Below, piece by piece: positions 1 to 64,000 of a DNA stretch of 64,000 bases (position 1 is the stretch's first letter; each line of letters opens with the position of its first letter). Where the stretch lies: assembly GCA_973895155.1 (NCBI GenBank), contig OZ316896.1, positions 8,887,539 through 8,951,538 on the forward strand. Reading direction: 5' to 3'. The notes beneath the pieces are model-generated. The model saw only the letters and a list, made by a program, of their open reading frames with translations, had not been told where the DNA came from and did not search any database. This stretch comes from Marsupella aquatica. Its lineage: Eukaryota; Plantae; Marchantiophyta. The translations under genes were made by a program, and so were the position numbers.

Positions 1-2479
1 ACCCCGGTGTCGGTTGAGAAATATCACTTATGTACATGTGTGTCGTTTGGTTACCATGTGTGATTGATGCAACTATGATATAGGCTAAGTTCACTAGGGT
101 CATAACACTTCTGCTTGGCTATATAGTGGTAACTATGTAGGCAATATATATTGGACTTAGATCATGTTTATAAATAATTCATGATATAAGTACAAGTGAG
201 AAGGATTGTCTCATTAAAACCTTTAGCAATATTTTGTGATGTAAAAACAACTCAATCAATATAAAAAAAAATTATGGTTCTAAAGGAAAAAAGAGTATAG
301 TCCTAAAATCATACTTGTTGAAGTATCATTGGTGGTAACCATATCATTTGTAGTAGTGCGATCATTTCCAAAAAAACTGGTCAATATTAGAAGATGACAA
401 TAGCATCAGTATCACATTGATATCATTCTCAAACATCAATCACCGTAAGCTTCAAAGTCCAATTGTGCTGAATAGGGTTACTCATGTCTGCATTAGTCTA
501 CTGGTTTTGCTGCTTGTTACTGCTATTTAGGTTTATTGGGGGCTTAACCCTCACTCATGGATCTTGTTCTGCTCACTCTTAGTAAATACTAATACTGGCT
601 TACTTGTTAGCTTTGTTTTTTGGTTACTTTACTTTTGTTATCCCACTCACTGGGTTTGGTGATTAGTAGACCATCTTTGTCTTGCTTAGTGTCAGGGCAC
701 CTAGCCTGGCTTGACTTTGACCGGCTGTTGTCACTTTCCTTGAAAATGTTTTTACCTTTTGGCCTGCTGCTCCCCCCATCCGTGGGGTTCATGCGGAATA
801 AATGTCAAATTTAATTTTTTTTTAAAAAACTTCAATGTCCTATTGCATGGCAATGTCGTTGATGAACAACAGGAGTCAATGACTTGGTGAAGAGATCAAC
901 AACAATTGTTAACACTCGGTATTTGCATCACGTTGATCTCATTATTGTGCAGTTCATGGGTGTAAAAAAAATTTGGTGCCATATGCTTCATGTCAAACAC
1001 TTGTCAAGGAGCTTAAGTGAGTTTTATCCTAAAAAAACTACCTAATACTTGTTCCATGTCATACCAAGATCATAGAGGATTGAAAAAACTTTTGAAATAA
1101 ACTTGCAAGTTCTAATCCCACCATACATAAGTAGTTTCAACTCTTTATTTCTAGAGAGGTAGTCTATGTGACTACTTTTGCACTCACCCACTTTCTCTCT
1201 GCTCTACTCCAAGGAGTAGTAAGGAGGATATCCATTCCAAGCTGTCATCTTAGAGTAGATCCTCACAAAACACTCAAGATCCCAAAGTACTTTCCTCTTC
1301 AAGCTTCAGCTCCCCTTAAGGCCCTCAAAGTAATGTTATTCCTCAACCTTGTCTCCCAAACCTTGGTTTGGGTCCACACATCCCCTTTGAGCTCTAGATA
1401 AAACTCTTCTATCTAAGGACTCTTCCTCTTGTTCTTAGTTCTTCTAAACATCATACACCAGTAAGGTACTTTCCACCCTCAAGCTATAACCCTCTCTAAG
1501 TCCTAAAGTAGTGCTCTACCTTAACTTTGCCTCCCTGGCCTTGGTTATGTACCAGCACCTTCCCTTCAATCTCAATTTTACCCTAACATGAACTTTTCGC
1601 TTGCTCTCATACACTTCAAATTCACTCACACTTAACGGTCACAATGAAGATTGGAAAGACTCATTTTATTGCATACTCAGTCCCCAGACTCACTCTTTAC
1701 AACAAAAGATCTTTTACAAAATCCTCACATTAAATATGGACCTCACCTCCTTCTCCAGCTGAGCCCCAACTTAGGAAGCTAGGTAGAGTCTCTACTTTGA
1801 GAATTGAGAATTTTGGGCTCTTAACATAGGAAAACTTCTTTTTTATATACTATTCTCTTTTCACACCACACCAAGCTTGACTTGGGGTCCAATTACACCT
1901 CCCCCAAGTCCTCCTAACACACAAAGTCCAAATTTATAGTCCATAGTCCACTCTACAACTTGTTGTTTTGACTCGTTCCAAGCCCTAGAATATGTCACAC
2001 ATGAGTTGCATGCTTTGACCTCCAAACTTGCTCTCCCTTATGGTCCTTTTCACCAGCTTTCCAACCCATAAAATTTACCCCAAGGTTAGCTATTTTCTCC
2101 GGATCCACTAGTTGGTTATTTTAAGTTTTGCCAAAATACTCAGAACTCCTAGGTTAAGACCTCACTTGAGTTCATAACTTTTATGTGTGGTCTAGGAACT
2201 ACCTAGCACCTATAGTGTGAGTCTTAGCAAAACATATCGCTTGAAAGTATCGATCATTCCTTTGACCCGACTTGCCAACTATCGTAACTTTTTTCGCCCT
2301 TACCAAATAACTTACTCAACTCTTGATACTTCTTAGAGCAACATGTCTTCTCCGGCTCTCCATTTATTTCCCTACTTCACTCTCCTAGTTATTAAGTTAT
2401 TCTAAACCTAACAATTTCACTAATCACTAAAACTATGTTATTTCTACTCCTCCAAAGCAAAACACTGACACATTTCCTA

Positions 2480-3000
2480 TTCAAGTCTCTACTAAGCCAT
2501 TCCACACTTCACATAGTGCCTTTGATAAACTCTTGTATGATCTATTGGATACCAGTTGCATTGTCTTCAAAAATATTAATTAGTGGGCTTGCTAGTAGGC
2601 CTAGGCTACAATTAACTTGGATATGGTTAATAAGCGAGCGTAATTATATGACTTCACAACTAGCTTCATGGAGTGCAAGGATTTTAGAATGATTTGAGGA
2701 TGTAGCAATTATAGTTTATTTAACACTCTTCTAGGAAAAAGTAGTATTGTCTATAAGGAAGACGTACTAGTTTGAGATTTAGTAGTGTCAGTATCAAAAA
2801 GATATCTGGCATTCGCATATCCCACGAGATCATTAGTCGTGTTAAATGGAAAGAATAGTCATGTGTTTGTATGTCCACATAGATAGCAAAATATATATTT
2901 TACTTCATTCCAGTTAACACTATGTCGTGCAAGTATGTTAATTGCAAAATATCTGGTCAAGTTTGGTTTGCTAAGTACATTAATGGGCCTCATTCACAAT
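2480..3000 (-). mobile_element. Degenerate Ty1/Copia pol remnant (RT C-terminus/RNase H)
   Basis: Minus-strand translation gives broken Copia motifs (LVGYANARYL..KSQN / YVFL..FS*KSVK*TIIATSSNHSKILALHEASCE) resembling the Copia 'LVGYADA..SQTGYVF..ISWKSxKQTxxATSSNHxEILALHEASRE' block. Many stops. Flanking 1-4800 also looks like decayed LTR-retroelement sequence. Confidence 0.7.
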
Positions 3001-5147
3001 TGGAGGACTCAAAAGGAGTGTCACACCTGAATTTGCAATAATATAAACATTTTCAAGGAAAGTTCTTTGAGTATTGGGTTGATGATTTTGTATTTTGATG
3101 ATTTACTTTGAGCATTGGGTTGAGCATTGGGTTGATCACTGTTATGGTTGCTTTTGGTTTGGATGAGGGAAGAGAAAAAATTACCCGTAGAGTGGCTGCA
3201 ACATACAAGTCCCAATATTTTCATGAAAATTTCCATATCTAGAAGATCACATATCTAGAAGATCTCAAGAGCAAGAAGTGGCCTCTTCTAAGTTTGTCAA
3301 TCCTCCAAAACCGAGTCAATTGCATGTGAGGTCAGACAAAGCGACTTGGGCCGGGCCTAGCTGCCTTTGTTACAAATAATTTCCATTGTGACTCGTGATA
3401 GGATTTTGCTCCGTTATCTTCAAAGCACAAATGGCTTTGAATCTCAGTATCGTAGATCCCAAGCTTGCAATTTTCTTTAATTGGTTAGATATGAAATGCA
3501 GATGGAATGTATGTCACAGTGTATCAACGTGACAACAATCACCCCTTCAAAGTACAAATGTCCAGTTGGATCAAGTTAGAAGCACATGTCTAGGAACGAT
3601 ACCGCTGAATTGTCAAACATATAATTTCTAATAGAGATGTTACAAAGACAATTGGAGCATCTCATCCCGCATCTCATAAACAAAATACATCTCATATGTG
3701 AAATTGTTGGTAACAATCAAAATCAGGAAAAGACACTAACACTGGTCAAGAACTTGGGCGGAGAGAGAGATCATAAAGAGTAGCTTATACACACCCAATC
3801 AAGGCCACCGTCAAGACGAGACCATATCCACACAGAGCATATGGTTTAGTCACACAGATTGGTAGAGGGAGTATCTTTATTGGATATGATATCCACCAGA
3901 TCATTCATGTCAGAAATTCACAAGTTACCGAATGCACATGGTATGTCATGGGAGGACAAGTAGAAGTTTGATACGCGGTAAACAAATGGGTCATACAAAA
4001 AGGAGTTATATTCCAAGTAAGTAATATGAAAAGATAAGGTAGCGACATCATGATATGTGTTGTAACAGAACAGAGCATTATGAGATGTGTGTATTCATGC
4101 GTCATTGAGAAATATTTAATCAAAGTTAAAAAAATCAGGAGAAAAAGGTACGTCACAAGTATTAGCATAGAGGTAACTCTGCATTGTGGATGACAGCACC
4201 AGAGAGAGATTAGCATAGGTTAGTATTGAGACAAACATTGAAGAAAAAATATATCTTTCCTTTACAATAAAGACTTGTCTTGATCAGATCAAGCCAGAAG
4301 GTAGCAGTTCATCATATCTATCTGTCATACAGATTGATGTAGACCATCATCCTGAACTGAAAATGTAGGTGACACGGGCTACATTGCAGGCCCCATGGTC
4401 GTCTTTCAGCCCCCATCCATGCGGAGAATCTAGTCAAACTTAGGACAGATTCAAGCTACACATTTCTACTACCAAAGCCCAGGCGGTAACGGGGAGAAGC
4501 GTAATCAGTTCAAGGCTAGCACAAGAAATATAAAAGAAATCATACAACATAGAAAAGAACAAGGTCATACCTGTTGCGCCCGGGCCATTTTTCGTGTACT
4601 GGAGTTGTGTAAGAGGTCTCATTGATTGACTTGGTCACCTTGAGTATGATGTACTTAGAAAAACTATATCATAAGCATCTATTGGGGCAGAGCATAGGGC
4701 ACAGAGTACATGGCAAGAGAATGTCCTGGCCCACGTAGTGCAGTGTGTGAATAGAACATTGGAAATGATGTGCAGTCAAAAAGTGCGTCAGTGCAAGATA
4801 CCAGAGTGTTGTGCCAAGAGAATAATTGTAGAGAGTGAACAATGCACTTTTAAAGAAGGTTGCGTAGGTCCTGAGACATTTTAGGTTTTCTTTGTGGGGT
4901 CCGAAACCCTATGGTGACCGTCAGATCTAGGATATTTTATTTGAGTGGTAGATGTACTCAACATCTCTTAGCGTTAAGATCGAATGGTGGTGCATGTGTC
5001 AGAAAATTAGTATATTTAAATTTGTGCATAAATGTAAGTGTAAGTCAAAAAATACTTATATTTTATATGTATAAACATGTCCATACATTGGTTTTGAGGT
5101 ATTTCTATAATACTGATTTAAAATGGGTAATTCGATTTTCTTTTGTC

Positions 5148-5150
<3 letters not shown>

Positions 5151-5186
<36 letters not shown>
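5151..5186. repeat. (AG)n microsatellite
   Basis: Perfect AG dinucleotide run. Confidence 0.95.
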
Positions 5187-5187
<1 letters not shown>

Positions 5188-7629
5188 AACTTGTCTCTTA
5201 GCAATCGGAACTCAACACAACAGACATTGAAAAATTGCTGCAAAAGCTCTCCACCTTGGTAGCACAGACATCTCGTGGGGAAAATCAAATGCCCAAATTT
5301 TTGCCTATGGTCATTTGTGGTTGGTGATCTACTGGTCTTCCTTTCATAATGACTATCAAATTTTTTGGCACTACAATTTTTTGGCACTTAACTATCTAAT
5401 TAAGCACTCGCCTAGCGCCTGACTCAAACTATCGATAGTTATTTATTTTAAAGATGACTTTTAACTAAGCCAGCCACTTGAGCCGACGGGAACTCTGCAC
5501 ATAGTTATTTTTTCAATGAACAATATTAGTTATGAACATATAACTTTAGGTGGGAACCCACCCTTAGACATGTGCAACGATTAGTCAAAATAACAGTCAT
5601 AAAGTTTACAAGATTAGAACTTGAAAAAGTAAAATCTTCAACCCTGAACCTGTAGCTTTGGATGGGCTGGACATGTGCAACAAAGAGGTTTGGCCAAAGA
5701 GATGAAATATAATGTTGTCCATGACATACTATGAGAACTAAGTATTGGAAATCTTTTATTGCTGGTCAAATGCATGTTTACATGTCATCTTTGGAGCAAA
5801 ATTTACATGCTATGCAAGTAAACTTAGGCATTCAATTGTGTTTGTCAGGGTTTTAATTGTCCATCCCAGCATTGAGTCAAACACATGTGGTCAAAGTTTC
5901 CACTTTGCTTCTTTGCACTTGAAAATTTTCAGATTTGTCCTTTCTTCTTCTTCACACTTTAAGATATCTTTTGGGCTTAATTTTACTAATAAAGCGCAAT
6001 TGCACGTACTGTTCAAGGCTACTATCTAGAGTGAAACCTCAAACAGTGACTATAAGGGGATAACTGAAAGTGCATACAGACAACAGGGATGAGAGCAAAG
6101 ATGAACTTGGAGAAAATAAGAAATATATTTTCAATATAAGTATACTCGTACTGACATGCTAAAGGATCGACTGTACGAGTATTCTTAAATTATGAGTATG
6201 TTTAATCATCGACATAGATAGCAATGATGACAAATTTGTCATCAACATGCTTAATACATAGGCATGGTGCAATAGCATCATGGGAGAATCCCATGGAAAT
6301 CATCTCATCTATTTCCCAGAGCTTCAAGTTCCTTCAATCTCGTGCTCTTTTGTGTAGCAACACACAAATACTTGTACAGTCGATCCTTCAGCATGTCAGT
6401 ACTTTCGTTTCAATATTCATCACCATATATTTGCGCTGATTGATGATCGATCTTGTCTCAATCTATAAGCCAGGCTCTTTGAAATTATGGATTCCCGTTC
6501 TGAATTTTCAAGTCGATTTTGCACGGCTTCATTTGAATCGGTTGTTGCTGTGCTCTTTTGTCTTTCCTTCTTGGACCTTCTTCTGCTTCGTGCGCCCTCC
6601 CGGTTACGAGAGCGCACTTCTGTTTCTAACCTTCAAAATCTCTAAGTCACAAATCCCTGAGGTTGGCCCCGCAAATTTCATAGTGTTTCTGGTAAAAATT
6701 CAATCCAGATTGTCTCATTCAAGTAATTCTGCCTGCAAATGTCACACAAACTTGAGCAACTAGGGAGGCTGGCAATATAGCCAGTGTCAATTTCTTTGTT
6801 CGCCGTTTGGAGAAACGCAAAGCAGCATTACAAGCAATAGCCACGACATAGAATCATGGTGATTTCTCATATCAATTATTCAGGGCTCTTTTCTGCTCGT
6901 TCAAGTTATTTCTGTGGTGACATTGCAATCTTCTCAGCCGTTCTCAGCCGGATCAGCGTACGTGCTGACAACGTGTTGAGAAATGTTAGAAATGAGAATG
7001 AATCATATCCTTTTACTGAATCGGTAGTATATGTATACATGGTATGATTGGGGTAAGATAACCCGAGTTTATATTACCCTAGTTATGGGTAGAGTCTAAC
7101 ATCATCTTCATTTATGTTCAAAGAATGGGTAATCAGGCTACCTTAGGGTGGCTTTACAAGAACTTGGGGGCAGCATTTCCTTTTTTTCTAAGTGAGAGAT
7201 GCGATCCTAGCCATTCATATGTGGGAACTGGCCACACTTCACTTTACATGAACTTGGGGGCACAATGAACCAAAAACATTACTGAACCTAGTCATCTATC
7301 AGTGGGTCCCTTTTTTTCCTTATGTGTGCAAGCTTTTTTGTCAAAAACTTAGACCTCCTCTTGAGGTGGTCTAAACCCCTGGAGCAAACGGCCGCTTATT
7401 TTCAGGAAATTGCAATGATTATTTCCAAACCTAACACATTTTGGCTCAAGCATTTTAACTTTTGTGGAAGGAAACGGCCATCAGCTTTGCTATGGATGGA
7501 AAGACTGAATGGCCCCCACCGTCTTGTGAAGACCCCCTTAGTCGGGACTATTGCAGTGGTAGCCATGTATCCCTTATTTTTTGTTCTTCTAGGTTTATGG
7601 GGTTTGGTATGCTCTTTTTGAGTTTGGTA

Positions 7630-9413
7630 TCTACTCTATAATACCCTATCCAGCCAAAAGTGGTGTATGGTCCGATTACAAATTCACTTTTGGAGGGAAC
7701 ATTCTCTGACCATTGGATTTATACTCTCTTTTATCCTGACATTTCATTATTCAAAAAGCAATCTCCCTAATCCAAAGGAGACAAGACAAGTATTTTGGTA
7801 TACCACAAAGATTCTATAGGAGTGAGATATGGCATACGCTCTATGTGAGTGCCATGTGTTGTCATTGGGATGAGGGCACTTGGGTGTTGTCATTGGGATA
7901 GGGGCACTTGGGACACCATTATGAGGGGACAAGACTAGAAGCCATAGAGTTCAAAGTAGGGAGGGGAAATTAATGATGCACCCATGGGTGAGGGACTAAA
8001 TATATAATGTATTCCCATAAGCACTTAGGTGGAGGGGATGAAACAAAGTGGAGCAAGTGGAGATGAAAATTAAAAAAATGAGCATAAGAGGAAAAAAGGA
8101 GATAAAAGGGACACCCTTGCTTTTTATTGGGTTTTGGAAGAGAAAGGGCGGGGCGGAGGGGGGGGGGGGAAGGGGTGGCAGCGGCAGCCTAAGAGAAAGG
8201 GGCGAGGAGGCCATGAGGAGTGGGGATGTCACCTTCAACCTAGCATTGTGCAAATGCATGTGCCTCGGTTACCATAATCTATTTAGCTCACGCTCTCCTC
8301 TATTACTTTTGCAACAATATCTTTTTGACATGGACATTTTTATGCAATGATATTGTTTACACAACATCTTAAGTGCAATACATGGATATTAAACACGACC
8401 ACAACATCTGTATGGTCGGGATCACACATAAAATGTCTCAACAAGTGCATTGCAATGCTTATAATTATGCTTTTGTCTCACCTTGACATCTTTTCTTGCC
8501 TTGACATATTTTTCTTGCCTTTTCATATTTATCTCTCCTTAACATCTTTACCTTGCATTGACATCTTTTTTCACATTGACATCTTCATCTCACCACAACA
8601 TTTTCTTCCCACCCTTGACAACTTTTCCCTTTTCATTATCTTTTTCTCTCCTCAAGATCTTTTCTCACCTTGACATCTTATCTTTTTCTCATCTCCCCAT
8701 CTTTTTTTCACTTGAAATCTTTATCTCACCAGGACATCTTTTCCTCACCCTCGACATCTATTCTCTCCTTGACATATTTTCCTCATCTTTGCATCTTTTT
8801 CTCACCCGGGTTCTCACCTTGCCATCTTTTCTCTCCTTGATAATTATATTTTTCTCACCTCGACTTCATTTCCTCACCTTGCCATTTTTTTCTTGCCTTG
8901 GAATCTTTTCTCTTCTCAACATCTTTTTCTCTCCTCGACTTCTTTTATCATCTCGACATCTTTTTCTCACCTCGATATCTTTTCTCTCTTTTACATCTTT
9001 TTCTCTCCTCGACTGCTTTTTCTCTCCTCGACTTCTTTTATCATCTCGACATCTTTTTCTCACCTCGATATCTTTTCTCTCTTTGACATCTTTTTTCTCT
9101 CCTCGACTTCTTTTATCATCTTGACATCTTTTGCTCACCTCGACATCTTTTCTCACCTCAACATCTTTTCTCTCCTCAACATATTTTTCTCTCCTTGACA
9201 TCTTTTATAACCTCGATATCTTTTTCTCACCTCGATATCTTTTCTCTCCTTGACATATTTTATCACCTCGACATCTTTTATCACCTCAATGTCTTTTCTC
9301 TCCTTAACATCTTTTATCACCTCGACATCTTTTTCTCACCTCGACATCTTTTATCACCTCGACATCTTTTTGCACCTCAACATCTTTCGTGCAACGGACG
9401 GGCATCGGGCTAG
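7630..9413 (+). mobile_element. Non-autonomous Helitron (~1.8 kb) with internal degenerate minisatellite
   Basis: Candidate 5' end A|TCTACTCTATA. The 3' end 'cgtgcaacggacgggcatcgggCTAG|T' matches the canonical plant Helitron hairpin plus CTAG and an A|T target. 8470-9385 is an array of ~18-20-bp 'ctcgacatctttt(t)ctcac' units. The 5' boundary is less certain. Confidence 0.7.
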
Positions 9414-9911
9414 TTTATAACATACAAAGCCACAACAAAGTTTGTACAGAAAGGACCATCGATTTACAAAGTGTGGCTGGATGTTGATGAATCAGCAGAC
9501 ACAGTCATTCACTTGTTTGCCCTTTTCGTTCACACCTACAATGTCTTTCAGGCTAAATTTGAACTAGAAGTGCACTTATTTAATTGGTCCTGTTTCTTCG
9601 TCACTTTGGAAATTTCTTTCAGGCTAAATCTAAACTAGAAGTGTACTCCTTTAATTGGTCCTTTTTTGTCCTCACAATTACAATGTCTGAATCTGAACTT
9701 GAAGTGTACTGCTTTGGCGAGAGCCATCGCCGCTAGCTCACCGTAGAGACCTCGTTTTCATTGAAATCTCATTACAATTCGAGACGGGCCGAACGGAAGA
9801 TAGCCACAACATGGTGGGCGTGCGGACACGAGCTTTGCAAGCTGCTCTCCGGCTTCGTGCTGCTGGTTCATCCAAGGGCCCGGCTGCCAGCAAGAAGAAA
9901 AAGGGAGAACG

Positions 9912-9915
<4 letters not shown>

Positions 9916-9955
<40 letters not shown>
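9916..9955. repeat. (CT)n microsatellite in a 5'-UTR-like context
   Basis: Perfect CT run. Confidence 0.95.
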
Positions 9956-9960
<5 letters not shown>

Positions 9961-12619
9961 CAATTCTGGTCCCGTCTCCTTTGATCGCTGTTTGCTATGA
10001 GTTGGTCAGTGATCTGAGGGTGCTCGCTGCTGTGGGGCGCGTGGATTGATTGTCGCAGAGCAAGTGGCGCCCGTGGTTGCAAAGGAACTCCGGGAGAAAG
10101 CCACCCTGGGTGCAAACGTCTTGAAGACGGGCACCGATCCACCTGTCCTCGATGATGGGTCTGGCTGCCTTCCCACACCTTCTCTTTCTGTTGTAGTTAT
10201 GGGTACTTTCTCTTCAAGAAATTTAGGGGTTTCGCAAAGCTACTCTGTTTATCGCACTGAGGGGTTTAGGGGTTTGCAATCTGGGATGCACAAGCGGGCC
10301 GTTTTTTCACTTGTTGCAAACCTTAAATCCCTTCCTGATTGATCTCTTTTAGCTTTTACTGCACTTTGGACTGGAATGCATACATCATCTTGACGCAAAT
10401 CATCTCAAGTGTGTGACTCTCTGCAGTCTAGCTCGTTTCTGATCGATGTTCGACTTTCCTGTTCAGCTCGTACCCGTCATGGCTTTGGACACTTCTAGAC
10501 AGAAGGCCTGCACTAAGTGAGCTTGAAAGGAGAGACCCTGAAACCTTGAACGAGAAGGAGGTTTGTTGAAATCGAGGCCCTTGCTTCCATTTTCGTTGCT
10601 GTTGCCTGTCAAGAAATAGTAATGTTAAACAAAGGTTTTGAGTTTGTGATGTCTGCTAACGTCCAACGGCAATTAGACCGAACGGAAAGGCAATTCGCTA
10701 CTCTCCTTCACTTTTTGAGATGGATGGAGGTTGGTTGGCTCTGGGTTTAATGATGGCATCTTTTGCAGATCATGAGACTCCTGAAGTTAGACAACAGGCG
10801 AAGGATCAAAGAAAACAATTCTATTCGGTCGAAAGAGTGATCTGATTCTGCATTCCGTTTCACGAATGGGTTCTTCTGGAGGGCTTATGCCTCCTTAGCA
10901 TACGAATTTAACGACACATTGAATTTTGTGCCAGCAAAGTTGTACGCTAAAAAATTTCATTGGGTGCTCAGCCTTGGTCATGCTCAAAAGCTTTTTGGAG
11001 AGATTTGTGAATTGAGTTGACCTGTGTTGCTCATCGAACCATCAATTGGGTACCCGGCAAGAAAAGCACTTAAAAAAAATCCCAATTGAAGGGTATAGGG
11101 TGGCTTTATAAGACCTTGAGGGCCCATTGTCTCCTTTTTATTCAATCTAAGATTAAATCGGGATTGTGGAATGCTGCAGTTGGCTTTCCAAGAAATCGGC
11201 TACCATTCAGGTACGGTATCTGTCGATATTACATGGCAAGCACTGGGCCCACGTGAATACTGATGTGGAGTTCTTATTTTGTCTAGAATTTTAGACCACC
11301 TCCATAGATGGTCCAAACATCTCCACATTTGCTCTCCTTCATTCAAGGGATTTCTATCTATTGAACTTTCTTTCATAGTTTTTTGGAATCTTCAAAACCT
11401 GTTTTGGTTCTGGCAGCGGCAATGTTTTCAAAGTTAGCTCGTTGGAAAAGTGATTCGATGCTCCTTCTAACGAGCTGAAGTGGGGCTTGAGATGTGAGGT
11501 GGGATCCCAGCTGAAGTGGGTCTTTGAGACGTGAGGTGGGATCCCATCTGTTGCTACAGCTCGAAACACTTCTTTTGATCATTTGGAAAAAAATTGGGAA
11601 ATCATTATTGTTAGTGACTGAAGGAAGTAAGTATCAGTACTGGGACCTGAAAACTCAACCTACATTAGAGGGTAGGGTAATCAGGAATAATAAGTGTAAC
11701 CAAGATTCACGAGATACAGAAAAGAACCATAGTGGGAGTTGAAATTGAGGTTAGAGAGAAGGAAACCGAGCACCCATCCACGGAAGAGAAAAGTTCTGTA
11801 AACTCTGGGTTCACATGTCAGCAAAACTGCATTTTGAAAAATGCTCATTTCGAGTAAGACTACGACAGTTACCTTCATCCTTTTTACACAAGACAACAAG
11901 AAGCAGGAAGCGGGTGCAAGATCCAAAGGGATTGCATTCCGGTTAGAATTGTAGATTGCGCACATCAAAACCGGCTTCTCCCAACATTTCACGCAACTTG
12001 AAGAAACGCGCAGAAACGTTTAGTCCTCCGGGCAAAGCGAGCAGAAAAGAATTTGATTACATAGCAAAATGCCGATGTTTCTACACAGCCTGTGTTCCCA
12101 CGCAGTTCGCTTATTGCTGGTTACAGGCACTGCTGGAACCGCACAAGAACCTACTTTAGTGACCCACCAAGAAAGTAGGGGATAAGTGTGCCTCACCAAT
12201 GTTGTTTTTGTTTCGAAGTGTCCCACCAAGCCATTTCCTTGGAAAACTCAACCTAATTCCTTCGAAAAATCTCACAAATGTAGTTTTTGGTGTAAAGTGT
12301 ACCACAAGCCAATTCCTTGGAAAACTCTATCTAATTCCTTGGAAACTCTGAAGTCGAGCAGTCACACCGCATTCTACATGACAAGACTTGTCTTGCACTA
12401 GTGGCAACGTTTTGGGCCTGAAAACTTCAGGATTTCACATGACAAGACTTGTCTTGCAACGGTGGCAACCTGTTGTGCCAAAAACTCCCATGAAAGGTGT
12501 CTATCTCTCTCCCATGAATTGTTGTGGCAGAGGCAGGGGAGGGAAATACCATGGTGTGGTACAGATGCAAACATGTAGCAGACTGGCCTATGTTGATTAG
12601 TTTTGTTAGGGCTTGGGCT

Positions 12620-15580
12620 GGAAGTTTTCTTTTGCCTTGAAAGATCATTTGGAATTCCATTCACAAAGACAGCATACAAACAGGTGACCACAGCGACACC
12701 ACAGGAGGACCAGAGGTCGAAGTGCAAAAAAGCCGGTGAGGCCGGCCAGGCAAGAAACTAGGGCCCCAGAGGAATGGGGCAGCCAAATAAGGAATTTAAC
12801 TACTGCCGTAGGAGAAGCACACTCCATAAGACTGGCCAGTGCTCAGGTTCCGACAAGGTTCTATTCAATGGGTCCGTGATAGACTTACTTTCCTATTGTC
12901 TAGCCTGCAGTGAAGAATCTAATCCTACAAACAACTGTAAGTCATGGTGGACGGGGTGGGACCGGGGGGACTTGTAGCCTGTCCTTGTGTAGTGTCCACA
13001 GCCCCGAATGTGCCCCGTAGTCAAAACACATGTCCTGATATGCTTTCTCTATGGTGGTTTTCCCTATCTAGATCCTAGCACAATCTCTGGCCCAATCCCT
13101 GCACAGGTACACTCCTAGCCAGTGCCACAATTTCTGAATGACAGCATGTTGGCTAGATCTAGTGTGTTTAATAAAGTGGGAACTCCGGTCCTTCCAGATG
13201 TTCCAGCAAACAACGGCCCTTAGGATATGCCACATAGTGCCTGGTACATCCCACTCCTCTGGTAGGGGCTCACCCACAAAATGTGAATCAGGTTGTAAGT
13301 TGAGCGTGGTATTAGCAGTGTGTGAAGCCAAGCAAAGAGTTTAATGAGCCCAATTCCAGATGACCTGCAAAACCGGCCAGCTCCAAATGCAGTGGCATAT
13401 GTCCTCTTGTTGCTGCAAGTTGCACCAGGTGCACCAAGTTGGCTCGTCATGAACTCGGGGGGTTAACTAAGTGTATATTTTTGGGTACCACGTGCGATCC
13501 TAGCCTAATATAAATAGACCTATTTTTAAAGAAATTATTCCAAGAATATTCTCTATTTTCAATATTAATAACCTATTTTACTTTATAAAGAGTATATATT
13601 AAAGAATATTCTATAAACATGAGTTTATAATACCTTCTTTTGCCTCCTACGCTTTTAAAAAAATTAGTTAAAATCTGCCAAAAATACCTATTTTGGATCG
13701 CACGTGGTTCCTAAGATTTTTGATAGTCAACCCCCCGAGGTCGTGAACTGGGACCTACGGATTTCACCAGTGTTGCATTGCAGGATTTTGGTACAGAAGC
13801 TGCCAAGGTAACCATTCTCTGATGCCGCCCTGAATGGCAGCCACATGTTGCTCCATAGTGTCATGGGGTTTGGGCACCAATGCAGCAGTGTAGTCCATTT
13901 AGATAGGGCCGTGTGAAGTCCATTCCTCGCATGCCCTTGGAGCTGTCTGAGATGTGCAGTACAAGTATCAATGAATGGTGTATCGTCACTCCAGTGGTAC
14001 TGTAGGAGAATAGCAAGGTCTCCAGTGGGGTTACCAATGCGCTGCCTAATAGTCTTCTTGGCCTCGGAGGTCCTAGTCAGCACACGAGAAAGTAAAATGT
14101 TTGCCAGTGGTTCAGACTGTGCTGATTTGTGGAGGTACCCATTCTGAACCATGAATGTGTTCACAAGCTTAGATGTGTCCTGAAATTGTTGCCAATTTGA
14201 CGTGTTGTATTCCGTTGCACCTTGAATTCCCAAATCCAATGTGATTGATTGGGGAGAGTAGCTTCCATGAACAAGGGTTCCGTCTGTTCCCTGCCATTGT
14301 CAAGCTCTGGCACGGACCTGAGGTCAGCAAGCAATGTTTTGTATGCCATTGCACAATTCCGTGGGAGAACTTGTCCAGGTCCCGCTTCCTAGGATAAGAA
14401 TCCCCTATCATTGGTGAGAACATTGCTCAGAACCACCACACCTGCTTGTCGTAGCCGCCGCTGAGGATTCAAGAGACACTTAGCCTGGTTAGCCTGAATG
14501 TGGATGAGGTGGGGTCTCCAGAGAGGTAGGTTCCGCCAACCCTCCAAATGTGTTGGTGCAGAGGGACGTAGGTGCTTCTTGATGACATTCCATCAAGTGC
14601 AGATGTTTGACCACACTTTGGATCCTTCTGATGGCATTGTGTAGCAAGGTGTGAAGACCCAGGTGAAATCTTGAACCCCCCATTTCTTCCTTGATAGTTG
14701 ATGCAAGTACATTTGAAGGATTCTTTGGAGAGGATGATCTGTTTGAGCTAAAGCCCAAACAATAAAACCGCCTGCAAGAGCCCTAAACTGGGTCAGTATA
14801 GAGATAAGCCCGAGCCCACCGTGGCTCTTGGATCTTGTAATTGTGGCCAGGTCCACCCGAGATCGCGGGCAAGATCGGGCCTTCTCATTCTGGCCAGCCC
14901 ATACAAAAGAGGTGATCTTCTTTTGCAGAGCATCCAGTGTCTTTGAATGGCCAGCTCACACAGTGAGAAAATACCATATAGTGCTCATGATCAAGTGGTT
15001 AGCGACAGTGACTCAACCAATGAGGGACTCAGATGTCTTGCGGATCGGATCAAGTCTGGATTCCAGCCGGTCCAACATAGTTTTGATCAGTTGCTGGTCA
15101 TAGATGTGCTGCGCCATGGGGATTCCAAGCATTTTGGAGGCATTAGCATCAGTGGTCCACGGGACAACCTGGAATTCAGCAAGTATGGATCCAGAAGGTA
15201 AAAAAGCTGCCTTGGTTTGATCCCAAATGCAGCGGAGCCTAGATGCCAATCCAAAGGAATGCAGTTGTTGACGGCTGAATTGCACAAACCTCATGTTAGC
15301 CCTCAAAAGCAGCGCAACATCATTAGCAAAAACATTGTGCACATTGTGTACCCCAATTGATGGGATTCTAACTCAGGCTTCCAAATCCCCCTGATCCACC
15401 ACCCTGAGAAAGATCTTGCATCAATGACAATGATGAACAACAGGTTGGAGAGTGGGCAGCCCTGTCTCACCGGACACTCTAGGGAAAAAAGGCAGCCATT
15501 TTTCCATTGAGTAGGACCGCAGATGTGGCTGAGCTGAAGCTAGCGCGAAGAAATTGCATAACCATGGGCTGGAAGTTTTC
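12620..15580 (-). mobile_element. 5'-truncated, degenerate L1-type LINE (ORF2 RT C-terminal half plus zf-RVT region)
   Basis: Fragmented minus-strand ORFs: VFANDVALL (FADD-like), RSKSHGGLGL, LWSNMW, and a terminal 'WHILRAVVCWNIWKDR' typical of plant L1 ORF2. RQGCPLS-type motif near 15445-15470. Boundaries approximate. Confidence 0.8.
13454..13739. mobile_element. MITE (286 bp) inserted in the LINE, 8-bp TSD
   Basis: TIRs ctcggggggttaacta... / ...tagtcaaccccccgag, plus an inner inverted match accacgtgcgatcc/ggatcgcacgtggt. TSD gtcatgaa (13446-13453) vs gtcgtgaa (13740-13747). AT-rich interior. Confidence 0.88.
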
Positions 15581-15869
15581 TTCTAGGGAAATTGGCCAAT
15601 ATCCCAACATGTAAAACAGTTCTTGCATGGGCATGGATATAGTTTATGGATAGCTACTGTAGGTATGCAACAAGCTTGAAGTTGGTCACTTGGTTGGGAA
15701 AGGGTGATTGGCTGAACTTTTAGTTGAGTAGTTGTGATGGGGGTCCAAAAACGGCGCCAAGATATATTGTCAAAATAAGCGGGATGGTTATTCATACAAT
15801 ATGAATACAGGAAAGCCCCCAATGAAAACATGACATGTATTAGAATATGGTATATACCGGTTGCCTGTA

Positions 15870-17650
15870 TGTCACACCCAAATTTAGGTCTTAAGTGGAT
15901 TCTTCCTTAAATGTGGCATAAACTTTGTTAGTATTGAGGGTTTAGGCAAGGCCGGATGTGCTGCGTGCGTTTATTTACATACACTATTGCTAAGCACGCA
16001 TAAAGTCTATATATATATACTTAACTTATGTACGATTTGTGTTCCACCGCCAGAACATACCCGTAGTTGATGGCTCGATTGACCTCGGCTTAAGGACTTC
16101 TAAGCCTTTGTGCTATAGTCCTCCAATTTGCCGCTACTGATGCGGCCGCCAACCCGGGCTAGTAGCCACTAAGTATCCACAACTCACACCTTGTGCATAG
16201 CTCAAATAGTGCGTTGGGCCAAGTGTTCTTGCCCGCATGCAAGATCACCATGACATGACTTTGACCATCAAAGTACACAACATTCAATCTTGATTTACAC
16301 AAAGAAAATGATGCGGGAAAAGACTTTACTTCAAGGTCCGTCATACACATACACAGGATTGACTCACTTCAACGGAATCAATAGACCCAACGGCCGTGGA
16401 CTACACACTACAACAAAGCCCAGCTGTGCACTCACCTGGCTATGCACTTGCCCGACAAGCTTAGTCATGCATCCATGCCATGGTGCTCTCTATTCACAAA
16501 GGTTGGGACTCCCCGTACATCATATAGGTTTATGAATCTGAAACTAAAATCTACCCCCTCCTCTACCAGAGGGTGCAATAAGTACTAACTAAGAACCGTG
16601 TGGCCCTAGCCGGGCCAACGGTGCTAATCCTAATCTAAAGTGTGTCTCATTTCAGATTCCTAACTAAGACCTAATGACAACGCTAGCTTGATAAGACAAC
16701 ATCGCTTACTTATGTTGGTCATTGTCACCTGGATACCATCACCTCTACCTACTCTCTACTATCCCTGCCACTAATGCTTAGCGCGCTTACTGGCCTACCC
16801 AAACCAGATCTGGACCGGTTGTCCTGCTAACAGCGTAGGCAATCATTATCGGCTTTCAGTTGTTTGATCTGGTCATGCATGGAGTCAAACTCCCTTTGTG
16901 ACACATTGGCCCCCTCTACCACGTTCTGGTATGCCTCCTCCAACCCATTGACATTGACGATCAGCCTGTCCACAATTAAGTTGCTCAAGTTTTGCTTTGT
17001 AGGCATTGGTCTCAGATCTGTCCAGTTGGGCTCCGGCACCAATGTCCTCCACATCCTTCTGCCAGATGGCCTCATGACCCTTCAGGTTATCAACCTGAGT
17101 TTGGAGCCAAATGATCTTTGGGTCCTTCCTGATTGCGGATTGGGCTGCTAGAGCTAGCTGAGCCTTGTGCTCAGCCACCTGCCATGGCAATGGAAGTGGC
17201 TAGTTGTGCTTGGATGGTAATTGTCTTGATTATTGCTGCCCCAATCTTGTCCCAGAGCAGAGTCGCCTCAGTCCGAGATTGGGCCACATGCTTCTAGGCT
17301 TTGGCTCAGTGATTGGCGCAATCAGTGGTTGTGATCAACTCTTAACCAAAGTACGTCGCCATCTTCCGAGCCATGAGCTCACCCAGCTTGGGGCTGATAG
17401 TGCGGTCAAAGTTTGACAACAAGTTGTAGACGCCCACGTTGAGGAATGTGCCCATGGCTTGGAGGTGGCTGGCCCTCGCCATGATGAGGAGTTTGGTCTG
17501 GCAAATCCTCCAAATAGTCATCCTCACTCTGCCATGGGCGCCCGACTAGGGTTGCCAAGCATGTGTCAAGGATGGTAAAAGGATCAGTAGTTGGTAAGGA
17601 AGGGGCACCAACCTGATCCGGGGTCAGGGAAGAAGGTTCGGCTTAACACG
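15870..17650. mobile_element. LTR-retrotransposon remnant (LTR-like start plus degenerate coiled-coil/gag-like ORF pieces on the minus strand)
   Basis: Begins TGTCACACCC and shares blocks (e.g. 'ttaaggacttctaa', 'ccgcc..aa..taccc') with the LTR starting at 18360. Broken coiled-coil ORFs at 16827-17527. Confidence 0.45.
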
Positions 17651-19451
17651 GCTAGTGAGAGGTGAGTAATCTCTTTATTTTTCAATCACTTCACACTCTA
17701 ACCATAATCATGCTATGCTATTTGTACTTTAACACCCCAGTCACATGAAGTGGGAGTTGAACTCTCCCACTTGTCTTTACTTGGGAGTTTTTGTTTTTAC
17801 TTCTTTAATTCATGTTTTAAGCAAAATGTTTTTTCTTTGTTGAGGTGAAGGAATACAAAGCAGGCATTTGGTTTTCTTTGCTCACATCCTTGCCAATTTG
17901 TACTCAGATTGGTCAGAGAATTGGTTTAGGAAGGCCCAAAGGGAGTGTTTTAATTGGGTGGATTTCTTTAGATTATTTACTTAATTTATGTCATTGGGGG
18001 CATTAAATCATTACCGACCACCATGAGAGGTCCTTGGCAAATTCCCTGCCATGAGGTTGCGCCACATCAGCACAACCAATCACGAACATGAAAGATCATA
18101 TTTTTGACAGTAACGAAAGCGCACATTCATGTTTATGGCAAAAACAACGTAATTTTGGGGGTGCCATGTAGTAAGTATTAAACATAAAAAATCCAGAATA
18201 CAAAGGAAGTGTAAAGCGATTGACATGGGTCTTAACACCAAAAATGTCACTATTGGGTGCCAAAACCATCTCCTTGTACCTGAGGATCACGAAGGGATGC
18301 CGTGAAGGTTGGTAAACACCAGTTTATGCCCTTAACACCATATTATCATAGCAAGACTATGTCACATATTACCCAAGCTCAATCCCTAGGAACCAAGGTT
18401 GGAAATCAGATCCTATGCTCATGATAGTTCTGGTGAGAAGGGGTCTAACTTCATATCGGGCCCGTACACACAAGGCCTAGCACTACGGTGCGCATGTGTC
18501 TATACGTATGCTTACTGCCATAGGTATGTTTCTATTCCGCCGGCGGAATGTACCCATAAACAAGTGACTCCTAACTGATTCCCGACTTAGGGACTTCTAA
18601 ACCATTGCCCCACCACTCTGCCATTCCACTCTCAGCAATCAGAGCTATGACAGCCCTCATCCAACCCACTTCAATGCACCCGGTACACCTCTCAGTGGCT
18701 CTGCTAGTCCCATCATACACTCAAATTGCCTCACACACACTCACATCCATGAGAGAAATGAGGCTTGAGAGGAAACTCAATTAGATTCAAAGATGTGCAC
18801 AGTAGTTCACTAAGAATACTTGATCCGAACAATAGGCCCATAGGACATCTACTCGAGATTGCGATGTGCTTGCCCCGCAAGCCCCGTGCTTGCCATGCAA
18901 GCTCAATCCTAAACCTCATCGAGCCCAGCTCACTTCAGATTGCAATGGCAGATTGGACTCAATCCTGAACTCAACCTCCTTCATTGCACTTCATTCCTGG
19001 GGGCACATATAGATCTCACACCTCCATAATGTCAAGTTACGCATGCACAATTGGCTTGACGTCAAAGCTGGTACCAGGCCTAACGGCAATCCACCCCAGA
19101 CTGCAATGAGGCCCGGCCTCATGCTTGCCCTGCAAGCTCAGCTCTGGCCATAAATCCCTTAGTGCTCTCTACCAAACAAAGGTCGGGACTCCCAATGGAT
19201 CATGTAGCCTTGCCAGACTAAACTGTAAATGCTTCTCCTGCTGCCCCTCAATCAGTATCTCAGCCTCCCTAGTGTGCTCACCGTAAATCAAATTGAAATC
19301 CTCCCCACTGTTTACAAGCACCAACACATCACCTATCACCAGGGCTCTCCATCGGGGGAAAAGAACCCAGTTGTGTTGCCTACTAGAAAGAGCCACAATC
19401 TAGCTTGCAAACCTGGGGAACTGTTGCTGTGAAGCGTGGCTGATGACTCTC

Positions 19452-19765
19452 GGGTATGGCACGCATGACAGTAAACAGGAAACAGGTTTACTGGTACCAG
19501 CAAAAAGTTACTATTACCAGGAAAAATAACCATGTTAAAATATTTTCTAAAAAGTCACATTTTCCAAAAAAATTTAAATTGCAACGTATTTTGGCTAGCT
19601 TTGGGCGCTAGCATTACCAGCGCCGGGCGCTGGCAAAAAAAATGAAAAAATTGAAGAAAAAAAAAGATTTCAAAAAAAAATTCAAAAAAAATTACCACTC
19701 GTTTTCCTGTTACCAGTTTCTGTTTCCTGTTACTGTTTCCTGTTTCCTGTCGTTTGTAAATACCC
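19452..19765. mobile_element. Mutator-like MITE (314 bp), 9-bp TSD
   Basis: Imperfect TIRs gggtat...gacagtaaacaggaaacag / ctgtttcctgtttcctgtc...ataccc. TSD atgactctc vs ttgactccc (7/9). G-rich termini. Confidence 0.7.
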
Positions 19766-20411
19766 TTGACTCCCTGAGTAATAGCACAACCACATCAGGA
19801 ATTTAGGATCCATCCCTTTCAACAGTGTGTCATGATGATTTCATTGCAATGTTTAAACATCATTGTTTTCTGCACTGTCTGTTTCATCATTGGTTCATTG
19901 TTGAATGGACTGACGTTGATTGGTCTAAAATTGTGATGACTTGTATTAGTGTTGTATGCGTGTTGAAACATTGATGGTTTACTAATTGCAGTTTAGACGA
20001 TGAGAAACATTATAGAAGCATTGCTGAAAATATGGACAATGATTTAGTAATTTTTCAGTATCACATATTCAATGAATTCCCTCAGTTTTTCATTGTCTAT
20101 TCATTGCATATTACCCTTAGATATGTTGTGCAATGTTTTCACATTGATACATTATGAACATTTCAGTATTGAACAATTCCATTTTCATTATAACATATCC
20201 ATGGGTGTATTGTTTGAATAATATAGATTCATTGATGACACTTCATGGTTGCGCTGTTGATTAATTGAGGTTTAGTTGTTGGGGTTAGACTTGTATATTT
20301 GTTGTTGTCTTTTTAACTTTTCATTGTGTTTTCATTGCATATTACCCTCTCATATGTGACACAATGTTTATATACTGATACAATATTTATTGTGGAATGG
20401 TCCACTCTTTC

Positions 20412-20690
20412 CAAGGTTGAATCATTGCAAATGCATTGTTTAAAGGTCATCTTTTCATCAGTGAAATTAGGTTGAATCATTGCAAATGCATTGTTTAAAG
20501 GTCATCTTTTCATCAGTGAAATTTCAAGGTTTCATTGTTGGTTAGTGGATGATAGGTTGCTAGGTACTTTATTAGTGAAATTTCAAGGTTTCATTGTTGG
20601 TAAATGGATGATAGGTTGCTAGGTACCTCATTAGTAAAATTTCAAGGTTTCATTGTTGGTTAGTGGATGATAGGTTGCTAGGTACAACCA
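20412..20690. repeat. Short tandem duplications (about 54 bp x2, then about 59 bp x3) downstream of the transposase
   Basis: 'ggttgaatcattgcaaatgcattgtttaaaggtcatcttttcatcagtgaaatt' twice; 'aatttcaaggtttcattgttgg..ggatgataggttgctaggtac' three times. Confidence 0.9.
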
Positions 20691-20914
20691 CATCCTTGGA
20701 AAGTGGTATTGATTGAAATAGATCTAGGACGTGCCTCAACACTCTTGGCTGAGATGTTTTGAGGGATTTAGTTGTTGTAAACTTGAAAGACTTAGATACT
20801 CTCGAGATAAAACTAAACAATTCAAATTTGAGACATACTTACAATGACATATTTTTAATGGCTTCAAAGTTCGTAGACAATTTTATTCCAACTTTATCTT
20901 GCTCATCAATTGCT

Positions 20915-23900
20915 TCAGAACTTAAACCTATTCAAGAGGAATTCTCCTACCTCGTGCTCATCCACTCCATAATGAGGCACAAGATGAACTACACTTAGAA
21001 TGTTGGCTACTTCTACCACATCATATGCTGCTAGTCTCCTCCTGCTAGAGGTCCCTGAGTGGCCTCCTATCTCAGTCCTATCCACCACTAGCTTTAGGAT
21101 CAAGCACCCAGTAGTCCTCTCTGGTCTTGTTTGACTATTATACCACCTCACTAAAGCCATGTCCCGGGTGGCTTTATCTCCACTGCTAGTGGTCACTGGA
21201 CAAGTGAACAGGAGTCGTAGTTGGGCATACCATGTCAAGGGCTCATCCCCAACTTTCTCCATCTGTATGGCAACATCACTGAAGTAAGGGGCACCATGAA
21301 AACTCGGGGTGGCCCTGCCTGTCATGGGCCAATCCGCAAATCTATCACCCACTCCTGCTGCAATGGCCACCCCTGTCTTTACTCCGAGAGTCTGATGCAA
21401 TCAATTGAAACCCTCATCAGATATGGAGGTGTCTAGTAAAGATGACCATGCAGCTAAGCAAGTTCTTAAACCTTATTCACAACTACTTACAAGTCACAAG
21501 TTGCTCACCTCAATGGTCTGCAAATCATTAACGACACAATAACCTTGCAAAGATGTCTTCAAATGCAACGATATCTCTGGTTGTGTAGTCAAGACCTCTT
21601 TACCGCTAAGAGGGATATCAGTTATCTCCCTCTGCAACCAGTCCATATGGAAACGTAGTCTTGTGCCCATGAGAACATTAGACCCTGTTGCCACAGCCTG
21701 CCATTCACATTACATCAGTTATAAGTCGACGAATAGAATGCATTGCATTACAGATATCAAACCAATTATATTTTGAATGGATAATTCACCGCCTAAGCAC
21801 CTTACCTTGTCTAACGCAGTGAATCGATCATCTGCCTTATCAACCTCTGAAATGGAGGTAGCATTTTTTCGGCTAAGAGCTAGTAGCCTTCGGTGGTGGT
21901 TAGTCATTTGCTTGGCGAATTCCTTTTTGTTGCTGGCTCTATATGGCACTTTCATCAACAAAATGTGCAAATGTTCATACAGATTAGTGGAATACTCCAC
22001 TGGAATCCCTGACGGCCGAATAGAATCAGAGAGGTGAGCCATTGCGTGGACCTTTACAGTATCAAATTCTGACTTTTGATACTTTCCTAACACCACTATC
22101 AACTTTCTCACCATCCTGCACAACATCATGTGCAAATTATTAATAATTCTGTCTTATTCATAACAACTTGGCAGCCTAATATAATCAGTAAGCAATAATA
22201 GAATGAACTATCCAGTAAAAAGCAAGAAGTACTTACACTACCATCAGCCGATCCATTTCTGCCAGAGTCTCCTCAGTGTGCACAGCTTTCCGGAAAGCCA
22301 AAGTATACCAATCCCACATAGAGATCACAACTTGCAACACAGGGGTCGGGTAAACTCCAAGCATCACTGGAATTAGAACCTGAAACACACACCTATGTTC
22401 AAATGCCTGGAAAGTGGCGTTAGAAGTAAAATATCCAGTCCTTCCCTTGCACGAGGGAAGTCTGAACTCTGGATACCGGTGATGCTCTGACACCCAAGCC
22501 AACCTCCGGTCCAATACCTGTAATGCTTTTCGTTTGAATGTGACAGCCGGCACTTCAACTGCCATGACTTTCAAGATCCCAATTAGGGTTTTAAACAAAC
22601 CTAAATCAAATTGGTGCATCTTGTCAGGATGCACACATCTATACGGGTTTCCTAGAATCGTATCCCCACCAAGGAAACCCCAAAGTGCACACTGCCAACA
22701 CACACAGACACACTTGCATAAGTATTTACGTTCACTTTGATAATTCAAAAGAATAAATGATAAATTTGCAAAATAGAACTAGTGATGATGCAAATTCAGA
22801 TATCATAAACTTTGTACCTGAATGGGATGGACAGAGTTACTCCTGGACAATTCATCCATCACAGCCACAGTTCCTGATACTTCATTCATCTCCTCATATA
22901 GAGCACTCATGTTTTCTTGAGTTCGATATTCAAGCCTTGCTGTAACTGTGCTCAATTGACCTCGAGGACAGTGGCATGTGCTACATGGAAAACTGCATCT
23001 ATTGGAGTCAAAAGTGCACGTTACTTTGCAGCTCTCTGGATGGTCACCGATGTAGCCATATAGGAGTGGGAATACCCATTTCTGTGAACCTGATGGATCC
23101 TCCAACGGCAAGCCCCTGTCACATCACATGCCAATGAACAATCAATGTCTTGGCACAAATGTAATATAAAATGGATCTAAAAAATATATCAGCAACCACA
23201 TAGATAGTAATTTGGGTTATAGGAAATAACAGAGAAATTAGGTTAAAGAAATAATGACTTACGTAAAACTCAATGCCTTGAGTGGTGCCAACAAGATGCT
23301 CAAACACTTGTGCAAAAGTGAGCACTTGAGCCTAGTTGGATTTCTAGAGTTCAACAATTCCTGATCACATGGTCCATAAGTGGGCAAAATGGCTAACAAG
23401 GCATGGCCAAGCTCCTCCCGCCGTCCAGCACATTCAATGTTGGCTAAGGACATCATCAATGGATATCCAGACTCTCTGGTTATTAGACAGGGAAGTTTGA
23501 TCTGAATACAAGATGATTGCGGCAATGACTCCACCTGGACACCTCTGTTGTACGAGAGTCTACAGCAAACACCAACAAACTAAGTGTCCAACCTCATCCA
23601 GGAACAAAAGAAAAGCTCAATTGAATAGATAAGTACAGTATGTTCCCTTACATGCATCTGTCTCCACCAGTGCCCTGTTTCCGGAGTACTGTAGTGGTCT
23701 GTTGCCTCAGCTTCAGCGGGAAGCAGTTTGAAGTCTTTCTTGTTGTTGGAATTTGAAAACAAAGTAGACAACACTTCCACTGGATCTTGAAAATGCAGCA
23801 CCAACTCGTGCACATGCTGGTCTTTCTCTCTAACCACCGCTTGCTTCCATTCAATACCATGATCACTTGCCATCTTTTCTTCATATGCGAGAAGGTCACT

Positions 23901-24335
23901 TACATTTTTCACAGAAACATCTTCTCTATTAAAATTTGGGTGAAAAAGCGTACCCAAAAACCTTATGGTGTCCTTGATAGACATCCCTAGAGTATTTCTA
24001 CATTGCCTTAAAAAGGCCACTAGGTGAAATGTTGAATCAAACCTGTCCTTTGGATCACTGGCTCTACAGAAATTGCTTACAGGAGTACATAATATTTCCT
24101 CAATGTTAGCTGTGGATGGATGATCTTGAGGATCATCAATCATGTGGATCAATTCGTCAGCAGTTTGTTGCACTTCTAGTGGAGAAGAAGATTCCCCAAC
24201 ATAGAATGGGGGAAATGGCTCAACCTCCTTCTGGGCTAATGCTAATTTGCATGATCTATTGGTACTCTTGTGAGAAGCGAGCCCACCATTGGTTTTAAAT
24301 CCTTTGCAGCCACAGATGTCACAGTCGTATGTCAT
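20915..24335 (-). pseudogene. Plavaka-type DDE transposase (~900 aa, 7 exons), frameshifted
   Basis: Predicted exons 24335-23652, 23559-23263, 23115-22818, 22691-22237, 22115-21806, 21697-21509, 21391-20915, all GT-AG. Motifs: N-terminal zinc finger CDIC..FKTNGGLASH, YSTPETGHWW, IILYSDQT, YPLMMSLANI, LLHKCLSILLAPL, GYIGDHPE..CSTC, PDKMHQFDLG, KVHAMAH..STNLYEHLH..KVPYRASNKK, and C-terminal ALVRWY. Frameshift near 23470 (NNQRV/SGYPL). Confidence 0.85.
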
Positions 24336-27099
24336 TTTTAGGACTCAAGTTTGGCAGCATTGAGATTTACCTACTTTAGACTGAGTGGCTACGGTAGTAA
24401 GGTCCAGGAATCTACGATTGATTACACACATATTCTGGACTCGCAAACGACATTGATGACCGGTAGTTCAAGATTACCGGTAGTAGATCAAAGGCAAGTC
24501 TTCAAGCCATCCATACAGCTCAATATAGAAGACTTTGAAGCTTGATGAAATCCACATCGTTGTGTCTCAGGCTGTGTTGCGCCCCATCAATAATCTGTGT
24601 GCCTACAGTGCCATTCATTACCACCGTCAGACAACAACAAAACGACATCACATCTTCTCACCTAAACTGCGTCCCCCCCGAGGACTACACTTCTCCGCTA
24701 AGGTACAGCATACCAAAGACAACTAATGCAACCATAGATTTTGCCAAGGCAAAACCTCTCCACAAGCTGGCATTGATAGACTGAGCCAAATGTAGGGCTC
24801 TAAACTATGCTTCACGCAATCAGCAGAGAGAACAATTGACACAAGCAATCCACAATTGAGTGAAAAGAGGAGTCCTCAAACGCTAATGAGTCATCAGTCT
24901 CCAAGCTTGTGACAGGCTAGCTGCCGGGCCTCTTCCTCACTTGAAGTAGAGGTAATCCTAAATCTGAAAAGTCAAGCGTATGAGAGACCGACTTTGACTC
25001 CGAGCACTTCGAATGTAAGAATCACTGAGCTCTAATAAACTTCGAATGTAGGAATCACTGAGCTCTAATAACATCTCGGACCATCATCGAGTTCACCATT
25101 ATCGTTTCCTCGTATTTCTGCAGAGCAAGTCACCAACTTGCCTAAATTGCTCAAACCATTTTCCCAATTTACGATCGACCGCGATCTATTTGTTATTGTT
25201 AATATCAACCACAGAGGTTGAAGGAACTTCATCTGGGATAAGTCTTTCCGAAGCTTCCACGTTTCTCAATTGAAATGTTCAATTAGTTCCTTGATATGTT
25301 GATACTGTAAATTCACAAATTTGATGGGGCAAGCTTCGGGGATCAATACTTGATCTGGACTTTGCTGTTTAGATGGCACACAAGAATTGTTACAATTGCT
25401 CTGTATAACGTTAGGGTCTCAATATCGTCAGTAAGTGTATGACAAACAAATCTGCGTCTGTTCTGTCTAAAATATTGAACAGGGAATTGTTGCACTGGAT
25501 GAAAATGCAACGTTGACCATTGCCTTCAAAGAAATAAAACTAAGAAGAACTTAAACCTCGGCTGAAAAGTGATCTGGTTACTGAAAACCAGCGAGTCCAG
25601 GTCTTCAATACCATCATCGAGTTGTAAATGGAGTGTTCTATATTCTGTTTCTGGAGATCAAAAGATGAAGTCCAGCTGTATTAGATTTCCTTAATCGAAT
25701 TCAGGACTTGATCCACTTTGAAGAATCTCAGCTAATGACAAGCTGCTCATTTTAACTGCACAAGCAGGCCAGGTGCAATTAAATGCACTTAAATCCTACA
25801 GAATACACTCGTAAACTGATCCAAAGGTCAGGGCTAAGCGTAGGCTTTCTCTGACCCATTCGCAGCCTTTTACTATATCCATCCACAAACGACGGACCCA
25901 TACAATTTTCCTTATTGCAGCTGGTATATCTTTCAACTAATAAAGATGATTAGAGAACCGATAGATCGCCTGTCTATTCCTCGAATCAATAAAGGTCAGG
26001 AAAGAGGAACTGGGAGTACAGACCGGAAATCTGTTGAGGGATCAACTCCTTGCCAGCCCATCTCTTTCCATTCCTCACAGACAAGGCCAGGAAGCTCACA
26101 ATTTCTAAAGGCGGCTCGCCAAAGGGCTTTCAAGGCTTCCTGCATTACAAATAACACAATGTAAATCCAAAGAAATCGTCAAAAGATAAAGGGCCAACAG
26201 GCACGTAAATCGATCTGCGACGATGCAGTGGGAGCTTATAAAAATTTGGGAGTATATGTTTGCAGAATTTAACTATATGACCAATTGGGTGATGCTTGCC
26301 TAATGGTCAGGACGAGTCCCATCCAAGGGGACAGAGAGCCGTTCTTGAAGCCGTTGCAATGTGATCTCACCTCAGCGGGTGTATTCTCATTCACTTCAGA
26401 ATATTAGATAATACAAGCCAAAAATCTCATCAGGAACCTACAAACGAGTGTAAAATCAACTTGTAATCGCTTCTACACAAATGTAGAGATTCCACTGTGA
26501 ACAGCAGAAACTGGCAAAAGTACCCGAATGAATGGAAAGCAGCAAGTAGGCAGGAAAGGTCTGTGTGTGGAGGTCTGCGGAAGGCAAAATCGACGCCCGA
26601 CCGCCAGCAAAAGTGTGACGTATTTCGAGTTCTAGAAAAGAGCCACATCGATTCAAGTCCCTCCACGACATATTCCATGGACTCGCTTCCTCTTGGGAAG
26701 TCTAATCCGTACAGTGGCATTCGAAGACTACAAAAAGAGGAGAGAAGTAGCTTGCTCTGATCCTTACTCTCAAGCAAGGAAAATAAAAAATGCTACAATA
26801 CTGTGAGTGAATTGTAAGATTATGACGGACATTTTATTCGGGGAATAACGGTCAGTTTGAATTAGGATCGTACCAGTATCACTCATATTCCGTGAACGCA
26901 GCAAAGGAAGCAACACTTGCTAAGTCGAGCGAAGGAGAAACAAAAGAATCAATATAAGAATTCATGTCAGCGCACCAGATGCGATCATTCACCAACTCGC
27001 AAAGGCCAGTATGTGCTGATACCATTTTGCTTCGAAAAAAAGACAGGGAAAGGAGGAGGATGGATACATTGTCCAGAAAAGGATTGAATCCTTACACAC

Positions 27100-27321
27100 C
27101 TTATGCCACGCCCAGAAGAAAATTGCACCGCCGGATGAGGAAGAGGAGGGCCTGAGAGACTGGGAAGCTGCAAGGTAATGAGGGCCGACGGGACAGAGCG
27201 CATTGCGAGGCGCCGCACAAGATCGAAGGTGGGACAGAAGCGCTCCGGAGGAAGCATCCCATAGCGTGACTCCTGCGTCAACGTTGGAGCACACCACCAC
27301 TGCTTCCCTCACGGTCGCCAC
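27100..27321 (-). pseudogene. RID3: Captured first exon of a RID3/IPI3/WDR18-like WD40 gene
   Basis: VVVCSNVDAGVTLWDASSG..LRSCAAPRNALCPVGPHYLAASQS..GAIFFWAWHK|gt resembles the plant RID3 N-terminus. Start codon reads GTG. No downstream WD40 exons found. Confidence 0.72.
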
Positions 27322-27825
27322 CTTGCCCCATCCACCCGCGGGTGGACGCTCCCTCCCGGTTTCTCCTCCTACCCGCCTTCAAAACCTTCAAAAAATTCTC
27401 GTCATGCTCATCATTATTGCCCTATCCGAGGTCCTTCCCTCCACATTCTTTCCTTCAAGCATAATCATCCTCTCCTCTCCTCTCCTCTCCTCTCCTCGAG
27501 GAAGCGCAAAACACACAATGAAATGTGAATCTCAACTGCACACAGCGTCCGTTTAATCCGCCCGTTCCACTGCTGAATGGGCTGGGCAGGGCTGCCTGCT
27601 TTCTGCTCGAGCCTCCTTCTGCTCCGATTTCCGCAGCGCCGCCAATCCACAGAATGATGAGAATCAAAGAATGGCGAACAGGGTATTCTCCATTGCTCCA
27701 CTACATCACTACGTTACAGCAGCAGCAGCTCGCTCCCTCTATAGTCGAGGTATTCTATGTCTACAGTGGGCCTCATCATTCTGTGGCGATCGCTCTTCCT
27801 TCATTCCTTCCTTCCTTCTTCTTCA

Positions 27826-28166
27826 CTTTCTTGTCTTTCCTTTTGCGATTTTGCCTCGCGCTCTTTTTGTCGTGCATTGGTTTTGGAGTGGCAGACATCC
27901 TACACTCGCCCCTCTTTAAGAGCACACGACAGAAGTGCGAAGCCTGGCTAATTGCAAAGCGCCCCTTTCTTCCCCTGTTTGTTTCGTGACTATTTTACAG
28001 TTTCTTGTCTTTTGTTGTGCGATTTTGCCTCGCGTTCTTTTTGACAGGCATTGGTTTTGGACGGGCAGACTTCCTACACCCTTCTTTAAGTGCACACTAT
28101 AGAAGTGCGTAGCCTGCTTAATTGCAAAGGGCCCCTTTCTTCCCTGTTTTTTCTGACTATTTTACA
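27826..28166. repeat. About 170-bp diverged tandem duplication inside the cargo
   Basis: Two copies of 'tttcttgtct..gcgattttgcctcgcg..cattggttttgga..ggcagac..agaagtgcg..taattgcaaag..cccctttcttccc..gactattttaca'. Confidence 0.85.
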
Positions 28167-29644
28167 TTGTTCTCCATCTACGCTTCTTCAGTATCAAAAA
28201 GCTACTACTCCTCATCAAATACGGTACCACGATCTCCCTTCTTGGTTCCACCCATTTTAAATATAGCTTAAAAGGTAGTATATTTGGGTAGATTTCTAGT
28301 GTCTCCTCCTTGACACAAGCCAATATATGCTTGCTTCTACAGTGCCGTTGGAAAGTTGTGAAACCCAAATTACCATTTTTTCCAAGTTCAATTCTCCATA
28401 TTTGTTTCTGACCATAAGATCTACTTAATTAGCTTGAAGGAGATCCATCACATTCTGCTAGTAGGCCTCAGACTTGGTAGGACACTAGCCAATCAGACCA
28501 AAGACTGACAGCAAAAGTGAATTTGGGCAAAAATTCCCACGAAAGGAAAGAACACCCTTGTTTATCAAGTTTTGCCAAAAACTTTTCAATCCAAGAATAT
28601 TATCATAAGCTTGGATGTGATCTCCATACAAACTTTAAAGCTCACCTGAGATTTGAACTAGAGAGTGAGTTCAATTGTCATTCTAAACTAAACTAGAACT
28701 CATAAGATCCAAACTCTCTAGTTAAAAATTGTTTTTGTAAGTATAAACCCCATACATTTGAGCATGCAAGCTTAGAAATTCAAATTTGAGCATTGGGCCA
28801 ACTCTCAACTAATTTTAGCATTTGATACATGCTCCACTAATTTTAGCCAGGAACCCACATTTGATTAATTTTAGCAGTGGACCTATGCTTGGCACGTGTG
28901 AGACGCAAACCCCCATGCGTGTGAGCATCTGCAAGGTTGTCTTTGGGGCCCTTACTCCCTAATGTGATCAGAGTTTCTTAGTGGGGATACTCATCTTGCT
29001 TACTTTACCTCACACATAATGTTGTACGTCCCCAATCTTGAATGTTTTCAAATTGGTTCAAACCCTTGCAATTTATTTTTCTTCATAGCCATTACTAAGA
29101 CATGAAGAATTTATACTAAGTTCTTCACTTTATTTTTTATTTTTTTGATCAAGGCAAGAGTACACCCGAATCATTCCAAATGAAAAAACCTGTGCCACTA
29201 TCTCTCCTCGCTCCCCATGAATTCATATTTGTTTTACTGTTAGAAAGGTTAATTGTCTCCCCGTCCCTCGATCATTAGGGTAACCGAACTAGATAGACAT
29301 CGAAACGCTTTTCGCCTCCTTCAGAGCAAAGCGAAGGCGAATGCGAAGGACTGAAGGAGAGAGTGGACATAGCTGAGGTCGTGGAGTGCGAGCACCACCG
29401 TTAGCGGGAGGCAAGCACCAGGGCGCTCGCCAAGGACGGCAGATTCACGGTGTGGCACCTCCGTCGACATTCGGGAAAGTTCCCTTCCAGCTCGGGAGAG
29501 TGAGGGTTTTATCGAGTGGGAGGGAGAGTGAGGGTTTTTCGTCTTGTTTTGGCTCATTTCGTTTCGGAAAGGGAGGTGGAACAGAAAGGGGAGGATAAGT
29601 TTCGTGGCGAATGGATTCGACGGCGTTGTGAGTCTGCTGCAACC

Positions 29645-30276
29645 ATGGCAGAGCATTTGGCCTCCATTTTTGGCACGGAGAAGGATCGAGTGAATTGCCC
29701 GTTTTACTTCAAGATTGGAGTGTGTCGGCGTGGAGATAGATGCTCCCGACTGCACAACCGTCCCACTGCGAGTCAGACGTTGCTTCTGGCAAATATGTAC
29801 CCGTCCCCCGACGCAGAATTTCATTGCGGAGTTGATCAGGATGGAAATATCCAGCAGTCTGACTGGACGTCCCGGCAGTTGGTCAGGGGCCCAATTTCCA
29901 CAATGGGACGTAGAGCACCCCGGGAGGCAGCTCTTCGCTGTGTGGTAGTTTGTCTAGACAGGATGCAACTCGTGTCCGTGCTGCTTTTTTTAAAGCCTGG
30001 AACAATCTTTAAATACTTGAATAGAAGAGAAGGGACCCGGGGTTAAATATTTACAGGACTGATTCTTTTGGAGGCTCGACCTTAAAAATTATTCACTCAT
30101 TCCCATTATCTCGAGGTGGAGGTTCATTGTTCCGCTTCGTCTGTTTTGGGGTACGCTTTTTGTCCTCAGGTATTTTGCATTGAGCCGCTCTTCATGATGT
30201 TTGTACATCTGGTTTCTCTCTCTCTATGTGGAGGACTTTTACGAGGACATTTTTGAAGAACTCAGCAAGTACGGTT
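29645..30276 (+). pseudogene. U2AF35: Captured 5' fragment of U2AF small subunit (U2AF35), interrupted and truncated
   Basis: [52 protein letters not shown] (29645-~29865), about 370 bp of unrelated DNA, then EDFYEDIFEELSKYG (30230-30275), then truncation. Confidence 0.9.
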
Positions 30277-30535
30277 GAAGAACTCAGCAAGAGCACATCA
30301 GGTTCTTATGTTCAAAACATCTTTGTCTGCCGTTACAGGTAGATTATCATCTGGAGACACCTGATCAAGGTGTCGGTGAAGGAGGCAGAGCTGATGACGA
30401 TGGCTGGCTGGAAGGTTATCCCAGAAACAAGTGGATAGCCAACAGTTATCTCCTATAGGCTGCTTGGTACGGATGCTTGTAGATAATTATATCCCATTGA
30501 TTGTGAGTGGAACTAATTAGAAACAGTTTCTCTAA

Positions 30536-32571
30536 GATCTATTCAATTTCTGTAGATCGGAAGTTTTCTCTAAAGACTGTTCTCATGCTCGCGAACCAGC
30601 TGGTATGTATCATAGGTGACAGTGGCATTCTTTATAATCCAGTTTTTCAATTCTGTTTCAAGAAATTAGTTGGAGAACTTCAAAGGTTGTTATGTCCGCG
30701 ACCTCGGATTGGCAATGGTTTCAAGGATCGCATCGAATGTTTATCGTTTTGTTCTCCATTGTAGATCAAACAGAGTGGAGTATGTGCATTCAAAGAGCTT
30801 TCTTCACCGAGACATCAAGCCGGACAATTTTCTTATGGGCCTGGGCAGGCGAGCAAATCAGGTATTCCTGGATTCCTCGGCCGTTATCCCCATTGCGTGA
30901 GCAACTATATGCTATCGCTCATTGTAAATTTCTTCGATGATCTAGACAACGGTGATGACATACATTCCTCCTGTAATTTCCTGAAGCTGTACATCATTGA
31001 CTTTGGTCTTGCCAAGAAGTATCGAGATCCATCAACTCACCAACACATTCCCTACAGGTGAGGCCTGCCGTTTCCTTTTCTAGACTTCGTTCTGTTCAGA
31101 TTCGTAGGGGTCAGAACTGCTTGTAGATGGTATGTTCATGGTATTACCGCACATTGCAGAGTTCATCTGGAGGATTGCCAGTCATAACGTGTCAATAACG
31201 AATTGAAGTTTCTCGTCGTTATTGAATTATATCATTGTCTAAACGCCTTATATTGCAGGGAAAACAAGAACCTGACTGGCACCGCAAGATACGCCAGCAT
31301 AAACACACATCTCGGCATCGGTGGGTATTCACGGTCATTTTGTTCTAGAGTCTTCTTTTCTCCTTCGATCGTATCTGAAACAGAGGCGTTCAGTTGTATA
31401 TTTCTTGATGTCTCGGGCTACCATCTTAACCATGGATTCGGTGTGTGGTATGTCCTCCTGTACTTTCTTAGAGGAAGGTGAGCCTCTCGGAGTGTTCTTG
31501 TCCTTCAACTGTGCCTTGTCATTTTTGTCTAAGTAGATTTCTCTCTGGAGTTCTTTAGTAAATCAACTATTGTCACATGTGAATTTCTTGTTCAGTCCTA
31601 TCCACGGTCGCAGTTACATTTTTTTGGAGTGGGCTTCGCCAGACGATGCTCATTGAGTACAGTCGCCGTGCCATTTTGTGGGCACCATGCGCTCTAGTAC
31701 TACCACTGTGACAACTGTGTGGACAAAATGGACGTCCTTCTGAATGTCCTAAGTTCTGACTAGTATCATTGCAGTTTGGTTGAATCCATTGCCTTTTCCG
31801 AAAAGTTTGGTTCCAACTGGTGGAATCTCAAATTTCCTACCTGTGATGGATTACGTTTCAATGATGTGATTTTTGAGCGCCTAGGTATGATCGTTTCCTT
31901 TTGGAGTTGGCAGGTTTCCAGTTTGATTATGTTTTCGACTGGACAATATTAAAGTATCAGCAATCCCAAATCGCTGGCGCTCTTCCACGATCTGTTGTAA
32001 GTATTCTCATACATGGATTGGTAGTCTGGTGCCAAGAGTCATGGTGTGTTTGTTGGGGACCTCCTTTAAGGTCATTTTACCGTATGGCTTGTTTTCAATG
32101 CAATAACATGACAGTGATTCTTTTGCAGCCTGGACTCGGAGGTACAAGCAGCGGGGCAACTGCAGTTGCAGACAGGGCTGCAGGTAGTCTAGTGAGAATG
32201 GTTCAATTTTACTATCTTGCTTCTTGGGCTCCTGGCGCTGGTTGCCATATATTCAAACTAAATGGGATTGGAGATTGATGAGCGGGAGATGCTTATTCTT
32301 CTTTGCTGTTTCTGGGGTCATGTTATGGTGTTTTTCTACAGGATCGAGGCTATGTTGGCAGTACTAAGGTTTGCTACTGACTTATGGTCCTCTGATATGT
32401 GGGGGAATAGGAGGGCAGGAAGGTCGCGAGGCACAAAAAAATGCTGATGCTGTTGAGGGTGCCCGAAGGAGGCTTACTACCAGCGCTATTGGAACAGGTG
32501 GAATGACTGCTTTGGGAGAGCCACTAAAGCATAAGAGTCCTGGGCCGGATGAGGTGACAGCAAAGGATACA
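30536..32571 (+). pseudogene. CK1: Captured intron-containing casein kinase I (CKL) fragment lacking the N-lobe and several internal exons
   Basis: Exon pieces [125 protein letters not shown]. Frameshifts near 30556 and 30769. Introns retained. Confidence 0.92.
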
Positions 32572-34746
32572 GTACGTTCTCATCTCTGTTTCAAGTAGTC
32601 TCATTATCGCCACGTCGTTTTTGTTTTGCAGTGTGAGACTGGACCTTGGAGGTATCTTGGCTTTTGACACTATATGTAGGTGTGCTATTTTTTCAATGTG
32701 AATTTCGAGAGTGGCTCCAGCTGAGAAATTTAAATAGTATAGTTTACTCCTGCATCCTGCAGTCGCTACGTATTTATCTTTGTATGGTTTGCAATGGAGA
32801 TAACTTACATGACGGAGTGATTAGACCCCTCTTCTTTCACTCTGCCTGCAGTCGCAAAATCTGGAATTGTTGATAGTCTCTTGTAAATTTCAAGATTCAC
32901 TATGGTTAATAATTTTATCCATGGTTATATTTTTTGAATTGGCATAAGGCGGGGCTACGTAAATATGTTGATGAACTTGAGACTTGTATTATTTTTTGTC
33001 TGATTAAGTTTTTTTTAATTAAAGGTTTACTTGGAGGATCGAGGTTGGACACAATCATGCTGCTCGGACATCATTCCTTTGATGATCCTGCTGTTGTTTC
33101 TTTTTGTGGGGGAGAAAGGGAAGAAACTCCGAGAAAGGGGAGGAACTCCGCGAGGGGGAGACGAACTAGGGGGAGGGAGAGGTAGGGAAGAGCAAGACTG
33201 GTAGATGAGATAGAGGAATGCGCTGATGCTCTCAATTCCCGTATTCCTTGAGGTCCGTTCTCTTCTCAGCGTCCATCGCGATTCATCTTGCATGAAGACC
33301 ACGACTCAGGTACCAGGTACGTATTTTCTCTACCCGTTGTCTAAAGTTGTAATCAACGGGAGGTTTTTGCTCCCGACGTTTCTTCATCGATATTGTACTA
33401 GCATTGTAATATAATTCTGTGCAGTACATCAGTCACATGTTCGGATCTGCTCTAGCCAACATCAAGGTAGTTGAAGGTACTAGTGCTTGTCCTTTCAAGT
33501 TTATTGGCGAACATTTGCTTGAGAACAACAGAAAATAGAGACGACCGGCCAGAGCAGAGGCCAGGGCGTGGGCCAAACGATCGGTGGTGAATATCGTGGG
33601 ATACATGCTCTGTATCTGAGCTCCAGATTTTAGTGAAGTTGTCACCTAAAACTCACTTTCAGGTTTGATTTCTGAGCCATTGATTTGATTTAAGTAGCTT
33701 TATTCACGCCTCACTCCTGCCACACCTTCAGAGCACGTTTCGATGTCGAAGCCAAATGTTGTGATTCAGTTGGCTTTACTCGGGCCTCTTGCAACCTTTG
33801 GTCACCTTCAGAGGTTCAAGTTCTTTGCCATTTTTTGTTTATTACCTTTATTCGTGCCTCGTGTGGCCTTTCCAGATCGCCGAGGAAGGATCGACGTCTT
33901 GAGCGAAGGACAGAACGCGTTTGTGCAGGAGCGGCAACTCTCGTTGTGCTGTCCCTTCTCTCACTCAGTCTTTGGGAGCGCATTCATAGAGCGTAGTAGC
34001 AGAGCGGAGGCGTAGGCGTCGTCTGCTGCGTCTGGTCATCTATTGTCGCCAAATTTTTAGGTGTTCGTAAAGAAGACTGAGAGCTCTCCCCGCTTCTCTA
34101 GGAGGGCCTGCTGATGCTCCACCGTACTGTGCAGACTTTGAAGTAGGGAGTCTACAGTCAGGCAGTTCATTTTGATACGGAAGGCCAACCAGAGTTGCAG
34201 TGCAGATATCTGTTGCTGCGTCTGATCATCTTTTGTTGCAGAATTATCAGGTGCATGTTATAATACGTCGTGCATTCATTCGTTCGTTCATCTCATGTCA
34301 TCACGCCGAACGTCGTCTCCATGTCATCAATGGGGAAAGAGAAGTAGGAAGTGCAAGACTGAATCCAATGATTTCTTGAATATTTTTGAAATTTTTTGCT
34401 GTGTCAAAGAGTCTTTTATGTCTTACTGTTCGGGTACGATTGATGGATGTGTAAGTGTGGGAGTGAATCGTTGGGTTGTCGTCATTGATGTGAGAATTTG
34501 GCTGATGCCGAAAATATGGCGCTCGATGAACTTGATCGCCAGGGAGAGAGGCGGGTGGGCTGTTAGGAAGTTCTCAGGTCGACGCATTTTTTTAAGCCCC
34601 CGCAACAAAATCTAAACTATGTCTCTACTTTCGTTCGCGACTACGATTGGTTTACTCATTTTGTCAAAGCTCAGCACAGATATCTTACCATTACAACTCT
34701 GTGTCTGTATGCGGGATTTTTGAGCATTCAGTGACGAGACGAGACG

Positions 34747-34796
34747 AGAACAGAACAGAACAGAACAGAACAGAACAGAACAGAACAGAACAGAAG
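34747..34796. repeat. (AGAAC)n microsatellite with adjacent GAGAC/GAGGC pentamer repeats
   Basis: Direct inspection. Confidence 0.95.
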
Positions 34797-35570
34797 AAGA
34801 CGAGACCAGACTACACGAGACGACGAGGCGAGGCGAGGCGAAGGGAGGCAAAGGAAAGGAAAAGGAAAGCAGCGTGTATTAGAATTACGCGTTTGGCGAG
34901 GTATGTTGCGATCTTTTATTCTACTTCGTGCGGGTGGAGGAGGATCAGTTGTTGTTTGCCTTGCGTCCGTCAAAGAGAAGAGTGAGTGGAAGAAAGGCGG
35001 AGGAGAGAAGAGAAGAGAAGAGTTTCAAACTAGTATTATGGTCGTCGTCCTCGAGCTTCTCTATTCCTCCAGAGAATCTGCTTCCTTGCTCGCTGGCTGG
35101 CCTGCAACTTTCTTCCACCAACTGCTGCTGTGCTGCATCTGCGTCCAACCTCTACCGTGCTGCATCCAGCTCCAGCTCCAGCTCCAGGCCCTGGTCCCAG
35201 AGACCCAGACCCAGTCCCAGTCCCTGCCATTGCGCAGAAGCTTGCAGATTTCTGTACCGACCAACCAATGGCCGATTTGCATCGAGCGAGACTCTGCAGG
35301 TCTGCTGAGCGGGAGTTGGAATTGGGAGTGTCGATTGTGGAAGTGGAGAGGAGTGGCGGCTGACCACGAAGGAGCAGGCAATGAGGCAAGGCAAGAGGAG
35401 ACAAGGGAGCTGCGAGCTACAGTCGGTGGAGGAAGAGAAGAGAATAGTTTTGGACAAGTGTTTAGACCTTTCTGTGATTGTGTGGTTGTTTTATCCTATG
35501 TTAGTGTGACTGTAGTTTGTAGCCAACTTTTGGACGAATATTAATCTACCTGCATTTTTTACTTCTACAG

Positions 35571-37921
35571 ATGACTTGTAGAAGACGGTTGACAGCCAAT
35601 GGGCCCGCTGCAGCTTATGACATTGTGATGTCATCACAGAGAAAACCAACTCAGGGTAAAGGGAGAGCTAACACAGCATCCGCTGAAGGAATTTTTTCAT
35701 CTCACGACAATGACTGGTCCTTTCGCACTAGGCATGGTGCCGCCAGGAAAAAATTGAACATGGGTACATCGGAATCCCCCATCAGAAATGAAACAACTCC
35801 AGAAGAAGATGGAGGCAGTGGAAGGCACTCACCTTACATGAGGTACAAGGTGTTTTTTTAAAATGTATTGCTATTGAGATGATCTAGATTTATATGATTA
35901 TATAACCTTCTCTTTCTTGGGATTGTGTAGATTTCAAACACAGGCACCCAGGCCCAGGTCTACCACTGGTAATGAAACAGATGTTACAACAACCAGGAGA
36001 AGGAAGTATGTTGATCTGACTGATGACGAAAATATCAGGTACATTGTACTCTTGATTTAATTTATTAATTTTTGCTTTAGGTTTGTGAACTGTATTGGAA
36101 TTGACGATTCAATAATTTGCCATTCGCATTTTGCTAAAATGCAGAGAGGAAGAGGAAACTCCTAGACCAGGAAGGCCGGAAGTGCAGAGAAGAGACTCTG
36201 TGAACAATGAAGGACCTATGAGGTAACCATGTAAGTTATACAAGTCTCTTTTATGTATAAGGTTATGTAATATTTAGTATTGAAAACTAATGGTTTTTTT
36301 TTAATCTTTTGCAGAGAGGAAACTCCTAGACCAGGAAGGTCAGAAGTACACAGAAGAGACTCTGTGAACAGTGAAAGACCTATCAGGTACATATGAAAGT
36401 TATACAATTCTATTTTAACTAATAGATCATGTAAAGTTTAGTATTGTGAACTAATGATTTTTTTCCTCTTTTGCAGAGAGGAAATTCCTAGACCAGGAAG
36501 GTCAGAAGTACACAGAAGAGACTCTATGAACAGTGAAGGACCTATCAGGTAAATATGAAAGTGATACAAGTTTCTTTTACCTAACAGATTATGTCAAGTT
36601 TACTATTATAAACTAATGTGGTTGTTTAATCTTTGTAGAGACCAGACAGTGGCTTGGGATAGGAGCAGAAATCCAAGTAGAGTTCCTGATAGCGATCCAA
36701 GCAGACAACAGCCTGATGATATGGCTAATCAGAGCCCTTGCAGGTAAAGATCATTATGTGAACATCTATTTTTATTTCACAAGGCTTGGTTTTCAGACTT
36801 GATGCTTTTGGTAAAACAATGAAGATACTAATAGTTGTTTTCATGGTGTGCAGACAGAGAACAGATACTGCAGATGCCTTTGAGAGATTGCACTACAAGG
36901 CAATGATAGAACAAGTAAAAGAATATAAGAGCACTGTGGCCAACCTACAGAGGATCCAAACCGGAGTTTTGCATAAGATTGTGGAGCTGCCTCGACACTG
37001 TAGATGGGAATGTGTCAGTAAAGTATTGACTGATGTGGTTTCGTCATTTCTACTTGGCTCTGATGCAGAGTGTACACTGTATCCATCTGAACATCAATTG
37101 ATTCCCAGAATTTTGCAAGCTTTTGGTGTTGGCATGAATGACAGAGATAAAGTAGAACAATTTTTTACACAATGGGGGAAAGGAGGTCAAGAAAGTATCA
37201 TGGGGAAAGTTTTTGACAATATTCGGGATAGGCGAGGGGCTATCTTGAGAGTAAGTTCTCTTTCCTTCATCATCCAGTCCTTTTCAGTCATTGGATTGAT
37301 GAAGTGTTATCTGCAGTGTTTGTTTTATAATAACTTGTATTGTTTATTGATTATTAACTATGGCTGTTATGTTTTCAATGTTTTTGCAGGTACTTAGGGA
37401 AGAGTTCTATGCTCAGCTTGGAACACCTAAGCCCAGAGATGGATCAGACATAGCTGTAACAGACTGGAAAGACAGATTAGCATCATTGAGAAGGAATAGA
37501 GAGTGGAGGAGTGACAGTGAAGGAGATAGATATGATCCATGGGGTACCTTGACCATTCATCATTCTATTTCCCGTGTGCTGAAGGGAATTAGATATGACA
37601 AAGAATGTCCTATATCAATCAGTGTTCATCAGGCTGGATTCTTTTTTCATAATGTGAGTATCATTATTTACTCCTTTACAAGTTTGGTGTTCAGTTTCTT
37701 TATTACAGATTTAAGGTTTAGTACATCTCTAATTAAGGTTTTTCTTGCACATATAATGGATTCTAATCATTCATTTGTAATTACAGCTTGAGTTGGCTAT
37801 GGAGGGCAGAGTGATGGAGGCATCATGAATGCATCTCCATCACAGGTGCATGAGTGAGATGGAGGAAAAAGTTAAAGGATACAGAAAGGACATGAGTAGG
37901 ATTCGTATTGTGATGGAATGA
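35571..37921 (+). pseudogene. Second (accessory, TnpA-position) gene of the Plavaka element; ~500 codons, 9 exons, unknown function, premature stop in the last exon
   Basis: Phase-consistent GT-AG exons 35571-35842, 35931-36038, 36145-36222, 36315-36386, 36477-36548, 36639-36743, 36854-37250, 37390-37653, 37787-37921. Disordered N-half, helical C-half (..FERLHYKAMIEQVKEYK..VFDNIRDRRGAILRVLREEFY..). In-frame TGA at 37826 with the frame continuing to 37921. Confidence 0.7.
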
Positions 37922-37997
37922 GATTTAGGATAGTGAGTCTTGTCCTAATTGAAGATAGGAAGATATGTGACTATTGAATAATTGCAGACTATTATAG

Positions 37998-38093
37998 TGG
38001 CTATATGAAGAGACGGAATGTAGGTAGAGGGATGAGTCGACCCTCTGGCTATATGAAGAGACGGAATGTAGGTAGAGGGATGAGTTGACCCTC
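37998..38093. repeat. 49-bp tandem duplication 3' of the accessory gene
   Basis: 'tggctatatgaagagacggaatgtaggtagagggatgagt(c/t)gaccctct' twice. Confidence 0.9.
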
Positions 38094-40649
38094 TTGTATC
38101 ATGTACTCTTTATTGTCTTTGTCTTTAAAATGAAATGTTTTGAAGTTTTTTCATAGTTGCAAATACTTGACATATTTCTCTTTGTAAAGGTCTTTCGAAA
38201 GTGATTCCTATGTCAATTTTAGTACCCCTATCCTAAATGTGATGTGGAATGTATAGGCAACAACATTGAAATAATGTTGTATCTTAGACTAGGAAACTAT
38301 ATTGAAATGACAAATTAATTCCATTCTATTAGTTCAACATGGAATATAAGAATATGTATTGGTGCAAAGATAAATGAAAGACGTTGAAACATTGATGTAA
38401 AATGTAAAGTTGTACCCTCAAATAAACTATCCATAAACCTTAGAGATTATGCAAAGAAGATAAGGAAAAACATTAATATATGCTTGTCCAAAATATAATG
38501 TAGATAGTAAGTACCAATGACCCATGACATATTAATGAAAATAAAGGTATCTATCATTGTCTTATCAACATTAGATACCTATCATTATATAGAAGAAGAA
38601 GAGATGCTGGTTTACTGATATATTATCAATGAAATTTAATCTGATCCTCGATGATTGGACGTTGAAACTACATTGTTATAATATTGAGACAACATTGACC
38701 AAATATTGATCTATCAATGAAAGTCTATTAATTGAAGAATGGTTTTTATTACCAAATGTATTGAAAATACATTGTAACATTGTCCATACAATATTGACCA
38801 AACATTGATCTAACAATGAAAATCTAATGATACAACAATGTATTTCATTGTAGAATCATGCAAGAATAAACGTGGAATAAGTTGACAATGAATCATCACG
38901 ATGAGCCCAATGATTTGTTAATGTAATATTTTGTGAAAATTACAAAGCAATGAATCATTGTGGCACCCACAAATATCCAGTAATGCTAGGTCAACATGAT
39001 AACATTTATGATTTTACAGTGTATTCTTATCGCACCCTTCATGGGTTTATAAATCATTGTTTAATTGCAAAATAATAGGAACCCTAATTTCCTGATGCAA
39101 GTTCTCCCCGACACACAACTTCCAAGCCCAATCTTCATTGCAGAGAGCTCCTCCCTGCTGCTCAGTGTACGTGAGATCACACAACTGAAATCCCTCTGCC
39201 TCTACCAGGGTATTGCTCTATATACTCTCACATTGAGCCCAAATGGGTGGATGCTATGCTGCTGGAGCCCCATCCCAGCCCTAACAGAGCCGCCACTATC
39301 TCTAACTATTGAACCGTAACTCGCAGCTTTATTTCTATCTCGAATTGGCTATGTACTTCGGATTTGGCCATCCTCAATAGTTTTTGCGAGCTTGCACCTC
39401 CTCTCCCAATTTCTCCATTCAACCATTTGCTGCGTGGATAGCGGCTTGAGCTCCCCTTTCCAACAAGGTCAATTATAGCCGATTTGGTCCAATCCACAAA
39501 ACGTTATGCCCCCGCAACCGAGAGGGGTTACTCACCACAATGCTAACCCGAGTTACATAGCTAACCCGAGTTTGGCTAACCTAGCTATCCTATCTAACCC
39601 AAGTAGAGCTAACCCGTGGTCTCAGGTTAGGCCGCTACCCGCTATCTGCTAACCTAGACTAAGTTGAGCTCGAACCCAAGAGTATCTATGCTAACCCAAG
39701 CCCGAGTTTAGTCTAACCCGGGCTCAATCTAACCCGAACCCAGGTTAAGCCTAAGCTGAAGCCGTGCTGACCTGGGCTAAGCCGTGGCCGAGCTTAGGTT
39801 AACCCAAAACCGAAGCGAATCCGCTAATTCCGGCCATAAGTTAACTCGTCACACTAATCAGACCGTATCTTTCTTAATACACCTCCATTTCCCTAATGTT
39901 TTATATCTATTTTACTCCCCTTGACCAGATCTTTCCAATCCTCTTTACAGATCTGGATTTGATGAAGTATTGAAAAAGATATGGTCACCGACCACCCGCA
40001 ACATAACTTTTTATTTCCCTAACTTAACATTCTAAGACTAGACCATGAACCACTAACCTAACACATGGAATGAAGATGCACACAAAAGACATTAGGATTG
40101 CATGATGAAAACAATCACCATACCACAAGCCTTTTCTTCAATTGTGGAGACTTGCTTCAATTGTGGAGACTTGCTTACCACCTATGCCCCTACATGTGCA
40201 TCATTCCTAGAGAGTCCCCATGCTCCATTGTGCCCCAACACGGTAGTATGGTAGGGGAGGTGAATCCTGTTATCCTCCAGCTCCTTATTTGTGGCCTTGA
40301 CAATGATTGTCGCTGTTATGTCTGCCTGGGCTGTGTGCTCTTCAAGCTAAATTGTCCTAGTCCTGCTCTAAACACCATGATTGCCCTTATTCTTGCCATC
40401 TTGCCGATTGTTATGTAGTCTCACAGTTACTTACTACGTACAACATACCAATTCCATCATATTATTGAATAAGGACCATGTCATCGGCGTCACAAGAAGA
40501 GATGTCATTTAGTAAAATATAGTTACCATTGTGATGTTTGTCAATAATATATCAGTGTTTTTTATTTTTAATTGTTTGCAAGTTTGAAAAAACCAATCGA
40601 CAGAAATAGACATAGTTAGAACCCTTTTGGCTCCACATTGTAATACTAA

Positions 40650-41600
40650 ATAGTCAATCTTCTTAGTACTTGATGAAATCTGTCAATGTTTGATTCATTG
40701 GAAAGCTCAAGATCAAGATATAGAAACTCATGACCTCTTTAGTAATGTCTTGATAAAATCTCTCTATGTCACAGTCATTGGAAAGCTAGCGTAAAATTAG
40801 AAACTCATAATCTCCTTAGTACTTGACAAAATCTATCAATGTTAGGTTCATTGGAAAGCTAGAGAAATTTGGATACTCACGATCTCTCTAATTCTTGACG
40901 AATACTCCCAATGTAACACATTAGAAAGCTAGAGAGATTGAAAACCTCATGATCTCTTTAGTACTATGACAAACTCTAACATGAAATTTGTCAATGTTAG
41001 ACTCAATGTTGGAATGCTAAATTTGTCAATTTTAGACTCAATGTTGGAGCCTCCCCATTGGTGGGCGCCGCATCAGACTGGCTAAGGCTAGGGATCTCAT
41101 AGCTTTAGAACGACGACACTAGTTTGCTAGGAGTACTGGCAGAGTCACCTCGGTGGCTACGTTGCAGGTCTAGAAGTGATAGCTACGGGGATAGCTATTG
41201 GAAGAGGCTGACTGGGTTACCTTGCTTTACCAGCTCTAGGGTTCTACAAGTTTGAATGATGTATGGGTCCTTGTCACTCATGTTTTGTGTCATTAAGTCT
41301 AGTTCCGCCTTTTTTTGATTCTGGCCTTTGCCTTTGCCTTCTGGTCTCCTAGAGGGAGTTGACCTGATGTATCTATGGGGCTGTCTGCTTCCCCATGGCC
41401 GTGGGGTTTTTGCGGTCTTACTTTTATCTTATAAAAAATATTTTCCCAGGAATGTAGGAAAGCTAAAAGAATTCATGAACTTTGAATTTGAATTTGAATT
41501 TTGAATTTTGTCATAGTCATTTGAAAGGCAAAGAAATTCAAAAACTCATTTGGAACTTGACAAAATTTGTCAATCTGAGGCTCTTTGGAAACCCTTTCTT
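40650..41600. repeat. Degenerate ~58-60-bp tandem array interrupted by a ~400-bp insertion (41050-41440) ending in an A-rich tail
   Basis: Repeated 'cattggaaagctag..aaactcatgatctctttagtacttgacaaaatctgtcaatgt'. The insert ends 'ttatcttataaaaaa', resembling a LINE/SINE 3' end. Confidence 0.65.
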
Positions 41601-43380
41601 GATTAAGAGATGTCACAATCTTGTCACTGTCACAAACTTAGTGGCTGCAAATTGATTTATTCGATTACGTCGTCATTGCTTGTCCGCAATGCTTGCTTCT
41701 CGACTTGAATTGTTTGCGTCCCTCCAGTCTTCAATTGAAGCTCACTCTGAACATAGGTTGATGCCAAATGCAGCCTTTATGTCGAAGAAACAATCGTTGG
41801 TCTCCCCCTCACACTTTAGCTTTCTTAAATCAAAAAAATTACCAAACTTTCATGTGAATTGATGGCTAGTCCGTTCCGTGCGTTCTTCCCACCGAAATGA
41901 CAAGCGCTCTTCCGACAATAGCTGAGTGTTGTCCTTCGGTCTGTCTTGTGGCCGTAATGCTCAACATAACTCACAAACGATCAATCAAGAATGGTAGAAA
42001 CATGATTTCTCTAATGTGTAGGCGAAAACCATAAAATAACTCAAATCCTCTACATTCAACATTCCGTTTGATAAACCAGAGAGATCATCTCAATCAGATC
42101 GATCTCCTCTACCTTTCAAGCGTTTGATTTTGTACGAGCACATACCAAGACCACCAGGAGACTCAACACCATCGGTTACCGCCTTGCTGAAAATTTATTT
42201 TACTTCATCACACACACATTCCTTGGATGAATATGGGGGTCCACGGATTAATTCTTGCTTTTGGGGTGAAGGAGTATTTTGGGTATTTTCTTGGATTAAG
42301 GATTGAGCAAAGGAGTGATTTTTGTTGTTTCTTATTTCTTAAGGTTACATATATTTATGAGGTGAGAATGAGGTGTTTTTTTGTTATTAAGTGGGGGAAT
42401 GAAGAAGATATTTGAAGAGTGCGTTTGGTTTGGTTTTTTGGTTTTTTCCCTTTCTTTGTGCAACCCTTGCAATTTCATATTTAAAATTCTTTTTCATCTC
42501 ACATGTATTCCTCCTTTTATAATATGTGATCTTGCCCTCCCTCTCCCATGGGCCAGATACAAGAAAATTAAAACAATAAAAGAAAATTGGGAAAATCAAT
42601 CCTCTACCTTTTGTTGTCTCCGTCCTTTCTTACCATGGCATTTCCCTTCCCTTTGTCTAAACCCATCTTGTCCTTTTTAGAGGCAAATTTGAGGTTGTTT
42701 ATACTACACATTTTGTCAAAAGGCACATAATGATGAGGGCAAAGGATAACCAAAAGAGAGGCAAAAGGATTCCTATCCATTAAAACACCTAAAATTACAA
42801 CGATAAAAATCACCAAAGGAATTAACTATAAGGTGGTGATATAGTGAGTTTTCTGTTTTATACATTAATATGGTTTTCTCTTCCTTTAGAGTGAGCTGGG
42901 GTGGAGGGAGTGTCTTGATGGGAGGGATTATGAACAGGACAAGAGAGGGGAGAGGGGGTAGGAAACTCCTCCAGTTTCCACATGAGCTACTATACTTTCA
43001 TGGGTTACTATACTTTCATGGGTTAGATTGTTAACAGACCCAAACTGGACTCTAAATAAGGACAAGGTGAGGGTGAAAAAACAAAACAGGGGATGGGCCA
43101 AATATAAAACTGGAGATAGCGTAGAATTATTATTTCACAAATGTTTTTTTTTAAACTTCATCTCTATTTACCTTGAAGGTATGGATGCTCAGGCTAGTAC
43201 AATATATTTCACGTCGATGGCACCCCTTACTTGGTGTACACCGGTTACATGGAATGGGTGCCGATTTCTTACACTTACGAGAGGATGGGGCTTTTTCATC
43301 ACGGACTAGGAATAGGGTTACTTCTATCCGTTAAGTTTTTAAATTGCTGGAAAAACAAAATCCGTAAATGACATTCCCGC

Positions 43381-43680
43381 CGTGGGTACAGCACGCATAC
43401 TGTAACTCCCACGACGCTTACGGTGTAAGAAATCCGGAGAGGACAACAGAGCGTGGGCAGCACGCATGCTGTAACACGCACGAAGCTAACGGTGTAAGGA
43501 AGTGTAAGAAATCCGGAGAGGAGAAGAGACTGTGGGCAGCACGCATGCTGTAACACGCACGACGCTTACGGTGTAAGAAAGCGGGAGAGGAGAACAGAGT
43601 GTGGTCGGCATGCATGCTGTAACACGCACGACGCTTACGGTGTAAGAAAGTGTAAGAAAGCCGGAGAGGAGAACAGAGGA
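43381..43680. repeat. Four-unit minisatellite (alternating ~70 and ~79 bp) in the SCE1 upstream region
   Basis: Unit gtgggcagcacgcatgctgtaacacgcacgacgcttacggtgtaagaaa[gtgtaagaaa]tccggagaggagaacaga. Confidence 0.92.
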
Positions 43681-43910
43681 GGACTCACACTACTGTCGCG
43701 TAGAGGGAGAGGTCGTCTCTCGAGTCAATCATATAATTAAGTGTAGAGAGCGCGTGCGCACGCAGAAGGTGGGAGAAAGGTGTGTCGAGCGAGGTCGTCC
43801 ATCGCCATCTCTGGCCTGAATTATATGTTCGTTTGGTTCGGGCTCCATCCATCGCTGCTGGGGTTGATCTATCGTGGTGCGGAAAACGAGACGAGCAGGG
43901 GAGGCGAGAG

Positions 43911-45604
43911 ATGTCGAGTGGCATTGCAAGGGGCCGGCTCGCGGAGGAGCGGAAAGCGTGGCGGAAGAATCATCCTCATGTACGTATGGGTGGGTGGGAG
44001 AGCGCGCTCTCGCAGGCACCACCACCAAGGTTTTACCCTGTTTTTCATCCAATTTTGGGCTCCCTTTTTGTCCGCCCTTCTTCCCGCGTGCTGCGTCTCT
44101 CGTTTCGCTCCGTCCTCTGATTTTTCTGCTTACTTTCTTTCCTCTCGGCATTCCGGCGGTGATACGCTGGGCCCCGTCCTCTCGCTAGGGTTCGGGAATT
44201 TATAATTTTCAGAGCGGTGTTCCTTCGTTTGTACTTGTTCTTGTTCGTCGATACTGTTCTTCTGGGGCGCAAGCGGCACTGGACTGAGCGCAATCGGAAT
44301 CGCAACTCAAATTGAGAGGGCACAGGCGATGAGGGTAGTGTGAGTGTTGTTAGTGAGGGGTCATGCAATGTGTCGGAGACTAGACGCTATCTGTGGGTGA
44401 GAAATTATTTGATTCTTGTGGCGTCTTCGCTCAAGTTCAGTTGAAGTCAGCTCATCTTAACATCAGAGCACATTGGTCCATCGTTTCGAAATTTATCCTA
44501 TTCTCATATTCCTGCTGACTTCTCGAGTCGCTTTAGTTATTTTTGCTTTGTCGAACTGACTCGGGAAACAATCTGCTGGTCAGACTTTACTATTAGGGTT
44601 AATACCTGGACACATAGACTGGCCAGCCCGAGGCACTTACTTTCGCGATAACAATATTTTGATGCACTCTGGGTCGCGTAGAATTCACTCTTCGTGCATT
44701 CTGACCAGTAATTTTATAATGAAGGAACATTGTTTCGAGTTTTCTGCATTTAACATTGGGATCAACTTGTGCAGGGTTTTGTTGCAAGGCCAGATGCGGC
44801 ACCGGATGGTTCGCTGAATTTGATGACTTGGCAGTGTACTCTGCCTGGTAAATTAGGCGTATGTATTCCAATGTCGGTTTTTCAGTGAACACAAGATTTA
44901 TTAGAACTGCTGTGACCTTGTTTTGGTGACTTCCATGAAAATGGATGAAAATTTGAGCTGTTTTTCGTTCTTGATTATTTCATCGCTGCAGACTGATTGG
45001 GAAGGCGGATTTTTTCCGCTGGCCATCCATTTTACCGAAGACTATCCCAGCAAGCCACCAAAGTGCAAGTTCCCAGCTGGCTTCTTTCATCCCAACGTCT
45101 ATCCATCTGGAACAGTTTGCTTGTCTATACTCAACGAGGACTCGGTAAGTACAACCAATGCGCACCTGGTTTCTCATCTGTGTTCTTTCCTTTACATTCA
45201 TCCTAATGTGATTTGGTTCGACAGGGCTGGAGACCTGCAATTACCGTGAAGCAGATTCTAGTTGGTATTCAAGAACTTCTGGATCAACCCAATGCTTCAG
45301 ACCCCGCTCAAACGGAAGCCTATCAACTGTTCATCCAGGTAAGATGTGATTTCCTCTCCATTGCCTCGCTCTGAGGGTCGGACATTCAAGTTGATCACGG
45401 ATTGCCCGGCGTCTTTCCTTCCGTTATGCTCCTGCCTATTTTCTGCAGCCATCCTGCCACTTGTTATCGTCATAACAACAGTCTCTTGATGCGCCTTCCG
45501 GACTTTTTATCTGAATGACAACTATGGCATTTTATCTGCAGGATCCAGAGGAGTACAAGAGAAGAGTAAAACTCCAGGCTAAGAATTTTCCCCCACCTGT
45601 CTAA
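43911..45604 (+). CDS. SCE1: SUMO-conjugating enzyme E2 (SCE1/UBC9), 5 exons, 160 aa
   Basis: Exons 43911-43979, 44775-44858, 44992-45144, 45225-45338, 45542-45604. [29 protein letters not shown]...[32 protein letters not shown]...[11 protein letters not shown]; intact frame and catalytic Cys. Confidence 0.97.
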
Positions 45605-48600
45605 CATACATGGATAGACACGGGTCCTGTGGAGCATTTTTCTGTGGATGGTTCCTGCGGTAGCTTGTAAAAGTTTCATGATGCACTTAAGGACTGCGGT
45701 AACGTGCTGAAATTAAATCTCCAAAGAACCCTACACTTTCGACCATGCTTGGCCAAACGGTAAGACTTGCACAGGACGATTGGATGGGCTGCTGTCAATT
45801 GTCAGTCTGGAAAATTAGCAGTCCAGAGCAGCTATTGTTGCTTTTCACTGATGACTTTCATTTCACCTGCGTATTTCATTGGATGATGGCCCTTCCTAAC
45901 TCCACAGTTAAGCTACGTTTATGAAGAAAGAGGTCTTGACATCTTTTCGTACAATGGTGGACGTGATCTCCATATCCTTTAGCCAGAATGTAGCGTCAGG
46001 AAAAACTCCCTCCTCTCTCATTGTTAGATGTTCATAGAGTAGAGTTGATTTTTGGTGTGGTATAGATGCATAATCTTCTATTTTAGATACAGCTTGTTTC
46101 TCAAGTTGCTGAAGCGTTTCTAAGGTCGGTTTTGTCAGTGGCAACTTGGAGCAGTTGTGAGAAGCTCCGTTAGCCAAAGAAACAATATTCCATCAGCTTA
46201 AAGGAATTGATCAAGTTGTACCACTTTGAAGGCTTACCCTCTATACAGGTCTTCAGAGCCAAGAATTGTGAAACTTTTGTAACATGATGCTCATTTGCAC
46301 ATATATCTTCCAAGGTTTTTGTGATTAGTGTCTGTCAATTGGCTGTTTATGAACTGTTATTTGACCTGAATGTTACACCAATCACGAAAAGCCCTGGGGT
46401 GAGGTGGTCCACATTGTCTCTATCGTGCATGTGAATTCATCAGATGCAAGGTACGAACAAGGTAGCTGTGAAGTCGAAGGTTTCTTAAGATGGAGTGATG
46501 TCCTTATGCTGTTGAAATCAATGTCGGACAGCTAAGATTAGTGCTGTTATGTTTATCAAGAGTGAACTATATGAAGTTAGGTTATCTCGGCATTGTTATA
46601 ACGTTAGGCACGGATGGTGAAGGCATAGGCAAAATTTGAACTTCCTGGCCATTGATAGAACACAATTTCCATTGTAGTTGGTTGGAATGTGACACCAATC
46701 CTGCCAACTTCTGATGTTGGGTGTGGTTGGTGAGACTAGGTTGAAATATGCTAGCTTTTGACTGTCAAACTGAAGCCAAAACTACTGGTGGGGCAATTTC
46801 TAAAAACGTTGCTGCATGAGAAAGGTGAAGCTAAAATGAGGAAGGTCTTGTGCTCCTGGCCATTTGTCCACGGACTAAAACTGAGATAAAGAAGGGCACC
46901 ATTCCATGGGCCGGAGTTGAGAAATCGGTACTTTTGGGAATGTTCTAGACCACTGAAATTGATGGTTTGAGACATTAAATTCAACTTCGGAAAATGAGAT
47001 CTAGAAATGGTTAGCAAAAACCAAGGATTCATGCTCTCTCGAAAGATAGAGAATGTTTTGACCTAAAACACCAAAACCATTGAAAGACCTACTCTGATGC
47101 AGATATCAAACTCCACATTTCACCCTTGAAATCCTATTCAAAACTCCAATCCTGTCAGGTTTCATAAATTTACCATAAAGTTTTACATCGCAGTCAATAA
47201 AAAGTCATCTCAGTTTGACAACGTTACCTTGCCGTTACCTTCAGAACAAACCATAATCACCACACTGATAACAGCACAGTTAAGTCAAAACATAAAAGTC
47301 CATCGCACCGGCAATGTAGAGGATGATAAAATTATTGCAAATATTACAAAGTATGCATCCACAACTGGGAAAACTCCACATGGCAAAACTCCAATCAGCA
47401 ACACAAACATCCATAAATTTCTTGCTCAAATTTAGAATCTGCAAAACTCCCCATGACAAACCTCCAGTCAGCAATACCAACATCTATAGATATATGGCTT
47501 AAATTTATAAACTGCAAAACTTTGCACAACAAAACTTCACTAGACAATACAAACTTCACTTGACAATACAATGGAAAAATAGAAAAAATCTACATGTTCT
47601 AGATAATATACCCAGCTTTGCTATCTTGTTGTTTAGCAAGGCATCCAATCAAAAGTGGCCACATGGGCCTTCCCCAAAATTGCAAGTACAATGTACCTAT
47701 TATATTAGGCTTATTCATGATTTGACAGTCCAAACATGACTACCTTCACATGTTCATTGACCAAGTTAAAAGTACTCTTAGTTTTTTATTGGTTCGATTA
47801 CAATTGTTTGTTAGATCCATTAGCAACATGCTTAGAGTGAAAAACTTCATACATTTGAGTGAAACGTTTTCTAGAGGCTGCTATAAGGCGGAACATCATC
47901 TGGCTATCTTGTCTTATTTGAAATGTTTGCAATGTATTTTAACATTAATTTGGTTGATTCTATGCTTCTCACATACATTATTTTTATTTTACTAATTTAT
48001 TTCAACCTCTTTAATTTATTTATTTCCTCAGTTTTTAGGAGGTATGTTTTTCTTTATTGGCATTGATCATTCTTTGCCGAGTTCTTTGCATGAGAAGGTT
48101 TTACCTTTCAGGCTCAACTAGGCAATTATAGTACAACTCTATACAACGATGCAGTGTAGCTTATATATCCATTGGTTGAAAAGTTTGCAATGCTTATGGT
48201 TTATGGATCAACACATGTCAAATAAATAAGGGGCTCCTCCAAATAGATATAAAGATATAAAGTTAACCTACTTCTCTTTGAATCACAAAATACTGTACCC
48301 CATAAAGGGACAAGTCAGGTTTGACTCACCACTTGGGTATGGTGTACTATCACCATACCTCATTCCAATGGTGTATTGTCACCATTTGTTAGGGAATTAA
48401 ATGCTTGGGGAATACTCTTTTGTGCCACACCATTAGCTTTCTCCCAAGACAATTAAACACATGATTTAATTCAAACATTAAATGCCTAAGGAATTTCTTT
48501 GCCACGTACTTCACTGGCTTTATTGCTCACCAAGGGCATTAAACACCTTATTTAATTCAAACATACCAGTCGTGGAACTCGATTACCCTAACACTTATCT

Positions 48601-49279
48601 CCGACGTCGTTGACTCAAATGCCGAGTTCTTCTATGGTCCGAAACAGCCATCCGGTGGGGACTACTTAGTATGGGGAGACTAGTGAATAATGAAGCGTTG
48701 CACTAGCAAAGACAATGCACTAAGTTAATAACAAACACTAAGGACTTAGACTAGCAATGGGAGTTGATCGGGTCATGGAAAGGGCCGAGCTCAAGATGGA
48801 CCGTCTCAACTCCCGGACGGACATTGAATCTGAGGGCTTGAGTGAGACTCCTATTGGGCTCTAGCTTTGGCTTAAGACAAGGCCATGCGGGTCCAATAGT
48901 TTCTATTCGTTGACCTATTTACCAACGTCTGCTGAGTTCTTAGATCATGTTAGGTTATTGACTGAGGTGTTTGCTTGCTTGTGTGGCCTGTGAGGACCAT
49001 TCAACGACTATTGTGTTAGGGAGTGAGTGTGGCTTCGTATGGGAGTTGCCACTGGTGGTGATAGAGGCACCAAGTTGCTTGCTCAAGGAATTTTGTGTAA
49101 GTGTTCGAACACCAATGGTACTTAGGCAAGAGTATTGGGATTGGTGAGCGCGTTGGGTGGCTAGGTACACCACTATGATGAAGTTCTCTACTGAATTAAT
49201 AAAGACCTAGTCATGTGTATTATCTTCAATCCCTTTTAATTATTTTTACTTTGTTTTTCTTTCACTTTTCTATATTCAT

Positions 49280-49705
49280 TTGTATCTTCCTTGGCACAAC
49301 ATGCTTTGCTCAATAACATCACCATCTACACAACAACATTGTTTACATAACTATTTCTTTCACCTTAACAACATGTTCTACTTGGTGGCATCTTTTACTA
49401 ACTACATCCCTTTACTTGTTGACATATGTGACGCAACAACATCTCCTGCAACATCTTTGCTTAATGGCATCTTTGGCGTCACAACATGATCTATCTACTT
49501 AATGACATCTTTTACTTAACAACATCTTTGGCGCTTTGACATTTTTTATTTGATAACATCTTTGACATAACAACATCTTTGGTGCCCTGACATCTTGTTA
49601 CTTGACAACATCTATAATGATATCTTTGGCATCACTATATCTTTTTACTTGACGACATCTTTTATGGCAGAACATCTACTCTGCAATGCACTGGCATTGA
49701 GCTAG
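49280..49705 (+). mobile_element. Degenerate Helitron 3' portion, related to the 7630-9413 element
   Basis: 'gacatcttt/aacatcttt' repeat array ending 'ctgcaatgcactggcattgagCTAG|T'. The terminus region is locally duplicated at ~49750-49820. 5' end not defined. Confidence 0.55.
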
Positions 49706-49839
49706 TGTGATTATAATACTCTGACAATATGGTTTGATAATGAGGATTTGACATTGCAATGGCCTTGAGCTAGTGTGATTATAATACTCTGAACAATATG
49801 GTTTGATAATTAGGATTGGACATTATGGTGTACAATATG

Positions 49840-49892
49840 GGGTTTGGGCCATTTTCAGGGCGCAGCCCAACCTGGGCCCCATGACGTCACAA
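49840..49892. promoter_or_regulatory. Candidate promoter elements (site II TGGGCC/GCCCA motifs, TGACGTCA) upstream of the 50692 gene
   Basis: gtttgggcc...gcagcccaacctgggccccatgacgtca; motif match only. Confidence 0.35.
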
Positions 49893-50691
49893 CGCACTTA
49901 AATTACAAGTGATAGTTACCATTTGTGACGATAGAGACAATACTCTGCCCAATAAGAATAATTTTTGGTATGGCTTGAATAGAGGGGTTGATTTCCATTG
50001 AGAGAAATGAGAGAGAAAGGTCCCATTTGAGGACCGTAAGATTTCGAATTCTTTCAGGAGACCGGACTCGTGACACCTTTACGGCCCTTCCCTCGCTATC
50101 TCTTTTTAGCCTTTGGTGTTTCCTTCGATGGCTATGGTTCTGTCAAGTTCTGTCCTGTCATGTCCAGGAACGATGTGCTGCAGTGAAGGTCACGGACTCT
50201 GCCAAAAGAAGGTGAACTCTCTGCCTATCAGCATTTGCTGCAGCATTCATCCGATCCTTACAGGCAGTCGTCAACGATGCCATCTCGATTTCAATGACAC
50301 AAGGCAAAACAGGGCATCAAGGATTGCAGGAACAGGTTAAAATCCGCACTGTGGGCTAGAATTGCTCCTCCATTCATGTAATAGCTTTTGAATCATGGAA
50401 TTGACTGGATTTTGCGAGATTTGATTCGAGCCTGAGGCAGATATCAGCTTTCTGAATCAGAGTTTCTGCAGTAGCAATTTTTGGCGGCTACTTCCAAAAT
50501 GAGTACTGCAGCAGCAACAGGCATGATGTTTCCTGCAGTGGGTTCTCCTTCAAATTACCGTCAGTTGGTCTCCATCAAAACCCTACACTCTGGACCAACC
50601 AGGTGATGGCTCTTCGTCTTCTTCTTCTCCTTCATCGTTGTCGTTGCGAGTTGTTTCTCACATCTTGCAGAAAAGCAGCTAACAATCTCAA

Positions 50692-52444
50692 ATGGCCTCT
50701 CTCCGGTATGCCAGGAACAGCAGCTTCTTCGAAGTTGGTTGTATGATATCATCCCGAGAAGCTGATGTCAGTACAAGCGGCCGAACATCGGCAAACGTTG
50801 TCATGCGCACCATCAGAACTGGCAGTCGGCTGCAGAGCAAGAGCAACGCAGGCCCTGAGGTTTTGCCATCCCTCAATCGCAACGAAGCAGAAAAGTCTGC
50901 CGCCTTTGTTGCACGTGAGCAGAGTTTGGAAGCTCCATCTCCATATCCGGAAGGGAATGGGGATAAAGATGTGGATTTGGACGTCACTGCAGTAGCAGCA
51001 GGGGCTCAGGAGAATAACGAGAATGATAACTCGCTCAGAGAAATGGAGGAGAGATTAGACGCTTTGGCTGCCCAGAAGTATAAAACTAACGAGGAGGAGG
51101 AGGTGGTGGTGAGTTTAGGGGAGGACCCATCAATCCCTAGTATGGACGATATTATTGCTGCTGCTGCCCAGGAGGGCGTAAAGCTCCAGGTGATGACCTT
51201 CGGACCAACATTTCAAATCATCGTCACCGACCTGAATGAAACCCACATCTACGGCAAGGCTGATGGCTGGATTAAATGGTGGTGGCCCAAGGGGAAGATA
51301 CTGCATTTAGAATCTGTGAAACTAGAGCGTGGGTTGTCTAAGCAAGTCAGAAATGTCGGGGGAGCTGGATTTTTCGTCGGGGCTGCGACTCTGCGCTATG
51401 GACTCGACAAGGGTTGCCGCACTGCTGAGCTGCTCGCCATTTACGATGATGACGTCATACATAGCAAGGTAATCTTTTACTGAGTGCCCCTCCATCTGTT
51501 GCCCTTCGGGTTCTCGTCATTCTGCTTCTTGTTTGGCCACTCGAGACTATGTGAAAAATGTCTGATGGTTTTCGTAATTTGAATATCGCTTTTGATTGTG
51601 AAGCCTTACAGAACTGGCCGGCTATGAATTTTCCATGTGTGAGTGACTGAAGCTGAATCAAATATTTTAACACGGTTGTTCATGATCTGCAAAACAAAAC
51701 CAAACCAAACAAAACCACAACAAACAAATCAATGTTGACGAGTATGCGCACTTTGTCTATTTAAAACGAGTCAATGCTTCAGATAAGGTCAAACATTTTG
51801 GAAAGCCTAGGAGTGCCAGCCAGCTGCTGAAAACGAGTGCATTCAAGTTGTCACGGATCAATTTTGAATGGGCGTAATATTATCTTTGCTTCATTGAAAT
51901 GCAGTTGATTTGTGCTTCGATGTCGATGAGGAAGTATAGTAAGCTATGAACTTTCTCTTCGTTATAAATGAGGGGTTGTAGCTATAAATCTTATGTCTCT
52001 TTCCCTCGCTACCGCGTAGCTGTACTATTTCAGCTCATCCATCCTTCCTGAAATGTGCAGCATCCCGTAGAAATGTCTTAAGAACACTTACTAAGAGCAC
52101 ATAGACAGCCAGAGAAATCTGGAATACGACCAATTGTAGAACCGCAGGGCTAAAATCGTTCATGAAGTTGTCCTTCGACACATTGACAGATGGTGGAATG
52201 ATATAGTTCCTTTCTTGTTCTGTGGATGGTGCAGCTTGTAAATTACTACAGTCGATTTGGATTCAAGGCACTGTATGAGGTGGATGAAGGGGAATTGAAA
52301 TATATTCCGGACAGAGTAGTTTGGGGTGGAGTGGGGACTCGCATGGACGCAAATTGTGAGGAATTGCTTCGGAGGTGGTGTGCTGTCCTTAAACCCAAAA
52401 CAAGGTCAGGATCAAGAATGAAAGGAGTTTCCTCAAGAACCTAA
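50692..52444 (+). CDS. Conserved uncharacterised green-lineage protein (GNAT-like C-terminal fold suspected, probable transit peptide), 2 coding exons
   Basis: Exons 50692-51468 and 52235-52444. C-terminal GKILHLESVKL..GAATLRYGLDKGCRTAELLAIYDDD..HSKLVNYYSRFGFK..LKYIPDRVVWGGVGTRMDANCEELLRRW; S/R-rich N-terminus. Confidence 0.8.
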
Positions 52445-55400
52445 GTCTCTATGCCCCCATATCCATTCCAGGATGGATTGCTCATTTCAAAGGAAATAAT
52501 CTGTTTCCTCTCGGACAGCCAAGCGGAGCATGATCTTGTGGGTGCATAATTGATCTCATCAATGACTGCTCAGTTTGGTGTTTATAATATAGTTTCTATC
52601 ATCTGTGGAGTCTGGAAGGTCTGACTGGATATCTATCATTACCCCTTGCATAGTAGAGTGCTTTTCTGTATGAGATTGTCTTTTGCCAAAAATTGTAGGA
52701 AGTATTCAGCCTACGATCGCTCAATTCTACGTCCTTAATCGCCAAAGAAATTATATGAAAGCATACTAAAGTTGGCTCTAAGTGAAGGTCATTCAACGAA
52801 ATTTCCAGTTCTCTTCATGACAGTCTCAATCAACAACGAATCTTTCGGAGACTGTTTTCTGACCAGTAGAGGTGAACCCATAAAAGGTGTTTACGAAACG
52901 AAACGAGAATACCTTTGAATTCGTCCTCGGGCCCCCGCAGAAGTTGCGTTTTGTACTAGTAGGAGGTCACATCGGAAGTATGGGCTGACAAGAAAGCCAG
53001 CATTTGTAGGTAGACTAGATCCACCGTTAAATTTCCTGCAGTCGTAAGTTCTTCTGTAGATTATGAACATAAACTTTGAGCTAAGTGACAACAGAGCCTT
53101 GAATGATAGGAAAGCTGTGCCTTTGAACGAAGAGAAGGATTTAGCAGAACAGATATTGGTATTAATGTGTCTAAAATTTGGACTAAAATGCTGAGAAGGA
53201 ACAGCAATCATCAGCAATGATTGTGCTCAACTAGCAAAATCCCGAGCTGCGTTCCCCCTTCATGACTCTTTCCCGAACATTGCTCTCCACTTCTTGATTG
53301 TTGAAATGTATCGTGTGTTTCATGTATCTGCCGAAGGACCTGGACTACAGGTGTCTTCGATCAAAACGGAAAAAGGGTAAGGAGAGTCGAGCAAAGGACT
53401 CTCTGACTGAAATGGGACAAACCAAAATTCCAAGAACTAGAGTCGACTGTCTATTCTGGCATAGAGGTCGCCTTCTTCATTCGATGGAATGCGGGTATGT
53501 TACAACCCATGGCAATGACGCCAGTCGTACATAGAAGAAACTTAGAAAATGAAGGAAAGAGTGAGAATGGGACGATCCATTATGATAGAGGTATATGAAT
53601 TTCTGTTTGGTAGTGTAATCTTATCCTTGGTGGGACGGCGGGAGGGAGGCAGAGGAGCAATTTCTGGTGACTAGGAAGAGGCGTGAGAGGAAGCGTGGGT
53701 AGACATTCTTACCTCGACGGCGTTGTAATAAATGGTCAACATGCTCAAGGCTACAGGAGAATGGATCTTTGGTTATTACTGGCGGCACCTACCAGTATTC
53801 ACCGAACATTGATATCTCCATTGATATCCCCATTTATGGCACTGAGTCAGTGACAAGCAATAGAGCCTCAAAATGAAAATTCGACTGTACATCCGAAGCG
53901 ACGAATGCATGGAGAATTTCTTAGAGGACGGAGTTGACTACAATCATAAAGTGGGCGACACCAACCTGTAACCTGAAAGCTTTAGTTAAAGCTCTTGACA
54001 AACGTTTCTTGACGGTGTGAATTGATTGTTGTGAACGGACGCTGTGCTGTATCACTACTAGATAGACAGTTGACCGAAAATCTAGCTCAAAGTACAGCAG
54101 ACGCTGATCATGGCGTGGCGTCAACGGATACGTAGCAAAAGTGGACAGCACTTGCCTTTCAGTTTTCTGCCTTTGAGCAAAGTCTATGAATTGAATTTTA
54201 GGGGTGTAACAGTATTTTATGAATTCTCTAAATTAAAAAAAAAAAGGACTCACCCAGTATGCGATCCGCTTAGGATACCTCATATGCCCAACGAGAGCTC
54301 GTTGATGATTATTTTGCTTGTTGGGAACCTCAGCTTGAGTACTTCCACAGTCAACAACCCCCACTCCGTACGTTGCGCAGCGTAAATGTTTTCGATATGT
54401 GTTCGACCCTTCCCGCGTAGAAAGGCAAGTGATGCATTGAAGACTGACTTTGACTGCCAGTCCAAATGTCCCGCCAGCAGAAGTAGGTGCGGTGATGGAA
54501 TCCAACATGCTTCATATTCATATTCATGTATTGAATTGAAAGTCCACAAATGTACTGGTAAAAATTTCGGAGAAATTAAAGTGACCATGATGAAATATTA
54601 TGGATATCGTATAGATTCCATCCTTTTAATTTTCCTTCTCTCGAGCAAACTCAAGTGTTTTGCTTGGTAGTTCTAATCACCTGACAGAAAGCCTTTCGCG
54701 GATGGAAATGTGACCACGTCACTGAAAGTCCTACTGGAGACGAAAAAATAGAGAACTCGTAGTTCAACCAGACTTTATTGCTCGGACAAATCTTGATTGT
54801 TAGATTTGTGAATAGAGTTTTAGGAATCCTACCATGATTGCAATTAGCAAACAGTGAGCGATTCCTAACTTTGGCGCAAGCATCTGTCAAAGCATTCATC
54901 ACATTCATGCTCAATCTCTTCAGATCCGGAGTCTGTAGTTTCCGTAGCGCAGCTCGGGCTTCCCTTTCCCTACTCTATAGAACTTCAAACTCAACCTCGT
55001 CCTCGAGAACGTATAAATACCGTACCTGCCCACCTTTCATTGCTGTTGAGAGTATCAATCCAGCATTGCCTACTGTTGTATATTGATCCTCACACACGGT
55101 CGCATTCAAACCGGAATTCAGTTGAGCTCGGAGGTCATTACGAGTAGTAGAGGCGCTTTTGCACAGGTGCTCCCAAATGTAGCGACGCAGCTGCAAAGTG
55201 GATGGAATTCAGCTGAGCTCTTCAATTCACGCAACTCACTTCAGTAGGAGGTTCCCGTACATGCACTGGCACGACGGCACAGCGACTGATAATGGTTTGA
55301 TTTGTTCTCATGTCATCGCGTAGGGTCATCATCAGTCAACTGAAGCGGTAGCTGCTGCCTCCCCATCGATCTCTCTAGCTAGTGATCTGATCGAGCAGGT

Positions 55401-55552
55401 AGCTACGGTCGATCGACAACTCACTACTGGGTCGAAGGACGTTGATTGCGTGGATTTGTATGTTCGTGGATATTGAAGGTGCATGAGGGCAGATATTGGG
55501 GGAGCGGGGAAACTGCTTAAATACTGGGACGATCGATCGGTTTCTGGCCACA

Positions 55553-58500
55553 ATGTCAATGAGCATCACATCTCACGTTTCTTCCAACAATTTCTTCATC
55601 GCTGCTGCAGCTGTTCCTGAGCTGCGTCCGGAGAAAGATTGTGACGCTCTAAAGAGCCTTCCTCTGAGTGACACTTTTCTGAATGTGGACCGAAATGGTT
55701 CTCTTGTCACAGCTGAGTTTGAAAATGGAGAACGCTTTGGTGGGGCAGGCTCGGAGACTAGCGATGTAAGTGGGCAGAGAAATTCTTTCCGAGAGGAGAG
55801 AACGCGCCACAAGAGAGAAAGCGATGTCTGGATTGTGGTGGATGGGAATGTGTATGACGTCACCAAGTTTCTGGGGTTTCATCCTGGAGGTCCAGAGGTA
55901 GGCACTTCGATTAACTACTGATGGCAATTCTGGGGAAAATCTATTGCAGAGTTCATGTGCATCACAGAGTTCTGGAATTACTGACCAAGTTGCTGACCTT
56001 ATTTTGTTCAATTCATCATGGAAAAGACTTCTTGATATTTTCCTGCAGCTGACACTCGCGCGTATATTAAACAATTGTGGTGGGCGGCACTTGCAGCTCA
56101 TTTTGGATTATTTGGCATCAAAAGATGATGCGAAAGACTCGAGGAAAGACGCAGGCCTTCTGATGAGGGGGAAGGTGAACGAGGATGGGCACAGCCACAG
56201 TAAAGCTGCATTTCAAATGCTTCAACAATTTCTGGTGGGATCAGTGGAAGATCAGCCAGATGGGTAGGTGAACAACACACATAGAATACTCTTCGGGGGC
56301 TTAAAATTTGTCAGTGATGTCGACATTTATGCTGCAGGAGAATTGCAGCAGGTAGAGTTGGCAGTCACAGCAATACTTCCGTTTCTGTGGGTCTCCTCGA
56401 TTCCGCATCATTCCGTAACTGCCCTCTATATACGATACAATAGATACCTGTGGACAACTTTACTGCAAGTTAAATTAGATGGCATCAGGCTTTGAATTTT
56501 GTCATCAGTGACATTCGTCGTTTGTTTGGACATGTTACGATTAACAGAAGTCAGCCTCAATGGTATGGTTGTCAGGGTACGTAATTCACATATCATTGAT
56601 GTGTGATTGCAGTTCTGCTCCAGTCACATCTGAATCCAATGTCAACACGAAGAAGTATGGTTACGACGTCGATCTGACAAAGCCAATTGTCAGTCAGGTC
56701 AGCTAATTTGTTTGTTTACGACTTGCTGTTTAACATTTGGCATTAATTTACGATCGACAGATTGAGCCAAAAACCTCTAGAATGTGCAGTATTTGTCACA
56801 AATAGAATATGAACACATTTTGAAAGAGACTGGTTTAATTTTCACTGTCTTGCTCTTTGCTCAAATTAATAATTCTTGTTTTAAGATTAGTACCTAATAG
56901 TTTCACGCGACATTGATCTTGAACCTTGAGTATCATGGGTCATGATTGTATGGTAGACGCGCGGAGAGCTTTGGCATTCCCGAGTGTAGCTCGATACAGG
57001 ATTTTTCAAACTTCGTGTACAAGGTCTGAGCGATAAATAATGTCAGCCGCTTAAGAATAGTTCTAACGAGTGACCCTAGCTACCCGCCTAGCTAGTCCAT
57101 CATAAGGATATGGTCATCTGACTTCTAAACTTTTGACCGGTAGGTTGGATATCTGGGAGCTGACTACGACGAGTGGGTCCATGATCCTGTCCTAAGCCAC
57201 GACACTCCAAGGTTCTTCGAGAGTAACTTTTGTGAGGTAAGGATTAAGATCACATGCCGTATCTAGTTTCGCTTTATCTCCTAAATTCAAAAATGAGCTC
57301 ACAGACTCTTGGAAATTGGATTCTGTCAGATTCGAGAAAAGCTACAATGTGCAAAAGATAGTTGAGTTGGTCGGGACCGGAGCTCTATATCCTAATTTGT
57401 CAGTTGTTTTTCATGAAAGAGATAATAAGGAAGCGCATAATGTGAGACAACAAAATTTCAAGGAAGAGAAATCCCATGGCCTAAACTGAATCTATTCATA
57501 ACACCTGCACCCGCTACTCCAAATCAATTACGCGACTTTGATTAAGAAGTCCGGCCTGGGCGGTGGCATCTGTGGTAGCTCGTCTTGACAGTTGTTGGAT
57601 AACTATAGTGAACCTCAGTACAGACTGTTTTCATCGTAATCTGGACGCAAAAATTATGGCACCCTGGTCAGTACGTGCATTCAGATGTTTCGATTACGTT
57701 GCGGCTGTCGATACCCGCCTAATTTCCCAGATGACCTTTCCTTCTACGTTATGCACTCACATCCAGGCATAGCTTTCGTTTGCAAACGAAAGCCGACGCA
57801 CTGAATGCAACGATCATCATTTTGATTACGTATGTTTCACGACTCTTTGTCAGCCCATGGATCACTAGAGGGTGCTTGGTCTAGGGGTTACGCACTTCAA
57901 TGCGAATGATGCAGCAATCATCGTTCGTAAGTTACCCGAAACGAGCAGGCTGACCCATCTTGTTCGAAATCACCGTTCGAACTGATCGATCTGCTGTACA
58001 AGCGGTGAGATCGCTTGAATCGTTCGGGTGCAACCATAGGAGATTAGTTTAGAGTTCCCGTACTTGACAACATGTTGCGTGATATTATGACCTGTCCTCA
58101 ATCTACTGCCCGGTCTACCGAAACATCGAGGTTGGTATCTTGTCAATCAGCCGTGATTGAGGTTGGTCCGCAGCACAGACGTATTCGTCCTGATCTCATC
58201 GAGTGGATCTCATTTTTGTCGACATGTTACAATGGGATTACTATGGCAACTTGGCATGAACGACCGCGAGTGACGAATTCAAGTTGGGTCCAAGATTGGC
58301 TCGTCTCCGTCCTCTTATTTGCGTGCCAAATGTAAATTACAGGGGAGCCATTCAAGTGTTTTTGCTTGAATTGCACGCAAAGAAATGTCGTTCAATTATG
58401 GCCAAACCGAGAACGAGAGCTGAATTGTTGGCGAACTCAACTTCCCCGTATTTCACCAGAGCTCAGAAAATGCACATCTGTATCGATCACTTGTTGCGAC

Positions 58501-60129
58501 AATTTCTTTGGTGCCGAGACATTCTTTGCATCGATCTTGAGTCCAAGGCCGGACTTCAGCGTGAATCACTTGTTTTGTGTAATAACGACACATGATGACG
58601 ACTGTGGCTTGCCTGACAATATCACATAGTTACGGTATTCTCTGGTCAGCATACATTAGGATTACGAGTGATTATTGATGCTGGTCAACCCGATTCAGAT
58701 GCGTCTGATTGATCTATAGTAAATTTTACTCCGCGTTTCTGAGGAGACATTTAATTTCGTGATAACTTTGTTTTAATGATTCTGGTATTAATATGTTCTT
58801 CGGTATGTCTCCAGTTCTTCACAACGGCAGAGTGGTGGATTATTCCTCTAGTGTGGGTTCCTGTTGCAATGGCGATGATCTACACCGCCATCGTGAAGGA
58901 GAATGTTCCTCTCTCAAGGCTGCCAGCCCTGACTGCTGGTGGAATTCTGCTCTGGTCTTCTCTTGAATACCTGCTGCACCGCTTTCTGTTCCACATGAAG
59001 ACTACAAGCTTCTGGTACGTGAGACACAGTGCCATCTCAAGCTTGCGTGTACGGTTCCATCCCGTTCCGTTGCACTTACTTGGTCAGAATTTGTCGGATC
59101 CTCGGTCGGACCTGGATTCCTTAGATAGGTTGCTTGTATAGTCGTTGATATTTGACGAGTCCTACTTCCCGTCATCTTTAATTTAATAAACTTTTTAGTC
59201 TTGTGTGTTTTTTCCAGGGGAAACACCGTTCACTACGTTCTGCACGGGTTCCATCACAAACACCCCATGGACGGTTCTCGCCTCGTCTTTCCACCCTTGT
59301 TCGCCGCTCCTCTCATAGTGCTCGTAAGCTCTCCAAGGAAACGTCAACTCGTCCATCTGCCGATCGATCATGACACATGCATCGCATATTCATCCAAAAC
59401 TTGAATTCAGTGGGTATCATGTCGAGCAACGTCTAGAAGAATTGCCACGGGCTTCTGATTATATCGGTGATTTCATCCATCGAATTCAACAGCAGAAAGA
59501 TGAGCTGCGAAGCTGTTAAAACCATTGCAAGCGAAGCTCGCCATACCTTGATAAGTAATATAACTTTTGGGGGATTTACTCTGTTTGTCTAATGTCATGT
59601 GGTAAAATGGCTGTGACAGATCTGGATTGGCTTAGGGAGGTGGGCAGCTGAATATCCTAACAAGTTGGTTATTTTTGCATTCACTGTTATCAGCTATGTG
59701 GTTTATGATTTAACTCATTACTTCCTTCACTTCGGCACTGCTTTCAATGCTCATACTCGCCAAATGAAGGTACAGGACACTATCTGGCATACCTGCATGT
59801 GTCACTCGATCTTAGGCAATTCTTAAGTATGGTGTTCTCATTGTGTGCTGAAAAAAGCTGCTGCAGTCACTGTCCAATTGAATGTTGAATGGACCTCTGA
59901 GCATTAAACTTTTTCACTTACGTTTGAGCACGAAATGGATGGTCTTCGACGTATCTATCGTAACTCAAACGAGGAAGAGTAATTCACTGTGGCAAATTTT
60001 TTGCAATTGTATCAGAGGTACCATTTGGACCACCACTTCAAGGATCAGACGATGGGGTTCGGGATAACAAGCACCGTCTGGGACAAACTATTCCGAACTC
60101 AGCCTGCCAGCAAGCCTTCCATGGACTAG
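55553..60129 (+). CDS. FAH: Sphingolipid fatty acid 2-hydroxylase (FAH/SCS7/FA2H family) with N-terminal cytochrome b5 domain, 8 exons
   Basis: Exons about 55553-55897, 56097-56262, 56613-56697, 57144-57236, 58814-59014, 59218-59323, 59620-59769, 60016-60129. b5 motifs [21 protein letters not shown] and GHSHSKAA. Hydroxylase motifs [77 protein letters not shown]. Confidence 0.93.
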
Positions 60130-63100
60130 GGAGTTACTACGTTTAATTAAGCTGCTATGGACCGAAGACAGACTTGCCCTGTAACGGGTCACTCGTCAAC
60201 GCATGAATGCGAGGAGTAGTGTACATCGATTATGACAAAGAGGGGTCATGTTCGTTAACATCGTTTAACAACTTGGAGAAGGACGAACTGTATTTGCAGG
60301 AATTCGTGCCATCGGGACAGTGACATAGTGACCATCCGTTATACACAAATATTCGATGAGCCTTCAGCATTGGGCCCATTAGTTCCATTTGACCAAGCGT
60401 ACACACTGCACTACACACCGTGGTGAGATTGGCAGAGAGAGAGAGAGGTCATAAGGGTGAAAAGGATCCCAAACAAGAGGAACAAGGATTTTTCCATTTT
60501 GGCATTTATTTGTGACGTTCTTCTGTCAATTCGTTTATCTTGACGAATAGACGAATTGTTTACTATCTAAGTCTACACAATCCATCTTGACGGGCATATA
60601 TTTCTCGCTCCAAAATCCGGCCTTCAGATTCATGTAAACTTACTTCAGACTTAAGTCGTACTTGTGTCCTTCATCGGGGAGAAGTATGGTGACTTAACTT
60701 GACAATATGTAGTGCAAATTATTGTAGTTTTTAAGAAGTATTAATAAACATTTGTGGGTAACGTTGACGCTGTCAGGTGTTTCACAAATGTTCTGGACGT
60801 GCATGAAAGTTAACGACAAATTGTTTTCTGTTCTTCAAAACAAGTCGTTTAGTTGATGGGCACCCTCTAAAATGATAGTGTGGACAGTTGATGAATCCAC
60901 GAAACGTAATCGAAGACGTGAAGAGGCTAGACAGAGTTGAATACTTCGAAATATGTCTTTAGTCGATGTCCTGTGAATTGGTAGTCTGGTTGATGAATCC
61001 ACGAATGCAATCGTTGATATAGGAAAGGCTGGCTCGTGACTTGGCACAGCACATGCGATAATTTCACAGGCTAGGGAATGATTTCCCGAGGCTGAGCCTC
61101 AATCGTAGACTTCTAACTAAATTTGTCCAAAGCAGTTCATGACTTCCCCGCAATTTAGGCCAAGCTCAAGTCTGCAAGTTGCTCAATGTTTTTCGTGCTT
61201 CCATTGTTACTGAAGCTTTTCAAAGACTGAACGACCAAATCTACTCAGAACTTGTGAGAGCCATTAAAAAGCCACAGATAGTCAAAAATCCGCATGATCT
61301 CGTGACTATGGCGACATCCCGGGCAAGTTTTGACCCAAAATCAAGCTCAAATCTGGACCGTGCCAAATGTTTAGCGTGCTTACATTGTTAATGAAGCTTT
61401 TCAAATTTTGAACGACCACATCTACTCAGAATTGATGAGAGTCATTAATCCAGACACACTCAAGAATCTCTTGACCATATTACAGTATTGTTCTCGATAC
61501 ATGGTCTGCAGCTGATCGAGTTGGTAGTAAGTCATACAAACTTTTAGTAACGAAGGCAAGAGCCTAGCCACCAAGAGTTGCTGCTCACTTGCCGTAGGTT
61601 TCAAGTAGGGATTGGTTGGTGGATGAATGTGGTTTAATGATTAGCACAGGCTAGCAAGGAGCACCAGACTCCTAATTTTTGCTAATTCCTACCGTTGTGC
61701 TGTGTCGATGTCAGCTTTGTTGTGTCACATAAATTATCCAGATTAGCTCATCAACTCGAAGGGATGGATAACATTGTTGCAAAAACCAGAGGAGATCCAT
61801 GTTGTTGGGTAAATTGTACACCGGAATTAACTAAAGTTGGAAACTCTGTGAGAATCCAAAGTTGCTGTAGTACGTTAGGTAGGCACCACTCACTAATATC
61901 TATCCCTCCATCCATCCAGATTTCAACTAGAAGGGGATCGAATCCTAAGTAAGTCACTAAGTTTGTCCTCGCAAATTACACTATCCTGGTCACTGCAAAG
62001 TAGCCTAATCAACATGATTCGGGCAGGGCGAATGTGCATCGGATTTCAGGCCCTTTTATAGGGAATCTTCATGTTTCTTCATGATTCACATAATCAATTC
62101 ATAGTTTTTGCATGTGTGAGATGAATCTTTAAACGGCTAAACCTCAGACAGTGTTCTGCTGATTCAAATGGGAGAGTTGGAATTTCCACTAGGGCTCCAA
62201 TCAATTGTGAGACACTATGGTAGGGTTTTTTTTAGGTTGCATCAATTGCATAAAAAATCCAATGAGAAGGAACATTAAGGCATACAAATAGGGCAATGAT
62301 TCATTTAATCTTCAATATTTCATTTGTCCGAGTATTTTAGGTTTTGGTAGGGCTCTCTATCTACTCAGTTGGGCAGTTCTTCTCCTTTTCGGCACCAATA
62401 TAAGTACAAGGTACACAAACTAATTTATTTATTGAGTGAACTTGGCCTCCCTCACTAGGGTCTACTACTGGTTTTACGCTTACAGTACACTAAGGAGCCA
62501 AGAAGTGGTGGCCAATCAGTCTATCTCCATCCAAAGCAACTTGGAGGGCCAGTTGCACACACTAAAGTTAACATGCCCAAGCCAAATATATCAGGTCTGG
62601 CGATAATAAATGCAAAGACCCCAATAGAAGTGACTGTTTGCCTGTTTGGTCCGTTCTTTTAGCCACCTCAAGAGGAGATCCAAATTTTTCACAAAAAACA
62701 TGCACACATGCGCAAACAAAGGGACCCACAAGGGGCCCACGTAAAGATGACTAGAATCCCTAATGGTTCTGCCTGATTTTGATTGCCTGTTTACAATCTC
62801 ACACGTAGGAACAAAGAACTGTAACCGTCTAGATGTTTTAAAGTTACACTTAGTGGGATTGGAGGTACTCTACTGATGCGGGGAAGCCCTAATAAAAAGT
62901 ACTCAGTAGGGTTGAGCTACCTTTCATCGCCAATTGTGTGAATGTGTTTATCTGACCAATCCAATGGAAAGTTAGTTTGGAGCTTGCAAGGAGTGGTGTC
63001 GAGGGTGTCAAGAATACCCATCTTACCATTTCTATGAGATATTGAAAATGCTCTTTCCTAGAGTAAGGAAAGAGGAATTGTCCGACAGGAGAAGAATTGA

Positions 63101-63596
63101 AGGTCGATAGAAATCCGGTTTTGCAGACATTTGTCTATTTGAATGGCGATTTTTGCCTCTCTTGCCAGTGCTGTTAAGTATTCAAATGTTCTCTGAGCGA
63201 GGGGAAGGAGGAATTGCCCGTGCTCAAGGAGGATGAGACGACATGAACGTCGATGGAGCTCCACTTTCTTCGTGAAATGGTCCATTGGAATGGCGATAAT
63301 TTGTAGCTTAATGGCTCTATGAATTATTCAGATGTACTGTCGTAGAGTTGACAAAGAAGAACTTCCCGGGAGAGAGGAGGATGAGACGAACTGAAGGTCG
63401 ATAGGGGTTCCATTTTCTTCGTCGAATGGCAATATTCGTACGTCAAAGTCAGGCGTCTTGAGGGTGCCAAGAAATGCCTCTCTTAGCACTGCTATGAAAT
63501 GTTCAAATGTACTCTCGCAGAGGAAGGAAGGAGCAAATGCCCGTGAGTTAGAAGGATGAGACGACTCGCGGGGTGGTGCTTCAGACTGGAGGAGAA

Positions 63597-63938
63597 ATGG
63601 CTGGGGACGATTGGCTGGCGATCGACAAACTGCAGCATTTCCTGGCGTGCCTTTTTATTACAAACTTCGTTGCCTACATCGCCGGTAGGTTCGGAGGAAG
63701 GCGATTCCAAAGGTGGCGTGTTCACCTTGGAGCTCTTTCAGCCCTCCTAGCGGGGGCGGCTAAGGAAGCAGGAGATGCGACGGGGCTGTTGTGGACATCT
63801 GCAGGGCCATCTTTGCGGGACGGAGTGGCGGATATAGCAGGGGTGGTTGCTGGAGTCTTTCTAGAATTTTATGTGTTCACTCAACGACGTCGTGTGTTGG
63901 AGGAGCGACCAGAGAAAGAGTTTGGAGAAGAAGTTTAA
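63597..63938 (+). CDS. Small membrane protein, YfiM/DUF2279 (VanZ-like) type, single exon, ~113 aa
   Basis: MAGDDWLAIDKLQHFLAC...GAAKEAGD..LWTSAGPSLRDGVADIAG matches the DxW..DKxxH / GxxKExxD / SxxDxxADxxG pattern. Confidence 0.75.
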   Translation: MAGDDWLAIDKLQHFLACLFITNFVAYIAGRFGGRRFQRWRVHLGALSALLAGAAKEAGDATGLLWTSAGPSLRDGVADIAGVVAGVFLEFYVFTQRRRVLEERPEKEFGEEV

Positions 63939-64000
63939 AACTTGGCGACACATGGACATGTCTTTCAACTCCAGGTGATGTGGGGGACGATCGCTTCGTT

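What the first reader, a model, noticed from the sequence alone, without database searches (positions are those of the whole stretch)
19791..39099. A 19.3-kb two-gene, cargo-carrying Plavaka-type transposon ('Pack-Plavaka') in a land plant
Seen: matching imperfect TIRs 19.3 kb apart, a spliced Plavaka-type DDE transposase at one end, a divergent 9-exon gene at the other, and ~10 kb of host gene fragments between them, all apparently inserted into an LTR. Known: Plavaka transposases were described mainly from fungi and are related to CACTA/EnSpm. Plant gene capture is known for Pack-MULEs, Pack-CACTAs and Helitrons, and those carriers are usually non-autonomous. Inference: this family keeps both of its own genes in a head-to-head layout and loads cargo into the spacer between them. 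I do not recognise this architecture as described in plants.
Basis: partly seen in the sequence, partly recalled or inferred. Interest (0 to 1): 0.88.

Follow-up and report, generated by a model that had tools for sequence, protein, structure and literature searches.

The report
Gene-capturing Plavaka transposon in land plant
A 19.3-kb cut-and-paste jumping gene of the Plavaka type, in what is likely a moss or liverwort, sits as one insertion and carries its transposase gene, a second conserved gene of unknown fold and broken pieces of four ordinary plant genes between them, which extends a gene-capturing habit known from related plant transposons to this little-studied group.

Summary
Real, and one element. 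Public contigs show the empty target and stop exactly at both ends. Ends, duplication and catalytic motifs match PlavakaB (PMC12730594). The 7-exon transposase hits Pfam Plavaka, has one frameshift in this copy, and a 41%-identical liverwort homologue folds like RAG1/Transib. The divergent 9-exon gene is intact (469 aa), conserved in Calypogeia (70%) and matches no known family. The 11.2-kb spacer holds intron-containing, broken pieces of ELMO, WD40 (weak), U2AF35 and casein kinase 1 genes, but much of it is unassigned; contig depth indicates the cargo was amplified with the element. A related family also has a choline-kinase exon upstream of its transposase. Not shown: parental genes, expression, or that the two-gene layout is general (0 of 22 related loci held gene 2). 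Plavaka in moss, giant multi-gene Plavakas in red algae and cargo in complete CACTAs are in print, and this scan noted cargo-carrying Plavakas in fungi before. Verdict: new variant of a known kind; the unknown accessory gene is the best lead.

The parts
19791..19792 (+). left copy of the 2-bp target site duplication (CA)
   Evidence: sequence; empty target holds CA once
19793..19807 (+). left terminal inverted repeat, CATCAGGAATTTAGG
   Evidence: X3 contig starts at 19793, X5 at 19792
19808..20700 (+). left subterminal region, AT-rich, with repeated (T)TCATTG motifs and 55- and 59-bp tandem repeats
20915..24335 (-). Plavaka DDE transposase gene, 7 exons (24335-23652, 23559-23263, 23115-22818, 22691-22237, 22115-21806, 21697-21509, 21391-20915), about 903 aa; one frameshift near 23472 in this copy
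   Evidence: 41% over 833 aa to Calypogeia fissa CAM6089392.1, whose model matches RAG1/Transib
24336..35570 (.). 11.2-kb spacer between the two start codons: cargo plus unassigned DNA (probably including both genes' 5' leaders; inferred)
   Evidence: CpG observed/expected 0.55-0.90 against 0.22-0.36 in the element's own genes and ends
26024..26437 (-). ELMO/CED-12-domain gene piece: two exons with the intron between, the first with stop codons
   Evidence: Pfam PF04727 E 6.5e-11; translation
27100..27321 (-). first exon of a WD40-repeat gene with its splice donor (likeness to plant RID3/IPI3 is recalled, not tested)
   Evidence: weak: best PDB hits all WD40 proteins, E 0.011; no Pfam hit
29645..30277 (+). 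5' piece of a U2AF35 (U2AF small subunit) gene: start codon and first zinc finger, an interruption after 29863, then a short later exon piece
   Evidence: Pfam zf-CCCH E 2.2e-8; PDB U2AF23 E 1.6e-22
30556..32573 (+). casein kinase 1 gene piece from mid-kinase domain to the tail, introns kept, N-terminus and internal exons missing, frameshift near 30768
   Evidence: Pfam Pkinase E 3e-6; PDB plant CK1-like E 1.1e-15; translation
35571..37828 (+). gene 2: 9 exons, intact 469-aa frame; N-terminal half R/S/E/P-rich with a 162-bp exon+intron unit in three tandem copies; C-terminal ~220 aa conserved, predicted mostly helical, no known family
   Evidence: homologues 65-83%, 70% over 190 aa to Calypogeia CAM6090573.1; no match
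38190..39082 (-). right subterminal region with the same (T)TCATTG motif
39083..39097 (-). right terminal inverted repeat
   Evidence: contigs of X2, X3, X4 stop at 39097
39098..39099 (+). right copy of the target site duplication (CA)

Best explanation
This is one 19,305-bp PlavakaB-type DNA transposon, inserted in a high-copy repeat with a 2-bp duplication, that holds a transposase gene and a divergent second gene and likely collected broken, intron-containing host gene pieces one after another in the spacer between them and carried them along as it multiplied. Shown: ends, duplication, empty target, both gene models, four cargo pieces, shared subterminal motif. Inferred: the transposase (RAG1/Transib-like fold, modelled on a liverwort homologue) binds the short ends and TCATTG-rich subterminal regions and cuts and pastes the whole unit; capture happened at the DNA level (introns kept), most likely by copying from a wrong template during repair of an excision gap or by fusion of neighbouring copies; it piles up in the spacer because that is the only part free of coding and end constraints; the cargo is decaying and makes no working protein; gene 2 is the element's own helper, most likely a nucleic-acid-binding partner in transposition or against silencing, by analogy with the second genes of CACTA and Mutator elements; this copy, with its frameshift, would move only with enzyme from an intact sister copy.
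For: Empty target and exact contig breaks at both ends. Termini, 2-bp duplication and C(2)C / H(4)H motifs match PlavakaB. Pfam Plavaka on exons 1-3, two above the curated cut-off; homologue model pLDDT 76 matches RAG1 at E 6e-10 and Transib at 8e-4. Cargo keeps introns and shows stops, a frameshift and missing exons; its CpG content is host-like while both own genes are CpG-poor. In run X3, depth at ten listed cargo positions is 104-352 and on transposase contigs 165-253, against about 24-25 for a variant contig taken as one locus; in X1 cargo contigs (180-207) equal the left-end and transposase contigs (180, 189). Listed differences in coding exons keep the frame: 2 of 2 substitutions synonymous, two 3-base insertions, one loss of a 72-base exon. 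An X1 contig over 23148-23528 has two more bases than the window, the number that would keep the frame open, although their place is not shown. In a related family, copy L007 has 2.9 kb with a choline-kinase exon between blocks that are contiguous in sister copy L001.
Against: No whole genome was held, so no second full copy was read end to end and no parental gene was found. Contig depth is not a copy number by the tool's own warning, and parental genes can add to it; in X2 the cargo is only about 1-3.5 times the single-locus figure. In X3 and X5 the gene-2 arm is much shallower than the transposase arm and cargo (X5 0-3 against about 20), and the right end is deeper than the interior in X2 (193 against 40-50), so many copies differ from this layout. 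Gene 2 was not found near the transposase in 22 related loci, and its Calypogeia homologues lie on other contigs than the listed Calypogeia transposases. Its role rests on analogy only; the model is poor (pLDDT 45). The WD40 call is weak.
Confidence: 0.75

Rival explanations
1. The 19.3 kb is a hybrid of two neighbouring Plavaka copies from different subfamilies: the left arm (transposase plus cargo) and the right arm (gene 2) were joined with the DNA between them and then moved as one unit, so the two-gene layout is a recombinant and not the family's basic plan.
For: Left arm and cargo are several times deeper than the gene-2 arm in X3 and X5; two right-end subfamilies in X3 and X4 (9 differences in 386 bases, 32 in 216); terminal repeats match over 15 bases only; such hybrid formation is the proposed route for Pack-CACTA (PMC6379663, abstract; PMC8903248, passages).
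Against: Both ends share one subterminal motif in mirror orientation; in X1 and X2 both genes have similar depth; the cargo is a patchwork of four truncated genes, not one contiguous chromosome stretch. This rival changes the history, not the fact of one mobile unit.
Confidence: 0.3
2. The cargo was not captured by the Plavaka element itself but arrived inside one or more nested elements (a Helitron, Pack-MULE or similar) that inserted into the spacer.
For: About 8 kb of the spacer is unassigned; X5 has a contig that leaves the U2AF35 piece at 29863 and goes on with other sequence, and X3/X5 show variants at 32975-33401, so the spacer has insertions and deletions of its own.
Against: No inverted or direct repeats bounding the cargo were found and no second transposase or helicase in 184 spacer frames scanned against Pfam; cargo depth follows the transposase arm, not a separate higher-copy family.
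Confidence: 0.12
3. The captured 5' ends of the WD40 and U2AF35 genes, which lie back to back in the middle, act as a borrowed two-way housekeeping promoter; transcripts run through the cargo exons into the transposase on one side and gene 2 on the other, keeping the element expressed in a methylated setting.
For: Both left pieces are on the transposase strand and both right pieces on the gene-2 strand, each arm starting with a first exon; the choline-kinase piece in L007 also faces its transposase; a splice acceptor lies directly before the gene-2 start codon; the spacer is CpG-rich. Splicing of captured exons is documented for Tgm-Express1 (PMC1947982, abstract).
Against: Five of five orientations has a chance of 1 in 32 and was noticed after the fact; no RNA was seen; 3-6 kb separates the captured starts from the own genes, and the element's own promoters may lie there.
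Confidence: 0.15
4. The middle is ordinary single-copy host DNA lying between two independent insertions.
For: The terminal repeat alone is not clearly beyond chance; the spacer has host-like CpG content.
Against: The left and right flanks are contiguous in other copies of the target repeat; the gene pieces are truncated and broken; the middle is multi-copy in X3.
Confidence: 0.02

Closest known systems
PlavakaB DNA transposons, CMCT clade (PMC12730594; passages and two supplement look-ups seen)
   Same: [quoted passage not shown]
   Different: described there from fungi; the extra gene is a TET/JBP dioxygenase; no host gene fragments in the passages seen
Giant Plavaka elements of red algae with accessory genes PAG1-3 (bioRxiv 10.1101/2025.02.11.637652; passages seen, supplements closed)
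   Same: 17-19 kb length, transposase plus own accessory genes, repeats inside the element
   Different: their accessory genes carry methylase, SET, ParB and oxygenase domains; gene 2 here shows none; the extra length here is decayed host cargo. PAG1 has no known domain and could not be compared with gene 2
Plavaka candidates of green algae and moss (PMC13519894; passages seen, supplement not readable)
   Same: Plavaka transposases in streptophytes, moss included
   Different: the passages give transposase phylogeny only, no element structure, ends, second gene or cargo
Complete CACTA elements with captured gene fragments in Chenopodium, Jozin (PMC8978399; passages seen)
   Same: sister lineage; gene fragments inside elements that keep a transposase, placed upstream of the transposase frame
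   Different: CACTA ends, Transposase_21 family, small fragments (one is 80 bp); flowering plants
Pack-CACTA / Pack-TYPE elements and soybean Tgm-Express1 (PMC6379663 and PMC1947982 abstracts; PMC8903248 and PMC13317346 passages)
   Same: several unrelated, intron-containing host gene pieces between terminal repeats
   Different: defined as non-autonomous, without a transposase gene; studied in flowering plants

Membership tests
PlavakaB | termini 5'-CATCA..TGATG-3' | tested here: met
   against PMC12730594
PlavakaB | 2- or 3-bp target site duplication | tested here: met
   CA on both sides, once in the empty target
Plavaka | transposase matches PF18759 | tested here: met
   exons 1-3 at E 1.4e-4, 6.1e-7, 3.9e-9, the last two above the cut-off; homologue P0004 E 7e-37
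CMCT clade | D, D, E with C(2)C and H(3-4)H between the second D and E | tested here: met
   motifs at about D248, D352, C372-C375, H448-H453, E626 of the read-through model; assignment of the acidic residues is by motif order
CMCT clade | RAG1/Transib-like fold | tested here: met
   tested on the 41%-identical Calypogeia homologue, not on the window protein
PlavakaB | groups with fungal PlavakaB in a transposase tree | not testable with these tools
   no labelled fungal or red-algal sequence was in hand; the 27-row tree puts the window in a 97/98 clade with Calypogeia and metagenome loci, beside Closterium and Chara
CACTA/EnSpm in the strict sense | CACTA/CACTG ends, 3-bp duplication, Transposase_21 domain (recalled; domain named in PMC8978399) | tested here: not met
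   ends CATCA, 2-bp duplication, no Transposase_21 hit on six exon frames
Pack-TYPE elements | host gene fragments between the terminal repeats | tested here: met
Pack-TYPE elements | no transposase gene (non-autonomous by definition, PMC8903248) | tested here: not met
   a full-length transposase gene with one frameshift is present; it works like a Pack element but is not one by that definition
Pack-TYPE elements | fuller parental genes elsewhere in the same genome | not testable with these tools
   no genome held
Red-algal Plavaka with PAG cassette / TET+ Plavaka | methylase, SET, ParB, oxygenase or TET/JBP accessory domain | tested here: not met
   no Pfam hit on gene-2 exon frames or on residues 1-190 of its homologue; no PDB or Atlas match
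LTR (target repeat) | TG..CA ends with primer-binding site, purine tract or 4-6-bp duplication | tested here: inconclusive
   TG..CA-like ends near 19441 and 39853, none of the other marks

The most novel reading that the evidence does not exclude
A bryophyte lineage of gene-shuffling Plavaka elements that stay autonomous: they borrow back-to-back housekeeping promoters and first exons to drive a transposase and a helper protein of a new fold, and the helper gene itself gets fused to host exons (as in the Calypogeia model joined to a USP7/UBP12 piece), making these elements a source of new chimeric genes and of a new anti-silencing or end-binding factor in early land plants.
Probability: 0.15. 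Interest if true: 0.8.

Novelty: new variant of a known kind. Interest (0 to 1): 0.52.

Why it matters
It gives a complete anatomy (ends, duplication, empty target, gene models) for a Plavaka element in a land plant, where the passages seen report only transposase matches. It shows that gene-fragment capture, studied mainly in flowering-plant Mutator, CACTA and Helitron elements, also occurs in this lineage and in an element that keeps its own genes. Such copies of U2AF35 or CK1 pieces can mislead gene annotation in bryophyte genomes. The conserved, intact second gene with no known fold is a concrete candidate for a new transposition or anti-silencing factor, since accessory genes of Plavakas elsewhere are chromatin enzymes.

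Tried and rejected
No whole genome was held, so pairing of other copies was tested only through contigs of public runs. No RNA holder was listed; this says nothing on expression. Protein searches for longer relatives of transposase exon 1 and gene-2 exon 7 found none. A metagenome scan for gene 2 found no locus (152 pattern matches, none confirmed). The transposase scan gave 80 loci; only the 22 best were analysed, the other 58 (34% identity or less at the first, mostly 25-32%, weak E-values) were left out as probably unrelated. No convincing terminal repeat pair with a duplication was found in 16 of those loci, so their ends are undefined; of 407 flanking frames listed, 149 upstream ones were scanned in Pfam and 3 hit (one choline kinase, two Bet v 1); the Bet v 1 pair in L015 cannot be placed inside or outside an element. 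Gene 2 function: Pfam, PDB profile, two Atlas searches and a fold search of a low-confidence model gave nothing usable. A sequence profile of the transposase found no solved structure; only the fold search did. No Rfam family in 19400-40000. The tied repeat pair 7479/51265 was judged chance. Low depth in some X1 bins is not used, since only about 57 in 100 of that run was read. The host species was not determined; 'bryophyte' rests on the best named homologues of both genes being from a liverwort. Not-in-print claim rests on searches, none of which listed a paper on gene capture by a land-plant Plavaka; subscription journals, Repbase entries, the Spirogyra Figure S3 and the Bostrychia supplements could not be seen and may bear on it.
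Full report
Observation. The window reads gcacaac CA | CATCAGGAATTTAGG at 19793 and CCTAATTTCCTGATG | CA agttctcc at 39097. The inverted repeat is short, 14 of 15 bases, and by itself weak: of 6,698 CATCA..TGATG pairs in the window it ranks joint first with one other pair. No whole genome was held, so I laid contigs of public runs on it (five runs listed, two coded organisms, three studies).

One insertion. Contigs that start at 39098 are preceded by the window's left flank with CA only once (3 contigs in X2, 2 in X3, 2 in X4). These are probably other copies of the high-copy target repeat, not the same locus, but they define the empty target and the duplication. Contigs stop at exactly 39097 in X2, X3 and X4, two X4 contigs go on into other flanks, and contigs start at 19793 in X3 and 19792 in X5, as expected for ends with many neighbours. 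Both 0.9-kb end regions share the motif TCATTG in mirror orientation, 14 and 7 times against 1.6 and 1.1 expected, 0 of 1000 simulations each. A 314-bp element with a 9-bp duplication sits 27 bases to the left. Whether the target is an LTR stayed open.

Transposase. Seven minus-strand exons with GT..AG introns of 92-147 bases give about 903 aa when read through one frameshift near 23472; as it stands the frame stops at codon 270. Exons 1-3 hit successive parts of Pfam Plavaka. The motifs SDQT, GDHPE, CSTC, HPDKMH and YEHLH fall in the order D, D, C(2)C, H(4)H, E that PMC12730594 gives for Plavaka and its relatives, and that paper defines PlavakaB by CATCA..TGATG ends and 2-3-bp duplications (passages). 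The best full-length relative is Calypogeia fissa CAM6089392.1, 41% over 833 aa; other named relatives are from Closterium and Chara. A model of that homologue (pLDDT 76) matches RAG1 at E 6e-10 and Transib at 8e-4. A tree of 27 rows places the window with Calypogeia and six metagenome loci (97/98), apart from Closterium and Chara; it has no root and no labelled fungal row. Three of the first introns fall at the same codons as in locus L003, whose partner L005 looks like its spliced form. An X1 contig over 23148-23528 is two bases longer than the window with no other difference, which fits intact sister copies, but the place of the two bases is not shown.

Second gene. Nine plus-strand exons give an open 469-aa frame. 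The first half is rich in R, S, E and P and includes three tandem 162-bp exon-plus-intron units. The second half has five relatives at 65-83%, among them Calypogeia CAM6122293.1 and CAM6090573.1; the latter matches over 190 aa at 70% and then continues, from the end of exon 8, into a USP7/UBP12 piece. CpG observed/expected is 0.22 in gene 2 and 0.34 in the transposase, against 0.80-0.84 in neighbouring host genes, the pattern of long-methylated element DNA. The few listed differences between copies keep both frames (2 of 2 substitutions synonymous, two 3-base insertions, one 72-base exon loss). No family, structure or fold was found. Gene 2 was absent from 22 of 22 related loci, many of them short or decayed.

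Cargo. Scanning 184 frames of the spacer and follow-up searches found an ELMO-domain piece (E 6.5e-11), a casein kinase 1 piece, the 5' end of U2AF35 and a weak WD40 first exon (E 0.011). The pieces keep introns and are broken by stops, a frameshift, an interruption and missing exons. Together they span about 3.3 kb of 11.2 kb; the rest is unassigned but has host-like CpG (0.55-0.90). In X3, depth at ten listed cargo positions is 104-352, like the transposase contigs (165-253), against 24-25 for a divergent variant contig taken as one locus; in X1 cargo contigs (180-207) equal the left end and transposase (180, 189) against 70-90; in X2 the cargo is 21-71 against about 20. The tool warns that such depth is no copy number, and parental genes could add one copy, but X3 cannot be read as single-copy. 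Against a fixed layout: the gene-2 arm is shallower in X3 (45-53 on its contigs) and nearly absent in X5, and X3 and X4 hold two right-end subfamilies. In a related family, L007 carries 2.9 kb with a choline-kinase exon between two blocks that are adjacent in the 92%-identical copy L001, just upstream of the transposase.

How it most likely works. The transposase recognises the short ends and subterminal repeats and moves the whole unit, leaving a 2-bp duplication (inferred from family knowledge and the fold). Host DNA entered at the DNA level, since introns are kept, probably by template switching during gap repair or by fusion of neighbouring copies as proposed for Pack-CACTA (PMC6379663, abstract); it collects in the spacer because ends and coding exons tolerate no insertion (inferred). 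The cargo is decaying. Gene 2 is most likely the element's helper (analogy only). Both left pieces face the transposase and both right pieces face gene 2, each arm beginning with a captured first exon, which raises the untested idea of borrowed promoters.

Comparison and novelty. Plavaka is reported in algae and moss (PMC13519894), giant Plavakas of 17-19 kb with accessory genes in red algae, and gene fragments in complete CACTA elements, upstream of the transposase frame, in Chenopodium. A 2026 review of plant gene capture has no occurrence of Plavaka, moss, bryophyte or liverwort. Seven literature searches listed no paper on a cargo-carrying land-plant Plavaka; unseen supplements and Repbase may hold one. 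This scan had already noted cargo-carrying Plavakas in fungi (unchecked notes) and nothing on this DNA. It is a PlavakaB member by ends, duplication and motifs, works like a Pack element, and is not one by the non-autonomous definition. Verdict: new variant of a known kind, interest 0.52.

Noticed in passing
window 19452-19765: 314-bp very high-copy miniature element with a 9-bp duplication (7 of 9 alike), Mutator-like by that length (recalled); many contigs break at both of its ends
   Followed up: partly
window 19441-19792 and 39100-39853: high-copy repeat of about 0.8 kb split by both the miniature element and the Plavaka; TG..CA-like ends, LTR status unproven
   Followed up: partly
P0093 (Calypogeia fissa CAM6090573.1): gene-2 domain joined at an exon end to a USP7/UBP12 C-terminal piece: a chimeric gene or an annotation read-through
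   Followed up: partly
L007 4707-7610: segment absent from sister copy L001, inside what looks like the transposase's leader intron, holding a choline/ethanolamine kinase exon
   Followed up: partly
L003 and L005: L005 is collinear with L003 minus seven gaps, most with GT..AG-type borders: it looks like a spliced transcript of a related Plavaka transposase, lacking the stretch for residues 532-586
   Followed up: partly
P0052, P0072 (Chara braunii): Plavaka transposase models fused to a core histone domain and to a Ulp1 protease domain
   Followed up: no
L015 5231-6191: two Bet v 1-family pieces about 2.5 kb upstream of a Plavaka transposase; inside or outside the element is unknown
   Followed up: no
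window 29213-29255: 43-base stretch shared with one contig in X2, X3 and X5 that has other flanks: perhaps the source of another small captured piece
   Followed up: no
window 7302-7519 and 62505-62729: two inverted copies of a ~220-bp repeat, 71% alike
   Followed up: no
window 8470-9410: array of 18-19-bp pyrimidine-rich units
   Followed up: no
window 13000-17200: decayed reading frames that look like a non-LTR retrotransposon (by eye; no Pfam hit)
   Followed up: no
window 43700-64000: ordinary host genes, including a ubiquitin-conjugating-family gene (44905-45249) and a cytochrome b5-domain gene (55487-55921)
   Followed up: no
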